Assembly: GCA_044224315.1 (NCBI GenBank)
Contig: JBGAKR010000003.1
Location: 172,510 to 236,509 of the forward strand
DNA length: 64,000 nucleotides
Reading direction: 5' to 3'
Source: Bacteroidia bacterium
Lineage (GTDB): Bacteria; Bacteroidota; Bacteroidia; NS11-12g; UBA955
Numbering within the stretch: the first letter of the stretch is position 1; each line of letters begins with the position of its first letter. This document shows positions 1 through 64,000 of this stretch, piece after piece. A program made the translations under genes and the position numbers. The notes under the pieces are model-generated. The model was not told the origin of the DNA. It did not search any database and worked only from the letters and a program-made list of their open reading frames with translations.

Positions 1-181
1 TTTCAAAACGTGTTTTCGCAATAGAAACCTCAGTTTGTTGGGCTATCAGGTGTATACTTCGCATTTGTGTATAGGTGGCCCTATCCATTTCAGTGAGTAC
101 CTGTTTTTGCGCTTCAGCACCCAGGGCATCAAAGTCTGTTGTTTCAATCCATTCCTGAATTTGCTCAATTTTTGTTTTCAT
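1..181 (-). CDS. hypothetical protein, N-terminal fragment running off the window start; possible anti-sigma factor partner of the adjacent ECF sigma
   Basis: Minus-strand ATG at 179-181, frame open to the window edge (reads MKTKIEQIQEWIETTDFDALGAEAQKQVLTEMDRATYTQ...). It overlaps the stop of the upstream ECF sigma gene by ~17 nt, the typical sigma/anti-sigma arrangement. No domain recognised. Confidence 0.35.
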   Translation of the reverse strand, partial: MKTKIEQIQEWIETTDFDALGAEAQKQVLTEMDRATYTQMRSIHLIAQQTEVSIAKTRFE

Positions 182-740
182 TTTTTATATGGGGTTTTAA
201 TTGTAGGGCCATTTTTTTTAGTATATAAAAAATACCACTTTTTACGCTGCCTTCGGGTATTTCCATGATTTCTGCAATTTCTTTGTGTGTAAAATTTTGA
301 TCGTATTTTAATGCATAAATACTTTTTTCTTTTTCACTCAATGTGCTCCACACTTTTTCTATCGATTTCTTTATCTGCAATGCATCCAGATTCTCGTGTT
401 GCTGCTCCGATATGGTGGTTTTGTAAAATTCACTGGCATTTATATCCCGGCTGATTTCAGTGCGACGGTGGTTTTTGCATCGGTTCGATACCAGGGTAAA
501 TATCCAGGTCTGAAATTTATATTGGGTTTTAAATAATTGCGGATTTTCAATAATTTTTACATACACATCCTGCACAAGATCTTCGGGCTGCGGAATTTGA
601 AATACCGAAAATGCAAAGGCACAAAGGCGCTGAAAATACCGCTCATACAGTATTTCCAGCGCCCCGCTTTCTCCTGTTTGCAAAGCCTGCATCAGCTTTT
701 CATCAGAAGCAGCATTCGTTATTTCGTTTTTATTGTACAA
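165..740 (-). CDS. RNA polymerase ECF-type sigma-70 factor (sigma-24 family)
   Basis: 191-aa ORF. Region-2-like LVQDVYVKII and region-4 HTH (KEIAEIMEIPEGSVKSGIFYILKKM) are typical of ECF sigma factors. Confidence 0.8.
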   Translation of the reverse strand: MYNKNEITNAASDEKLMQALQTGESGALEILYERYFQRLCAFAFSVFQIPQPEDLVQDVYVKIIENPQLFKTQYKFQTWIFTLVSNRCKNHRRTEISRDINASEFYKTTISEQQHENLDALQIKKSIEKVWSTLSEKEKSIYALKYDQNFTHKEIAEIMEIPEGSVKSGIFYILKKMALQLKPHIKNENKN

Positions 741-744
741 ATAA

Positions 745-1917
745 TCAGGGATTGATAATTTTTGAAATATCCTTTTCCTCCGGACGATCTTTGATTAAAA
801 ATACCAAATATTTTTTTAGCGCATCGGCTTTTGTTTTTTCACCCGCTGCATCATAGTGCTGCCACAGTTTCAGCATAGGTACAATATAGTTGGCATTAAT
901 GCATGCAACCATATCCTGCGAACGATCGTAATAGAAGGGTTGCAGGATATAATCCAGTTTATAATTTTGTTCAAAATTACGCCTTAATAAAGCCACATTA
1001 TCCAAATCCTGGGTATTAAACTCATAAGCCAGGCCTGTTAAAAACAGGTTACCCGATACCTTCTGATAAATTTCCTGGTCGGCCGTTAGTGATACATATA
1101 CCGGATTCTTTTTAAAATTATAGGCCGCAAAAGGTATAATATCGGAATTAAATATTTCTTGTAAACTACGTTGAGAATCTGCGCTGATTCTGGGGTCGTA
1201 CATATCTTTATCCCATAAGGGTGTGTTTTTTTCTTTACAGATTTTATCGCGATAATTTTTAATACCGAATAAAGAAAAATTGATGGCAGTAACATCTGTG
1301 CGTATGCCCTGCGACTGTAAAAACCATACCGGATAGGTGTCGTTATCACCCACTGTAAAAATAACTGCATTGGGCTTTAAACCAGCCAGCATGTTATACG
1401 CATAGTACATAAATCCGGGTGAGTATTCATGGGCTTCAACCATTTGCCGGGCAATGGCATTCCGTTTTTCAATATCGCGGTCTAATTCGGCTACAATCAG
1501 CGAAAATTCAAGGTGCTCTGTTCGGTCTGGTCCCAGCATTTCAGCCTTGCGCAAATAAGGAAGCAGTTTATCATCCAGTCCGCCATTGGAATAAACCACC
1601 ACATTGTACTCATAACTTTCGGGCACCGCTTTTCCCATATTGTCTATCAACTGCTGATGCTCTTTATGGCGTTCGGCACGCGGACGCTTGTCTGTGGTAT
1701 CCAGTTTCATCAGGTTGCGATTGGCTTTGTACCAATAATACCATGCCAATGCATTTTTTGGGTCCTTTTCCGTCTCCTTTTTCCATAAATTATTTTGGGT
1801 GCGGTACCAGTCCAAACTATGGGTAACCACGGCAAAGCCATAAACAGGTTCAGGCTTTTGAGCCCTGCCAATTTGAAAATAAAGCAAAGCCAGTATGATG
1901 AGAATGTACTTTTTCAT
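745..1917 (-). CDS. secreted hypothetical protein with signal peptide; first gene of the ECF sigma operon
   Basis: ORF 745-1956. The likely start is the internal [20 protein letters not shown] signal peptide at 1917. It is 4 nt upstream of the sigma gene on the same strand. No domain recognised by eye. Confidence 0.6.
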
Positions 1918-1946
1918 AGTAATCGTTTGCAAAGTAATACACTTGA

Positions 1947-1965
1947 GTTTGAACAAAGTTCAAAC
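1947..1965. promoter_or_regulatory. perfect palindrome GTTTGAAC-AAA-GTTCAAAC just upstream of the secreted-protein/ECF-sigma operon start; operator candidate
   Basis: Seen directly: gtttgaacaaagttcaaac, ~30 nt upstream of the minus-strand ATG at 1917. Confidence 0.3.
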
Positions 1966-2015
1966 AGGGAATAGGGAGTAGGGGGCAGAGGGTGGCAACA
2001 GCCTTTTTGACAGCC

Positions 2016-2052
2016 AGTTAGAAGTTAGGAGTTAGAAGTTAGAAGTGAAGAG
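2016..2052. repeat. short tandem repeat of ~7-8 nt units, about 4-5 copies (gttagaag/ttaggag)
   Basis: Seen directly: cagttagaagttaggagttagaagttagaagtgaagagtt. Confidence 0.7.
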
Positions 2053-2389
2053 TTGAACAGCCTTTTTTAGTTTACAGTTTGCAGTTTATAGTTGACAGTA
2101 TTAACAGCCTCCGCCACATAACATGGGCGGATGAGCCGCCAGTCTAGACAGCCCCAAAAAACATAGATTCATAGTTAACAGCCCAAGTGCACATTGACTT
2201 TTTATGCTACAAGGTGAAACCTATAGTATTCTATGTTTTCTTGGTAGTTAAAACTAATGTGTGCTATGTGGTTAAAATCAGTTAGAAGCGGAGGGACTTG
2301 CTTTCCATCGCGAGTAAAACCTCACGATTTACAGTAATAATAGCCTTTTGAACAGCGAGTTAGATGACCAGTTCCCATTCCGAACGAAT

Positions 2390-2960
2390 GCTCAAATTCA
2401 AAATTCACAATTTCTAATTGGCTGTTTCTTCGGTTGTCCCTACCCCAAATTGGTCAGTAAGGAATTAAACATCAAACAATAGCCCCGCCTCGTTCCTCTA
2501 AGGATAAGCATTCACAATTCATAATTCACAATTTCTAATTGGCTGTTTCTTCGGCTGTCCCTACCCCAAATTGGGCAGTATGAAATTAAACATCAAACAT
2601 TAGCCCCGCCTTGTTCTCGTAAGGATAAGCATTCACAATTCACAATTCATAATTCACAATTCTAATTGGCTGTTTCTTCGGCTGTCCCTACCCCAAATTG
2701 GTCAGTTAGGAATTTAGCATCAAACAATAGCCCCGCCTCGTTCCTCTAAGGATAATCATTCACAATTCACAATTCATAATTCACAATTCATAATTCACAA
2801 TTTCTAATTGGCTGTTTCTTCGGCTGTCCCTACCCCAAATTGGTCAGTAAGGAATTTAGCATCAAACATTAGCCCCGCCTCGTTCTCCTAAGGATAAGCA
2901 TTCACAATTCACAATTCATAATTCACAATTTCTAATTGGCTGTTTCTTCGGCTGTCCATT
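2390..2960. repeat. imperfect tandem repeat array: about 4.4 units of 118-152 bp, ~95% identical, with a nested AATTCAC/AATTCAT heptanucleotide microsatellite whose copy number differs between units
   Basis: The unit core CTAATTGGCTGTTTCTTCGGCTGTCCCTACCCCAAATTGGTCAGTAAGGAATTTAGCATCAAACAATAGCCCCGCCTCGTTCCTCTAAGGATAAGCATTCACAATTCACAATTCATAATT recurs at 2414, 2535, 2662, 2814 and 2932 (last copy truncated). There is no ORF of 60 aa or more on either strand across 1957-2993. Confidence 0.9.
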
Positions 2961-2993
2961 AATCATTAAACACTAAACATTAAACATTAATAA

Positions 2994-3743
2994 TTAATCC
3001 ACCGCTTCTTTTATCATCCGCTCACTTTCCTCTTTCCCCAAATACTTATTAATGATATTATGCACAAAATACAGCAACGGCAAAAGCACAAACGCCATCG
3101 TTACTTTGTAAATATAATTCATAATACCCACCCCAATAACTTGCTGCATATTCCAATCACCATATAAATAGAATGCCACATACAATACCACAAAACTATC
3201 AATCAATTGCGATACCAATGTACTGCCTGTAGCCCTTACCCATACAAGGTTGTGGCCGGTTTTCTTTTTTAATTTGGTGAATATAAATGCATCGGTTAAT
3301 TGACCAATTAAGAACGCAATTAATGAACCAATAATAATGCCCAAACCCTGTCCAAAAACACTATCAAAGGCTTTTCCGTAATCCGAAATACCTTGTCCGG
3401 TTTTGCTTTTTACCCACCAATCCGCTGGAGTACTTTTCATGGAAAAATAGGCCATAATAAATGCATATACCAGCATTATCGCGGTTAAATAACTGAGGGT
3501 TCTTACCCCTTTTTTGCCATAATATTCATTAATTAAATCGGTCATAATAAATACAATAGGCCACAGAATTACGCCGGCAGAAAGTGAAAAAGAACGATCG
3601 GCACCCAAAAAATGCAAATCCACAGGTTCCAATCCCAGCGTGGCTTCCAGCGAAAATATTTTAACTCCGATAAACTCTGCTATGATGGCATTGGTTACAA
3701 AAAAGAACCCCAGAATTAAAAAGAGTTTATTTTTTTTATCCAT
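2994..3743 (-). CDS. queuosine precursor transporter-like membrane protein (YhhQ / DUF165 family)
   Basis: 249 aa, multi-pass membrane protein. The N-terminus MDKKNKLFLILGFFFVTNAIIAEFIGVKIF and overall layout resemble the YhhQ family. It lies 3 nt downstream of the MBL RNase gene on the same strand. Confidence 0.6.
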   Translation of the reverse strand: MDKKNKLFLILGFFFVTNAIIAEFIGVKIFSLEATLGLEPVDLHFLGADRSFSLSAGVILWPIVFIMTDLINEYYGKKGVRTLSYLTAIMLVYAFIMAYFSMKSTPADWWVKSKTGQGISDYGKAFDSVFGQGLGIIIGSLIAFLIGQLTDAFIFTKLKKKTGHNLVWVRATGSTLVSQLIDSFVVLYVAFYLYGDWNMQQVIGVGIMNYIYKVTMAFVLLPLLYFVHNIINKYLGKEESERMIKEAVD

Positions 3744-3746
3744 AAA

Positions 3747-5150
3747 TTATAATTCTACACTACCCAACATTTCGGCGATGGTTACCTTTTTATAGCCCGC
3801 ATTCAACAATCGGCTTTTCCAGGCCCCTAGCGCGTTTTCGTTGCCATGTACCAAAAATATTTCTTTCACCCGTTCTTTATTCTGGCAGCTTAAATATTGC
3901 AGCATTTCATTGTAATCGGCATGGGCACTAAAATCTTCCATTACTTCAACACGGGCATTCACCTGATAATCAGAACCAAATATGCGCACTCCGGGATCTC
4001 CCCGACGCAGCTTGCCTGCCAGACTGTCTGGCGTTGCATATCCCACAATCAAAATGGTATTATTGGCATCCTCAATATTGTTGGCAATATGGTGTTTTAT
4101 GCGCCCGGCCTCGGCCATTCCGCTGGCTGAAATAATAATGCTTGGCTCAGTCTCCTCATTTATAGCCTTGCTGTCTTCAACCTTGCTAATGTACTGCAAA
4201 CCCGGAAAATCAAATGGATTTCCGTCGCGGGTGATGTATTCCAGAATTTCAGGATTGAACTCTTCCCGATGGGTATTCATGATTTCAGTTGCCTGTGTGC
4301 TCAAAGGACTGTCTACATAAACCTTAATAAAGGGCAGTTTTTTATCGTGCATCAGTTTATCAAGCAGGTACACAATTTCCTGGGTTCGGCCTACCGAAAA
4401 AGCAGGAATTATTATTTTACCCCGATTGCGCACACAGGTGCGTTGAACAATTTCCAACAATCGGGCAGAAGAATCGCTGGCTGTGGGGTGCAAACGGTCG
4501 CCATAGGTGCTTTCGCAAATGATATAATCGGCCTGCGGAAATGCATCCGGCCCTTCCAGTATATCATCTCCAGGACGACCGATATCGCCCGAAAAAGTGA
4601 GATGAACCGGCAATCCGTTTTTACGCAGAAGGGTAAGATTAATAGACGTACTACCTAAAATATGGGCATTTTGGGTGAGTAATACCTTGGTGGTTTTGCC
4701 TACCAAAAATTCAACTTCATTTCGCACAGTCTCAATTTGCCGCATTACCTGGTCAACGTCCTCAATAGTGTACAGTGCTTCAAGCGGTTCCTGCTTTTTC
4801 TCAGCCCTGCGGCGGTTTATGCGTTCCAAATCCATTTCCTGAATGTGGGCACTATCTGCCAGCATCAACCGGGCCAGATCGTGTGTGGCTGAGTTGCAAT
4901 AAATGGGACCGCTAAAACCTTCGCGCACAAGCTTGGGCAATAGTCCTATATGGTCGATATGGGCATGCGATAGTATTACGTAATCGATTGATTTAGAATC
5001 GAAATGAAAGTGACGGTTGAGGAAATTGCCTTCCTCGCCTTCGCCCTGAAACATGCCGCAATCCAGGAGTATATTTTCATCGTTATCGGTGGTTACCAAA
5101 TGCTTGCTGCCCGTTACCCGGCCAGCGGCTCCATAAAACGTTATTTTCAT
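3747..5150 (-). CDS. MBL-fold metallo-hydrolase of the beta-CASP RNA-metabolising family (RNase J/CPSF-like)
   Basis: 467 aa. HxHxDH motif (LSHAHIDHIG) near the N-terminus, with a beta-CASP-like and RNA-specificity C-terminal region. Confidence 0.75.
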   Translation of the reverse strand: MKITFYGAAGRVTGSKHLVTTDNDENILLDCGMFQGEGEEGNFLNRHFHFDSKSIDYVILSHAHIDHIGLLPKLVREGFSGPIYCNSATHDLARLMLADSAHIQEMDLERINRRRAEKKQEPLEALYTIEDVDQVMRQIETVRNEVEFLVGKTTKVLLTQNAHILGSTSINLTLLRKNGLPVHLTFSGDIGRPGDDILEGPDAFPQADYIICESTYGDRLHPTASDSSARLLEIVQRTCVRNRGKIIIPAFSVGRTQEIVYLLDKLMHDKKLPFIKVYVDSPLSTQATEIMNTHREEFNPEILEYITRDGNPFDFPGLQYISKVEDSKAINEETEPSIIISASGMAEAGRIKHHIANNIEDANNTILIVGYATPDSLAGKLRRGDPGVRIFGSDYQVNARVEVMEDFSAHADYNEMLQYLSCQNKERVKEIFLVHGNENALGAWKSRLLNAGYKKVTIAEMLGSVEL

Positions 5151-5213
5151 AGTGTTAAGATCTTTTTAGTGCTTGGTTTTAGTTTCGGTCAAAGATTTGC
5201 AAATATTCCTTTA

Positions 5214-6272
5214 ATGGTACTAAAAATTGCAAAACGATACTTATTAATTATACTTTTTTTGTGCACCGCCACAGCAGGTAAGGCACAATCGGTAGAAGAG
5301 CTGGTGCAAAAAGGGCTTGAGATGGATAGCCTTAAGCGCTATTACCAGGCCATTGCACTTTTTTCTAAAGCCATAGAGGCCGATCCAACCCAGGGGGTTA
5401 TTTTTTATAACCGGGGCAATGCATATATGAATGCGCGCCAATACAGCATGGCCCTGGTAGATTTTAATAAAGCCATTTTACTGGATACCTCCCTTACCGA
5501 AGCATATTACAACCGCCACCTGGCCAATCGCTATACCGGCAATTACCAGTTTGCCATGGCCGATATTACCGAATATTTAAAACGGGTACCGGGTGATTGG
5601 GATGCCTTGGATAACCGGGCAGATCTGGCCACAGAAATGAAGGATTATTCCCTTGCCATTGCAGATTTAAACCTCATGCTGCAGCAGGATAAAACCAATA
5701 CCGCATTATGGACCCGACTCTCCGAAATCTATGTGTTAAATAAACAGTTTACCCAAGCCCGCGATATTTTTAATCAATTGTTGCAAAAAAATCCCGAAAA
5801 TTCTACACTATATCTGGGACGTGCCTATGTACTATACTATATGGGCGATTATAATGCCAGTGTGAGTGATATTAATTTATTTATGCTCTCGGTACCCGAT
5901 AATGCAGATGCTTTAAAATTAAAAGCCGATAATTATTTTTATCTCAACAAATTTGAGGATGCATCAGCTATTTACCAGAATTTATTGGCTGCCGACTCAG
6001 CAAATGCAAGTCTTTTAGCCGATTATGGCCATTGTTTATTGCAATTAAAAAATTACGAAAAAGCCGAATCTGTTTTAACCAAATCTATTTTGCAAAAAGC
6101 AGATAATCCGGCATATGCATACCTTGGCAGGGGAATTGCAAGATTAAACCTGGGAAAAGGGGATGAGGCTTGCAGCGATTGGGTAAAAAGTAAGATGCTG
6201 GGCGAAAGCAGGGCAGGAGAATATTTACAAAAAAATTGCAAGACACAAGAAATTCCACAAATTCCACGTTAA
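5214..6272 (+). CDS. tetratricopeptide-repeat protein with signal peptide
   Basis: ORF track begins at 5004, but the signal peptide MVLKIAKRYLLIILFLCTATAGKAQ at 5214 is the likely true start. Multiple TPR-like A/Y/L-rich 34-residue repeats follow. Confidence 0.7.
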   Translation: MVLKIAKRYLLIILFLCTATAGKAQSVEELVQKGLEMDSLKRYYQAIALFSKAIEADPTQGVIFYNRGNAYMNARQYSMALVDFNKAILLDTSLTEAYYNRHLANRYTGNYQFAMADITEYLKRVPGDWDALDNRADLATEMKDYSLAIADLNLMLQQDKTNTALWTRLSEIYVLNKQFTQARDIFNQLLQKNPENSTLYLGRAYVLYYMGDYNASVSDINLFMLSVPDNADALKLKADNYFYLNKFEDASAIYQNLLAADSANASLLADYGHCLLQLKNYEKAESVLTKSILQKADNPAYAYLGRGIARLNLGKGDEACSDWVKSKMLGESRAGEYLQKNCKTQEIPQIPR

Positions 6273-6292
6273 TAACTATAATCGCATAAAAT

Positions 6293-7282
6293 ATGAGTGT
6301 GTTAATGAGAACATTGGTGTTGCTGGGTATCGTAGCCCTCAACTTCAGTGCGGTGAACCTGAAAACTCACGAAGACATAAAACCCGGGAATAACAACCCC
6401 GGCAATGGGATTACCCAAAATACAGCCAAAGAGAGTACCAATGGCATTGCCTGGCTTTCTGTGCCTAATGTGGTGAACGAGGGCTGGGATACCATGCCCG
6501 AAATTATTTTTTGGCGCAGGATTGTTTCATTACCTAAAGATAGTTCGGTTGCAAACGTCTATGCTTCCCGCAAACTGCTGAAAAACTTTTCACGCAGCTT
6601 TATCGATAGCCTTGAGGTTGCAGGCAAACTGGAGGTGCTGCGCAACGAACTGGCGCTGGAGTATAAAATTCCGGCTGGTCAGCGTATTATGTTTACCTCG
6701 GGCCGCAAATGGTTTTACAATTTTGCCAATGTACAGGATAAAATCGGCCGCGGCATGCAGGTTTTCGATAGCCTTGGGGTAGATCCGTTTTATGCCCAAA
6801 CTGTATTGTTGATAGAGAGCCCCGGAAGCAACAAACAAAAATCCATTGCCGGCGCCTATGGCCATTTTCAAATCATGCCTTTTAATGCCCGCAAGTATGG
6901 ATTACGTATAGATAATTATGTAGATGAACGCGAAAATTTTGACCGCAGCGCCTATGTAAGTGCCATGCTGTTTAAAGAAACTTTTATTCCTTTGGCCAAA
7001 CGCTGGTGCAACGAGCTGGGCTTTAATGCCGATGAAAATGCACTGTGGTTTAAATTATTGGTAATGCATTGCTATAACGCCGGCCCTTATGGGGTTAAAA
7101 GCGCCATGCAACAAGTGCCTAATTATTATCAGGGCAATAAACTCATTCACCGCCTGTGGCATACCACTGCCAAATATTTTCCAAGCGAAGCCCAAAACTA
7201 TTCGCAGTTAGCCGTGGCATGCTACCTGGAGTTTGAGAAACAACTGGCCGATGCCAATATTAAAAATACGCTGAATCATTAA
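6293..7282 (+). CDS. lytic transglycosylase (SLT) domain protein, secreted
   Basis: Signal peptide, then SLT-domain motifs: LLIESPGS (E-S), GAYGHFQIMPF (GxxQxMP) and HCYNAGPYG (AYNAG). Confidence 0.65.
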   Translation: MSVLMRTLVLLGIVALNFSAVNLKTHEDIKPGNNNPGNGITQNTAKESTNGIAWLSVPNVVNEGWDTMPEIIFWRRIVSLPKDSSVANVYASRKLLKNFSRSFIDSLEVAGKLEVLRNELALEYKIPAGQRIMFTSGRKWFYNFANVQDKIGRGMQVFDSLGVDPFYAQTVLLIESPGSNKQKSIAGAYGHFQIMPFNARKYGLRIDNYVDERENFDRSAYVSAMLFKETFIPLAKRWCNELGFNADENALWFKLLVMHCYNAGPYGVKSAMQQVPNYYQGNKLIHRLWHTTAKYFPSEAQNYSQLAVACYLEFEKQLADANIKNTLNH

Positions 7283-8037
7283 ATCGATTTGAAGCTTTTA
7301 TTCAGGTAGTTCCATTTACCCAAGCCCCATTTTTGTAAACGGTATTGCATACTTACCCGCAATACACCCAATCCGTATTTTACACTGCGCGAAAAATTAA
7401 TGCTGCTTGCCTCGTCAAAGTATTTAGTAGGGCAGGTGATTTCACAAATCTCAAAATCATGCATAAAAATCTGGGCTATTACCTCATTGTCAAAGACAAA
7501 ATCATCGGAGTTTAATTCATACGGAATTTGTTGCAAAACATGAGCCGAATACGCACGATAGCCTGTATGATATTCACTCAGTTTTTCATTCAGCAACAGA
7601 TTTTCAAATGCCGTAAGCATGCGATTAAATATGTACTTATATAAAGGCATCCCTCCTTTACGCGATCCTTTTCCAAGAATGCGACTTCCAAAAACCACCG
7701 GATAAACACCTTCGGCAATTACACCCACCATGCTGCGCAGTAGGCGAGGGGTGTATTGATAATCCGGATGTAGCATTACAATTATGTCGGCTTTCAAATC
7801 AAGGGCTTTGGTGTAGCAGGTTTTTTGATTGCCCCCATACCCTTTATTTTTTTCATGCCTTATTATATGTTCAATGCCCAATGCTTTAGCCACCGCCGAA
7901 GTATCATCACTGGATGCATCATCCACCAGGATGACTTCATCTACCAAATCCCTTGGAATTTCATGGTATGTTTGCTCTAAGGTTTTGCCTGCATTGTAGG
8001 CTGGCAGCACAACTACCACTTTTTTTCCGGAAATCAT
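7279..8037 (-). CDS. family 2 glycosyltransferase (dolichyl-phosphate mannosyltransferase-like)
   Basis: 252 aa. N-terminal VVVVLPAYNAGKTLEQ, DxD-like VDDASSDDT and overall GT2 architecture. Confidence 0.75.
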   Translation of the reverse strand: MISGKKVVVVLPAYNAGKTLEQTYHEIPRDLVDEVILVDDASSDDTSAVAKALGIEHIIRHEKNKGYGGNQKTCYTKALDLKADIIVMLHPDYQYTPRLLRSMVGVIAEGVYPVVFGSRILGKGSRKGGMPLYKYIFNRMLTAFENLLLNEKLSEYHTGYRAYSAHVLQQIPYELNSDDFVFDNEVIAQIFMHDFEICEITCPTKYFDEASSINFSRSVKYGLGVLRVSMQYRLQKWGLGKWNYLNKSFKSI

Positions 8038-8219
8038 GGCTGCAAAAATGCCATTTAAACTCCACGTATATTCGATTTGACTACTTTATTTTTCGTTTAA
8101 ATCTTTTCTAAATACAAATTTTATATAATAGTATATCAATAATATGAAACTTTAATTTAGAACGATTTTAAATTGAATTTTGTGTGAACAAAAAGTTTTT
8201 AGCGCCCCCCACCTCACTC

Positions 8220-8227
8220 TATATTTG
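8220..8227 (+). promoter_or_regulatory. candidate Bacteroidetes sigma-A -7 box (TATATTTG, perfect TAnnTTTG) for the ACIII operon
   Basis: Perfect match to the published Bacteroidetes -7 consensus, ending 30 nt upstream of the actA ATG. A nearby inverted repeat TTAGCGC...GCGCTAA is also present. No convincing -33 TTG was found. Confidence 0.35.
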
Positions 8228-8256
8228 CAGCGCTAAAAAAAGCCTTCCATTTAATT

Positions 8257-9615
8257 ATGATAAGACACTTTAGGTCCCTGGTACTCGCGGTAATTTTTAC
8301 CATCTCAGTGAGTGCCTACGCCGAGGAGAAACCCGCTGCCACTGCAGAAAAACCTGCCGCCGCAGCCGAATCGAAGTTTGACGCCGCAGCCGGAAAAAAA
8401 CTATTTGAAGCCAATAACTGCGGAAGCTGTCACGCCTTAGACAAGAAAGTAGTAGGACCTGCCCTGCGCGGTGTTACCGAACGCCGTTCTACCGAATGGT
8501 TGGTTAAATGGATTCGCAACAACGAAGAATTGCGCAAAAGCGGCGACGCCGATGCGATTGCCTTGTTTAAAGAAAACGGCGGCGCTGCCATGAACGTTTT
8601 CCTAAACCTTTCTGAAGGCGATGTAAAAAACATCCTGGAGTATATCAAAACTGCTCCTAAACCTGTTGCCCCCAAACCGCCTGTGGTGGATGGACCAACT
8701 CAACCTCCTTCTTCAGGCAATGGTACCTATGTAATTTTCACCTTAATCGGTGTTTTCATCATCGTACTAATTATCCTGAATAAAGTTCGCAGCACTCTGC
8801 GCAAACTGGCCGCTGAACGCATGCCCGAAGATTTCCCATTCGAAGGCGTTCGCGAGCCTTGGTACCGCCGCATTCTGCCTGGTGCTTTAAAAGCCATGAA
8901 CCCTGTGGTACTTACCTTGTTTACCGCTGCAATTGTCGGCATCATCGGTTTCGTTTGGTTCTATAAATGGGCCATGACCGAAGTGGGTGTGCAAAAAGGT
9001 TATGCCCCTACTCAACCTATTGCTTACAGCCACAAACTGCACGCCGGCGATTTGAAAATCGATTGCAAATACTGCCACGTGGGTGTTGAAACCAGCAAAT
9101 CTGCTACGATCCCTTCCTTAAATATATGTATGAACTGCCACAAAGGGGTTCAAAAACGTTCTGAAGGCCAGGAAGGCATTGATATTTCTCCCGAAATTGC
9201 AAAAATCTACGCCGCATTGGATTACCATCCCGAAAAAACCGGCGCCGAACAATGGGGCAATAACCCCCGCCCTGTGCAATGGATACGCATCCACAACTTG
9301 CCCGATCATGCATATTTCAACCACAGCCAGCACGTAAAAGTGGGTAAACTTGCCTGCCAAACCTGCCACGGCCCAATCGAAAAAATGGAAGTGGTACAGC
9401 AGTGGAGCACCCTGCAAATGGGCTGGTGTATTGACTGTCACCGCAATACTGGTATTGATGTAGCCAATAACAACTACTACAAAGCCTTGCACGAAAAGGC
9501 CAAAGCAGATATGGCTAAAAACAAATCTGAAAGTAAATATTTTGGCCCCGATGGTAAAGTAAAAGTTACTGTAGCCATGAACGGTGGTCTTGAGTGTTCC
9601 AAATGTCACTATTAA
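8257..9615 (+). CDS. actA: alternative complex III subunit ActA (multihaem cytochrome c) with an extra N-terminal monohaem cytochrome c domain; six CxxCH motifs in total
   Basis: Signal peptide, then CGSCHA, a Pro/Ala-rich linker, a transmembrane segment, then CKYCH, CMNCH, CQTCH, CIDCH and CSKCHY. It is the first gene of the actABCDEF cluster. Confidence 0.8.
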   Translation: MIRHFRSLVLAVIFTISVSAYAEEKPAATAEKPAAAAESKFDAAAGKKLFEANNCGSCHALDKKVVGPALRGVTERRSTEWLVKWIRNNEELRKSGDADAIALFKENGGAAMNVFLNLSEGDVKNILEYIKTAPKPVAPKPPVVDGPTQPPSSGNGTYVIFTLIGVFIIVLIILNKVRSTLRKLAAERMPEDFPFEGVREPWYRRILPGALKAMNPVVLTLFTAAIVGIIGFVWFYKWAMTEVGVQKGYAPTQPIAYSHKLHAGDLKIDCKYCHVGVETSKSATIPSLNICMNCHKGVQKRSEGQEGIDISPEIAKIYAALDYHPEKTGAEQWGNNPRPVQWIRIHNLPDHAYFNHSQHVKVGKLACQTCHGPIEKMEVVQQWSTLQMGWCIDCHRNTGIDVANNNYYKALHEKAKADMAKNKSESKYFGPDGKVKVTVAMNGGLECSKCHY

Positions 9616-9639
9616 TCTCTAATTGCTGAAAGAACTAAC

Positions 9640-12600
9640 ATGTCCAACAACATAAAGTACTGGAAAGGTGAAGAAGAGCTGGTAAGGGATCCCAAATTCC
9701 TGGCCACTCAGAAAAACGAATTCTCAGAAGCCCTTCCTTTAGATGAGGTGCTGTCTGAAGACGGATTCGAACTGAACTCCAATCGCCGTGATTTTCTGAA
9801 ATTTTTCGGATTCAGTGTTACCGCTGTAGCACTGGCGGCCTGTTTCCAAACCAAAGTGCGCCACGCGGTGCCTTACCTGGTTAAACCCGATGATGTAACC
9901 CCCGGTGTTGCCAACTATTACTCTTCTACCTGCGGATCCTGCGCTGCCGGATGTGGTATTGAAGTAAAAGTGCGCGAAGGACGCCCCATTAAAGTAGACG
10001 GAAGCCCACGTTCACCCATCTCTAAAGGTGGTCTGTGCGCAGCAGGTCAAGCCGGTATCCTCTCTTTATATGATACCGAACGCCTGGCCAACCCACTGAA
10101 AGGTGGAGCTGAAGTTACCGACTGGGCCAAACTCGACGAAGAAATTATGGGTATGCTCAATGGTGTTGATAAAGCAGGTCAGAAAATTTTAATTTTCTCT
10201 AACTCTATCAATAGCCCCGGCACCCTGAAAGCCATTGCCGATTTCAAAACCAAATTCACTACTACCGAGCATGTAATGTACGACGCTGTTTCATACAGTG
10301 GTATAATTATGGCCAATGAGAAAGATTTCAGCACTGCTGCTATTCCTTCTTATAATTTCGAAAATGCAGAAGTGATTGTAAGTTTCGGCGCCGATTTCCT
10401 CGGTACCTGGATTTCTCCTGTAGAATATACCAAAGCTTACAGCACCAACCGTATTCCTACTCCGGATAAGAAAATGTCGTTGCACATTCAGTTCGAAAGC
10501 AACCTCAGCATTACCGGTACCAATGCCGATTACCGTTTCCCCATGAAGGCTTCTAAAGAAGCACTTTATGTGGCTTCATTGTATAATTACATTGCTGCAA
10601 AATCGGGTTCTAAACAAATTCCGGTAGCCAATATGGGCGAACTTGCGGGTAACTCTATCCAAAAAGCCGGTGAAGCCCTGCTTGCTGCCAAAGGTAAAAG
10701 CCTGGTAGTAAGTGGTTCTAATGATGCCAATGTGCAATGCCTGGTAAATGGCATCAATATGTTGCTCGAAAACTATGGCAAAACGGTTGACATCAACAAC
10801 CATAGCAAACAGTACCTGGGCAATGATAAAATGGTGGCCGATGCACTCAATGATTTGAATGCCGGCAAATACGGTGCGGTTATTTTCTACAATACCAACC
10901 CTGTTTACAACGGCAACAAAGAAGCTTGGGAAAATGGCATTAAGAAAGCCAAAGTGAGCATTTCTTTTGCCCAAACCAAAGACGAAACTGCCAGCCTCTG
11001 CAACTATGTTTGCCCCGATCACCACTACCTGGAAAGCTGGGGCGATGCAGAACCTAAAATGGGTCTGTACCAGTTTACCCAACCCACCATTAGTAATGTA
11101 TTCAATACCCGTCAGGCACAACTTTCTCTGTTGGCTTGGTCTGGTATGATGCCTAAAATGGAAGTGGATCCCCTGGCTAACAAAGGTGTATTAACCCAAA
11201 AATTCAAAACCGACGCATACTACGCCTATATCAAAGCCAACTGGGCTGAGAAATTGGGTGGAAATGCCGATACTGCGTTCAACAAAGTACTGCACGATGG
11301 TGTTTACATGGTTGAAACCAAATCGGATAAAGTAGCCTCTTATGCCGGTGATGTTACAGCCCTTGCCGATGCAGTTACCGCTGCAGGCAAAAGCAATGGC
11401 ATCGACCTGGTTCTTTACGAATCAGTAGGAGTGGGCGATGGTACCCATGGCAATAACCCATGGTTGCACGAGTTGCCCGATCCGGTAAGCAAAGTATGCT
11501 GGGATAACTATGTATCTGTGCCTAAATCTCTGGCTGCTACCCTGGGCCTGAAAGAACGCGATACTGTAAATGTAAGCGCCGGTAAATACAACCTTACCAA
11601 TGTTCCTGTAATCATTCAACCTGGTCAGGCAAACGGCACCGCCGCCCTTTCTCTGGGTTATGGCCGCACCGCAGCCGGTAAAGTTGGAGGTAGTAAAGAA
11701 AAAGGTTTCGATACCATTGGTTTCAATGCCTATCCCTTTGTTACCATGTCGGGCAACACCCGTAACTACACCATTTCTGATGTAAAAATCACCAAAGGTG
11801 AAGAAACTTACCACCTTGCACAAACCCAAACCCACCATAGCATAGAGGGTAGGGACCTGGTGCGTGAAGCTACCTACAGCGCCTGGCAGAAAAACAAAAA
11901 TGCCGGCAACGACAAAGCTAAAACCGAAGTATTTACCATTTGGGAAAAACGCGAATACCTGAAGGATGGTTCTCCAAACCACCGTTGGGCTATGGCCATC
12001 GACCTGAATGCATGTACTGGTTGCTCGGCCTGTGTAGTAAGCTGCTCTATTGAAAATAACGTGCCCGTAGTAGGCCGCGAAGAGATTCGCCTGCGCCGCG
12101 AAATGCACTGGATTCGCATAGACCGCTACTATTCTTTCGCCAATAGCGATAAATCTGTGGATGGTAACTTCATTACCCGCGAAAAAGAGATACACAATGC
12201 CGATGAAAAACAAGGCGCAAACGGACAATACGCACATTGGGAAAATGTGAAAGTGGTTCATCAGCCTATGTTGTGTCAGCATTGCTCTCAAGCTCCCTGT
12301 GAGTCTGTTTGCCCCGTATTGGCAACCACCCACAGCAGCGAGGGTCTGAACCAAATGACATACAACCGTTGCATCGGAACCAAATATTGCGGAAATAACT
12401 GCCCTTACAAAGTGCGCCGCTTTAACTGGTACCGTTATAACGACAATGATAAGTTTGACTTCCACTTCAACAACCCATTGGGTAAAATGGTCATCAACCC
12501 CGATGTTACCGTTCGTACCCGTGGTGTGATGGAAAAATGCTCATTCTGCGTACAACGAATTCAGGAGGGCAAACTGAAAGCCAAACGCGAAGGAAAATCT

Positions 12601-12798
12601 CTGGCAGATGTAACCGTAGAAACCGCCTGCCAGCGTGCTTGTCCAGCCAATGCAATCGTATTCGGAGACCTTCACAACCCCGATAGCGAAATCAGCAAAT
12701 TGTACAAGAATGAACGTGGTTTCCGTGTATTGGAAGAGCTAAACGTACAGTCTTCCATTACTTACCTGACTAAGATACGTAACACTGAAACCGTTTAA
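9640..12798 (+). CDS. actB: alternative complex III subunit ActB (molybdopterin-oxidoreductase-like domain fused to a 4Fe-4S ferredoxin domain), Tat-exported
   Basis: 1052 aa. Twin-arginine motif SNRRDFLKFFGF, and Cys clusters CTGCSACVVSC, CQHCSQAPCESVCP, CIGTKYCGNNCP and CQRACP. Confidence 0.85.
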   Translation: MSNNIKYWKGEEELVRDPKFLATQKNEFSEALPLDEVLSEDGFELNSNRRDFLKFFGFSVTAVALAACFQTKVRHAVPYLVKPDDVTPGVANYYSSTCGSCAAGCGIEVKVREGRPIKVDGSPRSPISKGGLCAAGQAGILSLYDTERLANPLKGGAEVTDWAKLDEEIMGMLNGVDKAGQKILIFSNSINSPGTLKAIADFKTKFTTTEHVMYDAVSYSGIIMANEKDFSTAAIPSYNFENAEVIVSFGADFLGTWISPVEYTKAYSTNRIPTPDKKMSLHIQFESNLSITGTNADYRFPMKASKEALYVASLYNYIAAKSGSKQIPVANMGELAGNSIQKAGEALLAAKGKSLVVSGSNDANVQCLVNGINMLLENYGKTVDINNHSKQYLGNDKMVADALNDLNAGKYGAVIFYNTNPVYNGNKEAWENGIKKAKVSISFAQTKDETASLCNYVCPDHHYLESWGDAEPKMGLYQFTQPTISNVFNTRQAQLSLLAWSGMMPKMEVDPLANKGVLTQKFKTDAYYAYIKANWAEKLGGNADTAFNKVLHDGVYMVETKSDKVASYAGDVTALADAVTAAGKSNGIDLVLYESVGVGDGTHGNNPWLHELPDPVSKVCWDNYVSVPKSLAATLGLKERDTVNVSAGKYNLTNVPVIIQPGQANGTAALSLGYGRTAAGKVGGSKEKGFDTIGFNAYPFVTMSGNTRNYTISDVKITKGEETYHLAQTQTHHSIEGRDLVREATYSAWQKNKNAGNDKAKTEVFTIWEKREYLKDGSPNHRWAMAIDLNACTGCSACVVSCSIENNVPVVGREEIRLRREMHWIRIDRYYSFANSDKSVDGNFITREKEIHNADEKQGANGQYAHWENVKVVHQPMLCQHCSQAPCESVCPVLATTHSSEGLNQMTYNRCIGTKYCGNNCPYKVRRFNWYRYNDNDKFDFHFNNPLGKMVINPDVTVRTRGVMEKCSFCVQRIQEGKLKAKREGKSLADVTVETACQRACPANAIVFGDLHNPDSEISKLYKNERGFRVLEELNVQSSITYLTKIRNTETV

Positions 12799-12817
12799 AA
12801 CCCAATATAGATAACTG

Positions 12818-14167
12818 ATGATACACGATTCGCTTATAAGGGAACGCCTGGTAACCGGAGGTAAAACTGCAGCCGATGTTACCCGCGACATTGCACGGCC
12901 TATTCTGAATAAACCCAGCAGGTCATGGTCTATTGGCTTTACCCTTTCCGTTATTTTCCTCGGTATATTCGTAGTGAGCCTTTTCTGGACACTATGGACC
13001 GGTATCGGGGTTTGGAACATCAATAAATCTGTAATGTGGGGTTGGGATATTACCAACTTCGTATTCTGGGTGGGTATTGGTCACGCCGGTACCCTCATTT
13101 CTGCGGTGCTTTTGCTTTTCCGCCAAAAATGGAGGATGAGTATCAACCGTTCTGCAGAAGCTATGACCATCTTCGCGGTAATCTGTGCAGCCATGTTCCC
13201 TGTGTTTCACATGGGACGTGTATGGGTAGGTTACTGGGCACTTCCACTGCCAAACGGATTTGGTTCACTGTGGGTAAACTTTAACTCACCCCTGCTTTGG
13301 GACGTGTTTGCGATCTCTACATACTTCTCTGTATCGCTGTTGTTCTGGTATATCGGTTTGATTCCTGATATCGCCACCATCCGCGATAAAGTGAAAGGCA
13401 AATACGAAAAATTCTGGTACCGCTTCTTCTCAATGGGTTGGACCGGTGGCACCCGCAGCTGGGCCCGTTACGAATTGATCTCTTTGATTCTGGCCGGTTT
13501 GAGCACCCCACTGGTACTTTCAGTACACACCATTGTATCAACTGACTTTGCTACATCCATTGTACCAGGCTGGCATACTACCATTTTCCCGCCTTACTTC
13601 GTGGCAGGTGCGATCTTCTCCGGTTTCGGAATGGTGGCCACTCTGCTGGTTGTAGCGCGCAAAGTAATGAACTACGAAAACTACATTACCATTGGCCACC
13701 TCGAAGCAATGACCAAAATCATTATGCTTACCGGTACCCTGGTAGGTATTGCATATTTAACAGAGTTCTTCATTGCCCAATACTCTATGGTTGAGTACGA
13801 ACAGTACGCGTTTAAAAACCGTGCTTTCGGTCCATACTGGTGGGCTTACTGGAGTATGATGTTCTGTAACCTTGTTTCACCACAGGTGTTCTGGTTCAAA
13901 TGGGCCCGCACTACACCCTGGTTCATCTTTATGATGAGTATTGTGGTAAACGTAGGTATGTGGTTCGAACGTTTCGTAATTATCGTAACCTCACTGCATC
14001 GCGATTACCTGCCTTCCAGCTGGGTAATGTACGCCGGTTCTTTAACAGAAGTTGGTTTATTCCTGGGTACCTTCGGTATCTTCTTTACCTGCTTCTTCCT
14101 GTTCGCTAAATTCCTGCCTGTGATAAACATGTCGGAAGTTAAATCCATCCTGCGTAACCGCGAATAA
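12818..14167 (+). CDS. actC: alternative complex III subunit ActC (NrfD/PsrC-like polytopic membrane quinol-binding subunit)
   Basis: 449 aa, about 10 transmembrane segments. Follows actB as in known ACIII operons. Confidence 0.8.
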   Translation: MIHDSLIRERLVTGGKTAADVTRDIARPILNKPSRSWSIGFTLSVIFLGIFVVSLFWTLWTGIGVWNINKSVMWGWDITNFVFWVGIGHAGTLISAVLLLFRQKWRMSINRSAEAMTIFAVICAAMFPVFHMGRVWVGYWALPLPNGFGSLWVNFNSPLLWDVFAISTYFSVSLLFWYIGLIPDIATIRDKVKGKYEKFWYRFFSMGWTGGTRSWARYELISLILAGLSTPLVLSVHTIVSTDFATSIVPGWHTTIFPPYFVAGAIFSGFGMVATLLVVARKVMNYENYITIGHLEAMTKIIMLTGTLVGIAYLTEFFIAQYSMVEYEQYAFKNRAFGPYWWAYWSMMFCNLVSPQVFWFKWARTTPWFIFMMSIVVNVGMWFERFVIIVTSLHRDYLPSSWVMYAGSLTEVGLFLGTFGIFFTCFFLFAKFLPVINMSEVKSILRNRE

Positions 14168-14185
14168 TAATAGGAGATCACATCA

Positions 14186-14752
14186 ATGGGAATTATCGAT
14201 AAAAACCTCAGCCTTCGCAACAGAAATACCCTTTTACTGGGTGTGTACGAAGATGAAGACAACCTGGTAGCCGCTACCACTGAACTGGCCCATGCCGGTG
14301 TACCTATTCAGGATGTTTATACCCCTTACCCTGTGCATGGTCTTGACCGCATCATTGGCGTGCGTCGCAGCTGGTTGTCAGTTGCAGCATTCCTCTGTGG
14401 TCTTACCGGTTTCATTCTGGCCTATAGCATGATTTACTACATGTATGTGCACGATTGGCCAATGAACATTGGTAACAAACCAGAAAGACTTACCCCTAGC
14501 TGGGTGCCGATTTTGTTTGAAGGAACTGTATTGTGCACTGCATTTGGTATGGCTTTCTTCTTCTTCTTCCGCAGCCGCATGGTGCACGGAATTAAACCCG
14601 AATTATTAGACATACGCCAAACTGATGACCTGATGATTATATGCATCGAGTCTGGCGACAATGTAGATACCAACAAAGTGTTTGAAATAATGAAAAGAAA
14701 CGGTGCTACCGAATTGCGCCAGCGCACAGGAGGCGTTCAAACCGTAATATGA
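14186..14752 (+). CDS. actD: alternative complex III subunit ActD (DUF3341-like)
   Basis: 188 aa with one or two transmembrane segments, in the ACIII gene-order position. Confidence 0.7.
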   Translation: MGIIDKNLSLRNRNTLLLGVYEDEDNLVAATTELAHAGVPIQDVYTPYPVHGLDRIIGVRRSWLSVAAFLCGLTGFILAYSMIYYMYVHDWPMNIGNKPERLTPSWVPILFEGTVLCTAFGMAFFFFFRSRMVHGIKPELLDIRQTDDLMIICIESGDNVDTNKVFEIMKRNGATELRQRTGGVQTVI

Positions 14753-15408
14753 ATACAAAATTCATGAACAATTCTGCTTATAGCATTTTAGGAGCTGTGG
14801 CATTTTCAGTAGTATTATTTGCCTGCAACAGCCGTGGCAATAATCCAGGGGTTGAATATGCGCCCGATATGTACTACTCAAAAGGGTACGAGCCTTACAA
14901 CCAGGCCGATAGCAATGTAATCAATCCCTATGGCATGAATATGCGCGAACCGGTAAAAGGTTCAGTAGCCATTGGTAAAGAAGACTACTACTATCCTTAC
15001 GAAAATACTGGAGAAGGCTACGAAGCTTCTAAAGCTTATACATTCCCGGCAAATTTTGAGGATAAAGACGGACGTGGTAAATACCTTTATGGCATTTATT
15101 GCACACCTTGCCACGGTCTTACCGGAAAAAATGAGGGCGAAATCTTCAAAAACGGCCGTTTGGGTAAACCTGTTTGGCCCAATTATCAGGATCCTTACAT
15201 CCAAAACCTGCCTGTAGGTCAGATTTACCATACCCTTACCTATGGTAAAAACAACATGGGAAGCCATGCCTACGCCCTTGCACCTATGGATCGCTGGAGA
15301 GTGATTAAATATGTAAAAGAACTGGCCGGTGTGAGTGTAAACACCAAAGCAGGTGCCGACACCACCGCCAAAACCGAAACTGTAGTTAAACCCGCAAGCA
15401 CAAAATAA
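14749..15408 (+). CDS. actE: alternative complex III subunit ActE (monohaem cytochrome c lipoprotein)
   Basis: Single CTPCHG haem-binding motif. Lipoprotein-like signal (LFACNSRG). Overlaps actD by 4 nt. Confidence 0.75.
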   Translation: MNTKFMNNSAYSILGAVAFSVVLFACNSRGNNPGVEYAPDMYYSKGYEPYNQADSNVINPYGMNMREPVKGSVAIGKEDYYYPYENTGEGYEASKAYTFPANFEDKDGRGKYLYGIYCTPCHGLTGKNEGEIFKNGRLGKPVWPNYQDPYIQNLPVGQIYHTLTYGKNNMGSHAYALAPMDRWRVIKYVKELAGVSVNTKAGADTTAKTETVVKPASTK

Positions 15409-15411
15409 GAA

Positions 15412-16833
15412 ATGGCACACGGACATCATATCGAAATCGTACAGGAACAATTCCAAATTCCAGCAAAAGCCAAAACCTTTGCCATTGTTGTGATTGTATT
15501 GGGCTTAATTCTGGCCGCTGCCGGATTGGCCACTATGGATAAATCTTCGGCCGGCGGACATCACGAAGCTACCAAAACAGAAGCTACACACGAGAAAAAA
15601 GCAGAAGGTTCACACGAAGCCACTGCCGAAGCCAGTGTTACTGCCCACGAAGGCCACGAAGCCGCGGAAGAAGGCAATGTAATGACTGAAAAATATGGCC
15701 CACGTATGGAACTGAAAAGCCAAAACAAGCCATGGACCCTTCGCATCTGGACCTCAGTAATGATGGCAGCTTATTACCTGCTGCTCATTTCACTGGCCGC
15801 ATTATTCTTTGTTGCCGTTCAATACATAGCCAATGCAGGCTGGAGTGCTGCTATCAAGCGCGTTCCCGAAGCCATCGGTACCTTTATACCGGTGCCTTTT
15901 ATACTGGTATTGCTGGTTATACTCGTTGCTAAAAATGATATTTACCACTGGGTACACTACGAACACCTGCACCTGAGTAAAGGTCAGCCAGGTTTCGACC
16001 GCGCCCTTGACGGTAAATCATGGTTCCTTAACTCTAAAATGTTGCTGCTTTTCCCAACCGCCCTGGTTGTTATCTGGGTACTGATTGGAATGAAGTTGCG
16101 CAAACTTTCAGTCCAGGAGGATACAGCTGAAAAAGGCAATACATATTTCTTCAAAAAATCCATCCGCTGGAGTGCTGGTTTTGCCGTTCTTTATGGCTTT
16201 ACCCTCTCTGTTGTAGCTTGGTTGTTTATTATGAGTATTGATGCCCACTGGTACAGTACAATTTTTGGAGTATACAACTTTGCAACCGGCTGGGTTTCTG
16301 CACTTACCGTAATTTGTTTGTTTGTTGTTTACCTGAAACAAAAAGGCTACCTGAAAATTGTAACCGATGAGCATGTGCATGACTTAGGTAAATTCATGTT
16401 TGCATTCTCTATTTTCTGGGCCTATATCTGGATTTCACAGTATTTGCTCATCTGGTATGCACACATTCCAGAAGAAATGGCTTACTACCAAATCCGTTAT
16501 GAAAACTACAAGCCCTATTTCCTTGTAAATCTGGTGCTCAACTTCTTTACCCCATTCCTGTTTTTGATGATGCGCAACGCAAAGCGCAGTCCTAAACTGT
16601 TATACCTGATTGGTGCATTGATGCTGATTGGCCACTATAATGATATTTGGTTAATGATAACCCCAGGTGTTTATGGCACAGGTATGAACATTGGTATGCT
16701 TGAAATCGGCACCATGTTATTCCTGGCAGGTGTGTTTGTTTATTGGGTACTTACTTCCCTTACCAAACGCGGTCTGATTGCCGTAAACCATCCTTACATT
16801 GAAGAATCTGCACACCACGATGTTGGCGTGTAA
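15412..16833 (+). CDS. actF: alternative complex III subunit ActF (second NrfD-like membrane subunit)
   Basis: 473 aa polytopic membrane protein. Last gene of the cluster, followed by a terminator. Confidence 0.75.
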   Translation: MAHGHHIEIVQEQFQIPAKAKTFAIVVIVLGLILAAAGLATMDKSSAGGHHEATKTEATHEKKAEGSHEATAEASVTAHEGHEAAEEGNVMTEKYGPRMELKSQNKPWTLRIWTSVMMAAYYLLLISLAALFFVAVQYIANAGWSAAIKRVPEAIGTFIPVPFILVLLVILVAKNDIYHWVHYEHLHLSKGQPGFDRALDGKSWFLNSKMLLLFPTALVVIWVLIGMKLRKLSVQEDTAEKGNTYFFKKSIRWSAGFAVLYGFTLSVVAWLFIMSIDAHWYSTIFGVYNFATGWVSALTVICLFVVYLKQKGYLKIVTDEHVHDLGKFMFAFSIFWAYIWISQYLLIWYAHIPEEMAYYQIRYENYKPYFLVNLVLNFFTPFLFLMMRNAKRSPKLLYLIGALMLIGHYNDIWLMITPGVYGTGMNIGMLEIGTMLFLAGVFVYWVLTSLTKRGLIAVNHPYIEESAHHDVGV

Positions 16834-16855
16834 GATCCCATATAGAAACAACTAC

Positions 16856-16886
16856 AAAAAAGCCGCTTTTAGCGGCTTTTTTGTTT
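16856..16886 (+). terminator. rho-independent terminator after actF
   Basis: aaaaagccgcttttagcggcttttttgttt: a GC-rich hairpin followed by a T-run. Confidence 0.8.
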
Positions 16887-16956
16887 AATATGCTACAGGA
16901 ATTGAATATTTTAAATTTTGTATACTTAAACCTTTTCTATAATTTAGTAACATCCT

Positions 16957-17328
16957 ATGCTGGAAGATACAAATCAAAATTTAGGACCCGCCATTGAAAG
17001 ATATTTATTGCAAATGCCCGAAGAAAAAATGGGCCTGGCCTGCATGGTGCGCGATATTTTTATAGATATTCCAGATATTACCGAGTCTATTAAATGGAAT
17101 AATTGGACCTTTAGTATGGGAAAAAAGGACATTGCTTTTATTTACTATTACAAACAATTGCCCTACATAAACCTGGGCTTTTTTAATGCAGTGGCCTTGA
17201 CGGATAAGGATAAATTATTCGAAGGAACAGGGGCAAAAATGCGACATATTAAAATTTACTCTGAATCTAATATCCCTGTAAACCAAATCCGCCTCTGGAT
17301 TGAAGAATCAATTCAATTGGGCAAATAA
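16957..17328 (+). CDS. DUF1801 (YdhG-like) domain protein
   Basis: 123 aa. Pattern IKWNNWTF...AFIYYYKQLPYINLGFFNA resembles the DUF1801 family. Confidence 0.5.
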   Translation: MLEDTNQNLGPAIERYLLQMPEEKMGLACMVRDIFIDIPDITESIKWNNWTFSMGKKDIAFIYYYKQLPYINLGFFNAVALTDKDKLFEGTGAKMRHIKIYSESNIPVNQIRLWIEESIQLGK

Positions 17329-17330
17329 AA

Positions 17331-18737
17331 TTAGTGTAGTATCTGCACTTTTTGTACTACTTCGGCATCTTGGGTTTTAATGACCAAATGATAAATACCC
17401 TCTGACAATTGGGTAATACCTATTTCTCTTTGGTTTTGACCTGTTGCCACGGTTTTACCCAATATATTTACCAGGCTCCAATTAAAACACATCTGCGATG
17501 TTTGTATATACAAATATTCGGATGCAGGTATTGGATATACCTCGAAAATGGGCTGCAGTTGGGGTGAATTATAATCCAAAGTGGGGTCTACCCAACATGT
17601 ATCCACACCTATAGTGTCGCTGCTTATGCACCCAATACTATCTGTGACCCTTACATAAATGGTATCGGCTTTGCGCAGCCAAAAATGGGATGCGGTGCTA
17701 CTGTCGTGCCATAAATAGTGTAGCATTTTGGGCGGACCTTCAATTTTTAATGAATCGTTTCGCTTAAGGCAAGAGTCGGTAACTAATTTAAAAACCGGTG
17801 GATTGTAGATCTTTACTTTCGATGAAAAAGTATCGCTGCAAATAGTTTCTTCACCATCAATGGAGGTGTAAATAATCTCTTTAAATACATACTCACCAGC
17901 GGTATCAAAACTTTGAATAACCTTAGATGTTGTAAATACTTTTCCATCGGGGGTAAACCATTTGCGGGTATAACTGGCCCGTGAAACCAGATCGAAATTA
18001 ATGGTATCCTTAATAATTACCGGGGTTCGGATACAAGCCGAACTCTGGGCCATAATACGTCCATTGATTACTCCTGGGATAATAAAAGCTACAGTGGATG
18101 TATATTGGTTGGCACAACTCATGTCGGGCAATACCTTAACTACCGCCGTAACATAACCCGATTCTAAAAACTTGTATTTAAAAACCGAGTCACCCAAATA
18201 CATGGTATCATCCACATACCATTCGTACCCCGTTACTTTAAACGGGGTTTGGGGAATGGCGGTTAAAATAGTTTGGTTGCGATTGCGGCAGGCATTTAAA
18301 ACTTCGGTTTTGGCTGATAGTTTCATGGTGTAGGTGCGCACCGTGTCGGCTGGCGCATTATCGGTAAAGAAGTAAAAAGGAGGAGCATTGATGGCATAAA
18401 CCTGAAAAACATAACTGCTATCTTCAAACATGCCATAAACATTTACCTGGCTATCTGAGCCTACATATACACAATAGTTTTCATCGCCAAATCCCAGTGA
18501 AGTGCCATTCCCGTAGCGGGTACTGGGGAAAATCATCTGGCTGTCTATCGGGTCAATTTTGGGCCTCCAAGCAGGTCTGCAGGTAACCAGGCAAAACTCA
18601 CCATTACCCGGGCTCCAGGCAATGCGTATGCTGTTGCATCGCTTTTCTATCACATGCACATTACTGGCCTGTTGGGTAGGCTTGCCTGCTTTCAGCGGAA
18701 AGGCCGAAGCGAAGAGTATGAGTAGCCAAAGTCGCAT
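17331..18737 (-). CDS. secreted T9SS cargo protein (C-terminal Por/T9SS type-A sorting domain), function unknown
   Basis: Signal peptide MRLWLLILFASAFPLKAG at the internal start. C-terminal ~80 aa ...YPIPASEYLYIQTS...GIYHLVIKTQDAEVVQKVQILH is typical of T9SS C-terminal domains. Confidence 0.65.
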   Translation of the reverse strand: MRLWLLILFASAFPLKAGKPTQQASNVHVIEKRCNSIRIAWSPGNGEFCLVTCRPAWRPKIDPIDSQMIFPSTRYGNGTSLGFGDENYCVYVGSDSQVNVYGMFEDSSYVFQVYAINAPPFYFFTDNAPADTVRTYTMKLSAKTEVLNACRNRNQTILTAIPQTPFKVTGYEWYVDDTMYLGDSVFKYKFLESGYVTAVVKVLPDMSCANQYTSTVAFIIPGVINGRIMAQSSACIRTPVIIKDTINFDLVSRASYTRKWFTPDGKVFTTSKVIQSFDTAGEYVFKEIIYTSIDGEETICSDTFSSKVKIYNPPVFKLVTDSCLKRNDSLKIEGPPKMLHYLWHDSSTASHFWLRKADTIYVRVTDSIGCISSDTIGVDTCWVDPTLDYNSPQLQPIFEVYPIPASEYLYIQTSQMCFNWSLVNILGKTVATGQNQREIGITQLSEGIYHLVIKTQDAEVVQKVQILH

Positions 18738-18994
18738 GTAGGGATAAAGAATTCCGAAAGTACGGTTATTGACTGGCATTTACAGAAAATATTCCGTCGA
18801 TTGACCAAATTTTGACATTCAACGTGTCTCCCTAATTACTGGTATTATTCTATTTAATAGAGAATTTTTCTGTGGATTTTAAATTAAATAAAACAGTCAA
18901 ATCGAATAGATTTTTTGGGTTTATCCACAGCATTTTATATAGCTTAATTGCGGCCCTAATTAGCTTTCAGGCCTTAAATACGATTTAAAAAATG

Positions 18995-19002
18995 TAATTT
19001 TG
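18995..19002 (+). promoter_or_regulatory. candidate -7 box TAATTTTG upstream of valS (would give a near-leaderless mRNA)
   Basis: Perfect TAnnTTTG match ending 8 nt before the valS ATG. Confidence 0.25.
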
Positions 19003-19009
19003 CAACTTT

Positions 19010-21625
19010 ATGGATATTGCCCCTAAATACGACCCTAGCAGCATTGAAGACAAATGGTATGCGCATTGGATGGAGAAAGGCTACTTTCATTCCGAACCGG
19101 ATGAACGTGAGCCCTATTGTGTTGTAATTCCTCCACCAAACGTCACCGGGGTGCTGCATATGGGGCATATGCTTAATAATACCATTCAGGATGTATTGGT
19201 GCGCCGCGCCCGAATGTTGGGAAAAAATGCACTGTGGGTGCCTGGAACCGACCATGCAAGCATTGCTACCGAAGCTAAGGTGGTAAACATGCTGGCGGAA
19301 AAAGGCATTCAGAAAAAGGACATCAGCCGGGATGAATTTCTGGGCTATGCCTGGGAGTGGACCCATAAATATGGTGGAATTATTCTGGAACAGCTGAAAA
19401 AACTGGGCGCATCCTGCGATTGGGACCGCACCCGTTTTACCATGGAGCCCGATTTGTACAATGCCGTTATTGACGTATTTATTGATTTGTACAAAAAAGA
19501 CCTGATTTACCGCGGAACCCGCATGGTAAACTGGGACCCTCAGGGTAAAACCACATTAAGCGATGAAGAGGTTATTTTCAAAGAAGTACAGGATAAACTC
19601 TATTATGTAAAATATAGAGTAGAAGGCAGCGATACCGAATTTGTGGCTGTAGCTACTGCAAGGCCCGAAACCATAGCAGGTGATGTGGCTGTATGCGTAA
19701 ATCCAGCCGATGAGCGCTACAAGCACCTGGTTGGTAAAAATGTAATTGTTCCCCTTATTAACAGGGTAGTACCAGTAATTACCGACGATTATATCGATAT
19801 TGAATTCGGAACGGGTGTATTAAAAGTAACTCCTGCCCACGATATTCATGACTATGAAATAGGCCTTAAATACAATTTGCCGGTTTATGATACGTTGAAT
19901 GAAGATGGAACAATATCAGAAGCAGGTTTGCTGTATATTGGTATGGATCGTTTTGAGGCGCGCAAAAGCTGGATTAACGATTTGGAAAAAGAAGGATTGC
20001 TGATTAAGACCGAAGACTATGTGCACAATGTAGGCTTTAGTGAACGCACCAATGCCGTAGTGGAGCCTCGCATAAGCACCCAATGGTTTGTAAGCATGCA
20101 AAAGTTTATGCAGAAAAACCCCGAAGTGCTTGAAAATGTAATGAATGATACCATTCAGTTTCATCCGGCCAAATTTAAAAATACTTACAACCACTGGATA
20201 TCAAATATCAAAGACTGGAACATTAGCCGGCAGTTGTGGTGGGGACAGCAAATACCTGCCTGGTATGCACCTGATGGCAGTTTTGAGGTTGCTAAAAATG
20301 CCGCAGAAGCTGCTGCACAATTTGCAACCAAAGGTGTATCGGTTAGTGCCGATGAACTAAAGCAGGATGAGGATGTATTAGATACCTGGTTTAGCAGTTG
20401 GCTTTGGCCCATTAGCGTGTTTAATGGAATAGAGCAGCCCGATAATGCAGACATAAAATACTATTATCCAACCAATGATCTGGTAACGGGTCCGGATATA
20501 ATTTTCTTTTGGGTAGCCCGAATGATTATGGCCGGGTATGAATACCGCCAGGAAATACCTTTTAAAAATGTGTATTTTACAGGTATTGTGCGCGATAAAC
20601 AACGCCGCAAAATGAGTAAAAGTTTGGGCAATAGCCCCGAACCTATGGACCTTATTGCAAAATACGGTGCCGATGCTGTGCGTATGGGAATATTGCTTTC
20701 ATCGCCTGCAGGCAATGATATTTTGTACGATGAGGCGCAACTGGAACAAGGAAGGAATTTTTGCAATAAATTGTGGAATGCATACCGTTTGGTGAGTGGC
20801 TGGAATGTAGATGAAACGCAAGCCCAGCGCGCAAATGAAACCCAAGCCATTCGTTGGTTTGAAACCCGTTTCAATGCGGGTACCCAATCAATTTATGCCA
20901 AGTTTGAAGAGTTTAAACTGAATGAAGCCCTTATGGAAATTTACAAACTCATTTGGGACGATTTCTGCGGTATTTACCTGGAAGGAGTAAAACCACCCTA
21001 TGGTGAGGCTGCAAACCCACAAACTGTAAAAACTACATCTCAGTTTTTCGATGGGCTGCTGAGGCTGCTTCATCCGTTTATGCCTTTTATTACGGAAGAG
21101 TTGCACCATGCACTGTATCAGGGTAAGCCTGAAAAACCTTGTATGCTTAGCGATTATCCGCAATTTGCCGCACAAGCGCCGCTTTCAGAAGAACCATTGC
21201 AGGCAGTAACCGAAATTCGGAACATTCGCAATGCGCGAAATATTGCACCTAAGGAAAAGCTTGAAGTGGTTATTAATACAGCTGCAGGGGCGTTTAAAGA
21301 TAATCTGGCGCTGATTGAAAAGCTAGCCAATTGCTCGGTAAACCTAAATGCAGAAGTGCCTGCTGGTAGTATATCTGCCCTGGCAGGAACAGCCGAGGTT
21401 TTTGTAATTTTACCCCAGCAGGATGTAGATCCTGAACAGGAAAAAATGCGTATTAATGAAGAAATTAACTATCTGCAAGGTTTCTTAAAATCAGTTGAGG
21501 CTAAATTGGGCAACGAAAGATTTGTAGCCAATGCCAAACCAGAAGTGGTAGATAAAGAGAAACAAAAAAAAGCCGATGCCGAGCAGAAAATTGCCAATCT
21601 TCAACGTCAATTGTTGGCATTGTAA
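19010..21625 (+). CDS. valS: valine--tRNA ligase
   Basis: 871 aa. HIGH-like motif PPNVTGVLHMGHM, KMSKS motif and a long coiled-coil C-terminus, all typical of ValRS. Confidence 0.95.
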   Translation: MDIAPKYDPSSIEDKWYAHWMEKGYFHSEPDEREPYCVVIPPPNVTGVLHMGHMLNNTIQDVLVRRARMLGKNALWVPGTDHASIATEAKVVNMLAEKGIQKKDISRDEFLGYAWEWTHKYGGIILEQLKKLGASCDWDRTRFTMEPDLYNAVIDVFIDLYKKDLIYRGTRMVNWDPQGKTTLSDEEVIFKEVQDKLYYVKYRVEGSDTEFVAVATARPETIAGDVAVCVNPADERYKHLVGKNVIVPLINRVVPVITDDYIDIEFGTGVLKVTPAHDIHDYEIGLKYNLPVYDTLNEDGTISEAGLLYIGMDRFEARKSWINDLEKEGLLIKTEDYVHNVGFSERTNAVVEPRISTQWFVSMQKFMQKNPEVLENVMNDTIQFHPAKFKNTYNHWISNIKDWNISRQLWWGQQIPAWYAPDGSFEVAKNAAEAAAQFATKGVSVSADELKQDEDVLDTWFSSWLWPISVFNGIEQPDNADIKYYYPTNDLVTGPDIIFFWVARMIMAGYEYRQEIPFKNVYFTGIVRDKQRRKMSKSLGNSPEPMDLIAKYGADAVRMGILLSSPAGNDILYDEAQLEQGRNFCNKLWNAYRLVSGWNVDETQAQRANETQAIRWFETRFNAGTQSIYAKFEEFKLNEALMEIYKLIWDDFCGIYLEGVKPPYGEAANPQTVKTTSQFFDGLLRLLHPFMPFITEELHHALYQGKPEKPCMLSDYPQFAAQAPLSEEPLQAVTEIRNIRNARNIAPKEKLEVVINTAAGAFKDNLALIEKLANCSVNLNAEVPAGSISALAGTAEVFVILPQQDVDPEQEKMRINEEINYLQGFLKSVEAKLGNERFVANAKPEVVDKEKQKKADAEQKIANLQRQLLAL

Positions 21626-21645
21626 TAGAATACCATACCCAAAAT

Positions 21646-21674
21646 AAAAAATCCCTTTTCAGGGATTTTTTTTG
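21646..21674 (+). terminator. rho-independent terminator after valS
   Basis: aaaaaatcccttttcagggattttttttg. Confidence 0.8.
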
Positions 21675-21712
21675 TCCCAAACCCAGGGACAATATGAAAT
21701 ACCGGAATAGAG

Positions 21713-22225
21713 TTATTTTAAACGGATAACAGGATTGATGAAATACTCGTTTTGATTGGTGGTGTTAATGGAGGAGGGGACATCGAAAGTGAATGTAACC
21801 TTCACATTATCGGACTGCAGAATGCGTTTTACTTGCAGGGTAACGGCATTGTTCTCCAAATTGGGATTAACACCGGCAGGATAGCATTTTGCCGATTTTA
21901 CCACAGAGTTTCTGGTACCTAAAATGAAGCGCACCTCTCTGATTTCAGCCATAGGAATATTGCCTGTGGCCAAAATGGTGTCGCGACCCGATGCTATTCG
22001 GTTTAAATTCAAGGTATTTTGGGTGGTTTTAAGAAAAAACCATCCTGTATTGTCTTTGGTGGTTTTCACCCACACTTCTTTAATGTCAACATTTACAGCT
22101 TCGTATGCAGCTGAGGGTGTTGCTGTGAGGTAAACTTGTAGGTTTGTGTTTTTAGGTTTGCTGCAACTAAAAAGGAAACTTAGCAAACTAAAACCCACCA
22201 CTGCCATGGTAAGTTGTTTTTTCAT
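21713..22225 (-). CDS. lipoprotein, hypothetical (DUF4382-like)
   Basis: Internal start MKKQLTMAVVGFSLLSFLFSCSK (lipobox). Beta-rich 170-aa domain; the family call is tentative. Confidence 0.5.
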   Translation of the reverse strand: MKKQLTMAVVGFSLLSFLFSCSKPKNTNLQVYLTATPSAAYEAVNVDIKEVWVKTTKDNTGWFFLKTTQNTLNLNRIASGRDTILATGNIPMAEIREVRFILGTRNSVVKSAKCYPAGVNPNLENNAVTLQVKRILQSDNVKVTFTFDVPSSINTTNQNEYFINPVIRLK

Positions 22226-22305
22226 GATGCTCCGTAATACAAAATTCGGATATTCTGGACATATTTCCAAGTTTTTCCCCAAAAAAATGGGGTTATCCAC
22301 AAAAA

Positions 22306-23643
22306 TTATTTTGTTTCGGGACGCATTTTGAGGTTTTTGAGGTGGTATTCACCCACTGCATTCCCCATCATTTTGCCATTTTCGATGGCGTCGATAAAGT
22401 GTATTCCACCGTAAAGCCGGCTTATGCAAGCCTCATTTGCAGCCTGCCTGAATCCATTGAAGTGTCTGGTACCTAAGCCAAATTCATATTCCGCACTATC
22501 CGTAAATTCAAAATCGCCAAAATAATGGGTTAAAACAGTAGCTGCGGCAGATGAAACCACACTGTGTCCGCTAGGATACTCGGGAAAGGCAGGTGTTTGA
22601 ATCGGAGGGATCCAGGATGAGTCGATAAACATGCGGATAGCTGTTTCAGGTCGAATGTACTCTGTTTTGTATTTCTCATTCCAGCAGCAGATAAAGGCAT
22701 CAAAGATGGCAGCACTTAGACATGTAAATCCCTCTGCTGATTGAATTAATGTGTATTTTTTTTGTTTTGAAACAGTGCTGAACATGCCCAACCAATGCCC
22801 AGCAGGTGAAACTTTTAAGATACTAATGGTTACGTGTCCCATGTGTTCCATAGTATTTGGATTATCGTCCCAGTATTTTGCAATCAACAGATGATTGCTG
22901 TCTTTTTTTTGAACCTCATCGTATACTTCTTTAGATATCTTGAAAAAACGGGAAGATTTATTTTTGGAAAAAGTTTCTGGTGGGGGAATAGAGGTAAAAT
23001 TTGAAGACGGCACAAGATTAGTTCTTATGTGGCCCCAGTTGGGTTCTACTGCATCGCCATAATCGGGCGCGGTGGGTTGCCATTTGCCCTCCTCTTTGCG
23101 TACAACATAAAAATCATGGCCGCGGTATTGGTCAAAACTATCCTTTTTAGCCCAACGGATAATATGCCAGCCTACTGAATCGCCGTAAGCCACCGAGTTT
23201 TCAAACATGGTTTTGCTTAGTTGCGATTTATACCACTCTAATTTACGTTCTCTGAATCCGGTTATGGAATCCTCTTTATATACCAGTTTTTTTGATACTG
23301 TAGTATGAGCAGCCAATGCCACCAAATCCAGGCAATAGTCTTTGGCCGTGTCGGCAGCAGGCCCGGGTTTTAAACCATGCATTTGCCCGGCAAGTGAAGT
23401 ATAGCCTGCATGAAAGGGTACTAAACTTTCGTAAGCTGCAGCACAGGCATAAAAATACCTTCGACTGCCTACCGGAGCTGGCACATGGTCTACCACTACT
23501 GCATTTTGTATAGCGGTATTACACTCCGATAATATATTCTGGTTTAAGGTAATTTTGCCCTTACGGGTATCTCCACTGCCGCCGCAGGAAGCCAATCCTG
23601 CCGCAATACTTAGCACTGTAAAAATGGAAACGGATGATTTCAT
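22306..23643 (-). CDS. PAP2-superfamily lipoprotein of the vanadium-dependent haloperoxidase / acid-phosphatase type
   Basis: Lipoprotein signal MKSSVSIFTVLSIAAGLASCGG. PAP2/V-HPO signature motifs K-x6-RP (KTEYIRPETA), PSGHS and SRLYGGIHF. Confidence 0.7.
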   Translation of the reverse strand: MKSSVSIFTVLSIAAGLASCGGSGDTRKGKITLNQNILSECNTAIQNAVVVDHVPAPVGSRRYFYACAAAYESLVPFHAGYTSLAGQMHGLKPGPAADTAKDYCLDLVALAAHTTVSKKLVYKEDSITGFRERKLEWYKSQLSKTMFENSVAYGDSVGWHIIRWAKKDSFDQYRGHDFYVVRKEEGKWQPTAPDYGDAVEPNWGHIRTNLVPSSNFTSIPPPETFSKNKSSRFFKISKEVYDEVQKKDSNHLLIAKYWDDNPNTMEHMGHVTISILKVSPAGHWLGMFSTVSKQKKYTLIQSAEGFTCLSAAIFDAFICCWNEKYKTEYIRPETAIRMFIDSSWIPPIQTPAFPEYPSGHSVVSSAAATVLTHYFGDFEFTDSAEYEFGLGTRHFNGFRQAANEACISRLYGGIHFIDAIENGKMMGNAVGEYHLKNLKMRPETK

Positions 23644-23760
23644 TGCCTGACAAAGGTAGTAATCCCTAACCATAAATTTGGGTTGTATGCGGGCATCTTA
23701 CAACAAAATTATTATGGAAGTAATCAAATGGCTTCTCATCAATTCATTCAGAAAACGAAT

Positions 23761-23796
23761 AAAAAAGGCCTTCAAGAAATTGAAGGCCTTTTTTAT
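23761..23796. terminator. bidirectional rho-independent terminator downstream of the lysine-rich secreted protein gene
   Basis: aaaaaaggccttcaagaaattgaaggccttttttat: a hairpin flanked by A-run and T-run. Confidence 0.75.
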
Positions 23797-23814
23797 TTAT
23801 GGGTTTATAGTGAT

Positions 23815-24681
23815 TTACAGATAAAGCAAATCTACCAACTGTTTAACGATGTCTTCCTGATCGTGGAGCAGGGATGAGGTTACATGGTGGGTGCGGTTGT
23901 CATTTGAGGTAACTATGTCCCATTCGTGATCGGTAACCCCATGGTTTTTAGCAGTAGCAACCAAATTTCCGCTAGTGTTATATATCGTATAAGTGGTTAT
24001 GATAGAGCCGCTTTGGGTGCTGGTAATACTTTCAATATGTCCGATTAATACACTGGATTGGCGAATATCACGGCCAGAAAAGGTGACTTTATCATTTCGA
24101 TTGCGGTTATTGGCATCATCACTTTTGGGTTTCGGAGCCGGTCCACCATTGTAGCCAGAAATGGTTTTGGCTTTTGACTGCTTAAAAGTATTAAAATTCT
24201 TAACGTTTAGGGTAGAGTCATTAAATAAATAATAGTAACAAACCATTTCTAATGGGTTGTCTTTTTGTTCCGTTTCAAAGCGGGTGGTTCCGTTGGTCCA
24301 TACCCAGTAATAAACTGCATTCGCACCCGATGATACAGTTTCAAGGGTAGCAGTAAGTTCAGGTTCAGTTTGTTTAAAAGCTTTGAAATTATAAATGATA
24401 ACGGTGCCCAGTAGGTTTTTGCTTACCTCTTTGCCGGTGCAATATGGCTTACCTCCGCAGTACAAAGTGTCGCGCGAGGTGGTGGCTTTGCCAGTTTTTT
24501 TACTTTTTGCGATTTTGTCGTGATGGCGCTTATCCTCAGCCTTTGATTTCAAGGCAGGATCTTTACCTTCTTTTTTCTCCTTTTTGCCTTTTTTGTCTTT
24601 CTTTGGCTCTTCAGGATCTGTTTGTGCATAAGCGGTAAGGCAAAGCGCCGATATGCAAAACATCAAAATTGCTCTTTTCAT
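23815..24681 (-). CDS. secreted hypothetical protein with a lysine-rich low-complexity N-terminal region
   Basis: Signal peptide MKRAILMFCISALCLTAYAQ, then KKDKKGKKEKKEGKD..., then a Ser/Thr/Asn-rich beta-type domain. Confidence 0.55.
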   Translation of the reverse strand: MKRAILMFCISALCLTAYAQTDPEEPKKDKKGKKEKKEGKDPALKSKAEDKRHHDKIAKSKKTGKATTSRDTLYCGGKPYCTGKEVSKNLLGTVIIYNFKAFKQTEPELTATLETVSSGANAVYYWVWTNGTTRFETEQKDNPLEMVCYYYLFNDSTLNVKNFNTFKQSKAKTISGYNGGPAPKPKSDDANNRNRNDKVTFSGRDIRQSSVLIGHIESITSTQSGSIITTYTIYNTSGNLVATAKNHGVTDHEWDIVTSNDNRTHHVTSSLLHDQEDIVKQLVDLLYL

Positions 24682-24811
24682 ACTGTTTCGGTTTCAAATA
24701 TCGCACCGTATTGCCAACTTTCAACCAAACTACAATTATTCTATATCGTGTTGTATAAAAATATAGACAAAATGGTAAAATAATATATGAATGAAAATTG
24801 CCCGGAAGCCA

Positions 24812-24843
24812 AAGGCAAAAAAAAACACACCCTAAAGTGTGTT
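24812..24843 (-). terminator. rho-independent terminator (minus strand) downstream of the small basic ORF
   Basis: On the minus strand: aacacac-tttagg-gtgtgtt followed by nine T. Confidence 0.6.
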
Positions 24844-24865
24844 TTCTATATCAAATTGATAAGAT

Positions 24866-25015
24866 TTATTCTTGGTCTTCGAGGATAATACCAGACTCAC
24901 CTTTATGGGGTGAAGCAATTGTTACCACACTACGGAGGCGTTTAATAGTTTGCACGCGCCTGTTCATGCGGCTGCGGATCTTGGCTTCTTTGCGTTTCAG
25001 TCTTGTAACTCCCAT
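24866..25015 (-). CDS. unannotated small ORF, 49 aa, very basic (MGVTRLKRKEAKIRSRMNRRVQTIKRLRSVVTIASPHKGESGIILEDQE)
   Basis: ATG to TAA on the minus strand; below the 60-aa cutoff of the ORF track. A terminator lies 23 nt downstream. Sits inside an 868-bp intergenic region. No family recognised. Confidence 0.35.
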   Translation of the reverse strand: MGVTRLKRKEAKIRSRMNRRVQTIKRLRSVVTIASPHKGESGIILEDQE

Positions 25016-25261
25016 GATTCGAAAATTGAGCCGCAAAAATAGGAATTAGATTCTAAATATGCAAGTGGTAGGTTTAATAATGTAAAATGCTTGCCCGAAC
25101 CTGAAAGGGGCGGGTAAAATGTAGAATGTTAAATGGAACAGCCTCGGCCACATTTCCAATGGGCGGAGCAAGGCGCAGTCTTCCACATTTTCCGCAGGCT
25201 GAGTAAAGTGCAAAGTGCGAAGTGCACACAACAGCCAATTAAATGTAAAATGTAACATATA

Positions 25262-25420
25262 CATTTCTCACATACACTTTCTCTACCAATCCACTATTCA
25301 ACCATTCCACCAATCTAAAATTGCGCAATAACAAAACAACACAAAAACACAATACCACAACAACAGAATTACCCAATACCACAATACCACCACAACACAA
25401 TTACACAATACCACGACATT
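25262..25420 (+). repeat. low-complexity A/C-only tract on the plus strand (CA-rich, degenerate ACAATACCAC-type repeats), upstream of hmgA
   Basis: Seen directly: ~150 nt with almost no G or T on the plus strand (acaaaacaacacaaaaacacaataccacaacaacag...). Confidence 0.8.
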
Positions 25421-25549
25421 GCGCAATATATTGCTAATCAATACTTTATACCACTTGTTTTGAATATTTATGAATTACTTGGGGGTGACCCAAATCACAT
25501 TTTATACTAACACATGTTAGTTGATTTGCCGCAACTTAATTTCATAACT

Positions 25550-26734
25550 ATGCCACTCTATCGTCAAATAGGCCTTATTCCAAACAAGCGCCACGTGGTT
25601 TTTCGCCAGCCCAATGGCGAATTATACCACGAAGAGCTATTTGGTACAGAAGGGTTCTCGGGCGTTTCTTCGCTTGTTTACCATTTGTACCCGCCCACCA
25701 TGGTTAAAGAACATGGTAAACCCTTTAGCGTTCGTCCTGAAATTGCCGTGGAAGACAATCTCCAAGCCCGCAGTTATTTAGGTATGGAGGTAGAGCCTGA
25801 AGAAAATTATATCGACAGTAGAAAAGTATTGTTTGTAAACGATGATATGCACATTGGCCTGGCTTCTCCTAAAAACAGCATGGCTGATTATTTTTTCAAA
25901 AATGCCGATGCCGATGAGATGCTTTTCATTCACCGTGGCAAGGGGATTCTGAAAACCATGTATGGAACTGTAGACTTTGAGTATGGCGATTATGTGATTA
26001 TTCCACGAGGTACGGTTTATCAGTTAATTTTTGAAACCACCGACAATAAAATCCTGTTTGTAGAATCGTTTTCACCCATTGAAACACCTCCGCGTTATCG
26101 CAATCAGTATGGGCAGTTTATGGAAAATTCTCCCTTCTGCGAACGCGATTTTAAATTGCCCCATAGCATGGAAACCCATGCAGAAAAAGGCGATTTTAAA
26201 ATTTATATCAAAAAACGCGGATTGATATATCCATACGTTTACGAAACCCATCCCTTCGATGCTGTGGGTTATGATGGCTGTAGCTATCCTTATGCAATGA
26301 GCATCTTTAACTTTGAACCTATCACAGGGCGCATTCATATGCCGCCTCCCATTCACCAACATTTTCAGGGACGCAATTTTGTGATCTGCAGTTTTGTTCC
26401 CCGAATGTATGATTACCATCCGGATGCAATTCCGGCTCCGTATCATCACAGCAATATTGACAGCGACGAGCTGCTGTATTATGTAGACGGTGATTTTATG
26501 AGCCGCAATAACATACAGAAAGGGCAAATAACCCTGCACCCGGGCGGTATACCCCATGGACCACATCCAGGGGCCATAGAACGCAGCATTGGTAAAAAAG
26601 AAACCCACGAGCTTGCCGTTATGATTGATCCGTTTAATCCGGTAAAAATCACCACCGAAGCACTGAAATTAGAGGTGGCCGATTACTATAAAAGCTGGCT
26701 CACACAACCCGACAAAAACCTTCAACCGGCCTAA
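25550..26734 (+). CDS. hmgA: homogentisate 1,2-dioxygenase
   Basis: The N-terminus MPLYRQIGLIPNKRHVVFRQPNGELYHEELFGTEGFSGVSSLVYH matches the HGD family. The ORF track starts 12 codons upstream at 25514; MPLY at 25550 was taken as the likely start. Confidence 0.8.
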   Translation: MPLYRQIGLIPNKRHVVFRQPNGELYHEELFGTEGFSGVSSLVYHLYPPTMVKEHGKPFSVRPEIAVEDNLQARSYLGMEVEPEENYIDSRKVLFVNDDMHIGLASPKNSMADYFFKNADADEMLFIHRGKGILKTMYGTVDFEYGDYVIIPRGTVYQLIFETTDNKILFVESFSPIETPPRYRNQYGQFMENSPFCERDFKLPHSMETHAEKGDFKIYIKKRGLIYPYVYETHPFDAVGYDGCSYPYAMSIFNFEPITGRIHMPPPIHQHFQGRNFVICSFVPRMYDYHPDAIPAPYHHSNIDSDELLYYVDGDFMSRNNIQKGQITLHPGGIPHGPHPGAIERSIGKKETHELAVMIDPFNPVKITTEALKLEVADYYKSWLTQPDKNLQPA

Positions 26735-26774
26735 AAAAACATTCAGAAAATAAACATTTAGCAATCTATAAATC

Positions 26775-27935
26775 ATGGAAACATTAGATTTAACAGCGGT
26801 AAAAAATTACCAATATTCAGAAACTGAAAAAATCTTTGAAAATGCGAAAGATTTTCTACCCATTAACGGAACCGATTATGTGGAATTATATGTGGGCAAT
26901 GCCAAGCAAAGTGCCCATTATTATAAAACTGCTTTCGGCTTTCAGGATTTGGCTTATGCAGGACTGGAAACCGGCGTAAAAGACTATACCAGCTATGTAT
27001 TGCAGCAAGGCAAAATAAGATTGGTACTCACCACCCCGTTTAAAACCGACAGTGATATGGCACGCCACCTGGCTGTACATGGCGATGGGGTAAAGGTAAT
27101 AGCCCTTTGGGTAAACGATGCTTACGATGCTTTTGAACAAACAGTAAGCCGCGGTGCCAAACCCTATTTACAACCCGAAACTATTACTGATAAGGATGGA
27201 ACCATACGTCGTTCGGGAATACATACTTACGGAGACACCGTACACATTTTTATTGAACGCAAAGACTACAATGGTCTGTTCCTTCCTGGTTATGAAGTAC
27301 TTAAAACAGAGTACAACCCAATCCCTACAGGATTAAAATACATAGACCATATGGTAGGCAATGTAGAAATGGGAGCTATGAATAAATGGTCGGATTTCTA
27401 TGCCAACGTAATGGGCTTTGCCAATCTGGTAACCTTCGATGATAAAGACATCAGCACAGAATATACTGCGCTAATGAGCAAGGTAATGACCAATGGCAAC
27501 GGATACATTAAGTTTCCGATTAATGAACCCGCAACAGGTATTAAAAAATCGCAGGTAGAAGAGTACCTGGATTTCTACAACGGCCCTGGATGCCAGCATA
27601 TTGCCGTGGCAACCGATGATATTGTATTTACAATTTCTGAAATGCGCAAGCGTGGAGTTGAGTTTTTATATGTTCCTGGTACCTATTACGATACAGTGAA
27701 AGACCGGGTAGGCATTATTGAAGAAGACCTGGAAGAGCTTAAAAAATGGGGCATTATGGTAGACCGGGATGAAGAAGGGTATTTATTGCAAATATTTACC
27801 AAACCTGTAGAAGACCGTCCCACCTTATTTTTCGAAATTATCCAACGCAAAGGGGCAAAAAGTTTTGGAAAAGGCAACTTTCAGGCACTATTTGAAAGTA
27901 TTGAGGCCGAACAAGCCCGTCGCGGAACCCTTTAA
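26775..27935 (+). CDS. hppD: 4-hydroxyphenylpyruvate dioxygenase
   Basis: 386 aa with two VOC/glyoxalase-like modules. C-terminal ...LFFEIIQRKGAKSFGKGNFQALFESIEAEQARRG is characteristic of HPPD. Confidence 0.85.
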   Translation: METLDLTAVKNYQYSETEKIFENAKDFLPINGTDYVELYVGNAKQSAHYYKTAFGFQDLAYAGLETGVKDYTSYVLQQGKIRLVLTTPFKTDSDMARHLAVHGDGVKVIALWVNDAYDAFEQTVSRGAKPYLQPETITDKDGTIRRSGIHTYGDTVHIFIERKDYNGLFLPGYEVLKTEYNPIPTGLKYIDHMVGNVEMGAMNKWSDFYANVMGFANLVTFDDKDISTEYTALMSKVMTNGNGYIKFPINEPATGIKKSQVEEYLDFYNGPGCQHIAVATDDIVFTISEMRKRGVEFLYVPGTYYDTVKDRVGIIEEDLEELKKWGIMVDRDEEGYLLQIFTKPVEDRPTLFFEIIQRKGAKSFGKGNFQALFESIEAEQARRGTL

Positions 27936-27957
27936 ACATTTTTGAGTGTAGTGATAG

Positions 27958-27995
27958 GAAAAAAATCCCCGACCTAGTGTTGGGGATTTTTTTAA
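27958..27995 (+). terminator. rho-independent terminator after hppD
   Basis: aaaaaaatccccgacctagtgttggggatttttttaat. Confidence 0.8.
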
Positions 27996-28082
27996 TTACA
28001 AATTACTTTTAATTCACAATTAATTGTATTTTTGTTAAACCTACATAATCACTTAAATTCAATTTTAAATTGATTTCCCTCT

Positions 28083-29393
28083 ATGCTACCATCCATTGAA
28101 AATCTGAATTCAATTCCTTGCGAAGACTTCGAATCCATTTTTAGAAACCTACCCGGTTTGTATTTGATATTAAATGATGAGTTTAACATTGTTGAAGTTA
28201 ATGAAGCATATGCCAGTGCCACACTTACAAAGCGAGATGAGATAATTGGGCGTAATATTTTCGACGTATTTCCTGATAATCCGCAGGATGAAACTGCCGA
28301 CGGGGTAAGAAATTTGCAGGCTTCTCTAAATTTTGTGCGCCAAAACCTTAAGTCTCATACAATGCCAATCCAGAAATATGATATACGCAGAGCAGATGGA
28401 ACTTTTGAAATTCGCTATTGGAGTCCTAAGAACTTGCCAGTAATCGGAGAAGATGGAAAATTGAAATATATTATTCACCGTGCTGAAGATGTTTCTGAAT
28501 ATATAGCTGTGCGGCAAGCCAAACTCAAAAGCGAAGAACTTACCCAGGGGCTTCAGGAGCAAGTGCAGCAAATGGAAGCGGAAATAATGCGGCATAGTAA
28601 TGAGATTAAACTCATGAACCATGAGTTGGAGGAAAAAGTAAAACAGCGTACCGAAAATCTCAGAGCCAATGAGGCCAAGCTGCAAATTCAAAACCAACAG
28701 CTGGTTAGCAAAAACAAAGAGTTAGAGCAATTTACTTACATCACCTCACACGATTTGCAGGAACCCTTGCGCACGATTGGAGCGTTTGTAAACCTTATAA
28801 AAGAAGAGTATGCCGATATATTTAACGAGAATATTCAACAATATCTGGCCTATATCGATCAATCGGCAAGCCGCATGCAGCAGCTGATTTCAGGGCTGAT
28901 GGTATACTCTAAAATTGGCCGGGACGACAACCTGGAACAGGTAGATTGCAATGCGCTTATGGAGCAGGTATTAACTGATATGGCAGCCTCATTGCAGGAA
29001 GCCAATGCCAGTGTGCGTACCCATAATTTACCAACCCTTAAAGCCCAACCAACCGAAATGAGGCAGCTTTTTCAAAATCTGCTGAGTAATGCATTGAAAT
29101 TCAGAAAAAAAGAAACCATTACAAAAATAAATATTGCTGCCGAAGAAATCCCAGAAGGTGGCTGGTGCTTTGAATTTTCGGATAACGGAATTGGAATTGA
29201 CCAAAATAACCTTGAAGAGATATTTACCATCTTTAAACGTTTACACAATCGAAACGATTATCCAGGCACAGGCATAGGCCTGGCTCACTGCAAGAAAATT
29301 GTAGAGCACCATGGCGGAGAAATCTGGGTGGAGTCTGAACTAGGAGAAGGCTGTACCTTTAAATTTACCTTAAATCCCAATTATGAAAACTGA
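28083..29393 (+). CDS. PAS-domain sensor histidine kinase (cytoplasmic; coiled-coil, HisKA and HATPase domains)
   Basis: H-box ITSHDLQEPLRTI, N/G-box ...FSDNGIGID..., HATPase GTGIGLAHCKKIVEHHGGEIWVESE. Confidence 0.8.
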   Translation: MLPSIENLNSIPCEDFESIFRNLPGLYLILNDEFNIVEVNEAYASATLTKRDEIIGRNIFDVFPDNPQDETADGVRNLQASLNFVRQNLKSHTMPIQKYDIRRADGTFEIRYWSPKNLPVIGEDGKLKYIIHRAEDVSEYIAVRQAKLKSEELTQGLQEQVQQMEAEIMRHSNEIKLMNHELEEKVKQRTENLRANEAKLQIQNQQLVSKNKELEQFTYITSHDLQEPLRTIGAFVNLIKEEYADIFNENIQQYLAYIDQSASRMQQLISGLMVYSKIGRDDNLEQVDCNALMEQVLTDMAASLQEANASVRTHNLPTLKAQPTEMRQLFQNLLSNALKFRKKETITKINIAAEEIPEGGWCFEFSDNGIGIDQNNLEEIFTIFKRLHNRNDYPGTGIGLAHCKKIVEHHGGEIWVESELGEGCTFKFTLNPNYEN

Positions 29394-29802
29394 AGAAAAA
29401 ACAACAGCCAAAGCGCTGCTAGTAGACGATGATGAAGCCAGCAATTTTATTCATAAATTGCTGCTTAACCGGTCTGGTGTGGTAAACCAGATAGACACGG
29501 CCCTGAACGGACAGGAAGCATTTACCCTGCTTTCCGACTGTTTGGAACACCTGGATAATGAACATTGTTGGCCCGATTACATTTTTCTGGACCTAAATAT
29601 GCCAGTGATGAATGGCTGGGAATTTTTGAATAAATTGAATAGCCTCATTGATAAAGCCAAGCATTTGCCCAAGATATATTTACTTACAAGCTCGGCCAAC
29701 CCTGATGATGAAGTGCGTGCCCAACAAATACCCTCGGTTACTCAATTTCTTAAAAAACCCTTAACCCTGGACCTACTCAGCCAGATTGCAGAACAAGATT
29801 AG
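29383..29802 (+). CDS. stand-alone response-regulator receiver (REC) domain protein
   Basis: LLVDDDEASNFIHKLLL...DLNMPVMNGWEF...LTSS. Overlaps the kinase gene by 11 nt. Confidence 0.75.
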   Translation: MKTEEKTTAKALLVDDDEASNFIHKLLLNRSGVVNQIDTALNGQEAFTLLSDCLEHLDNEHCWPDYIFLDLNMPVMNGWEFLNKLNSLIDKAKHLPKIYLLTSSANPDDEVRAQQIPSVTQFLKKPLTLDLLSQIAEQD

Positions 29803-29872
29803 AATTACTTGAATTCCATGTAATTTTTAGCACATTCAAAGGGCAAGGTGTGTGCTAACTTTGATGTTGCCC

Positions 29873-30154
29873 ATGAACATTGAAAAAATTAAAATTGCCA
29901 ATCTAAAATGCAGCGGCTGCGAAAACACCATAAAAAGCAGACTGGCTGAAATACCAGGTACCGATAAGGTTTTGGTTGACAGAGATGATGATTCTGTAAC
30001 TCTTTATTACACAGAGCCTGCAACCCGTGAGAATTACACCCATAAATTACACCAACTGGGTTACCCCGAAGCAACCGAGGAAAATGGTTTGTTGATGCAA
30101 TTAAAAAGTTATGCCAGTTGCATGATAGGCCGGCTCACACCCGAGGCCGATTAA
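29873..30154 (+). CDS. heavy-metal-associated (HMA) domain metallochaperone-like protein
   Basis: LKCSGCENTIKSRL is an MxCxxC-type metal-binding loop in a beta-alpha-beta-beta-alpha-beta-sized protein. The start was chosen at MNIEK. Confidence 0.45.
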   Translation: MNIEKIKIANLKCSGCENTIKSRLAEIPGTDKVLVDRDDDSVTLYYTEPATRENYTHKLHQLGYPEATEENGLLMQLKSYASCMIGRLTPEAD

Positions 30155-30244
30155 ACATTTTTTTGTTAGTTTACACTTTTATTGATTTTACAATTTAAGT
30201 GTTTTGCAGTTATGCATGCAATAAATTTATAAATTGCATGCTAC

Positions 30245-30928
30245 TTGAAAACTGCTCTTCAATATAGCCTGCGTTTTGTGCGCAATACGCTGCTTTTTGC
30301 TGCAGTTTTTACAGGTGTGTTTTTTATTTCTGAATGGATTTTGTCTCATTGCCCGGTGAATCAAAATGAGGTAAAATCTGGCGAGGTTGAAATTTTTGTA
30401 TTATCCAATGGCTTACATTCCGACCTGGTTTTTCCCATAGATAACGCAGATATGAATTGGCTTAATTTTTTCAGTTATTCGCATACCCAAAGTAAAGATA
30501 CAGGTTTTAAATATGTGGCAGTAGGCTGGGGCGATCGGGCTTTTTACCTCGAAACACCGGAATGGGACGATGTGAAATTCAGCACCGTTTTTAAAGCCAC
30601 AATCGGCATAAGCAAAGCCGCCATCCATGCCACTTTCTACAAATCCATGCAAACAGGCAAACGCTGTAAAAGCATTCATTTGAACCATACTCAATACCGC
30701 AAACTAGTTATGTACGTATTGTCATACTTAGAATTAAATCAAAAACAAACCAGGCCCTTAATTTTTCCGAAAGGATATGGAAAAAACGAGGCATTCTACG
30801 CGGCACATGGCACCTACAGTATGTTCTACTCTTGCAATACCTGGGTAAACAATGCCTTGAAAACCTGCGGCCAAAAAGCCTGTATCTGGACCATTTTTGA
30901 TTCGGGAATTTTGAATCAATACCCGTAA
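30245..30928 (+). CDS. membrane-anchored hypothetical protein (TIGR02117 / DUF2459-like)
   Basis: N-terminal transmembrane segment, then SNGLHSDLVFP...GWGDRAFYLETPEW. The family call is from memory only. Confidence 0.4.
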   Translation: MKTALQYSLRFVRNTLLFAAVFTGVFFISEWILSHCPVNQNEVKSGEVEIFVLSNGLHSDLVFPIDNADMNWLNFFSYSHTQSKDTGFKYVAVGWGDRAFYLETPEWDDVKFSTVFKATIGISKAAIHATFYKSMQTGKRCKSIHLNHTQYRKLVMYVLSYLELNQKQTRPLIFPKGYGKNEAFYAAHGTYSMFYSCNTWVNNALKTCGQKACIWTIFDSGILNQYP

Positions 30929-31030
30929 GGTTTCGAAATATTTATTAACAGTTTGCTAATTAAACAAAAATTCAAAATCATACTGTTAATTTTGATATAC
31001 AATTAAACAATTTTAAAACTGTAATAATCC

Positions 31031-32971
31031 ATGGAAAATTTATTCTATCAGTATTGGTGGGTGATTCCCATCCTGCTAAGTATTGTACTTTACAAATTCA
31101 TTCTGCGCTTTTTATTTGGGATGGTTATTGTCCCTGAAGACCGTATTGGGCTGGTAACCAAGAAATTTGTGCTTTTTGGCGAATTTAAAGAATTGCCAGA
31201 CGGCAGAATTATTGCTACTCGCGGCGAAGCTGGATTTCAAAGTAAAACCCTGGCACCTGGCCTGTATTTCTGGAAATGGGTGTGGCAATATGATGTTACC
31301 ATGGAGCATTTTACCATTATCCCCGAAGGAAAAATTGGTTTAATACTGGCCAAAGACGGAGCTGAAATCCCTACAGGGAATATTTTGGGCCAGTACGTGG
31401 ATTGTGATAACTTTCAGGATGCAACCCGGTTTTTGACAGAAGGTGGTCAGAGAGGTCGCCAAACAGCCTATGTTACTGCCGGCTCATACCGCATTAATAC
31501 CATGCTGTTTCAGGTATCTATTACCGATATGGTGCGCATACAAGAAAGCATGGTGGGTATTGTTACTACCCTGGATGGGCATCCTATAGATGCTGGTCAA
31601 ATTGCGGGTAAAATGATTGATGGGCATAACAATTTCCAGGATTTTGATACTTTCCTCAAAAATGGAGGTAATCGGGGTCTGCAACCACAAGTAATACTGG
31701 CAGGTTCGTATAACCTTAATCCATGGGCGGTGCAGATTGAAGAAATACCCATGACCGAAATTCCCATTGGATATGTGGGCGTAGTAATCTCGTACATAGG
31801 GCAGGAGGGGCATGACCTTACCGGTGCCGATTTTAAGCATGGAAACATTGTAGAAAAAGGATACAAAGGTGTGTGGCTTGAACCACTAGGGCCAGGTAAA
31901 TACCCCATTAATAAATATATAATGAAGGTTGAATTGGTGCCCACTACCAACCTTGTATTAAACTGGGCCGCAGCACGCAGTGAGGCGCATAACCTCGATA
32001 AAAATCTCTCTACCATCACCGTAAGGTCTAAAGATGGTTTCCCCTTTAATTTAGATGTGGCCCAAATTATTCATGTACCCACTACCGAAGCACCCAAAGT
32101 AATTGCACGGTTTGGCAATATGGTCAATCTGGTTTCGCAGGTACTGGAGCCCACCATTGGCAACTATTTCAGAAACTCGGCTCAGGATAGCGATGTAATT
32201 GCCTTCCTTACAACCCGGAAAGAACGCCAGGAGTCGGCCAAAGCCCATATCAAAAAAGTATTGGATGAATACAATGTTAATGCTGTTGATACCCTAATCG
32301 GCGACATTGTGCCTCCCGAATCGCTGATGAAAACCCTTACCGACAGGAAAATTGCCGAGGAACAAAAGGTTACCTACGAAACGCAGAAGAAAGCCCAGGA
32401 AACCCGGCAAGGTATGGAAAAAGAAACTGCTATTGCCGATATGCAAAAAGACATAGTAAAGGCCCAGCAAAGTGTAGAAATTGCAGAAAGAACGGCCAGT
32501 GCAACGGTTAAAAAATCGGAAGGGGATGCTGCAGGTGTTAAATTGGCGGTGGGTGCAGAAGCCGAAGCAACCAAAATGCGCGCCATAGCCGAAGCTGAGG
32601 CAACTAAAGTTAGAGCCCAGGCCGACAGTGAAGCCATAAAACTTAAATCAGCCGCACAGGCCCAGCAAATAACCTTAACCGGGGATGCAGAGGCAGGTAA
32701 AATTCTTGCAATAGGTAAATCTACCGCCGAAGCCTACGAACTTGCGGTAAAAGCACTGGGCGGAGAGAACTTTACCCGATATAAAATCACCGAAGAACTG
32801 GCCAAGGGCAATATCAAATTAATTCCCGATGTGTTAATTGGTGGAGGCAATGGTGGTGGTTCTGCCGTGGATGGTTTGCTGGGGCTCAAACTTATGGAAA
32901 TGATGGATCCGAAAGATTTAAACAATGCAAAACCCATAGTGCCCGATCCCCGACTAAAGAAACCTGAATAA
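31031..32971 (+). CDS. flotillin-family (SPFH/band-7) membrane protein
   Basis: N-terminal transmembrane segment, SPFH domain, then a long Ala/Glu/Lys-rich coiled coil (EAEATKMRAIAEAEATKVRAQADSEAIK). Confidence 0.75.
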   Translation: MENLFYQYWWVIPILLSIVLYKFILRFLFGMVIVPEDRIGLVTKKFVLFGEFKELPDGRIIATRGEAGFQSKTLAPGLYFWKWVWQYDVTMEHFTIIPEGKIGLILAKDGAEIPTGNILGQYVDCDNFQDATRFLTEGGQRGRQTAYVTAGSYRINTMLFQVSITDMVRIQESMVGIVTTLDGHPIDAGQIAGKMIDGHNNFQDFDTFLKNGGNRGLQPQVILAGSYNLNPWAVQIEEIPMTEIPIGYVGVVISYIGQEGHDLTGADFKHGNIVEKGYKGVWLEPLGPGKYPINKYIMKVELVPTTNLVLNWAAARSEAHNLDKNLSTITVRSKDGFPFNLDVAQIIHVPTTEAPKVIARFGNMVNLVSQVLEPTIGNYFRNSAQDSDVIAFLTTRKERQESAKAHIKKVLDEYNVNAVDTLIGDIVPPESLMKTLTDRKIAEEQKVTYETQKKAQETRQGMEKETAIADMQKDIVKAQQSVEIAERTASATVKKSEGDAAGVKLAVGAEAEATKMRAIAEAEATKVRAQADSEAIKLKSAAQAQQITLTGDAEAGKILAIGKSTAEAYELAVKALGGENFTRYKITEELAKGNIKLIPDVLIGGGNGGGSAVDGLLGLKLMEMMDPKDLNNAKPIVPDPRLKKPE

Positions 32972-32975
32972 TTTA

Positions 32976-33003
32976 AAAACCCGCATAATTGCGGGTTTTT
33001 TGT
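32976..33003 (+). terminator. rho-independent terminator after the flotillin gene
   Basis: aaaaacccgcataattgcgggttttttg. Confidence 0.8.
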
Positions 33004-33050
33004 TTTCTAAACTACGGTTTATATCAAAACATTTAATTTTGCTAATTCGA

Positions 33051-33488
33051 ATGAAACGTTGGATGATTTTGTTTTGCCTGATTGGTGTATTTGCAGGCTG
33101 CAGACGCGAGAAAAAACAGCATAGTGCCATTGAAGATTATGCCAAAACACATAATTTAAACGGGCAATTTACCTCATCGGGTTTGTACTATGTAATAGAA
33201 ACTGAGGGTACAGGCGGGCATCCACCTTCAACCAGCACTGTAACAGTTGAATATAAAGGTACCCTGTTGGATGGCACCCAGTTTGATGCAACACCCTTTG
33301 GCAAACCTGCCGAATTTAGCCTGGATCAGGTTATACAAGGCTGGCAGGAAGGGATTCCAAAATTTCAAAAAGGGGGGAGAGGCAAGCTCATAATTCCCAG
33401 TGCCCTTGGATATGGCAAACAAGCCCAAAATAAAATTCCGGCCAATTCGGTATTGGTTTTCGATATATATCTGATAGATTGGTACTAG
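33051..33488 (+). CDS. FKBP-type peptidyl-prolyl cis-trans isomerase, lipoprotein
   Basis: Lipobox MKRWMILFCLIGVFAGC. FKBP core YKGTLLDGTQFD...GWQEGIPKFQKGGRGKLIIPSALGYG. Confidence 0.85.
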   Translation: MKRWMILFCLIGVFAGCRREKKQHSAIEDYAKTHNLNGQFTSSGLYYVIETEGTGGHPPSTSTVTVEYKGTLLDGTQFDATPFGKPAEFSLDQVIQGWQEGIPKFQKGGRGKLIIPSALGYGKQAQNKIPANSVLVFDIYLIDWY

Positions 33489-34234
33489 AAAGCTGTGAAT
33501 CCCAGGCGTTTAAACAGCTCTTCTTTTTTGCGTCTGCTCACTTCAACCGTGCTTCCGTCCGACATTTTGAGATGCCCGCCATTGCTTTTTTCAAATGCAA
33601 CCACATGCTTGGAATTAATTAAATGTGAATGGTGCACCCTGATAAATTCGTGCGGATTCAATAATATTTCAAACTCGCCCAGGTTGCGCGATACAACCAT
33701 TTTCTTACCAGATTTTAAATACACTTCGCTATAGCGCCCCATGGCTTTCAAACGTATTATTTCCGAAATTTCAATGTATTGCATCCCATTGGATTCGGGT
33801 ATGGCTATTTTACGTTTGTTGGGCATGCCTCCCAAATTCTCTATCAGTGCAGTTAGCTGTTGATTGATATTTTTTTGCTGAATATTGTATAAAGCTTTTT
33901 CAACTGCGGTTTTAAGCTCTTTAATTTCAATGGGTTTCAGCAAATAATCTACCGCACTGACTTTAATGGCTTTTATAGCAAACTCGTTATACGCAGTTAC
34001 AAAAATCACCTGTGTTTCCATGGGTTGTATGCGTTTTAAAAGTTCAAAACCATTCTTTCCCGGCAGCGAAATATCCAGAAATAAAATATCCGGGTTCAGT
34101 AATCGCAGCAGCTTTTCACCTTCAACTATATTATCTGCCGTACCTACAATTTCTAAATTACAATAGTTTACACACAGGTGGGTGAGCAAATCACGGGCGT
34201 TGGTTTCGTCTTCTATAATTACAGCACTATTCAT
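33485..34234 (-). CDS. LytR/AlgR-family response regulator (REC plus LytTR DNA-binding domain)
   Basis: VIIEDE...DILFLDISLPGKNGFELL, then a LytTR-like C-terminus (IRVHHSHLIN). Confidence 0.85.
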   Translation of the reverse strand: MNSAVIIEDETNARDLLTHLCVNYCNLEIVGTADNIVEGEKLLRLLNPDILFLDISLPGKNGFELLKRIQPMETQVIFVTAYNEFAIKAIKVSAVDYLLKPIEIKELKTAVEKALYNIQQKNINQQLTALIENLGGMPNKRKIAIPESNGMQYIEISEIIRLKAMGRYSEVYLKSGKKMVVSRNLGEFEILLNPHEFIRVHHSHLINSKHVVAFEKSNGGHLKMSDGSTVEVSRRKKEELFKRLGFTAF

Positions 34235-37229
34235 AAATGCGCATTTTATCTTTTGTAAAAGCTAGCGGAATTTTAATTTCTGTGCGGGTGCCAGTGCGCC
34301 CTTCATATTTATCGGAAAGGTCTTCAATACTAAGTTCAATCAATATGTCGTTCATTTTATTTAAGGTAGTAATTCTCGAATTTAGCAATTCCATTCCCCT
34401 GGATTTATGCATTTGGTTTTTGTTGCTGTTTTGCTCTGTATGATTTATTCCCAGGCCATTATCCTGCACAATGCACACTAAATGGGTATCGGTTTTGTCT
34501 ATAATTAATTCAATTAAACCCCTTTTTTTGAGTGCACGCATTCCGTGGTTTACCGAATTTTCTAACAAAGGCTGTAACAGCATGGAGGGCAATTGGTACT
34601 GGGAAGTTACAATATCGGGATGAATTTGAATTTTAAACTCAAATTTATCTTCAAATCGCATTTCTTCAAGCTCCATATAATTGGTTAATAAATCCAATTC
34701 TTCGATTAAAGGGGTAAAATTATTGCGACTGTTTTCCAATAATTGCCTTATCAGCCGTGCAAAACGAGCCATGTATGCGTTTGCGGCTTCGGTTTTATGT
34801 TGAATAAAATAATTCTGAATGGCAGTTAAAGCATTGAATATAAAATGGGGATTCATTTGGGCGCGCAATGCTTGCATTTCTAGCCCGGCCATCTGTTTTT
34901 CTATACCCGATTTAAAAGCACTTTGCTGTTTAATCATAGATATTCTTTGACGGATAAATAAGTAAATTAAAATAGCCCCGATAATAATTACCAAAAAATA
35001 AAACCAAATTTGACGGTACCAGGGTTTTAAAATTGTAAATTGAAGCTGACGAATGGTACTTACTTCGCCGGTAAGCAGGTTTAAGGCCTGAACTTGAAAA
35101 GTATATTGCCCCGAATTCAAACCCAGAAAATCAACCTTATTATTGGCGGTATATACCCAATGCGAATCTAAACCCAGCACCCGATACCGGTATTCGATAT
35201 TGTCGGCGTTTTTTAATGAGATGGCAGCAAACTCAATGGAAATATTGTTTTCAGAGGGTTTTAATATTAATTTGCCTAATGTGTTATTGATTTTAAGATT
35301 TACCCATACATGGGTAATTTCAAGGCCCGGAATCTCACTAATATCAGATTGTTGTACAGGAAATCTGGCTAACCCGCGCGCGGTAGCCACAAAAATAGAA
35401 TCGTTGAGTACAATGCATGCATTCACAATATTGCTCTGAAAACCACTGGTGCTATTGAGTTTTAATATTCTAAAGTCTCCATTTGTTTTAAAATCAATCC
35501 GATTTATTCCATTGTCGGTTGAAACCCAAATTTCATTCTTGGGAGAAATGAAAAGGCTTTTAACATTAAAGGAACTAAGGCTTTTAGTAAGATTCAGAGT
35601 TTGAGAAATATTCAGAATTTGATTGCCATCTACTACAAATACACCAAACTGGGAGGTGCCTATCCAAATGCGATTTTTTGCATCCAGCTTAATATCCGTA
35701 ATGCGGGCCGAATCTAATTTGCTGTGCGTTATCCATTTTGCTGGCTGGGCTTGCTGTGTGGTTTTTTTGAAAAGGCCATTAATTGTGCCTATCCAAATAT
35801 CGCCATTGGGACTTTTGTTGATTGCCGTGCTTCTTGTCCTCCAATAAATAATATCGATTTCTCCTTTTTTTGTATCAAATACGCCAGCACCGTGTGCACA
35901 AGCAATGAGCAGTTTATTGTCCTTCAGGGTTTCTATGTCTTTGATTGAATTGAATAAATCATCATAATTAAAATATTCCAAAGTTCCGCTGCCAAGCTTC
36001 ATCGAGCCCATATAATAATCACCGCCAAAAAATAATCTATGATTCGAAATGGCCATTGCTAATGTACGGGTTGCACGCTGGTCATAAGTTTGAATCGGTA
36101 TGGATTTTAATTTCCCTTTATTAAATTCAAGCAGTGACAGATTTTCGGTTCCAATAAAAACCGTATCATTGGATGTTACAAAACAAGTGGGTACCTGGCC
36201 TTTAGTATCGAACAAAACCCCGCCAGAATTGGGTTTCATATATAATCCATTGTCTAAAGTGCTAATCCATAAATTGCCGGTTTTATCGGTATACATATGC
36301 GATACCCGCTCATTTGAAAGATTCACATTAAGGTCTATGGCCGAGTCATCTCCCTGCCATTTATAAATATCACCTTTAGAATTTTGCCAATAAAAAAAAT
36401 TATAATCGTTTGAAAATGGGCCCGTATGAAAATCATTGTTTATTCTTCGCGTTACCTTCAGCGTATCGCCGGATCGCTGCACCAGCCAATGATTTTTTTC
36501 TATGGAATTATAGCAAAAACCATAGTCTATTCCGTTTCGTTTTATTTGAATAATTTGGGTAGCGTTTCGGGTTTTTTTAATGGTTTTGCGTTGCATGGTA
36601 GATAAATTAATATAATGAGAAAAAGTATATAGAAAATCCACACCATTGAGGGTAAGTAACTGAAAATTAATTGATGGAACATCCAGGGCCCGCATGGGAA
36701 TGTCTTTGAAATTAGGATATTCAAGCAGAGTAATTTCCTCTTTTGTTACTTTAGAATCTGGTTTTGGAGGTTTTACAAAATAGAAAATTATACGTTTTGT
36801 ATGCGCATTTACGTCAAACCTGAATTCAGACAAATGGTTGAAATACCGGTTCAACAATGTATCGTTGTGCACGGTATGCAGCACATCATTATAAAAAAAA
36901 CAGGGTGCTTGTTTCCAGGTTATTACCCATAGCCGAAATTCACGGTCTTCAAAAATATAAAAGGCATCATTATCTGGCAGACCTTCTTTTACCGAGAATT
37001 TCTCAAATCGTTTCCCATCGAACCTTACCACACCGTTATCGGTACCAAACCACATAAACCCCCGATGATCTTGCACACAGGCATAAATCTTATCCGAAGG
37101 CAGCCCTTCATTGGTAGTGTAATGGCGTAAAAAAGCTTTTTGCGCATATGTCTTGCCAATGGTAGAAAGTAGCAAAAAAATGAACCCTAAAAATCTGCGC
37201 ATCATTGCAAATATATGGCCGACCCTCAA
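34227..37229 (-). CDS. sensor histidine kinase with periplasmic two-component-regulator propeller / Y_Y_Y domains and a LytS/YehU-type His_kinase plus HATPase
   Basis: 1000 aa: signal peptide, long beta-propeller repeat region, one transmembrane segment, then MNPHFIFNAL (PF06580-type H-box) and an ATPase domain. Overlaps the regulator gene by 8 nt. Confidence 0.8.
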   Translation of the reverse strand: MRVGHIFAMMRRFLGFIFLLLSTIGKTYAQKAFLRHYTTNEGLPSDKIYACVQDHRGFMWFGTDNGVVRFDGKRFEKFSVKEGLPDNDAFYIFEDREFRLWVITWKQAPCFFYNDVLHTVHNDTLLNRYFNHLSEFRFDVNAHTKRIIFYFVKPPKPDSKVTKEEITLLEYPNFKDIPMRALDVPSINFQLLTLNGVDFLYTFSHYINLSTMQRKTIKKTRNATQIIQIKRNGIDYGFCYNSIEKNHWLVQRSGDTLKVTRRINNDFHTGPFSNDYNFFYWQNSKGDIYKWQGDDSAIDLNVNLSNERVSHMYTDKTGNLWISTLDNGLYMKPNSGGVLFDTKGQVPTCFVTSNDTVFIGTENLSLLEFNKGKLKSIPIQTYDQRATRTLAMAISNHRLFFGGDYYMGSMKLGSGTLEYFNYDDLFNSIKDIETLKDNKLLIACAHGAGVFDTKKGEIDIIYWRTRSTAINKSPNGDIWIGTINGLFKKTTQQAQPAKWITHSKLDSARITDIKLDAKNRIWIGTSQFGVFVVDGNQILNISQTLNLTKSLSSFNVKSLFISPKNEIWVSTDNGINRIDFKTNGDFRILKLNSTSGFQSNIVNACIVLNDSIFVATARGLARFPVQQSDISEIPGLEITHVWVNLKINNTLGKLILKPSENNISIEFAAISLKNADNIEYRYRVLGLDSHWVYTANNKVDFLGLNSGQYTFQVQALNLLTGEVSTIRQLQFTILKPWYRQIWFYFLVIIIGAILIYLFIRQRISMIKQQSAFKSGIEKQMAGLEMQALRAQMNPHFIFNALTAIQNYFIQHKTEAANAYMARFARLIRQLLENSRNNFTPLIEELDLLTNYMELEEMRFEDKFEFKIQIHPDIVTSQYQLPSMLLQPLLENSVNHGMRALKKRGLIELIIDKTDTHLVCIVQDNGLGINHTEQNSNKNQMHKSRGMELLNSRITTLNKMNDILIELSIEDLSDKYEGRTGTRTEIKIPLAFTKDKMRIYE

Positions 37230-37349
37230 TTATTAATCTACCATTTGCAACGGCATCTCCACCACTTATTACGCGCTGAAATTCTGCAACTCTTAAATTT
37301 GTATTATGTAATATTTAAAATCAACTTGTTTTTGTAATTTGCATGCAAG

Positions 37350-38276
37350 ATGAGGTTCAGATATTTACTTCCGGTTTTAATCACGGCAATGGCGTGTGGC
37401 GGTACACAAAAAATTGGCCAAACAAAAGACAATCAAAAGTTTGAAGATTCGCTGCAAAAGCAGATTACGGATGTACTTAAGAAATATAAGGCCAAAGTAG
37501 GTGTGGCCATTATCAGTATTGAAGACCGTGATACGATTCTGATACAAAATAACCATCCATATCCTACCCAAAGTGTTTACAAATTGCCGTTGGCCCTAAC
37601 TGTGCTGCATATGGTAGACCAAGGGAAATTTACCCTAAACCAGAAAATTGAAATTAAAAAAGCAGACCTGCATCCCAATACCTGGAGCCCCTTGCGCGAT
37701 TCGTTCCCAAATGGATTAAAGGCAATGCCATTGAAAGAGTTGCTTAATTATACTGTAAGCATGAGTGATAATAATGGATGCGATATTCTATTTAATCTCA
37801 TTGGTGGAACCAAGGTGGCCGATACTTATATCAAAAGTCTGGGACTAAAAAATATTTCAATAGCAGCAACGGAGGCCGAAATGCATACAGGTTGGGAACC
37901 CCAGTTTAAAAACTGGTTTCAACCTTTGGAAATGGCCGCGCTATTAGACGGGCTCTATCAAAAAAAGTATCTGTCCGATTCGTGCAACAATGCATTGATG
38001 CAAATGCTCACACAAACAATGACAGGTCCCAAAAGAATCAGAGGATTATTGCCAACCGAAACCATTGTGGCGCATAAAACCGGCACTGGGGGCGACAATG
38101 ACCATGGACTTACTGCTGCTGTAAATGATGTAGGCATTATATCCCTGCCGAATGGTAAACATATTGCCTTGGTGGTTTTTGTTTCTGAGACATATGAAAA
38201 TATGGATACAAATGAGTTGATTATTGCCAAAGTGGCCAAAACCACCTACGACGCTTTTTTAGCCAAAAAGCCCTGA
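37350..38276 (+). CDS. class A (serine) beta-lactamase, lipoprotein
   Basis: Lipobox LITAMAC. Class A motifs S-x-x-K (TQSVYK), SDN (SMSDNNG) and KTG (HKTGTG). Confidence 0.8.
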   Translation: MRFRYLLPVLITAMACGGTQKIGQTKDNQKFEDSLQKQITDVLKKYKAKVGVAIISIEDRDTILIQNNHPYPTQSVYKLPLALTVLHMVDQGKFTLNQKIEIKKADLHPNTWSPLRDSFPNGLKAMPLKELLNYTVSMSDNNGCDILFNLIGGTKVADTYIKSLGLKNISIAATEAEMHTGWEPQFKNWFQPLEMAALLDGLYQKKYLSDSCNNALMQMLTQTMTGPKRIRGLLPTETIVAHKTGTGGDNDHGLTAAVNDVGIISLPNGKHIALVVFVSETYENMDTNELIIAKVAKTTYDAFLAKKP

Positions 38277-38568
38277 AATAAAGATATTTAATGTTCGGCT
38301 GCAGCTTAAGATTAGGCAAAATCCAGTCCAATCTGGAGAAACGAATTGCAGGCCCATGGGCGTTTTTCTGTATTTACCTCAAGTATTTGCGGAATTTTAT
38401 GTCATTACACCATTGCAAGTAGACTGCAGGTACAAATAAAGTAAATAGGTATTCAGTTCAGGATTGTTTAATACTTGCAACAGCCGCCTATTTACAGTGA
38501 TAAATGAGCAAATCCTATATGCAGGGTTGATGATAAATTATTGTTAAAAATAGAACTAAATTGCACCC

Positions 38569-38988
38569 ATGCAGGTAACAGAATTACCTTTTAACCAATT
38601 GATATGTATTGAAAAAAGCGAGGATTCCAGGTATTTGTTGCAACTGAGCTCAGATGCAAAATACGGCAACCACCTGGGAACTGTGCACGCTGCGGCCCTA
38701 TATGCACTTGCCGAAGCAAGCTGCGCCCAATTGTTAATTGTAGAATTGGGTAATCTGTCCAATCAATTCGTACCTTTACTTCGCAATGCCGAAGTAAAAT
38801 ACAGTAAACCTGCAGTGGGGCATGTGTTTTCCAACGCAATATTTGTACATACAAATAAAACCGAAATCGAAAGCACACTGAATCAAAAAAAACGCATGTT
38901 GCTCACCATTCAGGTACAGTTATTTTTGCAAACAGGCGAAAAAGTAATGCAGGGTAATTTTGATTGGTTTATATCTGCAATGCAATAA
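38569..38988 (+). CDS. hotdog-fold thioesterase-like protein (YiiD C-terminal domain-like)
   Basis: 139 aa. HAAALYALAEAS pattern typical of PaaI/YiiD-like hotdog domains. Tentative. Confidence 0.35.
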   Translation: MQVTELPFNQLICIEKSEDSRYLLQLSSDAKYGNHLGTVHAAALYALAEASCAQLLIVELGNLSNQFVPLLRNAEVKYSKPAVGHVFSNAIFVHTNKTEIESTLNQKKRMLLTIQVQLFLQTGEKVMQGNFDWFISAMQ

Positions 38989-39030
38989 CCTTCAAAGATT
39001 AAGTATTTCTTATTAAGCGCAAAAATAGCT

Positions 39031-39951
39031 TCAGGGTTGGTTTTGCAGCATCAATTTGCCGGAATAGTTACCTGCAAATACGGTGTATAAACCCGCAGGT
39101 AAATGGCTGGTTTCAATTTCAATTTGTGTGCAGTTTTGAACCTGCTGGCTATAAACACATTGTCCGTAAACATTCAGCAATTGCACAGTCCCTGTGTAGT
39201 TTTTGTAAAAAATCAATTGCACATTTTTACTGGCCGGATTTGGATAAAGTTTGGCCTCCGGCAGCGCACTTTTGTTAAGTCGAAGCGCCTCTTTCGGATT
39301 TACAACACCGTTCCAGATACGGATATGGTCTACTTTTCCCGAGGGTGTAAATTCGCCGTTTGTAATACTGTCGTCATTAAAAAAATTGATAATATAATTA
39401 TTCCCATTATTTTTAATATTTAATTCTTCAAATTGCGAGAAACTGGCAAAGCTTTCAAGCAAGGTTAATCCGCTATCCAGCAAATAACAGTATCCACTAT
39501 CCACGTCAAATGAGCTATCTCGCACAAATAATATATCGTGCCATTGATTTTGACTGATATTGGTAGTTCCATACTTTCCGCTGGAATAAATGCGCAAACT
39601 GCCGTTAATATAAATTCCCTGGTCGGATTTTAAACCGCTGAAATCCATGAGTTTCCTGTAACCCTGGGTTCTCGCATAATTTATTCGTACCAATACTGAA
39701 TAATGTTTTGGGTTGAGTAAATTGCTTGGAATTTTTGCAACAAAACCCCCGCCGTTTTTTGTGGAATCGCTCTGCCAGCGGCAAAAACCAGAGTCATAAC
39801 TCAATGGATTGTTTTGAAAAGAAGTAAGGGTGCAATTGCTTTGATTATCATTGAGGTTGCCATTGAATTCAAATTCACCCACCAGATTTTGTCCGGCTAT
39901 TGACATGGCGGTTCCGCTGAATATCAAGGTAATAAGTAAGTGTAGTTTCAT
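39031..39951 (-). CDS. secreted LamG/concanavalin-like domain protein with a T9SS C-terminal sorting domain
   Basis: Signal peptide. C-terminus ...LYPNPASKNVQLIFY...LPAGLYTVFAGNYSGKLMLQNQP. Confidence 0.6.
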   Translation of the reverse strand: MKLHLLITLIFSGTAMSIAGQNLVGEFEFNGNLNDNQSNCTLTSFQNNPLSYDSGFCRWQSDSTKNGGGFVAKIPSNLLNPKHYSVLVRINYARTQGYRKLMDFSGLKSDQGIYINGSLRIYSSGKYGTTNISQNQWHDILFVRDSSFDVDSGYCYLLDSGLTLLESFASFSQFEELNIKNNGNNYIINFFNDDSITNGEFTPSGKVDHIRIWNGVVNPKEALRLNKSALPEAKLYPNPASKNVQLIFYKNYTGTVQLLNVYGQCVYSQQVQNCTQIEIETSHLPAGLYTVFAGNYSGKLMLQNQP

Positions 39952-40018
39952 AGTTACTAATGAGATGCAAAATTATTTTGAATATGGTTTGTAAACCAAT
40001 TACTTGATAAAAATTATA

Positions 40019-40056
40019 CCATTTTATATAAAAAAAGCCTTGTTGAAGAATCAACA
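40019..40056 (-). terminator. rho-independent terminator downstream of the CRTAC1-like gene
   Basis: aaaaaagccttgttgaagaatcaacaaggctttt. On the minus strand the hairpin is followed by a T-run. Confidence 0.75.
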
Positions 40057-40081
40057 AGGCTTTTAGAATAGGAGAGTGGAA

Positions 40082-43000
40082 TCAGGGTTTTACTTCGCGT
40101 TTTTGGCCTTTTGAATTAATAAATGTAATGCTCACTACATTTTCATCTACCCAAACACCGGGCTGGCTGGCACTTAAATAACCACTGCCGTAGGTCATAT
40201 TTTCATTTCTTGTTTTGCCGCTTTTCAAAGATACCAGTGCTTTAATATCCGTTTTGTCGGCAGCAATAAAACGCAATTTGTGCTTGGTGGTGAATACTTT
40301 GGCTGGTCCATAATTTTGAGTAGCAACAATGCCTAATCCAGTGCCTTTTATATCGATGGTTACCAGAGATTTTGCATCACCCGGCACATAAAATCCATTT
40401 TGCAAACCGTCAGAAAAAATAAGGTCGCTGCCTGTGCTTGTAAGTATAAACCCGTTCAGAGCGTCATCTTTACCATGCTGCACCCTGGGCGAGTTTGAGT
40501 TTCCGGTGCCAAAAATGTCATTAAATCCGTCACCGTTCATATCCACAGCCACAAGTCCGAAAATTTGGCTGGCCTGCGCACGGCGGGGAAGTTCAAAAAG
40601 TTCAAAAGTACCACTGTTATTTCTCAAGGCTAAACTGCCAAAAAAGCTGGCTGAATAAGCATTTTTCTTCATATTCTCTTCACCAAAAACCTCAGGTGCT
40701 GTTTTGCTCGCCATCTCGGCATAAGTAGTGAATTTTTTACGCATGAAACCGGGGTAGGACATGGCCATTTCGTCGAGTTGGTACAATGGATATTCTTTGG
40801 CATTGCGGAAATAGGTCATCCATAAATCAGTATTGCCATTACCATCCAAATCGGTCCAGTAAATTTTTACCGGATTATTGGGAGTGGCTTTGATAAAGCT
40901 GTTTAAGCCCTTGTTACCACATATGAAATCCAAATCACCATCATTGTCAAAATCTACGGGCAATATGCTGTTGTACCAGCCTGAGGTATTATTTGTACCT
41001 ACAGCAGCAGTTTGGTCGGAAAATTTGCCGCCATTATTCGACAGGAAGGTTACATTCATCCATTCACCTGCAAGTATCAAATCAAGTTTATTATCGCTGT
41101 TATAATCGGCAAACACTGCTGCGCAAATCATGGGCGTTTTTGTTAAAATCGGTGCCCAGCTTTGGGTAATATCTACAAATTTGCCGTCGTCGTTGCGCAA
41201 TAGGTAACTGCGGTTCGGAAACTCGGGGTATTTGCCAGGCAGCAACCTGCCTGAAACAAATAAATCAAGATCGCCATCGGCATCAATATCCCCGGCGGTA
41301 AGGCAACTGCCACTACAGTTTACTTCGGGCAGGGCTTGAGAATTATCGCTAAAACCGCCTTTGCCGTCATTTTGATACAAATGGTGCTGATAATTGGGGT
41401 TGGGCCAGGCATATTCACTGCCTCCGGATACCAGGTAAATATCATTGTCATTATCACCATCCGCATCAAAAATCAAGCAGCCTAATACATCCACTTTCAG
41501 GCCGTTCCAGGGTTGTGAACCATTAAGCTTAAACTTGCCATCCTCAGTTTGCACATATAGTTTACTGCCGCTGCCCTCACGTGCATTGGTAATTAATAAA
41601 TCGGCCATGCCATCGCCGTTTATATCACCTGTGGCGGCACCTGGCCCTAGTTTTGAAAAAATATGGGGTAATAGGGGCTCGCGTTTAAAATCCCAGTTAT
41701 CGGTTTCTTCATGGGTATAATTTAATCCGCATTGCTCCGTAATGTCTTCAACGGTATAGGTTTCATCATTTTTGTATTGGTAAGTGCCACTCGCTTTGCT
41801 CTCATCAAGGGTAAGCAATTGGTTTGCCTTAACATCTTTCAGTTCTTCAAATTCTCCATTGGGCCATACCACCACCAGTTTATTAAGTTTGCTTGAATTT
41901 CCCAGACCTATATGAATCAAAGGCTGACTGCTGCTTTGATAACCATGGGTAAGTTGCATTTCGTACACCTGGGTTCCGCTATCGTTGCTTGCAAAAACTT
42001 TGGCACCAATACCCATTTGGTTGTTCTTTTTACCACCTTTAAGTTTTAAATCCAGGTAATTGCCTTTGGTGGCAATGTTTTTATAAACATGAACCGGATC
42101 GCCCTGGTTACATAGCACCAAATCCAAATGTCCGTCGTTGTTCAGGTCGGCATAAGCACTACCGGTAGATAGGGTAGGTTCATCCAATCCCCAGGTGGCA
42201 GTGGTATTCTCAAATAAATAGTCGCCCCGGTTGCGGAAAGCATAATTCTGCAATTTTTCAAAAGGCAGTTTATTCAATGTTTCCTGCTTGGTTACCAATT
42301 GCTTTTTCTGCTTCATTTTCCGATCCTGGTATAAAACATAGTCCAGGTTGGTTACATCGCGGTAATAGCCGTTAGAGATGTAAATATCAGTTAATCCATC
42401 ATTGTCAAAATCGGCAAACAGCGGGCTCCAACTCCAATCTGTGCGCGCCACTCCGGTAAGATAGGCCAAATCGCTAAAATACCCGTGAGAGTTGGTTTGA
42501 AGCGTGTTGTGCATGTACTGATAACCATATCCATTTTTAAGGGCGGTCATAAAATTATCAAAATCCTTAGGCCCTCCCATTTGAATAAACCTGCGTGGGT
42601 CATCGGTAAGCATATCTACCGTCATTAAATCAAGCCAGCCATCGCGGTTATAGTCGGCAGCATCGCTACCCATGCTATTGGTGCTGGTATGTTTAAAGTA
42701 CTTAGCCATACTTTCGGTAAAGGTGCCATCGCCGTTATTCAGATAGTAGTAATCTGGCACCTGATAATCGTTGCACACATAAATATCCAGTTTGCCATCG
42801 CGGTTAAAATCACCGGGCATTGCACTCAGGCAATATCCCATGGCCAGCATTCCGGCTTCTTCAGTTACATCGGTGTATTTATTGCCGTCGTTTCTAAAAA
42901 GGTGCTGTTGGTTGGTTTCGCTCATATTCAGCGTACGCTTCCATTTAATTTCAATCTGCGCAAAATATTTTTCGGCATGATTACCCAGGTATAAATCCAG

Positions 43001-43573
43001 GTCTCCATCAGCATCATAATCCCAAAATGTGGCGCAAGTGGCATTTCCACCATCAGCCACGCCCCATTCTTTGCCTTTTTCGCTAAAGGTGCCGTTTTTG
43101 TTATTGATAAACAAAAAATTGGTTTTTGCCTCAAGGCTTTTTTCCGGACCACTGCGGCAAATGTATATATCCATGAAACCGTCGTTATTTACGTCGGCCA
43201 TCGATATTCCACTCATCCAGCCATAGGTTTTGAGCCCCGCTTTTTGGGTAATATCTTCAAATTTAAAATCACCCTTGTTCAGGTAAAGTTTAGCCGGTTT
43301 TTCATTTCCGGAAAATACCAGGTCTACCAATCCGTCGTTATTAATGTCGCCCGCAGCTACACCCGCACCATTATACAAATAGTGGTAAGTCATCTGGTTC
43401 AAACTATCCGTTTCAGGAATGGTATTGGTAAAATCTATCCCTGTGTTTTTAGAATCCAGTAATTCAAAAATTTTCTCTCCCGCTGCGTTGTCATCTTTTT
43501 TGCCGCATGATATCATTGCAGTGAAAATCAAAGTTGTAGCGAAGGTTGCTACAAGCAAAAGCCTTTTTAACAT
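40082..43573 (-). CDS. CRTAC1/ASPIC-family lipoprotein with multiple FG-GAP/VCBS repeats and an UnbV_ASPIC-like C-terminal domain
   Basis: 1163 aa. Lipobox ...AMISCGKK. Recurring GDINNDGxxD/DxDGDGDxD calcium-binding beta-propeller repeats. Confidence 0.75.
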   Translation of the reverse strand: MLKRLLLVATFATTLIFTAMISCGKKDDNAAGEKIFELLDSKNTGIDFTNTIPETDSLNQMTYHYLYNGAGVAAGDINNDGLVDLVFSGNEKPAKLYLNKGDFKFEDITQKAGLKTYGWMSGISMADVNNDGFMDIYICRSGPEKSLEAKTNFLFINNKNGTFSEKGKEWGVADGGNATCATFWDYDADGDLDLYLGNHAEKYFAQIEIKWKRTLNMSETNQQHLFRNDGNKYTDVTEEAGMLAMGYCLSAMPGDFNRDGKLDIYVCNDYQVPDYYYLNNGDGTFTESMAKYFKHTSTNSMGSDAADYNRDGWLDLMTVDMLTDDPRRFIQMGGPKDFDNFMTALKNGYGYQYMHNTLQTNSHGYFSDLAYLTGVARTDWSWSPLFADFDNDGLTDIYISNGYYRDVTNLDYVLYQDRKMKQKKQLVTKQETLNKLPFEKLQNYAFRNRGDYLFENTTATWGLDEPTLSTGSAYADLNNDGHLDLVLCNQGDPVHVYKNIATKGNYLDLKLKGGKKNNQMGIGAKVFASNDSGTQVYEMQLTHGYQSSSQPLIHIGLGNSSKLNKLVVVWPNGEFEELKDVKANQLLTLDESKASGTYQYKNDETYTVEDITEQCGLNYTHEETDNWDFKREPLLPHIFSKLGPGAATGDINGDGMADLLITNAREGSGSKLYVQTEDGKFKLNGSQPWNGLKVDVLGCLIFDADGDNDNDIYLVSGGSEYAWPNPNYQHHLYQNDGKGGFSDNSQALPEVNCSGSCLTAGDIDADGDLDLFVSGRLLPGKYPEFPNRSYLLRNDDGKFVDITQSWAPILTKTPMICAAVFADYNSDNKLDLILAGEWMNVTFLSNNGGKFSDQTAAVGTNNTSGWYNSILPVDFDNDGDLDFICGNKGLNSFIKATPNNPVKIYWTDLDGNGNTDLWMTYFRNAKEYPLYQLDEMAMSYPGFMRKKFTTYAEMASKTAPEVFGEENMKKNAYSASFFGSLALRNNSGTFELFELPRRAQASQIFGLVAVDMNGDGFNDIFGTGNSNSPRVQHGKDDALNGFILTSTGSDLIFSDGLQNGFYVPGDAKSLVTIDIKGTGLGIVATQNYGPAKVFTTKHKLRFIAADKTDIKALVSLKSGKTRNENMTYGSGYLSASQPGVWVDENVVSITFINSKGQKREVKP

Positions 43574-43659
43574 GCTACAAACATAGTTAATCAGGGGTAA
43601 AATAGGAATGCCTGTGCTTAAAATCTAATTGACAGCAGTAAGGCAATCTGCAAGGGCGT

Positions 43660-44325
43660 CTATTCTTTGTCGTACGACAGGCGACTGTTGCCATGAATAG
43701 GTATTTTTTTACCTAAAAATTTAGGTTGCACCCCCAACAAAATTTCTAAAAATGCCTTTGTGCAAGCAAGGATTTCCCGGATTTTTTTGCTTCGATATCC
43801 TCCGTAATTTCGCAAATCACAGGTAACTCCGCTGGCATTGAGCCCGCAACCTTTGGCCAGATATAAACTGCGATGCATATACATCGTTTGGGTAACAACA
43901 ATAGCATCTGTAACTCCAAATATTTTGGCAGCGCGCATCATACTGCTATGGGTATCAAAGCCGGCATGATCCAGAAATATCACCGAATCGGGTACTCCTT
44001 TCTGGTTGAGATATTGTTTCATATGGTTTACCTCATCATAGCTCTCCTGGCCATGGTCGCCGGTTAATAAAAAACGTTGAATTTTCTTTTCAGTATAAAG
44101 GTTAAAAGCCACATCCAACCTATCGGCCAGTATGCTACTGGGTTTTCCGTTGTACCGAACCAAGGCCCCCGGAACAATGGCAGTGTATGCGTGCCGGGCT
44201 TGGGCCGTTTTATCTGTTATTAGGGCAGAATTGGATGTTTGTATATACAAATATGCGCCCGCAACCACTAGAATTAGCAGGCAAAAGCCAATCAATAAAA
44301 TTCTCCAAACGATTTTCAATCTCAC
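43660..44325 (-). CDS. SanA/YdcF (DUF218) family membrane protein
   Basis: N-terminal transmembrane segment, then the DUF218 core (AIVPGALVRYNGKPS...LLTGDHG...IVVTQTMYMHRSLYLA). Confidence 0.7.
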   Translation of the reverse strand: MRLKIVWRILLIGFCLLILVVAGAYLYIQTSNSALITDKTAQARHAYTAIVPGALVRYNGKPSSILADRLDVAFNLYTEKKIQRFLLTGDHGQESYDEVNHMKQYLNQKGVPDSVIFLDHAGFDTHSSMMRAAKIFGVTDAIVVTQTMYMHRSLYLAKGCGLNASGVTCDLRNYGGYRSKKIREILACTKAFLEILLGVQPKFLGKKIPIHGNSRLSYDKE

Positions 44326-44349
44326 TTTTCAAACATACAAATAATCCCC

Positions 44350-46371
44350 CTATTTTGGTTTTTTTCGGGTAATTCGTTTATAATATTTATTAGATTTTAT
44401 CCAGCCGCGGCGCACAATTTTGCGGTTTACCAATAGCACTCTCCGTATACTGTTATAATGATTGCGGATATGCGAGTTTTGTCCTTTGGATAAATATTTA
44501 GTCAAATAAATATCATAATAACCACGCCTTTTTATTCGGTGTAAATATTTGCGCACATAAACCTGGGTGCCGGTATCCAAGTGATGCAAGGCGGTTATCC
44601 AGCCCTTAACAAATGCGCGTTCATACACTATAAAACTGTCATATTCCATTTTAAAAGTGGTATACCGGGCTGTTATTCCGTCGTCTGCTGTAATGGAGCC
44701 TTTGTAGTTTTTAAATGCACGCATTTGATTGCGATACAGGCGATGTATGAAATGAAATGCATGCATTTTTTCAATAAAAAGTTTGCGCATACTATCGCTT
44801 AATGCAATATTATTTATGAGTAAACCTTGCTTACACAATGCATTGTATTTTAGCAGGGTATCGCGTTGCAATTTCATAAAATGATCCAGGTTGTCCTGTC
44901 CAAAAATGCGCAATGCAATTATCCCACCCATCAATTGGCTGGTATAAACGGCGTTTATGTAAAAATGTTGCAACGAATCTCTGAATGTTTTGGTAAGGTT
45001 GGGCACACGCCAATCATCAAACAGATGTTGTTTTAGTATAGTAATACTATCATGAATTTTGCCTATAAGGGTATCGGCCTTTTTTTGCCTGTCGGGATGG
45101 TTTCGGGATCTGCTCCATTTCTTTTTCTCAAACCCTTCCGAATAGGTATAACGCGACCATTTTAAGTCAGCATGCAGGGCCTTATAAGTTTCACTTTTGA
45201 TCTGGTGAATTCGGGTAATTTTCTTATCCAGCAGTTTTTTATTGCGCTTTGATGTGCGGATTATTTGTTTATCTACCTGCATGGCTAAATTTTTCTTTAA
45301 ACGCACTTTGCGCATTAATTGCATTTTTTGCAGTTTAAAATCCACACCGGCCGAGTCGTAAAATATCATGCCGCTATCACCGAATTTAATGGCCTCCCGG
45401 GCTTTTTTTAGCTCAGTGAGTGAATCGCCCCCGGGTTCGAAGTCTTCAATTTTTCGTTTCAATAAATATGTATAGGATATCCCAATATCGAAATGATTGA
45501 TATACCCAAATTTATGGGCATCCAAACCAATTTTTATTATTTGATCCTCATCGCTCAGCGTGCTGAAAGCACTGCGCTTGCCTTCATTGGCGTAATCATA
45601 TTCGGTACTTTCAGTTTTTCTGTAGTGCAGATAATGGGCGCTGTCGTGCACAAATGAATCGATTGTAATAGGCGGTGCAAGCAATTGCCAGTACGGAACA
45701 GATGCTAAGTGATCTGCGCTGAAATAATTCCCCGATTTTAAAAAATAATTGTATCTGGGGGCTGGCACAAACCGGGGTTTATACCTGTAAGGAGGCAAAT
45801 GGCCTAAGGTAAAAATCCATTTTACAGTGCCCCAAAATGTTTTACCAACCACTTTCACATATCCTGCATCCCAGGTGGCATCCAGCAATTTCCATTCCCC
45901 ATCCAGGTAAACCGCATTCCAAATATGTTCGGAAACGTAAAAACTGTCGGCCAAATCAGTTTCATACGTTTTAACATAACCCGGCACACCCACCGATGAA
46001 ATACCGGCCTCTTTGCACATTTCATTTATCAAATCGCTATACCCCTGGCATATGGCCCGGCGTTTTTTAAGTATATTATTTACTTCGTTTTTAGAATAGT
46101 CTCCGATTGCAGCTTTAACATAATTGTATTTGATGTGCGTAATAACCCAGGTGTAAATGGCACACAGCTTATCTTCATCTGTACTTAGATTTTTAGTTAA
46201 GTATGCAGTGAGAGTGGCTACATCTCTTGATTTAAAATAGGGTACGCGTTTGATTTTACAGGGTGTGGAGGAATAAACCTTAATGGGTTTTACCACTGCA
46301 GAATCGGATTGCGAATGCAGATAGCGGGGTATTAAAATATACAAAAAAAACAGAATGTGTAAAAAACGCAT
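44350..46371 (-). CDS. secreted transglutaminase-like (papain-fold Cys-His-Asp) domain protein with a long poly-basic C-terminal region
   Basis: Signal peptide. Catalytic-core pattern CQGYSDL...HIWNAVYLDGEWKLLDATWD. The C-terminal ~350 aa are K/R-rich, ending RKIVRRGWIKSNKYYKRITRKKPK. Confidence 0.65.
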   Translation of the reverse strand: MRFLHILFFLYILIPRYLHSQSDSAVVKPIKVYSSTPCKIKRVPYFKSRDVATLTAYLTKNLSTDEDKLCAIYTWVITHIKYNYVKAAIGDYSKNEVNNILKKRRAICQGYSDLINEMCKEAGISSVGVPGYVKTYETDLADSFYVSEHIWNAVYLDGEWKLLDATWDAGYVKVVGKTFWGTVKWIFTLGHLPPYRYKPRFVPAPRYNYFLKSGNYFSADHLASVPYWQLLAPPITIDSFVHDSAHYLHYRKTESTEYDYANEGKRSAFSTLSDEDQIIKIGLDAHKFGYINHFDIGISYTYLLKRKIEDFEPGGDSLTELKKAREAIKFGDSGMIFYDSAGVDFKLQKMQLMRKVRLKKNLAMQVDKQIIRTSKRNKKLLDKKITRIHQIKSETYKALHADLKWSRYTYSEGFEKKKWSRSRNHPDRQKKADTLIGKIHDSITILKQHLFDDWRVPNLTKTFRDSLQHFYINAVYTSQLMGGIIALRIFGQDNLDHFMKLQRDTLLKYNALCKQGLLINNIALSDSMRKLFIEKMHAFHFIHRLYRNQMRAFKNYKGSITADDGITARYTTFKMEYDSFIVYERAFVKGWITALHHLDTGTQVYVRKYLHRIKRRGYYDIYLTKYLSKGQNSHIRNHYNSIRRVLLVNRKIVRRGWIKSNKYYKRITRKKPK

Positions 46372-46482
46372 TGTTTAGTAAACGCGAATTAAGGTAAATC
46401 GTTACAATTTGAATTGCCTTTCAAATTTCAACCAACGATTTTACCGAATTTTCTGTCGTTGTATAAAATTCGTTTGGTTTGA

Positions 46483-48876
46483 ATGAAACCTAATTTCCTA
46501 TATTTGACCCTTATGACGCTTTTCAGGCCCAAACATTTTGCCCTTTGGGCGCTTATGTGCGGTTCTTTTTATACCCTTTCTTCTCAGGAAACCAAGGATT
46601 CGCTCCGATTGTGGAATTTGCTCAACCACAATGATATGAATACCGAAAAAACCATAGACCAATCCGAAATTCCCAGCAATACAGGTACTTTTTTCAAAAC
46701 CAATCCAAACGACAAAACCGAGCAAATACTGGTAATCACCGGTGAGTTTATAAGCAGGCTCAATTACAATACGCTAGGCGATGTGCTAAAGGATTTACCC
46801 CAATTTTATGTAAATCAGCCGGGTTCGGCCTTGCAAGGCGAAGTTTTTTATTCTGCAGGACTGAATGGCAATGAAAACTATGCAATATTAATCAACGGAG
46901 TGCCGGTGCATACCTATTTCTCGGCCGGTTTTCCTGTAGCCAATAATTTGCCCATCCGCCAGGCCCAGCGTATCGAAATATCTTTTAATCCCGCCTCTGC
47001 CCGCTATGGTTCAGGAGCCACCTTGGGGGTTATCAATATTATTACCCCTCAAACCGAGAGACCTGTTTATATCAAAGCCAGCCTCAATGGGTTCTCAAAT
47101 AATTTTAATAATATGAGTTTGCTGGTGGGAGGTAAATTTGGCAAAGGCCGCAATACAGTGCGGTTTGATGTGTATGGCAATTATCAGAAGTACGCAAATA
47201 TTAAATTAAAATCCGATACGCAAATCAGTAGTTTGTATAATTACCGGTACAAATATTATCCGTATTTCAACAATACAAATTACAAGCAATTGCCGCCTGA
47301 CAATGGTCCGGTAGAACACCTCAGCGACCTTACCGGATTGAATGTATATTACCGCAATTGGTATCTGATGTTTAATAGCGCCAACCGCAAAGACCAGGCT
47401 TCAAATGGCTTAAATCCACTGGCGATGTACAAGGATGTGGCCAATTTTTTTGTATCCGACCGGCAATTAAATTTTGCCATCACCAATGAAAAAACCAAAA
47501 AAAACCGACACAATTTTTACCAGGGCAGGGTTTCGTATTATCGCATCCAATCGGGCAGTGCGGCCAAATATATTTTTCCGGCCCTCAAACAGGCTGCATT
47601 CGATTATCTGATTGAAAACCTGAAAGGAACTGTACCCAAAGATTCTATCCCTTTTATTGTAAATCGCAATTTGCAAAAACTCGATGCCCATTTGTTTGAC
47701 CAGGTTAGATTTGTACGCGGAGGTGCACTCGATATTAATTTAACTGTATTGAGGGAATTTTCTATAAAAAACCTTCAAATTAAATATGGTTTTAATTATA
47801 CAATCGCTGGTGGTACCGCTATTAACCGGTACAGCCGCACACCTTATTACGATAATATATTCAGCTCCGATACCAATACAATTACTTCCAATATCGGTCG
47901 TAATAATGCATATTTTACCGGAATGGGCTCCATTGTGCTGGGAATAAGCTATAAATTCAAGAAATATAATTTTGATTTTTTCAACTCCTTACAGAGTGGA
48001 AATATCTTAACCACAGGTAATAATAAATCGGTAAATATGCCCTCTCTGCGCATTACACGAAAACGCGGTAAAGATAAGTCCGCATGGTTTTTGGTATACA
48101 GCATGGGGATGGATGCATTTAACCCTACACGCAAAGAAAATCAATATAAGTTTACCCGGGTTACCCAGGATTCGCTTGCCATCGAACGCGATTTTTCAAC
48201 TTATAGTTATACAAAAAAAACACAGATATCTTTTGGTACACAACGCAATTACCTGTTTTATTCTAAAACAACAGGTATACCGGTTATTGGGTTTTATGAT
48301 GAAAATTACAATTACTCGAGGGTAGCAACTGTTAATACACGCTATTATGGCAACTATATATCACCCAATTCAATCCTCGAACATTATGGAATAACCATGG
48401 TATCGCCAGATTTGAATACAAATTCATTTACCAGTGGAATTTATTCGGGCAATGATACTTCTCATCAATATGGATGGAAGTTGGGCGTTAAAACAATCGC
48501 TTTATTTTCAGTTCAAAAGTATACTTTGCCCAATGCCGATGGAGTTCAAAAAACAAATTATTTTACCCCTTCCAATAAAATCAGATTTAATTTTTATTTA
48601 AGCAATGGCCGCAATTGGATGTTTACTTTCCTGTATAACCTGCAAAATAAGGTACGTCCAAGCTTTTATTACGATGCTGTTTTACCCAACAAACAAACCA
48701 TAGATTTATTATTTAACTACAACTTTACCCGTCAATTTTCTGCCAATATTAAATTATTCAATATTACCGGCACCAATCTGTTTGGCCCGCAGGCCACTGG
48801 CTCGGTAGATGATTTGAATCTTCAGCCCCAGCGGTATTTACGCATGTTAATAACAATGAATTATGCCCTGGAATAA
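46483..48876 (+). CDS. TonB-dependent-receptor-like outer-membrane protein (plug domain plus large beta-barrel), divergent
   Basis: Plug-domain pattern ILVITGEFISRLNYNTLGDVLKDLPQ...AILINGVP...IEISFNPASARYGSGATLGVINIIT. About 600 aa of Tyr/Asn/Gly-rich beta-strand sequence follow. The C-terminus lacks the usual terminal aromatic residue. Confidence 0.5.
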   Translation: MKPNFLYLTLMTLFRPKHFALWALMCGSFYTLSSQETKDSLRLWNLLNHNDMNTEKTIDQSEIPSNTGTFFKTNPNDKTEQILVITGEFISRLNYNTLGDVLKDLPQFYVNQPGSALQGEVFYSAGLNGNENYAILINGVPVHTYFSAGFPVANNLPIRQAQRIEISFNPASARYGSGATLGVINIITPQTERPVYIKASLNGFSNNFNNMSLLVGGKFGKGRNTVRFDVYGNYQKYANIKLKSDTQISSLYNYRYKYYPYFNNTNYKQLPPDNGPVEHLSDLTGLNVYYRNWYLMFNSANRKDQASNGLNPLAMYKDVANFFVSDRQLNFAITNEKTKKNRHNFYQGRVSYYRIQSGSAAKYIFPALKQAAFDYLIENLKGTVPKDSIPFIVNRNLQKLDAHLFDQVRFVRGGALDINLTVLREFSIKNLQIKYGFNYTIAGGTAINRYSRTPYYDNIFSSDTNTITSNIGRNNAYFTGMGSIVLGISYKFKKYNFDFFNSLQSGNILTTGNNKSVNMPSLRITRKRGKDKSAWFLVYSMGMDAFNPTRKENQYKFTRVTQDSLAIERDFSTYSYTKKTQISFGTQRNYLFYSKTTGIPVIGFYDENYNYSRVATVNTRYYGNYISPNSILEHYGITMVSPDLNTNSFTSGIYSGNDTSHQYGWKLGVKTIALFSVQKYTLPNADGVQKTNYFTPSNKIRFNFYLSNGRNWMFTFLYNLQNKVRPSFYYDAVLPNKQTIDLLFNYNFTRQFSANIKLFNITGTNLFGPQATGSVDDLNLQPQRYLRMLITMNYALE

Positions 48877-51235
48877 ATGTGTTTTAGCGCTGCTTTTTTT
48901 TACTTTTACGCTGTTTGCAAAAGCAGAGGAGGGGCATGTATTCAGCATCGATGATTCGGGTTTAATTGTTCAGTTAATTAAAGAAGCCGAAGCTGAAACC
49001 GATTATCAAACGCGCATTGGCAAGGCCCGTGATGCATATTTAACTGCCAAAAGTGTGGCTTTTGAAAGGGGTATGGTTTGGGGCCTCAAATTGCTGATAG
49101 ATGCCCATTTAACCCAACATGAGAATATAGAAGCCCTGCGATATTGTTTTAGCATTTTGCCTTTGCTTGAAAAGTTAAAAAGCCCCGAATTGTCTAAATA
49201 TTATGAAATTACGGGCGATATTTATACACTGGAAAGTATTTATAAAAAAGCCATAGAATATTACGAAAAGGCGGGATGGATAGACGGAAAGCTGATAGAA
49301 AGCAGGGGGTGTAAAATTGTAAATAACGCACTTATCGACCAGAATTATGCAAAAGCGGTAGAGTATTTAAACCTATTAAAAGTACAGGTAAAAACTGCCG
49401 AAATATACGAACAGCTGGGATTTTGCTTGCAAAAATTAAAACAATATCCCGAAGCTATAGCCAATTATAACAAGGCACTGGAGTTGCAACCCAATAATAC
49501 AGCTTTGGTTCAAAACAACCTGGGCTATATTGAATTTAATAACCAGAATTATAAGCAGGCTATAGAACACTTTAAAGCCGCCGAAGCAGCCTCGGATAGC
49601 AGAGCAGAGAAATTAAATGCACTTACCAATCTCAGCATTTCTTTTCAACGCAATGGCGATTTTAATTCCGCGGTAAGCACCATGCAGGAATGTATTTCGC
49701 TGGCGCAAAAGGATCGTACAGAGGATAAGTATCAGCAAATGCTGGCCGATATTTATCTCAACAATGGCGATGCTTATTCGGCACTTACCTACAGCAATCT
49801 GGCTTTGCGCAGCTTTAACCGCAACCCTAAAATTATGGCCAGTGCCTATTTGACCAAAGCACAGGCATTTCAAAAAATTTATGATTTCGAAGGGGCACTT
49901 AGCAATTACAAAATATACCTTACTCTCAACGATTCTATTCTGCTGAGGGAAATTGCAGCCCAACAAAGCCTTACACAAAAATCGGCCGATTTGCAGAAAA
50001 TGGAAAAAGAACTCCGTGAAACCTTGCTCAACGACCAGATTAAATTTTTAAATATTCAACAGTTACAATTAGAGAGTGAAAAACTAAAACTCAACTCCGA
50101 AAAGCTGATGCTGGAGGCAGCCAAGCGCGATGCTGAAATTATAACCCTCAAAAGAGAGCAGGAAGTAAAAGAAGCCAGACTCCAAAATATTGCATTGGAA
50201 AATGATAAAAACCGACAAAAACTGGCACTGGCAGCTCAGGAAATATTAAATAATAATATAAAAAACAAACTAGAAGTATTAAAACAGCAAGAAGAAAAAC
50301 AAAGGCTGCAGTTAATAAATAAAGAAGCCCAGGAAAAGCAACGCTTACAGCAAATATCACTGCTTGAACGCGATAAAAAAATTAGCCTGTTGCAGGCCGA
50401 AAAGCAAAAAGATTTCAAACGCAATACCCTGGTGGCCGGATTGGTGGCCGTTTTGCTGCTGGTATCGGCAGGCATTGGTATTTTTTGGATTCGCAAAAAG
50501 AATAAAATTCTGGCCAAACAAAATATCGATATCGAAAATAAAAACAAACAAATTGAACAAAGTCACGTAATAATTGAGGCTGAGAAACTAAAATCAGATG
50601 GATTGTTGCTCAATATTTTACCCGAAGAAATTGCCCACGAATTAAAAGAAAGGGGTGCAGCAAAGCCCATACATTATGATATGGTTAGCATACTATTTAC
50701 CGATTTTGTGAGCTTTACCCAATATTCAGAAAGGGTTTCAAACGAAAAATTAATTGAAGATTTAAATACTATATTTCAATCTTTTGATGAAATTATAGAT
50801 GAGTTTAATCTCGAAAAAATTAAAACCATTGGCGATAGTTATATGTGCGCTGGTGGCCTTCCAGTGCCTAATACCACCAACCCACTGGATGCTGCTAATG
50901 CTGCCATAAAAATGCGCAATTATATTGAGGAATTTAATAAAAACCGACCCGAAGAAGACCAATTAAAAATAAGGATTGGCATTAATACAGGGCCCTGTGT
51001 GGCAGGTGTGGTGGGTAAACGCAAATTTGCGTATGATATCTGGGGCGACTCGGTAAATACCGCTGCACGCATGGAACAAAGCGGCGAGGCCGGAAGAATT
51101 AATATTTCCGAAAATACTTATGAATTAATCAAAGACCATTTCCATTGCGAATACAGAGGCATGGTAAAGGCTAAAAATAAAGGAGAAATAAAAATGTATT
51201 TTGCCGAGGCCGGAAACCGCGCCGCACATGGTTAA
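48863..51235 (+). CDS. membrane-anchored class III adenylate/guanylate cyclase with a large periplasmic TPR domain and a coiled-coil stalk
   Basis: Signal peptide, TPR repeats, a Q/E/K-rich coiled coil, a transmembrane segment (LVAGLVAVLLLVSAGIGIFWI), then the cyclase catalytic domain (FTDFVSFT...KTIGDSYMCAGGLP...WGDSVNTAARMEQSG). Start overlaps the upstream gene by 14 nt. Confidence 0.8.
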   Translation: MPWNKCVLALLFFTFTLFAKAEEGHVFSIDDSGLIVQLIKEAEAETDYQTRIGKARDAYLTAKSVAFERGMVWGLKLLIDAHLTQHENIEALRYCFSILPLLEKLKSPELSKYYEITGDIYTLESIYKKAIEYYEKAGWIDGKLIESRGCKIVNNALIDQNYAKAVEYLNLLKVQVKTAEIYEQLGFCLQKLKQYPEAIANYNKALELQPNNTALVQNNLGYIEFNNQNYKQAIEHFKAAEAASDSRAEKLNALTNLSISFQRNGDFNSAVSTMQECISLAQKDRTEDKYQQMLADIYLNNGDAYSALTYSNLALRSFNRNPKIMASAYLTKAQAFQKIYDFEGALSNYKIYLTLNDSILLREIAAQQSLTQKSADLQKMEKELRETLLNDQIKFLNIQQLQLESEKLKLNSEKLMLEAAKRDAEIITLKREQEVKEARLQNIALENDKNRQKLALAAQEILNNNIKNKLEVLKQQEEKQRLQLINKEAQEKQRLQQISLLERDKKISLLQAEKQKDFKRNTLVAGLVAVLLLVSAGIGIFWIRKKNKILAKQNIDIENKNKQIEQSHVIIEAEKLKSDGLLLNILPEEIAHELKERGAAKPIHYDMVSILFTDFVSFTQYSERVSNEKLIEDLNTIFQSFDEIIDEFNLEKIKTIGDSYMCAGGLPVPNTTNPLDAANAAIKMRNYIEEFNKNRPEEDQLKIRIGINTGPCVAGVVGKRKFAYDIWGDSVNTAARMEQSGEAGRINISENTYELIKDHFHCEYRGMVKAKNKGEIKMYFAEAGNRAAHG

Positions 51236-51256
51236 TTTATGAAATAGGCAGCTGAC

Positions 51257-51934
51257 TTAGGGTTTAATAGCCCTGAGCATTTCACGTTTTCCCAAAGGCC
51301 CGGGCAGTTTTTGTACAATAAAACCCACAGCTTGTAAATTCCGTCTCACCTCACCCTTGGCGCAATAGGTTACCAGTACGCCCCCATTTTTTAAACAATT
51401 GAAAGCATGTTGCATTAAAGATTTTTTCCAGATTTCGGGCTGCACGCTGGGAGCAAATGCATCATAGTAAATTAGGTCAAATGCTTGTGTTGGGCTAAAA
51501 TTTTCAAAATGTTGTTGTAATTTTTGAAAATGAAAATTATTGGTAATTCCTGTTTCTTTGTTCCACTTTGCTTGCTGTATAGATTCCCACAATCTAATTA
51601 GAGCTGCATTTTCTGAAATCTGCTGCGGAATCGGATATAAACCAGATGGGATAGGGGTAGTATCTAATCCGGTATAAGAAATTTGCTGCTGGTCTTGAAT
51701 ACTAATAGCCGTTAAAAATGCATTTAATCCGGTACCAAAACCAATTTCAAGAATAGTTAAATGCTGGCTATCTTTAAAATATTTGAATCCGGCATCTACA
51801 TATACGTGCATACTTTCATTCCATGCGCCAAATTTGCTGTGGTAGGTTTCATTTAAATCTTTGCGCAGCAAGGTAAAACTACCATCGGCAGTGGGCAATA
51901 TTTGTATATTTTCTGAATTATCTGCGTTTTTCAT
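51257..51934 (-). CDS. tRNA 5-methylaminomethyl-2-thiouridine biosynthesis methyltransferase MnmD-like (DUF752 / MnmC methyltransferase-domain homologue)
   Basis: SAM-methyltransferase pattern ILEIGFGTGLNAFLT and a DFDLIYYDAFAPSVQPEIW-type region, as in the MnmC N-terminal domain. Confidence 0.6.
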   Translation of the reverse strand: MKNADNSENIQILPTADGSFTLLRKDLNETYHSKFGAWNESMHVYVDAGFKYFKDSQHLTILEIGFGTGLNAFLTAISIQDQQQISYTGLDTTPIPSGLYPIPQQISENAALIRLWESIQQAKWNKETGITNNFHFQKLQQHFENFSPTQAFDLIYYDAFAPSVQPEIWKKSLMQHAFNCLKNGGVLVTYCAKGEVRRNLQAVGFIVQKLPGPLGKREMLRAIKP

Positions 51935-53189
51935 CTACCTTCAAAAAGGTAAATAACAATAGAGTAAAGGCCCACATACTGCTGCCTCCAAAACTTACAA
52001 AAGGCAGGGGAATGCCTATTACAGGTACAATCCCGATGGTCATACCCACATTAATGGCTACATGAAAAAATAGTATACAGGCTACCGAATAGCCTAGTAC
52101 CCTTCCAAAAACCGTACTCTGTCGTTCGGCCAATATAGCTATCCGCAAAAGCAGCCCGAAATAGAGCAGAAAAAACACCGAAACACCGGCAAAACCCCAT
52201 TCTTCGCCTATGGTACAAAATATAAAGTCGGTATGCTGTTCCGGTACAAACCCCATTTTGGTTTGGGTACCTTTTAAATAACCCCGCCCGGTCCATTTGC
52301 CAGCCCCAATGGCTATTTTACTCTGCTCGAGGTTATAACCCATCCCTTTGGTATCCTGCTTCAGGCCTAATACCAGTTCAATGCGGTCGCGCTGATAGTT
52401 TTTTAATACTTTACCATACGCAATGCTTACACCATAAGAAAAGCCGGCTGAAATTGCTGTAACAATGGCCACTGCTACAATAAATTGGGTGTTCTTACGT
52501 CCAAAATAAATAAGAATCAGGGATATGGTTCCAAGTATACCTCCCATCCACCAAAGGGGAATTCCTTTTGCTTCAAGAATAATGGCAGCTATACCTAAAA
52601 TACCCATCCACAAGGCACTAAGCAATATCCATCCAGGCAATCCTTCGCGGTACAATACCAAAAAGAAACACAAAAAAACCAGGGCCGATCCGGTGTCGTT
52701 CTGCACCAGAATGATGGCCATGGGTAGCATAAAAATGAATAAAGCGGTAAGCACATTCTTTCGGCCCTTAAACTTTATTCCATAGGTACCTAAAAACTTG
52801 GCCATGGCCAATGCTGTCCCTACTTTGGCGAATTCAGAGGGTTGCAATCCCACGCCCCCAAATCCAAACCAGCTTTTGGCTCCGCTAACTTCTTTTCCTA
52901 AAAAAATTACTGCAATATTTAATACAATCGTAATGGCATAAAAACCATAAGCGAAATAATCAATGGCGGCTACGTTGGCAAAAGCAATGGTAAGGATAAT
53001 AATGATGGCCCCGCCAATCCAGATTAACTGACGGCCGGCGGTGGAAGAAAATGACAATTTAAAAGGTTGGTTAACATCGGCTGTGGCCGAGTAAATACTC
53101 AATAAACCTATCAATACCAGCAATACGTAAATCCATACACTTATGGTGTCTAAGTGCGGATTTTCGCTGGTATTGTTTCGGCTGCTCAC
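51918..53189 (-). CDS. rodA: rod-shape-determining protein RodA (SEDS family peptidoglycan glycosyltransferase)
   Basis: 423-aa polytopic FtsW/RodA-family protein immediately downstream of mrdA in the mre cluster. Confidence 0.85.
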   Translation of the reverse strand: MSSRNNTSENPHLDTISVWIYVLLVLIGLLSIYSATADVNQPFKLSFSSTAGRQLIWIGGAIIIILTIAFANVAAIDYFAYGFYAITIVLNIAVIFLGKEVSGAKSWFGFGGVGLQPSEFAKVGTALAMAKFLGTYGIKFKGRKNVLTALFIFMLPMAIILVQNDTGSALVFLCFFLVLYREGLPGWILLSALWMGILGIAAIILEAKGIPLWWMGGILGTISLILIYFGRKNTQFIVAVAIVTAISAGFSYGVSIAYGKVLKNYQRDRIELVLGLKQDTKGMGYNLEQSKIAIGAGKWTGRGYLKGTQTKMGFVPEQHTDFIFCTIGEEWGFAGVSVFFLLYFGLLLRIAILAERQSTVFGRVLGYSVACILFFHVAINVGMTIGIVPVIGIPLPFVSFGGSSMWAFTLLLFTFLKVDEKRR

Positions 53190-55030
53190 TGGGCAACAAC
53201 CCCTTTCAGCATTTGATCTAAAAGGCCAGGTGCCTGGGTTTCCTTGCCTTTATTTAGGTAATGTTCTATCATTAAATTGCTGATAGGTGCGGCCCATGTG
53301 GCGCCATAACCTCCATTTTCAACGATTACAGCAATGGCAATTTTTGGATGATCGCGGGGTGCAAAAGCAATAAACAAAGAGTGGTCTTTGCCATGTGGAT
53401 TTTGCGCAGTTCCGGTTTTACCGCAGATTTCAATTCCAGGTATTCCTGTGCCCCAGGCTGTGCCGCCGGGTTTTGTTACCATGGCCATACCGCTTATCAC
53501 CTTTTCAAATTGCCCTGTATCTACGGTTGTAAAGTGTTTGGTGCGGTATTGTTCGGGTATATCCTTCTTTTGACCTATTCCCCTTACCAGATGCGGAATA
53601 AAGTAGTATCCATGGTTGGCAATAATAGCTGCGCAATTGGCCATTTGCAGCGGGGTAAGCAATATCTCTCCCTGTCCTATGGCCAGTGATATAATCATGC
53701 TGCTCTTCCAACTGCTGCCATGCCTGCGGTCTAATTGTTTTAAGCTGGGTACATTCCCTCCGTTTTCGCCGGGCAAATCAATTCCTAATGGGCTTCCCAG
53801 ACCAAAACTACGAAGGTGTTTTTCAAGGCTGGCATACCCCGATTTAACATTGGTGTACCCCGGATTGTCTATAATATCTCGAAAAACCTGGCAGAAATAG
53901 GCATTGCACGATATAGTAATGGCACCTTTCAAATCCAAGGGCGACCCGTGGGGGTGACAACCCACAGTCAGACTTCCCAAATGGTATCCTCCAAAACAGC
54001 CATGCATGGTGGAGGGTTGTAAAACACCTTCCTGCAAACCTATGGCCGCCATAACCGTTTTAAAGGTAGATCCAGGCGGGTAGGTGCCTTTTATGGCTCG
54101 ATTATACAATGGTTTGCGTGGATCGGTTACCAGGGCCTTAAATTCCTTTGCACGGGTTTCGCCTACCAGCATATTGGGGTCATAATCGGGTTTGTTTACC
54201 AAAGCCAATACCTCACCGGTAGAAGGCTCTATGGCCACAATGCTGCCACGCTTATTTGAAAGTAGTTTTTCTCCAAATTCCTGTAAATCAAAATCGATGG
54301 ATGAGTATACATCCGGACCTGCCTCTGCAGGGTAGTTAAATTCATTGTCTTTAACCACGCCGCGTTCTACATAGGTTCGGTCTTGCCATACAGTGCGTAT
54401 GCCTTTGGTACCTCGAATATACTTTTCGTAGGTTTTTTCAATACCGGTAATTCCAACCAAATCTCCCGGCCTGTAATAGGTGGGGTCGTCTTTAAGAAAT
54501 TTTTCTGAAATCTCACCCAAATAGCCTAGCACGTGTGCACCGCCTTTTACCGCGTATAACCTATCGGTTTTGGGCTCTATATAAAATCCGTTAAACCGGT
54601 ATAAATTCTCCTGCAAAGCGGCATACTGATTCTTACTGAGGTTGGCCATAAACACTGCCGATTTGTTATAGGCATTGTTTTTCTGGCGTTTTTGCGCGTT
54701 GGCCAGGGATACTTTCATGCGCGATTTAAATTCATCGCGGGTAATGCCCAAAATGGTACAAAACTCATTGGTATCGAGGTTTTTTACTTCTTTCGGAAAA
54801 ACCAACAAGTCAAAAATGGCAATATTATATACCATCAGTTTGCCGTTTCGGTCATAAATAATACTGCGGGCAGGGTAGAGGGTAATTTTATTCAGGGCAT
54901 TGTTTACCGCCCTTTGCTCGTATTGTTTATTTAAAATTTGCAGCGAAAAAATTTTGCCCAAATACACCAGGGCAATGACAACAAACAAAATAATATAAAC
55001 CAATCTGCGGTTGCTGCTCTGGGTGCTCAT
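53186..55030 (-). CDS. mrdA: penicillin-binding protein 2 (peptidoglycan D,D-transpeptidase MrdA)
   Basis: N-terminal membrane anchor. Transpeptidase motifs STFK, SCN and KTG (CGKTGTAQ). Confidence 0.9.
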   Translation of the reverse strand: MSTQSSNRRLVYIILFVVIALVYLGKIFSLQILNKQYEQRAVNNALNKITLYPARSIIYDRNGKLMVYNIAIFDLLVFPKEVKNLDTNEFCTILGITRDEFKSRMKVSLANAQKRQKNNAYNKSAVFMANLSKNQYAALQENLYRFNGFYIEPKTDRLYAVKGGAHVLGYLGEISEKFLKDDPTYYRPGDLVGITGIEKTYEKYIRGTKGIRTVWQDRTYVERGVVKDNEFNYPAEAGPDVYSSIDFDLQEFGEKLLSNKRGSIVAIEPSTGEVLALVNKPDYDPNMLVGETRAKEFKALVTDPRKPLYNRAIKGTYPPGSTFKTVMAAIGLQEGVLQPSTMHGCFGGYHLGSLTVGCHPHGSPLDLKGAITISCNAYFCQVFRDIIDNPGYTNVKSGYASLEKHLRSFGLGSPLGIDLPGENGGNVPSLKQLDRRHGSSWKSSMIISLAIGQGEILLTPLQMANCAAIIANHGYYFIPHLVRGIGQKKDIPEQYRTKHFTTVDTGQFEKVISGMAMVTKPGGTAWGTGIPGIEICGKTGTAQNPHGKDHSLFIAFAPRDHPKIAIAVIVENGGYGATWAAPISNLMIEHYLNKGKETQAPGLLDQMLKGVVAQ

Positions 55031-55038
55031 GGCTGCTC

Positions 55039-55548
55039 TTATCGCGGGTTAAAAATGCGGAATAGCAAAATAAAGAGAATTGTGGCAATACTGCTAAGAA
55101 TGGTTACCAACAATGCGGTAAATAGTGATACCCATTGAAAATAATCCAAAACAAAAAATATTAAATGGTGAATGAGTATGAAAATACTAATGTAGCGCAG
55201 AAAAAAAGTATTGCCCTTATAGGCCGGGGTAACATAATTATACCCCTGCAATTGAATGGCATCGGTATCTAAAAACCATTGGTCGGCATAGATTTTCATA
55301 AAACACATGGCTGTAGCTGCTGCTGCATGCATACCATAACAATTGGTAATACGGTCTAATACAAAACCCAGAAAAAATGCAATGAACAATTTCATAAATC
55401 GGTTCATTGAAAAAGGCAGAATGAATATCAGATATACATAGGGCATGGGTTGTACCCAAGTACCAAAATTGATTTGCTCAAGCAAAAAAAACTGCAATGC
55501 CAGCAGCAATAAACCAATGCCGATATATCGCAAACTATCTAGGAACAT
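55039..55548 (-). CDS. mreD: rod-shape-determining protein MreD
   Basis: 169-aa polytopic membrane protein between mreC and mrdA. Confidence 0.75.
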   Translation of the reverse strand: MFLDSLRYIGIGLLLLALQFFLLEQINFGTWVQPMPYVYLIFILPFSMNRFMKLFIAFFLGFVLDRITNCYGMHAAAATAMCFMKIYADQWFLDTDAIQLQGYNYVTPAYKGNTFFLRYISIFILIHHLIFFVLDYFQWVSLFTALLVTILSSIATILFILLFRIFNPR

Positions 55549-56377
55549 TGGTGTTTTCGCGGGCGTTTAGGGTGTCTAACTGGGGTTGAAAATGATCGGT
55601 TACCACATACAAATATTGTAATTTGGTAAAATCAGTGGCGAGTTTTAAATCTATATCGTAAAAACTGCTGGTACTCTTTTTTTCAATTTTACTAATGGTG
55701 CCAATCGGAATGCCAGGTGGAAATTTTACCGAATAATTGCTGGTAACAACCTGCATCCCTACTTTTATTTTTTCAAATTTATTGATGTTGTTTAATTGGG
55801 CCAATCGGGGGTCGCCACCATCCCAGGTTACAGAACCTTCTCTAATATTTAGTTCAGGCAGCATAGGTGTAGCGGTAAACTGGCTGCTTAAAACAGATAA
55901 TACCAAGGCAAAATTATCGGTAACGTCAAACACAAATCCAGCTATTCCTGAGGGAGATATTACAGCCATACCCTTTTTAACCCCGCTTAAACTGCCTTTA
56001 TCAATCGTAATAAAATTATTTCTACGGGTAGTACCACTTTTAATTACACCACAAACTATGTATGAGTATCTTTTAACCCCATGGCTGTCTTTCAGCGTTT
56101 GATGAGAGGTGTCTACAACTACCAGATTGGTTTTGGCACCATTTTTAAGTCGTAAATTCTCCTCGGCCAATGCTTGGTTCACTTCTTTAAGTCCAAAATA
56201 CGATGTGACTGACGATTGCATGCGTGCAGCGCTGTTCAATACAACATTGGATGTATTAAAATAAAAACTTTCCTGGTAAAGATTAAACTGAACTACCTGT
56301 AAAACCGAAATTCCGAAGAGAACAATAAATGTTATCGGGAATAGATTATTCCGCAGTAAACGGAACAGATAGAACAT
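55535..56377 (-). CDS. mreC: rod-shape-determining protein MreC
   Basis: 280 aa: N-terminal transmembrane segment, coiled coil and beta-rich C-terminus, downstream of mreB. Confidence 0.8.
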   Translation of the reverse strand: MFYLFRLLRNNLFPITFIVLFGISVLQVVQFNLYQESFYFNTSNVVLNSAARMQSSVTSYFGLKEVNQALAEENLRLKNGAKTNLVVVDTSHQTLKDSHGVKRYSYIVCGVIKSGTTRRNNFITIDKGSLSGVKKGMAVISPSGIAGFVFDVTDNFALVLSVLSSQFTATPMLPELNIREGSVTWDGGDPRLAQLNNINKFEKIKVGMQVVTSNYSVKFPPGIPIGTISKIEKKSTSSFYDIDLKLATDFTKLQYLYVVTDHFQPQLDTLNARENTNVPR

Positions 56378-56389
56378 AGATCAGGGAAT

Positions 56390-57415
56390 TTATGCGGTCA
56401 TTAAAAACTTAAACTTCCCTATGTTTTTAAGTGCAATCCCTGTTCCGCGAACAACGGCTCTCAGCGGATCTTCGGCAATCTGCACTTTTAATTTGGTTTT
56501 GGCTGAAATGCGCTTGTCTAAACCGCGCAATAATGCACCCCCACCTGTGAGCCAAATACCATTACCCAAAATATCAGCACTCAACTCTGGCGGTGATTGC
56601 TCCAATGCACGCAAAATGGCTTCCTCAATTTTCATGATGCTTTTATCCAGCGAACGGGCAATTTCACTGTAACTAACCATGATTTGCTTGGGAATACCGG
56701 TCATCAAATCTCTGCCAAATACGGCATAATCATCTGGAGGTGTATCTAACTCCTGCAGGGCACTGCCTATGTTAATCTTGATTTTTTCAGCGGTACGTTC
56801 ACCAATCAGCAAATTGTGCTCACGACGCATGTATTCTACAATGTCCAGGTTAAATTCATCACCGGCTACGCGAATACTTTCATCGCAAACAATACCGCCC
56901 AGCGCAATAATCGCAATCTCGGTGGTACCACCCCCAATATCAATAATCATATTACCCGAGGGTTGGGTAACATCTATTCCAATTCCCACAGCAGCCGCCA
57001 TAGGCTCGTGAATGAGGTAAACTTCTTTGGCACCACTACGTTCGGCAGAGTCTTTTACTGCGCGTTTTTCAACTTCGGTAATACCGCTGGGAATGCAAAT
57101 TACCATTTTAAGCTGTGGAGAAATCCAACGCTGTTTTTGGTTCATCATTTTAATCATGCCCCGGATCATATGCTCCGCTGCCTGAAAATCTGCAATTACA
57201 CCATCTTTCAATGGTCGGATGGTTTTAATTCCTTCGTTTTCCTTCCCAAACATTTGCATGGCTTCCTTGCCAATTGCAATTACATTGCCTGTACTTTTTT
57301 CAAGTGCGATTATGGATGGCTCATCCACCACCACTTTGTCTTTAAAGATGATGAGGGTATTTGCAGTGCCAAGGTCTATTGCCAGCTCTTGCGTTAGAAA
57401 ACTAAATATGCCCAT
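56390..57415 (-). CDS. mreB: rod-shape-determining protein MreB (actin homologue)
   Basis: IDLGTANTLI phosphate-1 motif, DIGGGTTEIA phosphate-2 motif, 341 aa. Confidence 0.95.
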   Translation of the reverse strand: MGIFSFLTQELAIDLGTANTLIIFKDKVVVDEPSIIALEKSTGNVIAIGKEAMQMFGKENEGIKTIRPLKDGVIADFQAAEHMIRGMIKMMNQKQRWISPQLKMVICIPSGITEVEKRAVKDSAERSGAKEVYLIHEPMAAAVGIGIDVTQPSGNMIIDIGGGTTEIAIIALGGIVCDESIRVAGDEFNLDIVEYMRREHNLLIGERTAEKIKINIGSALQELDTPPDDYAVFGRDLMTGIPKQIMVSYSEIARSLDKSIMKIEEAILRALEQSPPELSADILGNGIWLTGGGALLRGLDKRISAKTKLKVQIAEDPLRAVVRGTGIALKNIGKFKFLMTA

Positions 57416-57499
57416 GAAAAACGTACGGTATTTTGGTTGCGCAAAATAAACGTAAAATTGCCTTGAATCACAGTGCTGTCCAGTTTTTTTATCAAATTG

Positions 57500-60400
57500 T
57501 TAAAAATCAAAGCCCAGCGACAAATAATTCATAGGGCTGTTCCACTGTTTTTCCAAGTATCCACGGGCATGATCGTATTTTATAAAATAACCCAAAACCC
57601 TGGTTCTTACTCCATATCCCAAACCAACCACCCAAGGGTTGCGCTGCGAAGTGATACTTAAACTGTAATTGGGTGTTGAAAGGTAAACCGTATTAAATGG
57701 ATTTTGTGGGTCGGCCGGACTTTTTCCGTTAAATGCAGTTCCTACATCGCAAAGCGCAATCAGCGTAAAATTGCGCATAAACTCACTTTCCAATGGTTTT
57801 TTTCGGATCATGGCAAAAATGGGTACCCTGAATTCTGAATTTAACAATGCAAAATTGCTACCCATGCGCACGCCCCTGTAAAAGCCCCGCATATTGCCTA
57901 CCCATTGTTGAAATACATATTGGTCTCCATTCAGGAAAATTGGATCTTTCGGAAACTGGGTTTTGGAGGTCCAGTTTTCAACAGCCCCTAAATAATTTGC
58001 AATTTTTCCGGCAGATAGGGAGTATAGGCCGGTTAGTTTATTGGCCCATACCATTCCACGTTTTACGGGTAAATACCAGCGAGCATCAATAAACAGGTTG
58101 GTTACATTAATGGCAGTGTTATTTAGCCTGCGTGCAAAATCAAGCCCTGTTTTCAGGCGATATCCATTTACCCGGTTCAATCCAAGCGCGGTGGTATTGT
58201 CATAAATAAACTCAAATTTACCTGTAATAAAATAATCATTTTTATCGGGTATGTTTAATACATTTTTCTCAGATACCTTGGCACTAAGTAATTCTCTTCG
58301 ACCTCCGCCAGATAAAGCAAAACGTGCATTTTCAGTAATGGGATAACTAAGGGTATAACTGCCCAGAATACTCAGATTTTGCATCAGTTTATTTGCACGG
58401 TCTTCGTATTTACGACTATGGCGCGACAACTGAATGTCGTGATCGAATCGGTATTTTAATAGTGAAAAACGTGTAATGTAATCGGTATTATAAAAATCCA
58501 AACTGGTGCGCACACCGGCTTCTATTACATAATTCTTCAACAAATCACTTAGGGATACTTTAACAAAAGGCATTAACCAAGGATTTCGCAGTGTTTCGTG
58601 TTTAATACGGTTGCTGTATGCATAGGTGCCCAAAACCCTGTTGTCTACCTGCGATAATAAAAACTCAGGTTGCAGCGAATTAAGAAAATTTACTTTTTTG
58701 AAATGCTGATCACTCACCACCGAATCTGCAGGTGTATAGCTCTGGTAATCTTTTTTAGGAAAACCAGTTTGAAAAGTGTAGTTTTTATTTATTGAGTCTA
58801 TAAAAGTACGTCGGGTACTATCATCCACCCCGGGCTCATTGATAGTATGCAAGTTGCGTATGCTGAAAATACTATCCAAATCCTGGATTTTAACTTTCCA
58901 TGGCAATGTTTTCACATTTACCGATTCAGATACCGGATTGTCTGGAACCTCACCCGTAAAAATAATATACTTGCCGTTTAACAAAATCATTTCGGCAGTA
59001 ATCTTTCTGTTTAACGCAAGGTTCTGGCCTTCTAATCCTCTGCTGTAATTGGTTTGTGCAAAGGTTTGAAAACCCGAATCGGCATGTACCACCCATGCAT
59101 TATTCAACCCGTTAATATCACAAACATAGCCTGTAACAGAAGCGGAATAACTGATGGGGTCGCTTACATTTACATTTTGGGTATAATGGGTGAGGGGTAT
59201 GATAATCCCATTGGTATACCTGAATAAATTGTAAATCCCACTGGCAAAATTTTGCACTGTGTCACCCTCCAATTGGCGGTTTGAAACAAAAAGTACGGAT
59301 CCATCCTCTGTGGCAATTGCATCATGATCAAAATAAAAATCGGAGGTGAGGGTTTCAAATTTTCCAGTAATTTTATTGTACACATAAATATCGCATTTAC
59401 CCGCCTTCACCGCAGAAAACAGAATGTTGGCATTATCAGGGAAAAACGAAAAATCATTGAGTCCGGAAAAAGCTGAAAAATCTATTTTTAAATCAGTATG
59501 GCTGCCATTATTGAATTTTAACAGCCGGTATAAACCTGTTTCAAATATCAGAGCATGCAATTGGCCCTCTTTATTCCAGGCTATTTTCGGAAATTGATAA
59601 TCCGGTAATTGGTTTAATACTTTTAAACCACCGCTGTATATATGCTTGATATTGCCTTTTTGCAGGTTGTACACCCAAATGTCAAACCGGCCATTATCAT
59701 TGGTTACAATTGCCACCCTGGTTCCATCGGGGCTAAGCGCAAAATCGGTATTGCGCTTGCCCGATATTTTATCTGGCACATTGGATTTTCCCTTTGGCAA
59801 TTGTTGGCTAAGGTCGGTATGTATTTCGGCCTGGTAAAAACTGCGCCATTCTGCCAGGAACTCGTTCATCGTTTTTTTGGTGTGAAAATAGATAGCCGAT
59901 TCTGCACTGTGGGTATAGCGGGCAATAAATACAATGGTACTAACCGATTCTGCTCCGTATTTTTCTACAAGATAACGCCAAATTCCAACGCCGGCAAGGG
60001 TGTTTTCTTCAGCAGTAAGTAAATTAAAATTCCGAAACCCGTGATTATCCATCGCATCTCTGAATCGGGTTTCTGTTTCGGCATTCCAGCTTTCAGCTAA
60101 AAATTGCGATAAACCTGCCGTAAACCATACAGGCAGTGCCGCCGAACGCACTCTTTCAAACCGATCTTGCAATGAACCCCCATAAATCATTTCGCGCAGC
60201 AGAATTTCACAAACAGCACGGGTAAGTTGCTTGGTGAGATAATTGTAATCTCCATTGAAATAAACTGTATTTACATCATTGGGAATGAGCAGGTAACCGC
60301 CGCTGTTCATTTGCGGGTTTGTATAACCCACATTACTCTGCCGGTAATCATTCAGGTTGCTGAAAACCATAATCTGCATGGTTCCACCATATTTGTACGA

Positions 60401-60631
60401 TAAATAATTTTCAAGCCGGCTCAGTTCTTGAATCGCCGTTTGCATGGCTTTGGATGCCAATATGTCTTCCTCTCCGTAATAAAGTACTTCAATATTTTCA
60501 TGCGAAAGGGTTTTCCATTTAAATTGCTGATACTGTATGCGGTTTTGTCCGAATTCGGTATAAATACCCTGTGCCTTCAGCGGTAGAATTGAAGCAAAAA
60601 AGCTGAAAAATAGAAGAATTACAATGCGCAT
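57500..60631 (-). CDS. large secreted protein with PD40/WD40-like beta-propeller repeats and a C-terminal Omp85-like outer-membrane beta-barrel (ends ...YLSLGFDF)
   Basis: Signal peptide. TolB-like repeats (LSPDGTRVAIVTNDNGRFDIWVYN, ILFSAVKAGKCDIYVYN). C-terminal ~350 aa of amphipathic beta-strands ending in Phe. Confidence 0.5.
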   Translation of the reverse strand: MRIVILLFFSFFASILPLKAQGIYTEFGQNRIQYQQFKWKTLSHENIEVLYYGEEDILASKAMQTAIQELSRLENYLSYKYGGTMQIMVFSNLNDYRQSNVGYTNPQMNSGGYLLIPNDVNTVYFNGDYNYLTKQLTRAVCEILLREMIYGGSLQDRFERVRSAALPVWFTAGLSQFLAESWNAETETRFRDAMDNHGFRNFNLLTAEENTLAGVGIWRYLVEKYGAESVSTIVFIARYTHSAESAIYFHTKKTMNEFLAEWRSFYQAEIHTDLSQQLPKGKSNVPDKISGKRNTDFALSPDGTRVAIVTNDNGRFDIWVYNLQKGNIKHIYSGGLKVLNQLPDYQFPKIAWNKEGQLHALIFETGLYRLLKFNNGSHTDLKIDFSAFSGLNDFSFFPDNANILFSAVKAGKCDIYVYNKITGKFETLTSDFYFDHDAIATEDGSVLFVSNRQLEGDTVQNFASGIYNLFRYTNGIIIPLTHYTQNVNVSDPISYSASVTGYVCDINGLNNAWVVHADSGFQTFAQTNYSRGLEGQNLALNRKITAEMILLNGKYIIFTGEVPDNPVSESVNVKTLPWKVKIQDLDSIFSIRNLHTINEPGVDDSTRRTFIDSINKNYTFQTGFPKKDYQSYTPADSVVSDQHFKKVNFLNSLQPEFLLSQVDNRVLGTYAYSNRIKHETLRNPWLMPFVKVSLSDLLKNYVIEAGVRTSLDFYNTDYITRFSLLKYRFDHDIQLSRHSRKYEDRANKLMQNLSILGSYTLSYPITENARFALSGGGRRELLSAKVSEKNVLNIPDKNDYFITGKFEFIYDNTTALGLNRVNGYRLKTGLDFARRLNNTAINVTNLFIDARWYLPVKRGMVWANKLTGLYSLSAGKIANYLGAVENWTSKTQFPKDPIFLNGDQYVFQQWVGNMRGFYRGVRMGSNFALLNSEFRVPIFAMIRKKPLESEFMRNFTLIALCDVGTAFNGKSPADPQNPFNTVYLSTPNYSLSITSQRNPWVVGLGYGVRTRVLGYFIKYDHARGYLEKQWNSPMNYLSLGFDF

Positions 60632-60707
60632 GCTGCCGAGTCAAATTTAAAACATCTTTGCTTTTTATCCAACTTAATTGTACCTTTAAGATTAAATTTG
60701 CAGCTTT

Positions 60708-61946
60708 ATGACAGTAATAAATGAACACAGCACCATGCAAACTTACATTGATTTAGAAAACCAGTATGGTGCGCATAATTACCACCCCTTGCCAGTTGTT
60801 CTGGCGCATGGTCAGGGTATTTATGTTTGGGATATTGAGGGTAAAAAATATTTCGATTTTTTATCGGCCTATTCTGCTGTAAATCAGGGGCATTGTCATC
60901 CACGTATCATTGGTGCCCTTACCGAGCAGGCACACAACCTTACCCTTACCAGCCGCGCTTTTCACAATGATCAGTTAGGGCCTTACGAAAAGTTTATTAC
61001 CGAATACTTTGGCTTCGACCGTGTGTTGCCAATGAATACAGGCGTAGAAGGAGGAGAGACTGCAATAAAACTAGCCCGAAGGTGGGCCTATGAAATAAAA
61101 AAAGTACCGGCAAATCAGGCCAAGATTGTATTTGCAAAAGGCAATTTTTGGGGGCGCACCATTGCGGCTGTAAGTGCTAGTAACGACCCCAGCAGTTATA
61201 CCAATTTTGGCCCATTTGTACCGGGTTTTGAACTTGTAGAATATAACGATATACCAGCCCTGGAAAAGGCGTTGCAAGATCCAAATTGTGCGGCATTTAT
61301 GGTAGAACCGATACAAGGCGAAGCAGGTGTTGTAATGCCAGATGCCGGTTACCTCGCTGCAGTTAGAGAATTGTGTACCCGTTATAATGTATTGTTTATT
61401 GCCGATGAAGTACAAACCGGCCTGGGACGCACCGGGCGCATGCTTTGCTGCGATCATGAAAATGTAAAACCCGATATTTTAATTTTGGGTAAAGCCTTGG
61501 GTGGTGGCGTACTGCCAGTGAGTGCTGTGCTTGCCACACACGAAATTATGCTTACCATTCACCCGGGTGAACATGGCAGCACATTTGGCGGAAATCCGCT
61601 AGCTTGCGCTGTAGCTACTGAGGCATTAAAAGTGCTGAAAGAAGAAAATCTGGCTGAGAATGCAGAAAAATGCGGGCAAATTTTTAGAAAGCGCATGCAG
61701 GAAATAGATAGTCCGCTGATACAAGCTGTGCGCGGCAAGGGATTACTCAATGCCATTGTAATTAAACCTTATGGAAATGGTAAAACGGCATGGGATGTAT
61801 GTGTGGCGATGCTGCAAAATGGATTGTTGGCTAAGCAAACACATGGCGACATTATTCGATTTGCGCCTCCTTTAACTATTACCGAAGAAGAAATACACGA
61901 AGCCTGCGACATTATCGAAAACACCATTATGGGCCTGGAAGCCTGA
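60708..61946 (+). CDS. rocD: ornithine--oxo-acid aminotransferase (class III PLP aminotransferase)
   Basis: [17 protein letters not shown] is characteristic of ornithine aminotransferase. PLP-lysine region [11 protein letters not shown]. Confidence 0.8.
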
Positions 61947-62018
61947 TAGTGGAATGAAATTTTATTCTCTGCAGGTATATAAACTCTGTGAAATAAATTG
62001 TAGTTTTGCCCCAGCGTT

Positions 62019-62104
62019 GCCCGGGTGGCGGAATAGGTAGACGCGCAGGACTTAAAATCCTGTTGTCAGCGATGGCAGTACGGGTTCGATTCCCGTCCCG
62101 GGCA
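62019..62104 (+). tRNA. tRNA-Leu (anticodon UAA)
   Basis: 86 nt. Acceptor stem GCCCGGG/CCCGGGC, anticodon stem-loop cagga-CUUAAAA-tcctg, long variable arm and T-loop GGTTCGATTCC. CCA is not encoded. Confidence 0.85.
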
Positions 62105-62123
62105 CTTAATAAATTCAACTTTT

Positions 62124-62150
62124 AAGGGAAATTACTTTCCCTTTTTTTAT
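62124..62150 (+). terminator. rho-independent terminator after tRNA-Leu
   Basis: aagggaaattactttccctttttttat. Confidence 0.75.
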
Positions 62151-62327
62151 TTATTTTTTTTGGAAATAAACTTCTATTCAATGATCCGGTGCAAGTTTGT
62201 TTTAATCCAAATTGAATTATCACAATGCCTTTTTCACTTTTTCTTTCGCTGTGTTGGTATTGCGTCATTTCAGGTGTTTTTACAATTTCATGTCTGGAAT
62301 TCACTCCGAACAAACTAATTTCGCTGC

Positions 62328-63344
62328 ATGCTACTAAGGCTGTGCATCGCTATTCTGGCCGTTACGGGTTTGTTTTCCTGTGGAAACAATAAATTAAAGG
62401 GGAGGTATATTTCTGAAACCGATACGGCATTTTCTAAAGATATTCGGGATGTAAGTGCACGCATAAATAAATCGCCCTATAAGGCCGACTTATATTATTT
62501 GCGCGGCAATGCCTTCTTTTATCAGGATAAATTTAAGGATGCCGTAATTGATTTTGAAACCGCTTGTACCATGGATTCTGCAAACCCAACCTATCACTAT
62601 CGATTGGGAGAAACCCTGCTGAAACTGGATACTGCCGATAGTAAAAAAGCACGCATACATCTGGAAAAGGCTGTAAAAATCGAACCCAAATTGTACGATG
62701 CTCGCATATTGTTAGCCAAATTAATGCTGGCCCGACAAGAGTATACGGCCCTTGAAAAAATGCTGAAAGGACTCACAGACCAACCCGATGTATCGGACAA
62801 AGCATTCCTTTTATTAGGAATCTCAAAAAAAGAACAAAAAGATACAATCCAGGCGCTTACCTATTTCGATAAAGCCTTGCAAATTAATCCGCAAAACTAC
62901 GATGCAGCTATGCAGGTAGCCCTAATAAAAGTGGAACAAAAGGACCCTAAAGCCACCGCTTATTTAGACAGGGTATTGGCAATAAATGAATTTAGCGATG
63001 AGGCCATGTATGCCAAAGGTTTATACCTTCAAAAACAAGAGAAATACAAAGACGCGCTGGCTTGTTATGATAAAGTTTCACAAATCAATCCGGCCCACCG
63101 TTTATCTCGCTACAATGCAGCGGTAATCTATAATATTTTTGAAGAATGGGAGCGGTCTGAAGAATGGTGCAATAAAACCCTGGACCTAGATCCGGAATTT
63201 GCCAATGCCCTTGCTTTACGGGGATATAACCGTGAAAAAATGAACAATAAAAAAGCCGCCATTGCAGATTACAAGGCGGCTTTAGCTATCGATCCCAAAA
63301 ATGCACCTGCATTGGCAGGCCTTAAGGCTTTGGGAATAAATTAG
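62328..63344 (+). CDS. tetratricopeptide-repeat lipoprotein
   Basis: Lipobox LFSCGN, then several 34-residue TPR-like repeats (AxxYxxxGxxxxxxxxYxxAxxxF pattern). Confidence 0.7.
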   Translation: MLLRLCIAILAVTGLFSCGNNKLKGRYISETDTAFSKDIRDVSARINKSPYKADLYYLRGNAFFYQDKFKDAVIDFETACTMDSANPTYHYRLGETLLKLDTADSKKARIHLEKAVKIEPKLYDARILLAKLMLARQEYTALEKMLKGLTDQPDVSDKAFLLLGISKKEQKDTIQALTYFDKALQINPQNYDAAMQVALIKVEQKDPKATAYLDRVLAINEFSDEAMYAKGLYLQKQEKYKDALACYDKVSQINPAHRLSRYNAAVIYNIFEEWERSEEWCNKTLDLDPEFANALALRGYNREKMNNKKAAIADYKAALAIDPKNAPALAGLKALGIN

Positions 63345-63796
63345 TATTTTCCGAAGGTTACTACCTCCAGCGTGTTATAACCCAGCATCACTATTTCGCG
63401 CTGCAAGGTTATGGCTTGTGCAGTTTGTTTTACAATGGTGTAAGTTCCCCAACCGCTAAATGTAACCTGTGTAGCATTTGGTGAAGACATAGACCAACCC
63501 AGCGTTTCAGTTTGAGGATCTCCATTGGTGCAGGTATGGCGGTCTAAAACATAAGTGGTGGAGGTATTAAAATTATAACTATGCACCCGGATGCAATCAT
63601 CCATTGCGTCTACTTTTCCAGTGTTGCTATTGGAATCAGTCCATGAACCGATTTTCCATTTTTGCATCATAAACACTTCTTGTTTGGTTTTGCCGTCAAT
63701 ACTAAGATTTTTGTCCTCTGTGGTGGTTTTTTTCTTGCAGGCCGCCACTGTCAACAACACTCCCGCCGCTGCCAGTAAAAGAAATTTTAGTCTCAT
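63341..63796 (-). CDS. lipoprotein, hypothetical
   Basis: Internal start MRLKFLLLAAAGVLLTVAACKKK (lipobox), then a small beta-rich domain. Confidence 0.5.
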   Translation of the reverse strand: MRLKFLLLAAAGVLLTVAACKKKTTTEDKNLSIDGKTKQEVFMMQKWKIGSWTDSNSNTGKVDAMDDCIRVHSYNFNTSTTYVLDRHTCTNGDPQTETLGWSMSSPNATQVTFSGWGTYTIVKQTAQAITLQREIVMLGYNTLEVVTFGKY

Positions 63797-63845
63797 TGTT
63801 TTTTTGTGTGACTGCGAATATAAGCAATTAACATGTTTGATTTCA

Positions 63846-64000
63846 TCAATTCGACGAATGTTCATTCATCAAGTCGTTGATAACTTCTGCCGCTATATGC
63901 AATCCAAAAAGTGCGGGCATATAGCTGATAGTGCCGTAAAAGCTTTTCTTAAAATTACTTCCGTCGGTTAGTTTCATACTTTCACGCATCAATTCACCAT
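63846..64000 (-). CDS. hypothetical protein, C-terminal fragment; gene starts beyond the window end
   Basis: Minus-strand frame open from the window edge to TGA at 63846-63848 (...GELMRESMKLTDGSNFKKSFYGTISYMPALFGLHIAAEVINDLMNEHSSN). No family assigned. Confidence 0.35.
   Translation of the reverse strand, partial: GELMRESMKLTDGSNFKKSFYGTISYMPALFGLHIAAEVINDLMNEHSSN

Follow-up and report, generated by a model that had tools for sequence, protein, structure and literature searches.

A 1-kb intergenic gap that carries tandem repeats and lies directly upstream of an ECF sigma operon raises the question of whether the repeats serve that operon or have another nature. The question was followed in a window of 64,000 nt, which is the whole stretch of DNA analysed and in which the locus is best read on the minus strand.

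An ORF-free gap between yhhQ and an ECF sigma operon

The gene on one side of the gap encodes a YhhQ/Vut_1 queuosine-precursor transporter (2994–3743, minus strand; Pfam PF02592, 1.3e-46; TIGR00697), and the repeat block starts at its stop codon (2994–2996). About 1.07 kb further on is the start of a gene for a 390-aa signal-peptide protein (745–1917, minus strand; PF28495-like), the first gene of an operon that continues with the ECF sigma gene (165–692, minus strand) and then with the gene of a 208-aa protein, which runs off the window start. These domain and signal-peptide matches agree with the YhhQ-like gene, secreted protein and ECF sigma named in an earlier note on this DNA. With both flanking genes (yhhQ and the 390-aa gene) read from the minus strand, the block lies on the downstream side of yhhQ and on the upstream side of the operon. 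The 1-kb gap is indeed free of ORFs, as had been claimed, the largest one wholly within 1957–2993 being of 44 aa, and such a block is unusual for an otherwise compact genome; in the window, only one further ORF-free gap of large size exists, at 24682–25513.

The lineage, which is an uncultured one of Bacteroidota, is poorly sampled, as the closest homologue of the 390-aa protein is just 65% identical, and the named homologues are from Bacteroidota MAGs. A scan of the GTDB-representative genomes with the double-box pattern described below gave two chance matches in Amycolatopsis and nothing else, so neither this species nor an array-bearing relative is among these representatives. A distant relative (L007) is syntenic in the order beta-CASP, Vut_1, X, 392-aa protein, sigma and anti-sigma, where X is a 309-aa gene at the position of the array. 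The block was rejected as a coding or pseudogene remnant, since it contains no ORF of more than 44 aa and tblastn of the 309-aa gene against the window found no remnant of it. Known mobile DNA was also rejected, as blastn against plasmids and phages returned nothing and the scans of viral contigs gave chance matches in coding repeats.

The tandem array and its unit

The array was placed at 2395–2957 on the minus strand by Tandem Repeats Finder, a repeat search and alignment of the units. Tandem Repeats Finder returned one array with a period of ~142, 4.4 copies, 81% matches and a score of 696, confirming the ~4.4 head-to-tail copies reported earlier, and found heptad arrays (ATTCACA) nested in every unit; the register spacings in the repeat search were 121, 127 and 142. 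On the minus strand, a leading double box (2932–2956) is followed by the units u4 (2804–2931, 128 bp), u3 (2662–2803, 142 bp), u2 (2535–2661, 127 bp) and u1 (2414–2534, 121 bp), and then by a terminal stub of two heptads (2395–2413). Three of the unit starts given in the earlier note (2414, 2535 and 2662) were recovered and the fourth was moved from 2814 to 2804, so that the units measure 121–142 bp and not 118–152 bp.

The body of each unit starts with a 27-nt GC box, GCTTATCC...GAGGCGGGG (2483–2509, minus strand), which recurs at 2604–2630, at 2731–2757 as the variant GATTATCC, and at 2873–2899, and all four full units contain CCAAATTGG, as was stated before. Heptad tract A (TTGTGAA/TTATGAA, minus strand), as mapped by Tandem Repeats Finder and by counts, has 3 copies in u1 (2510–2533), 4 in u2 (2631–2662), 6 in u3, where it is longest (2758–2802), 4 in u4 (2900–2930) and 2 degenerate copies in the stub (2395–2413). 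Beyond the heptad number, unit lengths differ by one 1-nt indel alone; apart from this indel, the claim that length variation reflects heptad number was correct. Heptad tract B, of the TTTAATG/TAATGTT type with ~5.5 copies, occupies 2957–2993 on the minus strand directly after the yhhQ stop (Tandem Repeats Finder). All seven period-7 arrays found by this program in the window are inside 2016–2997, with none elsewhere, and they have the features of heptanucleotide long simple sequence repeats, being head-to-tail copies of 7 nt that are non-coding and longer than expected by chance; such heptanucleotide repeats were reportedly treated by Mrazek in 2007.

Every unit is closed by the double box GACAGCC-GAAGA-AACAGCC, a direct repeat of the box at a distance of 12 bp. 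It is present on the minus strand at 2938–2956, 2810–2828, 2668–2686 and 2541–2559, and as GACAACC...AACAGCC at 2420–2438. The GACAGCC-N5-AACAGCC repeat noted earlier in the units was therefore found five times on the minus strand (four exact, one with GACAACC) vs 0.02 expected by chance. The single motif RACAGCC occurs 29 times in the window vs 12.05 ± 3.4 expected, with 15 copies within 1997–2956 and two at 25137 and 25230; outside both of these repeat clusters its number is at background, and the counts inside genes are likewise at background. The boxes of the array are on the sense strand of both flanking genes.

CRISPR arrays are made of 23–47-nt repeats with unique spacers of similar size. 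The present array has a period of 121–142 bp, repeats the whole unit at 88–95% body identity and has no unique spacers; CRISPR was thus rejected, and the earlier note had rightly set it aside on unit size and spacers. In ToxI-like type III toxin-antitoxin loci, tandem repeats of ~34–48 nt lie directly upstream of a toxN-type endoribonuclease gene. This candidate was rejected on the period of 121–142 bp and on the downstream gene, which encodes a signal-peptide protein without a ToxN domain.

A composite array unit whose modules are also found at other loci

The main feature missed in the earlier reading of the unit is that it is a composite of short modules recurring at other loci and in other organisms. 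These modules are the 11-nt AACAGCC(AATT) box, frequently present as a pair at a 12-bp distance, heptad tracts of two kinds, the GC box and a GC hairpin. Within the gap, an inverted block of the same modules at 1997–2183 on the plus strand contains six RACAGCC boxes (1997, 2009, 2056, 2103, 2147 and 2177), the heptad tracts AGTTAGA (2016–2046) and AGTTTAC (2069–2099), both from Tandem Repeats Finder, and the GC hairpin-1 (2110–2131; minus-strand reading TCCGCCCATGTTATGTGGCGGA, then G), for which the fold was computed. Hairpin-1 (TCCGCCCA...TGTGGCGGA) is an imperfect palindrome and folds stably. The two ends of the repeat block as a whole form a 25-nt inverted match of 80% (2010–2034 vs 2919–2943) that comprises the box and the first heptads. 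The converging blocks enclose a single-copy core (2184–2394) in which no repeat was found. A long hairpin in this core, at 2180–2273, folds on the plus strand with −28.5 kcal/mol (z −2.97) vs z −0.65 on the minus strand, and is specific to the plus strand.

A second cluster of the same modules was found at 25108–25260 on the plus strand, in the other ORF-free gap (24682–25513). The order in this cluster is GC box, a heptad-B-like tract, AACAGCC, a hairpin-1-like sequence, heptads, and then AACAGCCAATT with further heptads. It is collinear with the array unit in its GC box, AATGTTN-type heptads and G(G/A)ACAGCC, after which the hairpin-1-like sequence follows. This cluster, the inverted boxes at 1997–2183 and the 25-nt inverted end match had all been overlooked before.

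The search of the unit at other loci and in relatives, which the earlier note had asked for, showed that the modules recur at other loci, in relatives and in one unrelated contig. A short-read contig of the same strain (L002) reaches 530 bp past the window start and has, at its positions 2534–2580 and 14 nt after the stop codon of the anti-sigma gene, AACAGCC-AATT-(GTGAATT/ATGAATT)x4 followed by the hairpin TCCGCCCACCTTTGGTGTGGCGGAG. The module clusters thus amount to four loci, all intergenic, in the ~65 kb of this genome that were seen, to which a few contig ends in relatives are added as the basis for dispersal. A metagenome scan for the box together with heptads gave a single match, in a contig of an unrelated organism (L009). 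In that contig, AACAGCC comes directly after a stop codon and AACAGCCAATT-TGTGAAT-TGTGAAT follows 40 nt further, within a 310-bp intergenic region that has efflux-type genes around it.

Modules stay in place among near relatives while heptad numbers and partners change

The near relatives compared were organisms in two samples (SRR13867569 and SRR27977617) with ~88–91% DNA identity. The relatives sampled keep a single module after yhhQ, in which heptad numbers and partner modules differ from those of the window strain. Heptad B after the yhhQ stop has 5.5 copies in the window strain, 4.5 in L011 and 3.5 in L010, and heptad A has 4 copies in the first unit of the window, 2 in L011 and 1 in L010; the double box GACAGCC-GAAGA-AACAGCC is identical in L011 and has one change in L010. 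The partner of this yhhQ-proximal module is the unit body with its GC box in the window, and hairpin-1 in L010 and L011. At the anti-sigma end, the partner is hairpin-1 in the same-strain contig L002, and in the relative L020 it is a GC box, namely a 27-nt box GCTT...GAGGCGGGG that follows the box-heptad module behind the anti-sigma gene and matches the start of the unit body in its end motifs and in length. The partner modules of the yhhQ and anti-sigma ends are therefore swapped between the window strain and its relatives.

The copy number of heptad A differs at both orthologous sites, which is the copy-number variation that characterizes long simple sequence repeats. Heptad numbers vary among units as well as among orthologous tracts of related strains, in support of the slippage signature proposed earlier. 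Thus, across near relatives the modules are kept in place, and heptad numbers and partners change. Loss of the operon in relatives through recombination between flanking direct repeats was rejected for at least one relative, in which the operon is kept.

Copy number and history of the array

One Logan contig (SRR28480385; 22,181 bp) has 100% identity to the window from 2928 to 25108; one of its ends is inside the first array unit and the other is the first base of the second cluster (25108). Two more contigs, which come from two samples, break off within the AGTTTAC tract, at 2079. The short-read contigs of two samples thus leave the interior of the array (2079–2928) uncrossed, and their breaks at the clusters fit a multi-copy or polymorphic sequence. 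A contig of the relatives (L021) stops at 24839, short of the second cluster, and the 49-aa ORF used in looking for this cluster in relatives gave none on record.

The stops at 2928 and 2079 would also be expected if the copy number of the array were an assembly artefact. We consider this highly improbable because artefact copies would be identical, whereas differences at 5–12 positions of the 96-nt body separate the units, which also vary in heptad number and share variants in a nested pattern, and because both flanks, the first double box included, are 100% identical to independent contigs.

The 96-nt bodies also retain a pattern in these nested shared variants, with columns 13, 14 and 31 grouping alternate units and columns 41 and 43 grouping adjacent ones. 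This pattern fits a duplication, divergence, a duplication of two units and later private changes. In the history that we propose, a single string of heptad B, double box, heptad A and a partner module, which is found directly after the yhhQ stop in the related strains sampled, was amplified in this strain into four extra copies. The likely steps are that one copy was duplicated, that the two copies diverged and that unequal recombination then duplicated both units together, while slipped-strand mispairing lengthened or shortened the heptad tracts of each copy on their own. At the opposite end of the gap a further set of these modules is inverted, and the block as a whole occupies the position that the 309-aa gene has in the distant relative. 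Taken with the composition, dispersal and strain differences of the modules described above, this makes it probable, though well short of certain, that the block is a lineage-specific BIME/BOX-like mosaic intergenic repeat cluster that may have grown by slippage and unequal recombination.

Constraint on the box end of the unit

The variable columns of the unit body are unevenly placed, with 12 in the first 56 nt vs 1 in the last 40 nt (Fisher p = 0.007), and these last 40 nt consist of a small hairpin and the double box. The double box is also nearly unchanged in the relatives even though their yhhQ has diverged by ~9%. Together, the constraint on the box end and the conservation of the box could mean selection as a putative binding site and not neutral change, and they are the main observation that a neutral reading leaves unexplained.

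One explanation would be that the double box is a multimerised site for a putative DNA-binding protein, such as a response regulator, a recombinase or a nucleoid protein, acting in cis on the ECF operon or yhhQ or titrating the protein. Direct repeats 12 bp apart in five copies where 0.02 are expected, the least variable end of the unit, retention of the double box in relatives of ~91% identity and a single box in another organism would all suit such a site. However, the same box also occurs behind the anti-sigma gene, at 25.1 kb and between the efflux-type genes of L009, all of them unrelated loci, and is therefore not specific to the ECF operon; the operons of L006, L007, L008 and L019 have no boxes and yet have a proximal TGAAC-N15-GTGTAT motif, and no candidate regulator was found for the double box. 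We regard this explanation as unlikely.

A tentative possibility, of low probability, is that a putative protein of the lineage (for example an RNA-binding protein, a recombinase or a transposase of Y1/RAYT-like type) recognises the AACAGCC(AATT) box and would spread the modules and seed the heptad tracts next to them; no mobilising enzyme was identified for the modules. It would explain why different heptad tracts always abut the same box, why the box end is far more conserved than the rest of the unit, and why a second organism has the same module grammar.

Promoter, phase-switch, RNA and origin readings of the array

The earlier note had proposed that the array could be a promoter module, a phase-variable control region or a set of small-RNA genes. 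The promoter of the operon is predicted elsewhere. The motif TGAAC-N15-GTGTAT at 1937–1962 on the minus strand is outside the repeats and is the unique exact match in the window, and TGAAC-N15-G[T/G]GTAT is present upstream of the first operon gene in 5/5 orthologous loci, including the distant loci L006, L007, L008 and L019, from which the boxes and heptads are absent. From this conservation it is the predicted operon promoter and plausibly of ECF type.

Housekeeping promoters of Bacteroidota have a −7 box TAnnTTTG and a −33 TTTG ~19 nt upstream, and a scan with the sigma-70 consensus is not meaningful for this phylum. Exact TAnnTTTG is not found on either strand of 1918–2993, where the window total is 73. 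The −7 box said to be one mismatch away in each unit holds for AATGTTTG of units 2 and 4, and the ATTGTTTG of units 1 and 3 has two mismatches. With no exact −7 box, a housekeeping promoter array was rejected. An ECF-type promoter array was rejected as well, as the best likeness of the array to the conserved motif, GAAAC-N15-GTGAAT, has 3 mismatches, a level at which ~163 matches are expected by chance per window. The promoter-module proposal is thus contradicted both by the lack of an exact −7 box in 1918–2993 and by the operon having its own conserved motif outside the repeats.

In a contingency locus, the microsatellite is placed within an ORF or separates the core promoter elements of the gene under its control. 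The heptads of the array (2395 onwards) are at least 430 bp upstream of the 1937–1962 motif and no ORF covers the tracts, so that, being outside both promoter spacer and ORF, they do not bear out phase-variable control. A reading of the array as tandem promoters of the ECF operon, or as its phase-variable promoter region, tuned by heptad number, could draw on its sense orientation upstream of the operon, on AATGTTTG at one mismatch from the −7 box in units 2 and 4 and on the loose likeness of GAAAC-N15-GTGAAT to the motif of the operon. This is very unlikely in view of the missing exact −7 box, the chance level of that likeness, the distance of the conserved motif from the nearest array heptads, with none between promoter elements, and the relatives that keep the operon without the array.

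For small RNAs, Rfam gave nothing relevant in the whole window at gathering threshold and only chance matches, with E of 3 or more, in an E-value scan of 1850–3050. The folds of the units are like those of shuffled sequence (z −1.03 to +0.85, both strands). A structured sRNA or a known RNA family was accordingly rejected, and the small-RNA array of the earlier note did not hold up. An origin of replication was also rejected, as TTATCCACA at ≤1 mismatch has 20 matches vs 21.5 expected, one of them in the block, and there is no skew signal. The readings of the array as a dedicated promoter, phase switch, sRNA array or origin are therefore unsupported. We infer that no regulatory role dedicated to the ECF operon falls to the array; this operon has its own conserved proximal promoter-like motif.

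Because single modules are found 0–40 nt after stop codons and in sense orientation at three loci, any effect of the mosaic repeat cluster would most likely be a generic one on the 3′ end of the upstream transcript, by analogy with REP/BIME. A more specific version would have the modules as putative RNA-level 3′-end elements, that is, a terminator, an insulator, an mRNA-stabilising structure or a 3′ UTR protein site, and the array as a strengthened insulator that separates yhhQ from the ECF operon, which runs in the same direction. The three loci, namely yhhQ, the anti-sigma gene and L009, have this placement and relatives keep it; the fold of hairpin-1 is stable in L002 and L011 (z −2.2 and −1.7), and the boxes of the array lie sense to both flanking genes. 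Nevertheless, the hairpins have no T-run and a terminator scan found one weak site in the block, the clusters at 1997–2183 and 25108–25260 follow no gene on their own strand, the array units fold no better than shuffled ones, and L007 manages with 107 bp between its co-directional genes. We find this version improbable.

Relation to known repeat systems

To our knowledge, good descriptions of mosaic intergenic repeats exist for Proteobacteria and Firmicutes and hardly any for Bacteroidota, and we know of no explanation for the origin of heptanucleotide repeat assemblages. The present locus is a compact example of heptad tracts anchored to a conserved box that can be compared across strains. 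It offers a lead on the spread of such repeats and a marker for strain typing, and it is a caution for assembly and annotation, where short-read contigs end at the clusters; for the ECF sigma operon, it gives at present no pointer to new regulatory biology. If the box were indeed a recognition site, the modules would represent an undescribed family of mobile mosaic elements and a handle on the origin of heptamer assemblages.

The BOX elements of Streptococcus pneumoniae have the structure boxA-boxB(n)-boxC with modules of 45–59 bp and no microsatellite. They are like the present family in being modular, intergenic and variable in the copy number of one internal module, and have no sequence relation to it.

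The likeness to BIME and REP/REPIN sequences, as in BIME-2 of E. coli and in Pseudomonas fluorescens SBW25, is that these are mosaic extragenic modules often situated just past stop codons, that some have been amplified with their flanks into ordered tandem arrays of several hundred bp, and that partner modules vary between strains. Both mosaic modules and tandem higher-order arrays are found here, and ordered tandem REP/REPIN arrays that include flanks are known in P. fluorescens SBW25 (PMC3116915). A REP unit, however, is an imperfect palindrome of 20–40 nt, whereas the conserved element here is a non-palindromic box of 7–11 nt in direct repeat, and among the modules it is hairpin-1 that is an imperfect palindrome with a stable fold. 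REP/REPIN elements are further marked by numerous copies across the genome that keep to extragenic DNA and by a RAYT (Y1 transposase) gene with the repeats on its flanks. Unlike in REP/BIME, heptanucleotide microsatellites are an integral part, the host belongs to Bacteroidota and there is no sequence similarity.

The other close parallel is the multi-type heptamer assemblages in long intergenic regions of some Bacteroidetes and Cyanobacteria, which are missing from close relatives and break contigs (MacGregor 2015, PMC4679880). The assemblages resemble the present locus in having several heptamers in one long intergenic region, strain-variable copy number and contig ends inside them, and in being missing from relatives that share the gene neighbourhood (PMC4679880). 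They differ in that the heptads here are tied to an anchor box and GC modules, with the whole string repeated at 121–142 bp, a higher-order unit that is not described there as far as the portion of that paper available to us extends, and in that the heptamers are TTGTGAA, TAATGTT, AGTTAGA and AGTTTAC here and TAACTGA there (PMC4679880). The family in this window thus behaves like REP/BIME and like the heptamer assemblages, yet with its non-palindromic direct-repeat box it is probably not a REP; on this reading it is a new sequence family of an already-known type of intergenic repeat.

Repeat modules

The module lying 3' of the AACAGCC box and heptad A was found to be exchanged between two loci in two strains, the exchanged partners being the GC hairpin (hairpin-1) and the GC box. 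This was seen when positions 2534–2609 of L002, a short-read contig of the same strain, were compared with 1716–1785 of L020, a contig from a relative, and when window positions 2873–2956 were compared with the ends of L010 and L011, likewise from relatives. Such an exchange of places suggests recombination or conversion among dispersed modules.

The ORF-free gap at 24682–25513 is the second repeat-rich gap of the window. The region spanning 25108–25260 contains the same kinds of box, heptad and hairpin module as the block between yhhQ (Vut_1) and the operon for a 390-aa protein, ECF sigma and anti-sigma, and is followed at 25326–25414 by an A/C-rich repeat of 8-mers and 32-mers (CAATAACA; ACACAATACCACAAT...). 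Together, the module cluster and the A/C-rich repeat (25108–25414) are situated upstream of the gene at 25514. A small basic ORF of 49 aa (MGVTRLKRKEAKIRSRMNRRVQTIKRL...; 24866–25015, minus strand) lies beside this second cluster and is absent from the called genes recorded in the collection.

In L007, a contig from a more distant syntenic relative, the place held by the repeat block in the window is occupied by a 309-aa signal-peptide gene (L007 8964–9893, between Vut_1 and the operon), which has no Pfam match and is absent from the window strain. The relatives that are ~91% identical carry a repeat module directly 3' of yhhQ in place of this gene.

The single-copy core of the block contains a long, almost unbroken hairpin at 2180–2273 on the plus strand, with a folding energy of −28.5 kcal/mol (z = −2.97) that was equalled by none of 200 shuffles. 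The minus strand reached only z = −0.65; this asymmetry, which stems from G-U pairs, hints at a plus-strand RNA that would be antisense to the flanking genes.

Flanking genes

A TGAAC-N15-GTGTAT motif at 1937–1962 (minus strand) is kept upstream of the operon in all five orthologous loci and is a candidate autoregulated ECF-type promoter. Within the operon, the ECF sigma gene of sample SRR28480381 showed a homopolymer change from A6 to A5 at window position ~323 (position 1757 of contig L003), splitting the gene into ORFs of 127 and 33 aa; this is either a frameshifting population variant or a sequencing error.

The beta-CASP/MBL ribonuclease encoded at 3747–5150 (minus strand) scored 365 bits against the NCBIfam model of the type VII CRISPR protein Cas14, far under its cut-off of 800. 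In all likelihood the enzyme is an ordinary beta-CASP RNase of the aCPSF1-like kind rather than a Cas protein.

Follow-up and report, generated by a model that had tools for sequence, protein, structure and literature searches.

The heptamer AACAGCC is strongly over-represented in the intergenic DNA of the window, the whole 64-kb stretch analysed here, and we consider it likely (probability about 0.6) that this enrichment marks a lineage-specific, non-coding family of mosaic repeats, part BIME/REP-like and part simple sequence, in a genus of uncultured Bacteroidota. The putative building blocks of the family are the heptamer RACAGCC, often present as the doublet RACAGCC-N5-RACAGCC, the A/T-rich heptanucleotide microsatellites that abut it, a hairpin, and longer unit bodies. 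Since the comparison covers two loci in the window and two short contigs from relatives, the term dispersed family refers to few copies.

Enrichment of AACAGCC between genes

The window has a GC content of ~41% and encodes core genes (ValRS, MreBCD/PBP2/RodA, and an alternative-complex-III operon) as well as T9SS sorting domains; the homologues of its proteins carry the names Bacteroidetes, Bacteroidia, or Sphingobacteriales, and on these grounds we assign it to the chromosome of an uncultured Bacteroidota bacterium. No transposase, integrase, or RAYT (IS200/IS605-like Y1 transposase) was found among the window proteins scanned with Pfam.

In the whole window AACAGCC occurs 21 times, compared with 8.7 ± 2.9 times in dinucleotide shuffles. 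The sites listed in a first-pass annotation of this DNA lie exactly where it had placed them, including one opposite-strand copy in each of five tandem units (Table 1), and the intergenic excess that it described is real: the 4,751 nt between genes (33.8% GC) contain 12 copies, or 8 when the tandem array is counted as a single unit, and the expected number is 0.28. Using a curated gene map of the window, we counted 9 copies in 59 kb of coding DNA, where ~8 are expected; the enrichment is intergenic alone. Among the commonest intergenic heptamers, AACAGCC is the sole GC-rich one.

Two intergenic regions host the repeats, rather than the three first described. At 38479, AACAGCC stands by itself in an otherwise unremarkable spacer, away from any heptamer array, hairpin, or doublet, and is probably a chance occurrence outside the family. 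The mosaic of the first region (IGR-A) sits upstream of the TMEM260_2-like/ECF sigma operon, and that of the second (IGR-B) upstream of the operon for homogentisate dioxygenase (HGD) and 4-HPP dioxygenase (HPPD). The genes downstream of the motif share no common theme: they encode a signal-peptide protein and an ECF sigma factor, the homogentisate and 4-HPP dioxygenases, and a DUF4442 thioesterase. The suggestion that all host regions precede genes for secreted or lipoprotein products thus holds for the TMEM260_2-like protein, which has a signal-peptide-like N-terminus, but fails for homogentisate dioxygenase and for the thioesterase.

Architecture of the two mosaics

Both spacers are filled with a mosaic of modules (Table 1). 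RACAGCC marks essentially every module joint and borders most of the heptamer arrays in IGR-A and IGR-B, with a heptamer array, a hairpin, or a unit body as its neighbour. When all RACAGCC sites were aligned the consensus was the heptamer alone, and the trait that the sites have in common is their position at module joints.

Table 1. Window coordinates of the two intergenic mosaics, their modules, and adjacent features.
Feature	Position	Strand	Description
TMEM260_2-like gene	745-1917	-
IGR-A	1918-2993		Between the Vut_1 transporter gene and the TMEM260_2-like gene, which an ECF sigma factor gene follows; the three genes lie on the minus strand
AACAGCC	1997, 2056, 2103, 2177, 25137, 25230, 38479	+	Individual sites
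AACAGCC in tandem units	2420, 2541, 2668, 2810, 2938	-	One per unit (n=5)
GACAGCC	2009, 2147		Individual sites
Palindrome	1919-1940
Palindrome	1947-1965		GTTTGAAC-N3-GTTCAAAC
RACAGCC doublet	1997-2015	+	AACAGCC-TTTTT-GACAGCC, 12-nt phasing; leftmost joint of the IGR-A mosaic
Heptanucleotide microsatellite	2016-2055	+	(AGTTAGA)n; GACAGCC at left edge, AACAGCC (2056) at right
AACAGCC and microsatellite	2056-2102	+	AACAGCC, T6, and heptanucleotide microsatellite (AGTTTAC)n
Block A	2103-2153	+	AACAGCC; hairpin at 2110-2131 (TCCGCC-A-CAT-AAC-ATG-GGCGGA); 15-nt tail ending CAGTCTA; GACAGCC
Inverted repeat I1	2153/2230
Spacer	2154-2183	+	Short, A-rich, heptamer-like; AACAGCC (2177-2183) at end
Decayed doublet	2339-2364	+	AATAGCC-TTTTG-AACAGCG-AGTTAGA; 85% identity to 1997-2022
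Minisatellite	2389-2957	-	~5 units of 121-142 nt each
Heptanucleotide microsatellite	2957-2993	+	(CATTAAA/CATTAAT)n between last doublet and Vut_1 stop codon
Period-7 arrays, IGR-A	2016-2046, 2069-2099, 2510-2533, 2631-2662, 2758-2802, 2900-2930, 2957-2990		Detected by TRF
IGR-B			537 nt between a small 49-aa gene (minus) and the homogentisate dioxygenase gene (plus)
G-rich segment and heptamers	25095-25136	+	GGGGCGGG, then AATGTNN heptamers abutting AACAGCC
Block B	25137-25182	+	AACAGCC; hairpin at 25144-25167 (TCGGCC-A-CATT-TCC-AATG-GGCGGA, one stem mismatch); tail ending CAGTCT
Heptamer arrays	25203-25262	+	(AAGTGCR)n heptamers, AACAGCC (25230-25236), AATTA, (AATGTAA)n heptamers
Simple repeat	25320-25427	+	C/A-rich 8-nt and 32-nt repeat (25326-25414) between two ATTGCGCAAT palindromes
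Period-7 arrays, IGR-B	25108-25136, 25203-25229, 25237-25262		Shorter; read directly from the sequence
Palindrome	25507-25520		CTAACA-N2-TGTTAG

In IGR-A, the last AACAGCC of the left part (2177) is separated by ~155 nt of unique DNA from the decayed doublet. The minisatellite unit reads on the minus strand as GACAGCC-GAAGA-AACAGCC-AATTAGA-(AATTGTG/AATTATG)n followed by the unit body, and the units differ mainly in heptamer number, such that unit length varies. A repeat search (find_repeats) reported I1 and the palindrome at 1919-1940 as the only inverted repeats, neither of which bounds a unit or block.

Three separate sub-architectures are common to IGR-A and IGR-B. The first is AACAGCC with the hairpin and the CAGTCT tail, as in blocks A and B. 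The second is AACAGCCAATTA followed by heptamers, which is present in every IGR-A array unit and at 25230. The third joins GGCGGG, AATGT-type heptamers, and RACAGCC; the segment at 25095-25136 of IGR-B is co-linear with the minus-strand reading of the IGR-A unit body (GGCGGGG plus AATGT-type heptamers). The C/A-rich repeat at 25320-25427 is part of the lineage-specific insert in IGR-B and contains no RACAGCC.

We found no coding potential in the spacers: open reading frames reach at most 44 aa in one count and 72 aa in another, are inconsistent between units, and the unit lengths are not multiples of 3. Tandem RiPP-like small-peptide genes were rejected, since 27-aa TTG-initiated frames occur in two units only and stop codons truncate the others. 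A CRISPR-like array was rejected as well, as the units are similar over their whole length with no variable spacers.

Orthologous spacers in related genomes

Two Logan contigs from related species (runs SRR13867569 and SRR27977617), L011 and L012, carry Vut_1 at 93.5% and 91.7% nucleotide identity (98-99% at the amino acid level) and run beyond its stop codon. TAATGTT-type heptamers follow the stop codon in 3 copies in L011, 5 in L012, and 6 in the window. Both contigs retain the doublet RACAGCC-GAAGA-AACAGCC-AATT, which is identical or nearly so in the three species. Beyond it, a few AATTRTG heptamers and then the hairpin (its L012 copy is described below) stand in place of the window's unit body, and there the contigs end. 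For IGR-B, the related-species contig L014 ends ~160 nt ahead of the spacer. An ordinary spacer, at 24682-24840, is co-linear and ~93% identical between genomes equally far apart. Because this ordinary spacer stays co-linear while the modules of the mosaic differ, we regard the mosaic as a rearrangement hot spot. The same comparison means that retention of the doublet is not by itself evidence of selection, since an ordinary spacer is equally conserved.

Three family-level relatives, which are more distant, have no mosaic at all. In L006 a 309-aa gene comes after Vut_1, where the window has IGR-A, and the spacer, 107 nt long, is free of the mosaic. We considered IGR-A as a pseudogene remnant of this 309-aa gene and rejected it, as tblastn found no trace of the gene in the window. 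L013 has a spacer of 275 nt between the small gene and HGD, compared with 537 nt in the window; ~45 nt at its left end and ~95 nt at its right end are conserved, including the TATTTTTG box of the small gene and the CTAACA-N2-TGTTAG palindrome, and unrelated A/T-rich DNA replaces the window's middle ~410 nt. In L015 the spacer is 85 nt and the mosaic is again absent. None of these three genomes has heptamer arrays, and synteny is kept in each. The DNA just upstream of the TMEM260_2-like gene is also common to the window and L006, including the palindrome at 1947-1965. Since gene-proximal segments are conserved in relatives that lack the mosaic, we conclude that promoter and operator DNA hugs the genes, with the mosaic farther out. 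As spacer DNA, the mosaic is most probably close to selectively neutral and not the operator set of a regulon, although it may incidentally affect transcription read-through or DNA topology.

These comparisons bear directly on the possibility that RACAGCC doublets are transcription factor sites, in an OmpR/PhoB- or LytTR-type layout, that control the ECF-sigma and homogentisate operons, perhaps with the heptamer arrays acting as slippage-prone tuning spacers. In favour of this, both mosaics precede an operon, the doublet repeats its heptamer directly and in phase, its perfect retention in three species could reflect function, heptamer copy number varies between species, and two-component regulators are encoded within the window. 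However, the orthologous promoters of L006, L013, and L015 lack the motif but keep the promoter-proximal sequence, including the palindrome at 1947-1965 in L006 and that at 25507-25520 in L013, and the ~93% conservation of ordinary spacers makes the conservation of the doublet non-diagnostic. The orientation of RACAGCC flips within IGR-A, where most copies are found 3′ of a gene inside the minisatellite, and five of the six perfect doublets lie in the minisatellite 3′ of Vut_1, at 480-1,040 nt from the next start codon. The repeats recognised by such regulators are usually phased at 10-11 bp, and the phasing of the doublet is 12 bp. Compared with the Pho box (7-bp repeats in an 11-bp phase), the doublet is likewise a pair of 7-bp direct repeats with a short spacer, but it differs in phase, is missing from orthologous promoters, and is mostly found far from promoters. 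We therefore judge transcription factor control through the doublets unlikely. The reading of AACAGCC as a regulatory motif of a regulon, which the first-pass annotation had offered as one of two alternatives, is not supported: neither orientation nor distance is fixed, the downstream genes are not coherent, and orthologous promoters lack the motif.

Hairpins, known repeat families, and origin of the mosaic

The hairpin spans 22-24 nt and consists of an outer stem of 6 bp (TCCGCC/GGCGGA), a bulged A, an inner stem of 3-4 bp, and a 3-nt loop. Three copies were found, two in the window (blocks A and B) and one on the minus strand in L012. The inverted repeat CCGCC...GGCGG proposed for the element from its sequence is intact in block A, but one mismatch in block B is left uncompensated (TCGGCC/GGCGGA). 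DNA folding gives the same structure in all three copies (z = -3.2, -1.7, and -4.7). In L012 two T-A pairs of the inner stem are replaced by C-G pairs; drawn from three sequences, this covariation is suggestive but not statistically decisive, with 92 of 500 shuffles doing equally well. Hairpins occur in both orientations relative to AACAGCC and to the flanking genes. Those of blocks A and B sit between two RACAGCC copies (2103/2147 and 25137/25230), the L012 hairpin is positioned outside the doublet, and "empty" RACAGCC doublets with a 5-nt spacer also occur. The sequences on either side are AACAGCC and TGAG in block A, AACAGCC and GCAA in block B, and ATTCAC and CATA in L012 (minus strand). 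Each cluster has one hairpin, set in a mosaic with RACAGCC and heptamers.

Such structures could act at the RNA level, with the hairpin and the array units transcribed as 3′-UTR or 5′-leader structures or as small RNAs that stabilise transcripts or attenuate read-through, as for some REP/BIME elements. For this reading, the array immediately follows the 3′ end of Vut_1 and shares its strand, the three hairpins fold identically with two compensatory pairs, and block A, on its minus strand, is more stably folded than shuffled sequence (z = -2.6). This last property is not conserved in block B, and neither block B nor the array units have surplus folding energy (z between -1.0 and +0.4). In addition, differences between units do not respect the predicted pairing, the hairpin lacks a following T-tract and is found in both orientations, and family-level relatives lack the elements. 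Nothing in the spacers reaches the gathering score in Rfam 15, where the window's only match is a tRNA at 62019-62104, and a relaxed Rfam search of both spacers returned sub-threshold noise alone. Altogether, we find an RNA-level role quite improbable. A single weak match to the intrinsic terminator consensus, on the minus strand at 2140-2126, was rejected as a terminator; block B does not have it.

Equally improbable, in our estimate, is the absence of any dispersed family, in which an arbitrary heptamer was multiplied locally in two independent simple-sequence expansions and the likeness of blocks A and B is coincidental: local duplication does explain most copies (the five array units and the 1997/2339 pair), the A/B seed has E = 0.14 by BLAST alone within the window, and public genome, metagenome, and viral collections gave no more copies, but none of 500 shuffles and no other real window reaches the score of the gapped A/B alignment, the two regions have three separate sub-architectures in common, a related species has the same hairpin at a different position, and the chance of two AACAGCC copies in the ~410-nt IGR-B insert is ~3e-4 (at 0.28 expected per 4.7 kb). 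The similarity of 2103-2148 to 25137-25182 that had been noticed in the sequence is real: in the gapped local alignment 37 of 47 columns are identical, and its score is 38, compared with 21.9 ± 2.4 (maximum 35) in dinucleotide shuffles and 31 for the best score against other real stretches of the window.

The public searches covered several collections. Among GTDB representative genomes, which do not include the source genome, the pattern ACAGCC-N5-RACAGCC-ARTTAGA gave a chance match in Lysinibacillus and a satellite in a Melioribacteraceae MAG. This satellite has ~45 copies of the 12-mer GRCAGCC-AGTTA with the same 7+5 phasing; the search pattern, as designed, selects for such a match, which may be a coincidence. 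In JGI metagenomes the block of AACAGCC plus hairpin had two chance matches, both in high-GC coding DNA, and pattern scans of viral contigs in IMG/VR gave no match.

A mosaic repeat family, our preferred reading, can be placed next to several known classes. Bacteroidetes genomes such as Gramella, Aequorivita, and Elizabethkingia contain long intergenic regions packed with different heptamer repeats; the spacers of close relatives are shorter and free of repeats there, and contigs terminate inside the arrays (PMC4679880). Heptanucleotides are the commonest long simple-sequence repeats (LSSRs) according to Mrazek et al. 2007, as cited in PMC4679880. The mosaic resembles these spacers, the LSSRs of Mrazek et al. 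2007, and the STRRs of heterocystous cyanobacteria in having several A/T-rich 7-nt arrays, of at least 3 head-to-tail copies in non-coding DNA, within one enlarged spacer, and further resembles the PMC4679880 spacers in its phylum, in unstable copy number, in assembly breaks, and in the shorter, repeat-free spacers of relatives with the same gene neighbourhood. Unlike all three, its arrays are punctuated by the fixed GC-rich RACAGCC, often doubled at 12-nt phasing, and are accompanied by a hairpin module and a 121-142-nt minisatellite. TAACTGA itself is not the unit here, the closest one in the window being (AGTTAGA)n, or TCTAACT on the other strand, and no ACAGCC-type anchors stand beside the heptamer arrays published in the PMC4679880 supplement.

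Similarly, the hairpin resembles REP/BIME elements as a 22-24-nt extragenic imperfect palindrome, within the 20-40 bp of REPs, in a mosaic with short motifs, in either orientation, both 3′ of a gene and between genes, and with a lineage-specific sequence (PMC3733652). Tagged REPs have an unpaired GTAG or CGTC at one end of the palindrome (PMC3733652). No such tag was found beside any of the three hairpins on either strand, so the element is not a tagged REP. Nor was a RAYT seen among the window proteins scanned, and three hairpin copies are known, whereas REPs reach high copy numbers across a genome. In BIMEs palindromic units alternate with other conserved short motifs, and RACAGCC and heptamer microsatellites are not BIME components. 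As in MITEs, the modules are small, non-coding, and intergenic, and RACAGCC flanks the hairpins as a 7-nt direct repeat, which can be read as a target-site duplication. This flanking repeat need not be one, since empty doublets exist. Unlike MITEs, the modules have no known cognate transposase, no terminal inverted repeats were found bounding units or blocks, and the two ends of a unit are unrelated; the missing terminal inverted repeats lead us to exclude a MITE. The other proposal of the first-pass annotation, a small family of repeated elements, holds in broad terms, since the modules recur at both loci, which lie 23 kb from each other, and in the two related species, but it does not hold in the specific forms of a MITE or a tagged REP.

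Different processes could have generated the modules of the repeat family. The 7-nt arrays would grow by replication slippage. The minisatellite would expand by unequal recombination or slipped mispairing between direct repeats that contain RACAGCC. Spread between loci, including that of the hairpin block common to IGR-A and IGR-B, would occur by transposition or ectopic conversion, as proposed for REP/BIME. Only the regular placement of one fixed heptamer at module joints has no counterpart in published descriptions. It may reflect sequence-specific seeding or insertion, for which two loci are too few to make a claim. A specific version, in which RACAGCC is the target of a sequence-specific process (a nicking HUH-type enzyme or a replication-stalling protein) that takes hairpin insertions with a 7-bp duplication and seeds slippage arrays, is in our view a long shot. 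If true, it would amount to a previously undescribed, "anchor-guided" modular repeat system, and the Melioribacteraceae 12-mer satellite could hint at a wider distribution in the FCB group. In a functional version, the heptamer arrays may be hypermutable spacers that shift the phase between RACAGCC and the promoters of the ECF-sigma and homogentisate operons, forming a phase-variation rheostat.

If a mosaic repeat family is the correct reading, these spacers are a further case of Bacteroidota inflating certain spacers with unstable simple-sequence mosaics. For motif discovery, the lesson is that strong over-representation need not make a heptamer an operator. Assembly is affected too, as the mosaic is precisely where short-read contigs break. 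In Logan assemblies that carry the window's exact proteins (SRR28480385 and SRR28480381), contigs of two runs stop at 2079 and a contig starts at 2928, with the repeat-rich part of IGR-A between these breaks, and a contig junction lies at ~25094-25108. IGR-B was assembled in Logan as unique sequence, so copies that share 31-mers with its block are absent from that sample. For annotation, the conserved leader affects the choice of the HGD start; if the first ATG of the open frame is used, the start falls inside this leader.

Candidate operators and the homogentisate dioxygenase start

Palindromes lie close to the start of operons beside both RACAGCC repeat mosaics. The palindrome preceding the TMEM260_2-like/ECF-sigma operon is flanked by TTTG and a TAttacTTTG-like box, is partially conserved in the family-level relative L006, and is probably the actual operator of this operon. 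In the second spacer, the homogentisate/4-HPP dioxygenase operon has a candidate operator in the palindrome CTAACA-CA-TGTTAG; L013, another family-level relative, keeps this palindrome as CTAACAGGTGTTAG. The homogentisate 1,2-dioxygenase (HGD) ORF has its first ATG at 25514, but the start that is conserved, MPLYR..., lies at 25550 (window 25514-25552), with the longer form only 95-97% covered by homologues. Comparison with L013 showed that the non-coding leader upstream of HGD (25455-25549) is conserved. Also conserved in this relative is the gene for a very basic 49-aa protein on the other side of the spacer, which has TATTTTTG as its -7 box; the exact protein had no record in the gene index.

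Features near the two mosaics, upstream of valS and in a Melioribacteraceae contig
Feature	Position	Strand	Description
Palindrome GTTTGAAC-AAA-GTTCAAAC	window 1947-1965		~35 nt upstream of TMEM260_2-like/ECF-sigma operon
DnaA-box consensus TTATCCACA	window 18921-18929		perfect; spacer upstream of valS
Terminator of 49-aa gene	window ~24815-24845		hairpin, then T9
49-aa protein gene	window 24866-25015	minus	unannotated-looking; very basic product, MGVTRLKRKEAKIRSRMNRRVQTIKRL...
Palindrome ATTGCGCAAT, two copies	window 25320-25329, 25418-25427		perfect
Palindrome CTAACA-CA-TGTTAG	window 25507-25520		~30 nt upstream of true HGD start
12-mer satellite	L003 1-520		~45 tandem copies; Melioribacteraceae MAG JBAYVI010000004.1

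The mosaics in a relative and in short-read assemblies

Between Vut_1 and the TMEM260_2-like gene, L006 has a gene (8964-9893) encoding a 309-aa product with a signal-peptide-like N-terminus. In the window this place is taken by the repeat mosaic of 1,076 nt (1918-2993), and no remnant of the L006 gene was detectable. Logan contigs of SRR28480385 and SRR28480381 stop at window positions 2079, 2928, and ~25094-25108, the break at 2079 being at the identical position in two runs. The break at 2928 occurs because 31-mers recur within the array; those at 2079 and near 25100 point either to additional copies at other sites or to heterogeneity of heptamer number in the population.

Other repeats and a DnaA box

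The two ATTGCGCAAT copies bracket a C/A-rich simple repeat of 8-nt/32-nt units (25326-25414). The satellite of L003, a Melioribacteraceae contig, reads GGCTG[CT][CGA]TAACT on the plus strand, equivalent to AGTTA + NRCAGCC on the other strand, and has the 7+5 phasing of the window's RACAGCC doublets. This resemblance may be coincidental, since the satellite was retrieved by a search pattern designed around the window's own motif. For the perfect DnaA box upstream of valS, the chance expectation for such 9-mers is ~0.5 in the window. TGTGGAT is found nearby at 18871-18877.

Follow-up and report, generated by a model that had tools for sequence, protein, structure and literature searches.

A gene pair on the forward strand of a Bacteroidia bacterium contig (JBGAKR010000003.1) joins a divergent outer-membrane barrel to an inner-membrane protein that carries a periplasmic TPR head, a coiled-coil stalk and a cytoplasmic class IIIa nucleotidyl cyclase. 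The pairing is tight and ancient, and in sister lineages the cyclase is exchanged for other signalling enzymes behind the same periplasmic topology. Our tentative interpretation is that barrel and sensor form a two-gene trans-envelope sensory module, in which the TPR head would read the barrel directly. The pair looks like an undescribed way of signalling from the surface to the cytoplasm: no description of it was found in the literature on TonB-dependent proteins with a cyclase, TPR, SpoIIE or histidine kinase, in line with a remark in the initial annotation that the pairing seemed uncharacterised. Nutrients enter Bacteroidota mainly through TonB-dependent receptors, for which, to our knowledge, anti-sigma/ECF-sigma pairs are the only established inward signalling route. 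cAMP signalling has barely been studied in this phylum.

The pair lies in a window of 64,000 nucleotides, the whole stretch of DNA that was analysed. The two open reading frames, 46483-48876 (+) and 48863-51235 (+), encode proteins of 797 and 790 aa; coordinates, lengths and overlap are exactly those of the initial annotation. The following features were assigned:

46483..48876, + strand: outer-membrane barrel gene (ORF; Plug domain; AF2 model and Foldseek; seven full-length relatives, a small family)
46483..46584, + strand: barrel signal peptide, about residues 1-34, predicted cleavage before Gln35 (sequence reading and relatives)
46585..46710, + strand: N-terminal periplasmic extension of the barrel, residues 35-76 (alignments; pLDDT; spacing to the first plug strand)
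46711..47031, + strand: Plug domain, residues 77-183 (Pfam PF07715, E 1.3e-13, 51.8 bits against a cut-off of 23.9)
47065..48873, + strand: beta-barrel, about residues 195-797 (DSSP of the AF2 model; full-length Foldseek matches; conserved C-terminus)
48863..48876, + strand: 14-nt overlap of the barrel and partner genes (sequence; barrel ...Y-A-L-E-stop, partner M-P-W-N-K)
48863..51235, + strand: inner-membrane sensor cyclase gene (ORF, Pfam, AF2 model)
48863..48931, + strand: partner signal peptide, about residues 1-23, AKA/EE (hydrophobic N-terminus)
48947..49876, + strand: periplasmic TPR solenoid, residues 29-338, 17 helices (AF2 pLDDT mostly > 90; TPR Pfam matches)
49886..50386, + strand: periplasmic coiled-coil stalk, residues 342-508, about 165 aa (AF2 helices 342-447 and 451-508; conservation)
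50429..50491, + strand: single TM helix, residues 523-543 (hydropathy; alignment; AF2 helix 522-585)
50492..50653, + strand: cytoplasmic signalling helix, residues 544-597, resembling a cyclase-transducer element (HNOBA match, LLLNILP, AF2)
50672..51205, + strand: class IIIa nucleotidyl cyclase catalytic domain, residues 604-781 (Pfam PF00211, Guanylate_cyc, E 3.6e-56)

The overlap (ATGCCCTGGAATAA) has an identical length at the related loci L002/L003, L004, L005, L092 and L093. It measures 14 nt throughout the clade of the window, and most other pairs are spaced by -4 to +11 nt. Such an arrangement implies that the barrel and partner genes are probably translationally coupled. Scans of 46200-51500 for sigma-70 promoters and intrinsic terminators gave counts equal to the shuffle expectation, Bacteroidota promoters being outside the coverage of the tool. 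Between 44000 and 52000, Rfam returned just two sub-threshold chance matches at E <= 1; upstream of the barrel there is thus no riboswitch to hint at a ligand. A cAMP effector was sought among all window ORFs by phmmer with an approximate E. coli CRP sequence as query, with no match at E <= 1.

The barrel protein starts with a signal peptide composed of a basic n-region, the hydrophobic stretch FALWALMCGSFYTL and SS/QE; the signal peptides of relatives end in AQ/x at the matching alignment position. The N-terminal extension that follows is about 45 aa long and partly conserved, and is predicted to be disordered, as residues 1-81 are modelled by AF2 with a pLDDT < 50. At the TonB-box position (residues ~62-68), the clade of the window shows EIPSNTG, with T67 and G68 invariant, and the spacing from there to the first plug strand is as in BtuB (NCBIfam BtuB model positions 48-206 against residues 82-246). 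Other relatives, paired and unpaired, have xV[IV]SA[ST]R at this position, which in the other paired clades is a canonical-like xVISASR. The motif EQILVITGE was considered as a TonB box and rejected, as it aligns with the first plug strand in the alignment with ordinary TBDRs. The extension, residues 35-76, is the candidate for the segment read by the TPR head; it also occurs in the unpaired barrel clade and hence is no partner-specific trait.

About 22 long strands are assigned by DSSP in the modelled barrel (AF2, pTM 0.67). Full-length Foldseek alignments of 740-860 columns were obtained with BtuB, PirA, PfeA, FecA and FhuE (E 1e-16 to 1e-13). The window barrel has no Pfam barrel match (TonB_dep_Rec), and PF00593 is passed by paired relatives of other clades. 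No STN domain was matched at E <= 0.1 in the window barrel, nor at E <= 0.01 in six related barrels. Judged from the model, the 797-aa protein is a divergent TonB-dependent-transporter-fold protein with a plug and a 22-stranded barrel. The plug and large divergent barrel of the initial annotation are therefore real, by Pfam for the one and by Foldseek for the fold, whereas the TonB-box position proved divergent in the clade of the window. The C-terminus, ...LNYALE, lacks the terminal aromatic residue, a usual but not absolute feature of TBDTs. This absence had been pointed out before, but it is a family-wide trait: the family, unpaired members included, ends in Y/F-x-[LM]-[NDE], with an aromatic residue at -4. 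The non-aromatic end was consequently rejected as a mark of paired barrels. In most paired barrels, Plug and barrel are normal and the TonB box is canonical-like; these proteins would be equally compatible with ordinary importers.

The partner is a type-I single-pass protein. A hydrophobic N-terminus is present in the window partner and in all 27 collinear partners. Matches to TPR_12, TPR_1, TPR_2 and TPR_8 exceed the Pfam cut-offs, and the head resembles a designed CTPR protein in Foldseek; searched as a whole, the partner returned generic cyclase and designed-TPR folds only, with no specific relative of the TPR head. TPR domains typically bind proteins or peptides. Among 40 cluster representatives, N218/N219, N256 and D303 of the solenoid are 95-100% conserved. 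N219 and N256 are the Asn at TPR position 6 of two consecutive repeats, and such residues hold the extended peptide backbone in known TPR-peptide complexes, e.g., OGT.

The stalk contains conserved leucines at positions 417, 445, 473 and 501, with an exact spacing of 28 residues. In all 28 partners, the TM helix starts at residue 477-558 and is preceded by a charged stretch, free of Pro, of 154 aa or more, so that the size of the periplasmic unit is constant. The AF2 model of the stalk is that of a monomer, with a pLDDT of 45-65, and its continuity and length are estimates: if continuous, it would be ~25 nm long, roughly the width of the Gram-negative periplasm, and the TPR head would therefore be placed directly beneath the outer membrane. 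If the head has to extend to that membrane, the conservation of a 25-nm spacer is understandable. The signal peptide, coiled coil and single TM helix noted in the initial annotation were all recovered (an N-terminal signal-like segment, the AF2 stalk and TM 523-543). Its ~450-aa TPR domain is present but shorter, since the AF2 model divides this region into a solenoid of ~310 aa and a stalk of 165 aa.

On the cytoplasmic side, the TM helix and the signalling helix form one continuous helix in the AF2 model. Residues 552-594 match the C-terminal end of Pfam HNOBA (E 4.9e-4, below the cut-off), and the LLLNILP motif is invariant in the family alignment of this helix. The best fold match of the partner is the soluble domain of mycobacterial Cya, including its helical part. 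Against the PDB, the cyclase domain matches AC9, AC8, AC5 and Rv1625c with E 1e-62 to 1e-40, and the fold TM-score, target-normalised, is 0.8-0.9. By alignment with AC9 C1 and C2, and also with Rv1625c, six catalytic residues were located: D614 and D658 for metal binding, K654 and D725 for adenine specificity, and N732 and R736 for the transition state. They are invariant in 10 family members, and all six lie in one chain, as in the homodimeric type. The class III assignment of the initial annotation is thus borne out both by the PF00211 match and by this residue set, which predicts a catalytically competent cyclase; the Lys/Asp pair predicts ATP as its substrate. As class III cyclases work in dimeric form, the partner is presumably a dimer.

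Barrel and partner genes are co-conserved to a high degree. Every full-length barrel relative with downstream sequence carries the TPR-cyclase, down to ~30% identity; in the full-length relatives of the window barrel, the 14-nt overlap is kept and the flanking genes vary. Conversely, a barrel was found upstream of the TPR-cyclase in four of four reverse look-ups. The co-conservation on which the initial reading depended consequently holds in both directions. A genome scan of barrel relatives in Bacteroidota yielded 27 complete pairs and five cut pairs, and no partner gene was present at any of the ~27 ordinary TBDR loci in the same scan. The module is proposed here to consist of adjacent same-strand genes, barrel first, with an overlap or a gap of at most ~20 nt, and a partner TM helix at about residue 480-560. 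The window, the 27 scan pairs and the four reverse look-ups have this arrangement; at one locus (L049), barrel and partner are divergently arranged. Altogether, the pairing occurs at more than 30 loci, in different Bacteroidota families and between unrelated flanks.

All 27 complete pairs share the same periplasmic topology, and the output varies: nine partners carry a cyclase, 15 a SpoIIE/PP2C domain and two a histidine kinase, while the remaining one (locus L020) consists of the TPR, the TM helix and a 46-aa tail only. A seed restricted to the periplasmic region gave 33 cyclases, five SpoIIE domains and one HATPase among 40 representatives. The histidine-kinase type occurs at locus L039 of Flexithrix dorotheae DSM 6795 (NZ_KB903455), and the cyclase type at locus L025 of a Chitinophaga strain. 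The type of partner tracks the barrel clade, and the unpaired barrels form one clade plus one locus, in a simple neighbour-joining tree without support values. With one periplasmic input and three swapped cytoplasmic signalling enzymes, information must flow inward, from the envelope to the cytoplasm. The trans-envelope signalling reading of the initial annotation is supported, and is strengthened by the finding that one input is combined with cyclase, PP2C or histidine kinase outputs.

A possible mechanism can be outlined. Binding of a ligand to the barrel would change its periplasmic face and expose the disordered N-terminal segment near the TonB-box position, as in other TonB-dependent transporters. 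The TPR head would read this change directly and pass the signal through the stalk and the TM helix to the cytoplasmic signalling helix, where the class IIIa adenylate cyclase would be switched and the cAMP level altered. In the sister lineages, the same input would drive a PP2C phosphatase or a histidine kinase. The domain architecture, the intact catalytic site, the close and old gene pairing and the swapping of outputs are what the analysis shows; physical contact of the barrel with the TPR head, the way in which regulation runs and its sign, the ligand and the dimeric state are inferred. Extended to the whole phylum, this mechanism would amount to an unrecognised form of cell-surface signalling, which we put forward with the same reserve: an STN-less receptor of the TonB-dependent fold would directly engage a periplasm-spanning TPR/coiled-coil sensor that replaces the anti-sigma factor, and the output, depending on the lineage, would be cAMP synthesis, PP2C-type partner-switching or two-component phosphorylation.

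Direct contact has to be weighed against a less likely explanation, in which the barrel is a conventional TonB-energised importer and the TPR head binds the substrate after import, when this is free in the periplasm; it might be an oligopeptide or some other nutrient. Gene linkage would then follow from the sensor monitoring what its transporter imports; Bacteroides polysaccharide utilisation loci, with their periplasmic hybrid two-component sensors, work on this principle. The ligands of some TPR-like domains are small molecules or free peptides, as in MalT and in the RRNPP receptors (Rap/NprR/PlcR family), and weak TPR_MalT matches occur in some partners. Paired barrels outside the clade of the window keep the standard Plug and TonB_dep_Rec_b-barrel together with the canonical-like TonB box, an STN domain is found in none of the barrels tested, and co-conservation and output swapping fit import as well as they fit contact. 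Nevertheless, a freely diffusing ligand creates no obvious need for a ~25-nm stalk conserved in length and register, and overlapping, translationally coupled genes are more typical of the subunits of one complex. In the clade of the window, the degenerate TonB-box position, with its Pro and Gly, argues against efficient TonB-driven import.

It is improbable that the arrow is reversed or absent, the TPR/coiled-coil protein serving to tether, assemble or gate the barrel, or to sense the general state of the envelope. In the latter variant, periplasm width or outer-membrane stress would be sensed, with the barrel as a mere anchor whose ligand is irrelevant. TPR and barrel pairings are known from exopolysaccharide secretion, a stalk that spans the periplasm and is fixed in both membranes would lend itself to measuring the geometry of the envelope, and the L020 partner has no output domain. 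The plug, on the contrary, is a hallmark of gated ligand uptake rather than of an export porin; no polysaccharide-synthesis or export genes are conserved near the pairs, the flanks of which differ at every locus; and three different signalling-enzyme outputs indicate a sensory role. That an orphan nutrient receptor merely adjoins an unrelated, independent membrane cyclase is effectively refuted: even if the promoter and terminator scans are uninformative on this point, the adjacency recurs at the loci found in both search directions, with a conserved overlap, and at none of the ~27 ordinary TBDR loci of the scan.

Among the known systems closest to the module, read as a direct sensor, are the TonB-dependent transducers. 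In FecA-FecR-FecI, in FpvA/FoxA with their anti-sigma factors and in the Bacteroides SusC-like/anti-sigma/ECF-sigma systems, a plug-barrel receptor gene likewise stands beside the gene of a single-pass inner-membrane protein, the periplasmic domain of which reads the receptor and signals to the cytoplasm, as is proposed here. Most paired clades also share with them a TonB-box-like segment. Unlike the transducers, the module barrel has no STN domain. The partner contains TPR and Guanylate_cyc domains only, with no FecR-type anti-sigma, and no ECF sigma gene lies nearby. It is inverted relative to FecR-type partners, with a periplasmic N-terminus and a cytoplasmic C-terminus, and a TPR solenoid borne by a long coiled coil takes the role of reader in the periplasm. 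In canonical TonB-dependent cell-surface signalling, a sigma factor is released by proteolysis (PMC11637429), whereas the module outputs are adenylate cyclase, PP2C and histidine kinase.

The catalytic domain has its best sequence and fold matches in AC9, AC8, AC5, Rv1625c and M. intracellulare Cya, and shares with Rv1625c/Cya and the mammalian membrane ACs the six canonical residues, the Lys/Asp pair and a helical transducer between membrane and catalytic domain. Those enzymes are anchored by six-TM bundles, while the module cyclase has a single TM helix behind a ~500-aa periplasmic TPR and coiled-coil unit, as well as a dedicated outer-membrane partner gene.

Control of an inner-membrane signalling enzyme by an outer-membrane component is also found in YfiB-YfiR-YfiN, RcsF-OMP-IgaA, NlpE-CpxA and PahS-PahP-PahK/R. 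The YfiBNR system (lipoprotein, periplasmic repressor and diguanylate cyclase) likewise has a nucleotide second messenger as output, and Rcs signalling depends on spanning the periplasm. These four systems show no sequence kinship to the module and use lipoproteins or a soluble periplasmic shuttle instead of a plug-containing TonB-dependent fold with a TPR/coiled-coil sensor. The nearest analogue found in the literature is the PahS/PahP/TCS relay (PMC10570129). A periplasmic TPR solenoid associated with an outer-membrane beta-barrel also occurs in the exopolysaccharide exporters AlgK-AlgE, PgaA and BcsC, but these barrels are plugless export porins, with the TPR fused to the barrel or carried by a lipoprotein. 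In the module, the TPR is part of an inner-membrane protein whose other side is a signalling enzyme in the cytoplasm.

In the window, the pair has as neighbours the genes for DUF218, FG-GAP, RodA, an MnmC-like methyltransferase and, in divergent orientation, a transglutaminase-like protein (44350-46371, - strand; Transglut_core, E 6.4e-14). The last of these genes, which the initial annotation had associated with the pair, does exist, but no homologue adjoins the related pairs. It was rejected as a module part together with DUF218, FG-GAP and RodA, none of which has a homologue at any related locus.

If the direct-sensing interpretation is true, a second signalling route would start from the outer membrane, with an adenylate cyclase, a PP2C phosphatase or a histidine kinase as output, and the sensing of nutrients or contact at the surface would be linked to cAMP in Bacteroidota. 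The module would also offer a natural system for mechanical signal transfer over the ~25-nm periplasm, the length-conserved stalk leading to a ruler hypothesis. With only two genes, the module is compact, and it is present in at least one cultured strain, Flexithrix dorotheae DSM 6795, which makes experiments feasible; it was also found on an assembly labelled Chitinophaga pinensis.

The gene pair lies in the window as follows:

46483-48876, + strand: barrel gene, an ORF of 797 aa
48863-51235, + strand: partner gene, an ORF of 790 aa

Both ORFs are exactly where the initial annotation had placed them, including their 14-nt overlap (ATGCCCTGGAATAA), and the observation of a barrel gene paired with a cyclase gene is confirmed. 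The overlap is dual-coding: it is read as Y-A-L-E-stop at the end of the barrel and leads into M-P-W-N-K at the start of the partner. Like this junction (48863-48876), those of the related loci L002, L004, L005, L092 and L093 encode Y-A-L-E/D-stop in the barrel and M-[PR]-W-x-K in the partner. Throughout the window's clade, the overlap is exactly 14 nt long, and dual coding may itself constrain the odd C-terminus of the barrel and the N-terminus of the partner. The window comes from a Bacteroidota chromosome: mreB-mreC-pbp2-rodA are found immediately 3' of the pair, and type IX secretion sorting domains are present.

In the barrel protein, Pfam identified a Plug domain (residues 77-183, E = 1.3e-13) and no beta-barrel family, while the NCBIfam models of BtuB, FepA and CirA matched the plug region at sub-threshold scores only. 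The AlphaFold2 model, for which nine family members were aligned (mean pLDDT 61.9, pTM 0.67), shows a plug followed by ~22 long strands. Since this model aligns over its full length with BtuB, PirA, PfeA, Fiu, FhuE, FecA and FpvA (Foldseek against the PDB, E 1e-16 to 1e-13), the protein has a genuine, though divergent, TonB-dependent-transporter fold, in agreement with the plug and large divergent barrel described initially. The C-terminus indeed lacks a terminal aromatic residue, but this is not a peculiarity of this barrel: the ending Y-x-[LM]-[NDE] is common to paired and unpaired relatives.

At the other end, the signal peptide is followed by Gln at +1, common among exported Bacteroidota proteins, and by an extension of ~45 aa; residues 1-81 are predicted to be disordered. 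Pfam detected no STN domain (the N-terminal signalling domain of TonB-dependent transducers) in the window barrel. The segment EQILVITGE was considered as a TonB box and rejected, as it aligns with the first plug strand of ordinary TonB-dependent receptors (TBDRs), the counterpart of VSVITAEEI. At the TonB-box position, the spacing of which is consistent with the BtuB model, relatives carry xV[IV]SA[ST]R and outgroups AITVTAS or DLVVTST, versus EIPSNTG in the window's clade, where only T67 and G68 are invariant. The TonB box thus appears degenerate in this clade and canonical-like across the wider family.

The partner was modelled with AlphaFold2 from 10 sequences (mean pLDDT 77). After a signal-like helix, 17 short helices form a TPR solenoid (residues 29-338, pLDDT mostly >90), followed by a nearly uninterrupted helical stalk (342-447 and 451-508), a helix (522-585) that holds the transmembrane (TM) segment 523-543 and extends into the cytoplasm, and a cyclase fold (603-783). 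Pfam places Guanylate_cyc at 604-781 (E = 3.6e-56) and also recognizes several TPR families. The signal peptide, coiled coil, single TM helix and cyclase domain reported initially are therefore all found; the TPR domain, put at ~450 aa, is instead a solenoid of ~310 aa, and a stalk of ~165 aa comes after it. Residues 552-594 of the cytoplasmic helix match the C-terminal end of Pfam HNOBA, and the best fold match, helical part included, is the soluble domain of mycobacterial Cya; in class IIIa/b cyclases, this helix has its counterpart in the cyclase-transducer element. The catalytic domain can be aligned to both halves of mammalian AC9 and to Rv1625c. A catalytically dead domain, which would have spoken against the proposed module, is not what the alignment indicates: the metal-binding Asp (D614, D658), the Lys/Asp that specify adenine (K654, D725) and the transition-state Asn/Arg (N732, R736) are all kept, and none of these six residues varies within the family. 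Judged by its sequence, the partner should be an active homodimeric adenylate cyclase.

The barrel belongs to a small close family: a set of 5.8 billion proteins contains seven full-length relatives. A TPR-cyclase gene follows, with the same 14-nt overlap, the genes of relatives P0004 and P0007 (52% and 30% identity to the barrel); P0006 (33%) has the same overlap, its partner being cut by the contig end, and the contig of P0002 (61%) stops at the barrel. The flanking genes of the P0004, P0006 and P0007 loci are wholly different. Relatives of the partner's periplasmic region show parallel identities (65, 61, 58, 57, 45, 38 and 37%). In reverse look-ups from the partner, a plug-barrel gene lies directly upstream in all four cases (P0020, P0025, P0027 and P0032), with overlaps of 14 nt in two and 4 nt in two. 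Co-conservation across genomes thus holds from either gene.

The barrel alignment was also used to scan one genome per species, with scripted ORF analysis of the loci; Pfam and phmmer served to identify the domains of the partners, and contig-cut partners were read from their sequence.

Loci found with the barrel alignment, by partner
Cyclase, complete pairs: 9
TPR-SpoIIE/PP2C, complete pairs: 15
TPR-HisKA/HATPase, complete pairs: 2 (in Flexithrix dorotheae DSM 6795 and in a Cyclobacteriaceae MAG)
No output domain, TPR and TM present: 1
Signal peptide and TPR-like start, remainder cut off by the contig end: 5
Unpaired barrels: 12
Uninformative, contig ends: 4

Partner type groups by barrel clade in a neighbour-joining tree, in which 11 of the 12 unpaired barrels fall in one clade. 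None of the ~27 low-scoring loci of the scan, with ordinary TBDRs, has such a partner. Paired barrels of other clades exceed the Pfam thresholds for Plug and TonB_dep_Rec_b-barrel, and no STN domain occurs in those examined. As an independent sample, the periplasmic region alone was searched exhaustively (phmmer) against 1.84 billion cluster representatives, with a matching outcome: among the 40 collinear matches, Guanylate_cyc occurs in 33, SpoIIE in 5 and HATPase_c in 1. The interpretation as a signalling module is supported, and extends to a general module of Bacteroidota.

At locus L049 (Thermonemataceae MAG; genes at 3270-5855, -, and 6001-8319, +), the TPR-SpoIIE gene is divergent from the barrel gene and 146 nt upstream of it, so that the pair exists in two gene orders. 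The partner without an output domain (L020, 8166-9932, +) is complete from the signal peptide through TPRs and stalk to the TM helix, but ends in a cytoplasmic tail of 46 aa only; decay of the copy, or signalling via another protein, could explain this.

A signal-like N-terminal segment and one TM helix are present in 27 of the 28 downstream proteins, the exception (L057, multi-TM and without TPR) not being counted as a pair. The TM helix starts between residues 477 and 558 (median 535), and directly before it, in every partner, at least 154 aa contain no Pro and consist to 38-58% of E/K/Q/R/D. Among 40 representatives, N218/N219, N256 and D303 of the TPR head are 95-100% conserved; N218/N219 belong to an NNxGY motif, N219 being at TPR position 6 and N256 at position 6 of the next repeat. 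Stalk Leu residues are conserved at 417, 445, 473 and 501 in the same set, and because this spacing is exactly four heptads, the coiled coil is predicted to be continuous and held in register. At ~0.15 nm per residue, 165 residues span ~25 nm, about the distance between the two membranes of Gram-negative bacteria.

One conserved periplasmic input is joined to signalling enzymes of three kinds in the cytoplasm, which means that information passes inward from the envelope; the conserved companion of this input is the barrel. How the two communicate can only be inferred, and a direct read-out of the barrel by the TPR head is tentatively favoured, at somewhat short of an even chance. The stalk would hold the head beneath the outer membrane, where it would bind a periplasm-exposed part of the barrel; the best candidate contact would be its disordered N-terminal stretch, at and around the position of the TonB box. 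In known transporters, the TonB-box segment becomes exposed upon ligand binding. The change would then be relayed through the coiled coil, TM helix and signalling helix to the cyclase dimer. Translational coupling, a stalk conserved in length and register, the tendency of TPR grooves with conserved Asn to bind peptides, and the degeneracy of the TonB box in the window's clade all argue for this reading.

The main rival, itself rather unlikely, is that the barrel is an ordinary importer and that the TPR head binds the imported ligand. It accords with all neighbourhood data and with the fact that most paired barrels have a canonical TonB box and standard domains, but leaves the stalk unexplained. 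No riboswitch was found around the pair (Rfam scan of 44000-52000), nor any conserved neighbour hinting at a ligand among the related loci. A structural or envelope-state role is improbable, and chance adjacency of barrel and partner has a next to negligible probability; what remains goes to mechanisms not thought of.

In its logic, the module resembles cell-surface signalling by TonB-dependent transducers, but the defining features of the latter (STN domain, FecR-type anti-sigma factor and ECF sigma factor) are missing. The partner is a regular class IIIa cyclase, albeit with an unusual single-TM anchor and large periplasmic input. YfiBNR, RcsF-IgaA and PahS/PahP/TCS (PMC10570129) are functional analogies without homology. 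In the full-text literature searchable here, no TBDR was found described as forming a pair with a TPR cyclase, phosphatase or kinase; within trans-envelope signalling from receptors of the TonB-dependent type, the reader and the outputs would be new. On the genomic side the evidence is strong, and the proposal lends itself to direct tests.

Other genes of the window and of related loci are as follows. An MnmC-like SAM methyltransferase gene (Pfam Methyltransf_30; 51257-51934, -) is convergent with the cyclase gene, 22 nt past its stop. Homologues (E 1e-42 to 1e-52) directly follow the PP2C-type partner, on the same strand, at six Bacteroidales/Rikenellaceae loci:

L031: 10640-11296
L032: 10651-11430
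L035: 10686-11342
L036: 10832-11494
L037: 10958-11614
L041: 10761-11471

As these six form one barrel clade, the adjacency amounts to at most two independent observations; in L002 and L004, relatives from the window's clade, the methyltransferase does not adjoin the pair. The adjacency could be due to residual synteny or to chance, or the methyltransferase could be a loose third component. Response-regulator genes occur just 5' of some pairs (OmpR-type, L002 5218-5895 and L003 3166-3843; two of LytTR type, L091 1-286 and 728-1477), an adjacency that is not conserved in the family and is absent from the window pair.

The gene at 44350-46371 (-) encodes a 673-aa secreted protein with a transglutaminase-like core (residues 53-165), then ~500 aa that match no Pfam family and, at the C-terminus, a strongly basic tail. 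The initial annotation had set it alongside the module, to which it does not belong, since no related locus has a homologue. A 422-aa ORF (5004-6272, +) weakly matches the TPR part of the partner (E = 3.6e-9) and is probably another TPR protein; it lacks a cyclase, and no barrel match adjoins it. Downstream of a DUF218 gene, a 1163-aa lipoprotein-like protein with 11 FG-GAP-like repeats and ASPIC/UnbV (40082-43573, -) is unrelated to the module. Finally, 9 kb from the pair, 33485-37229 (-) encodes a 1000-aa sensor with two-component-regulator propeller repeats, Y_Y_Y and His_kinase (LytS-type), and after it a LytTR response regulator, an ordinary Bacteroidota periplasmic-propeller two-component pair.
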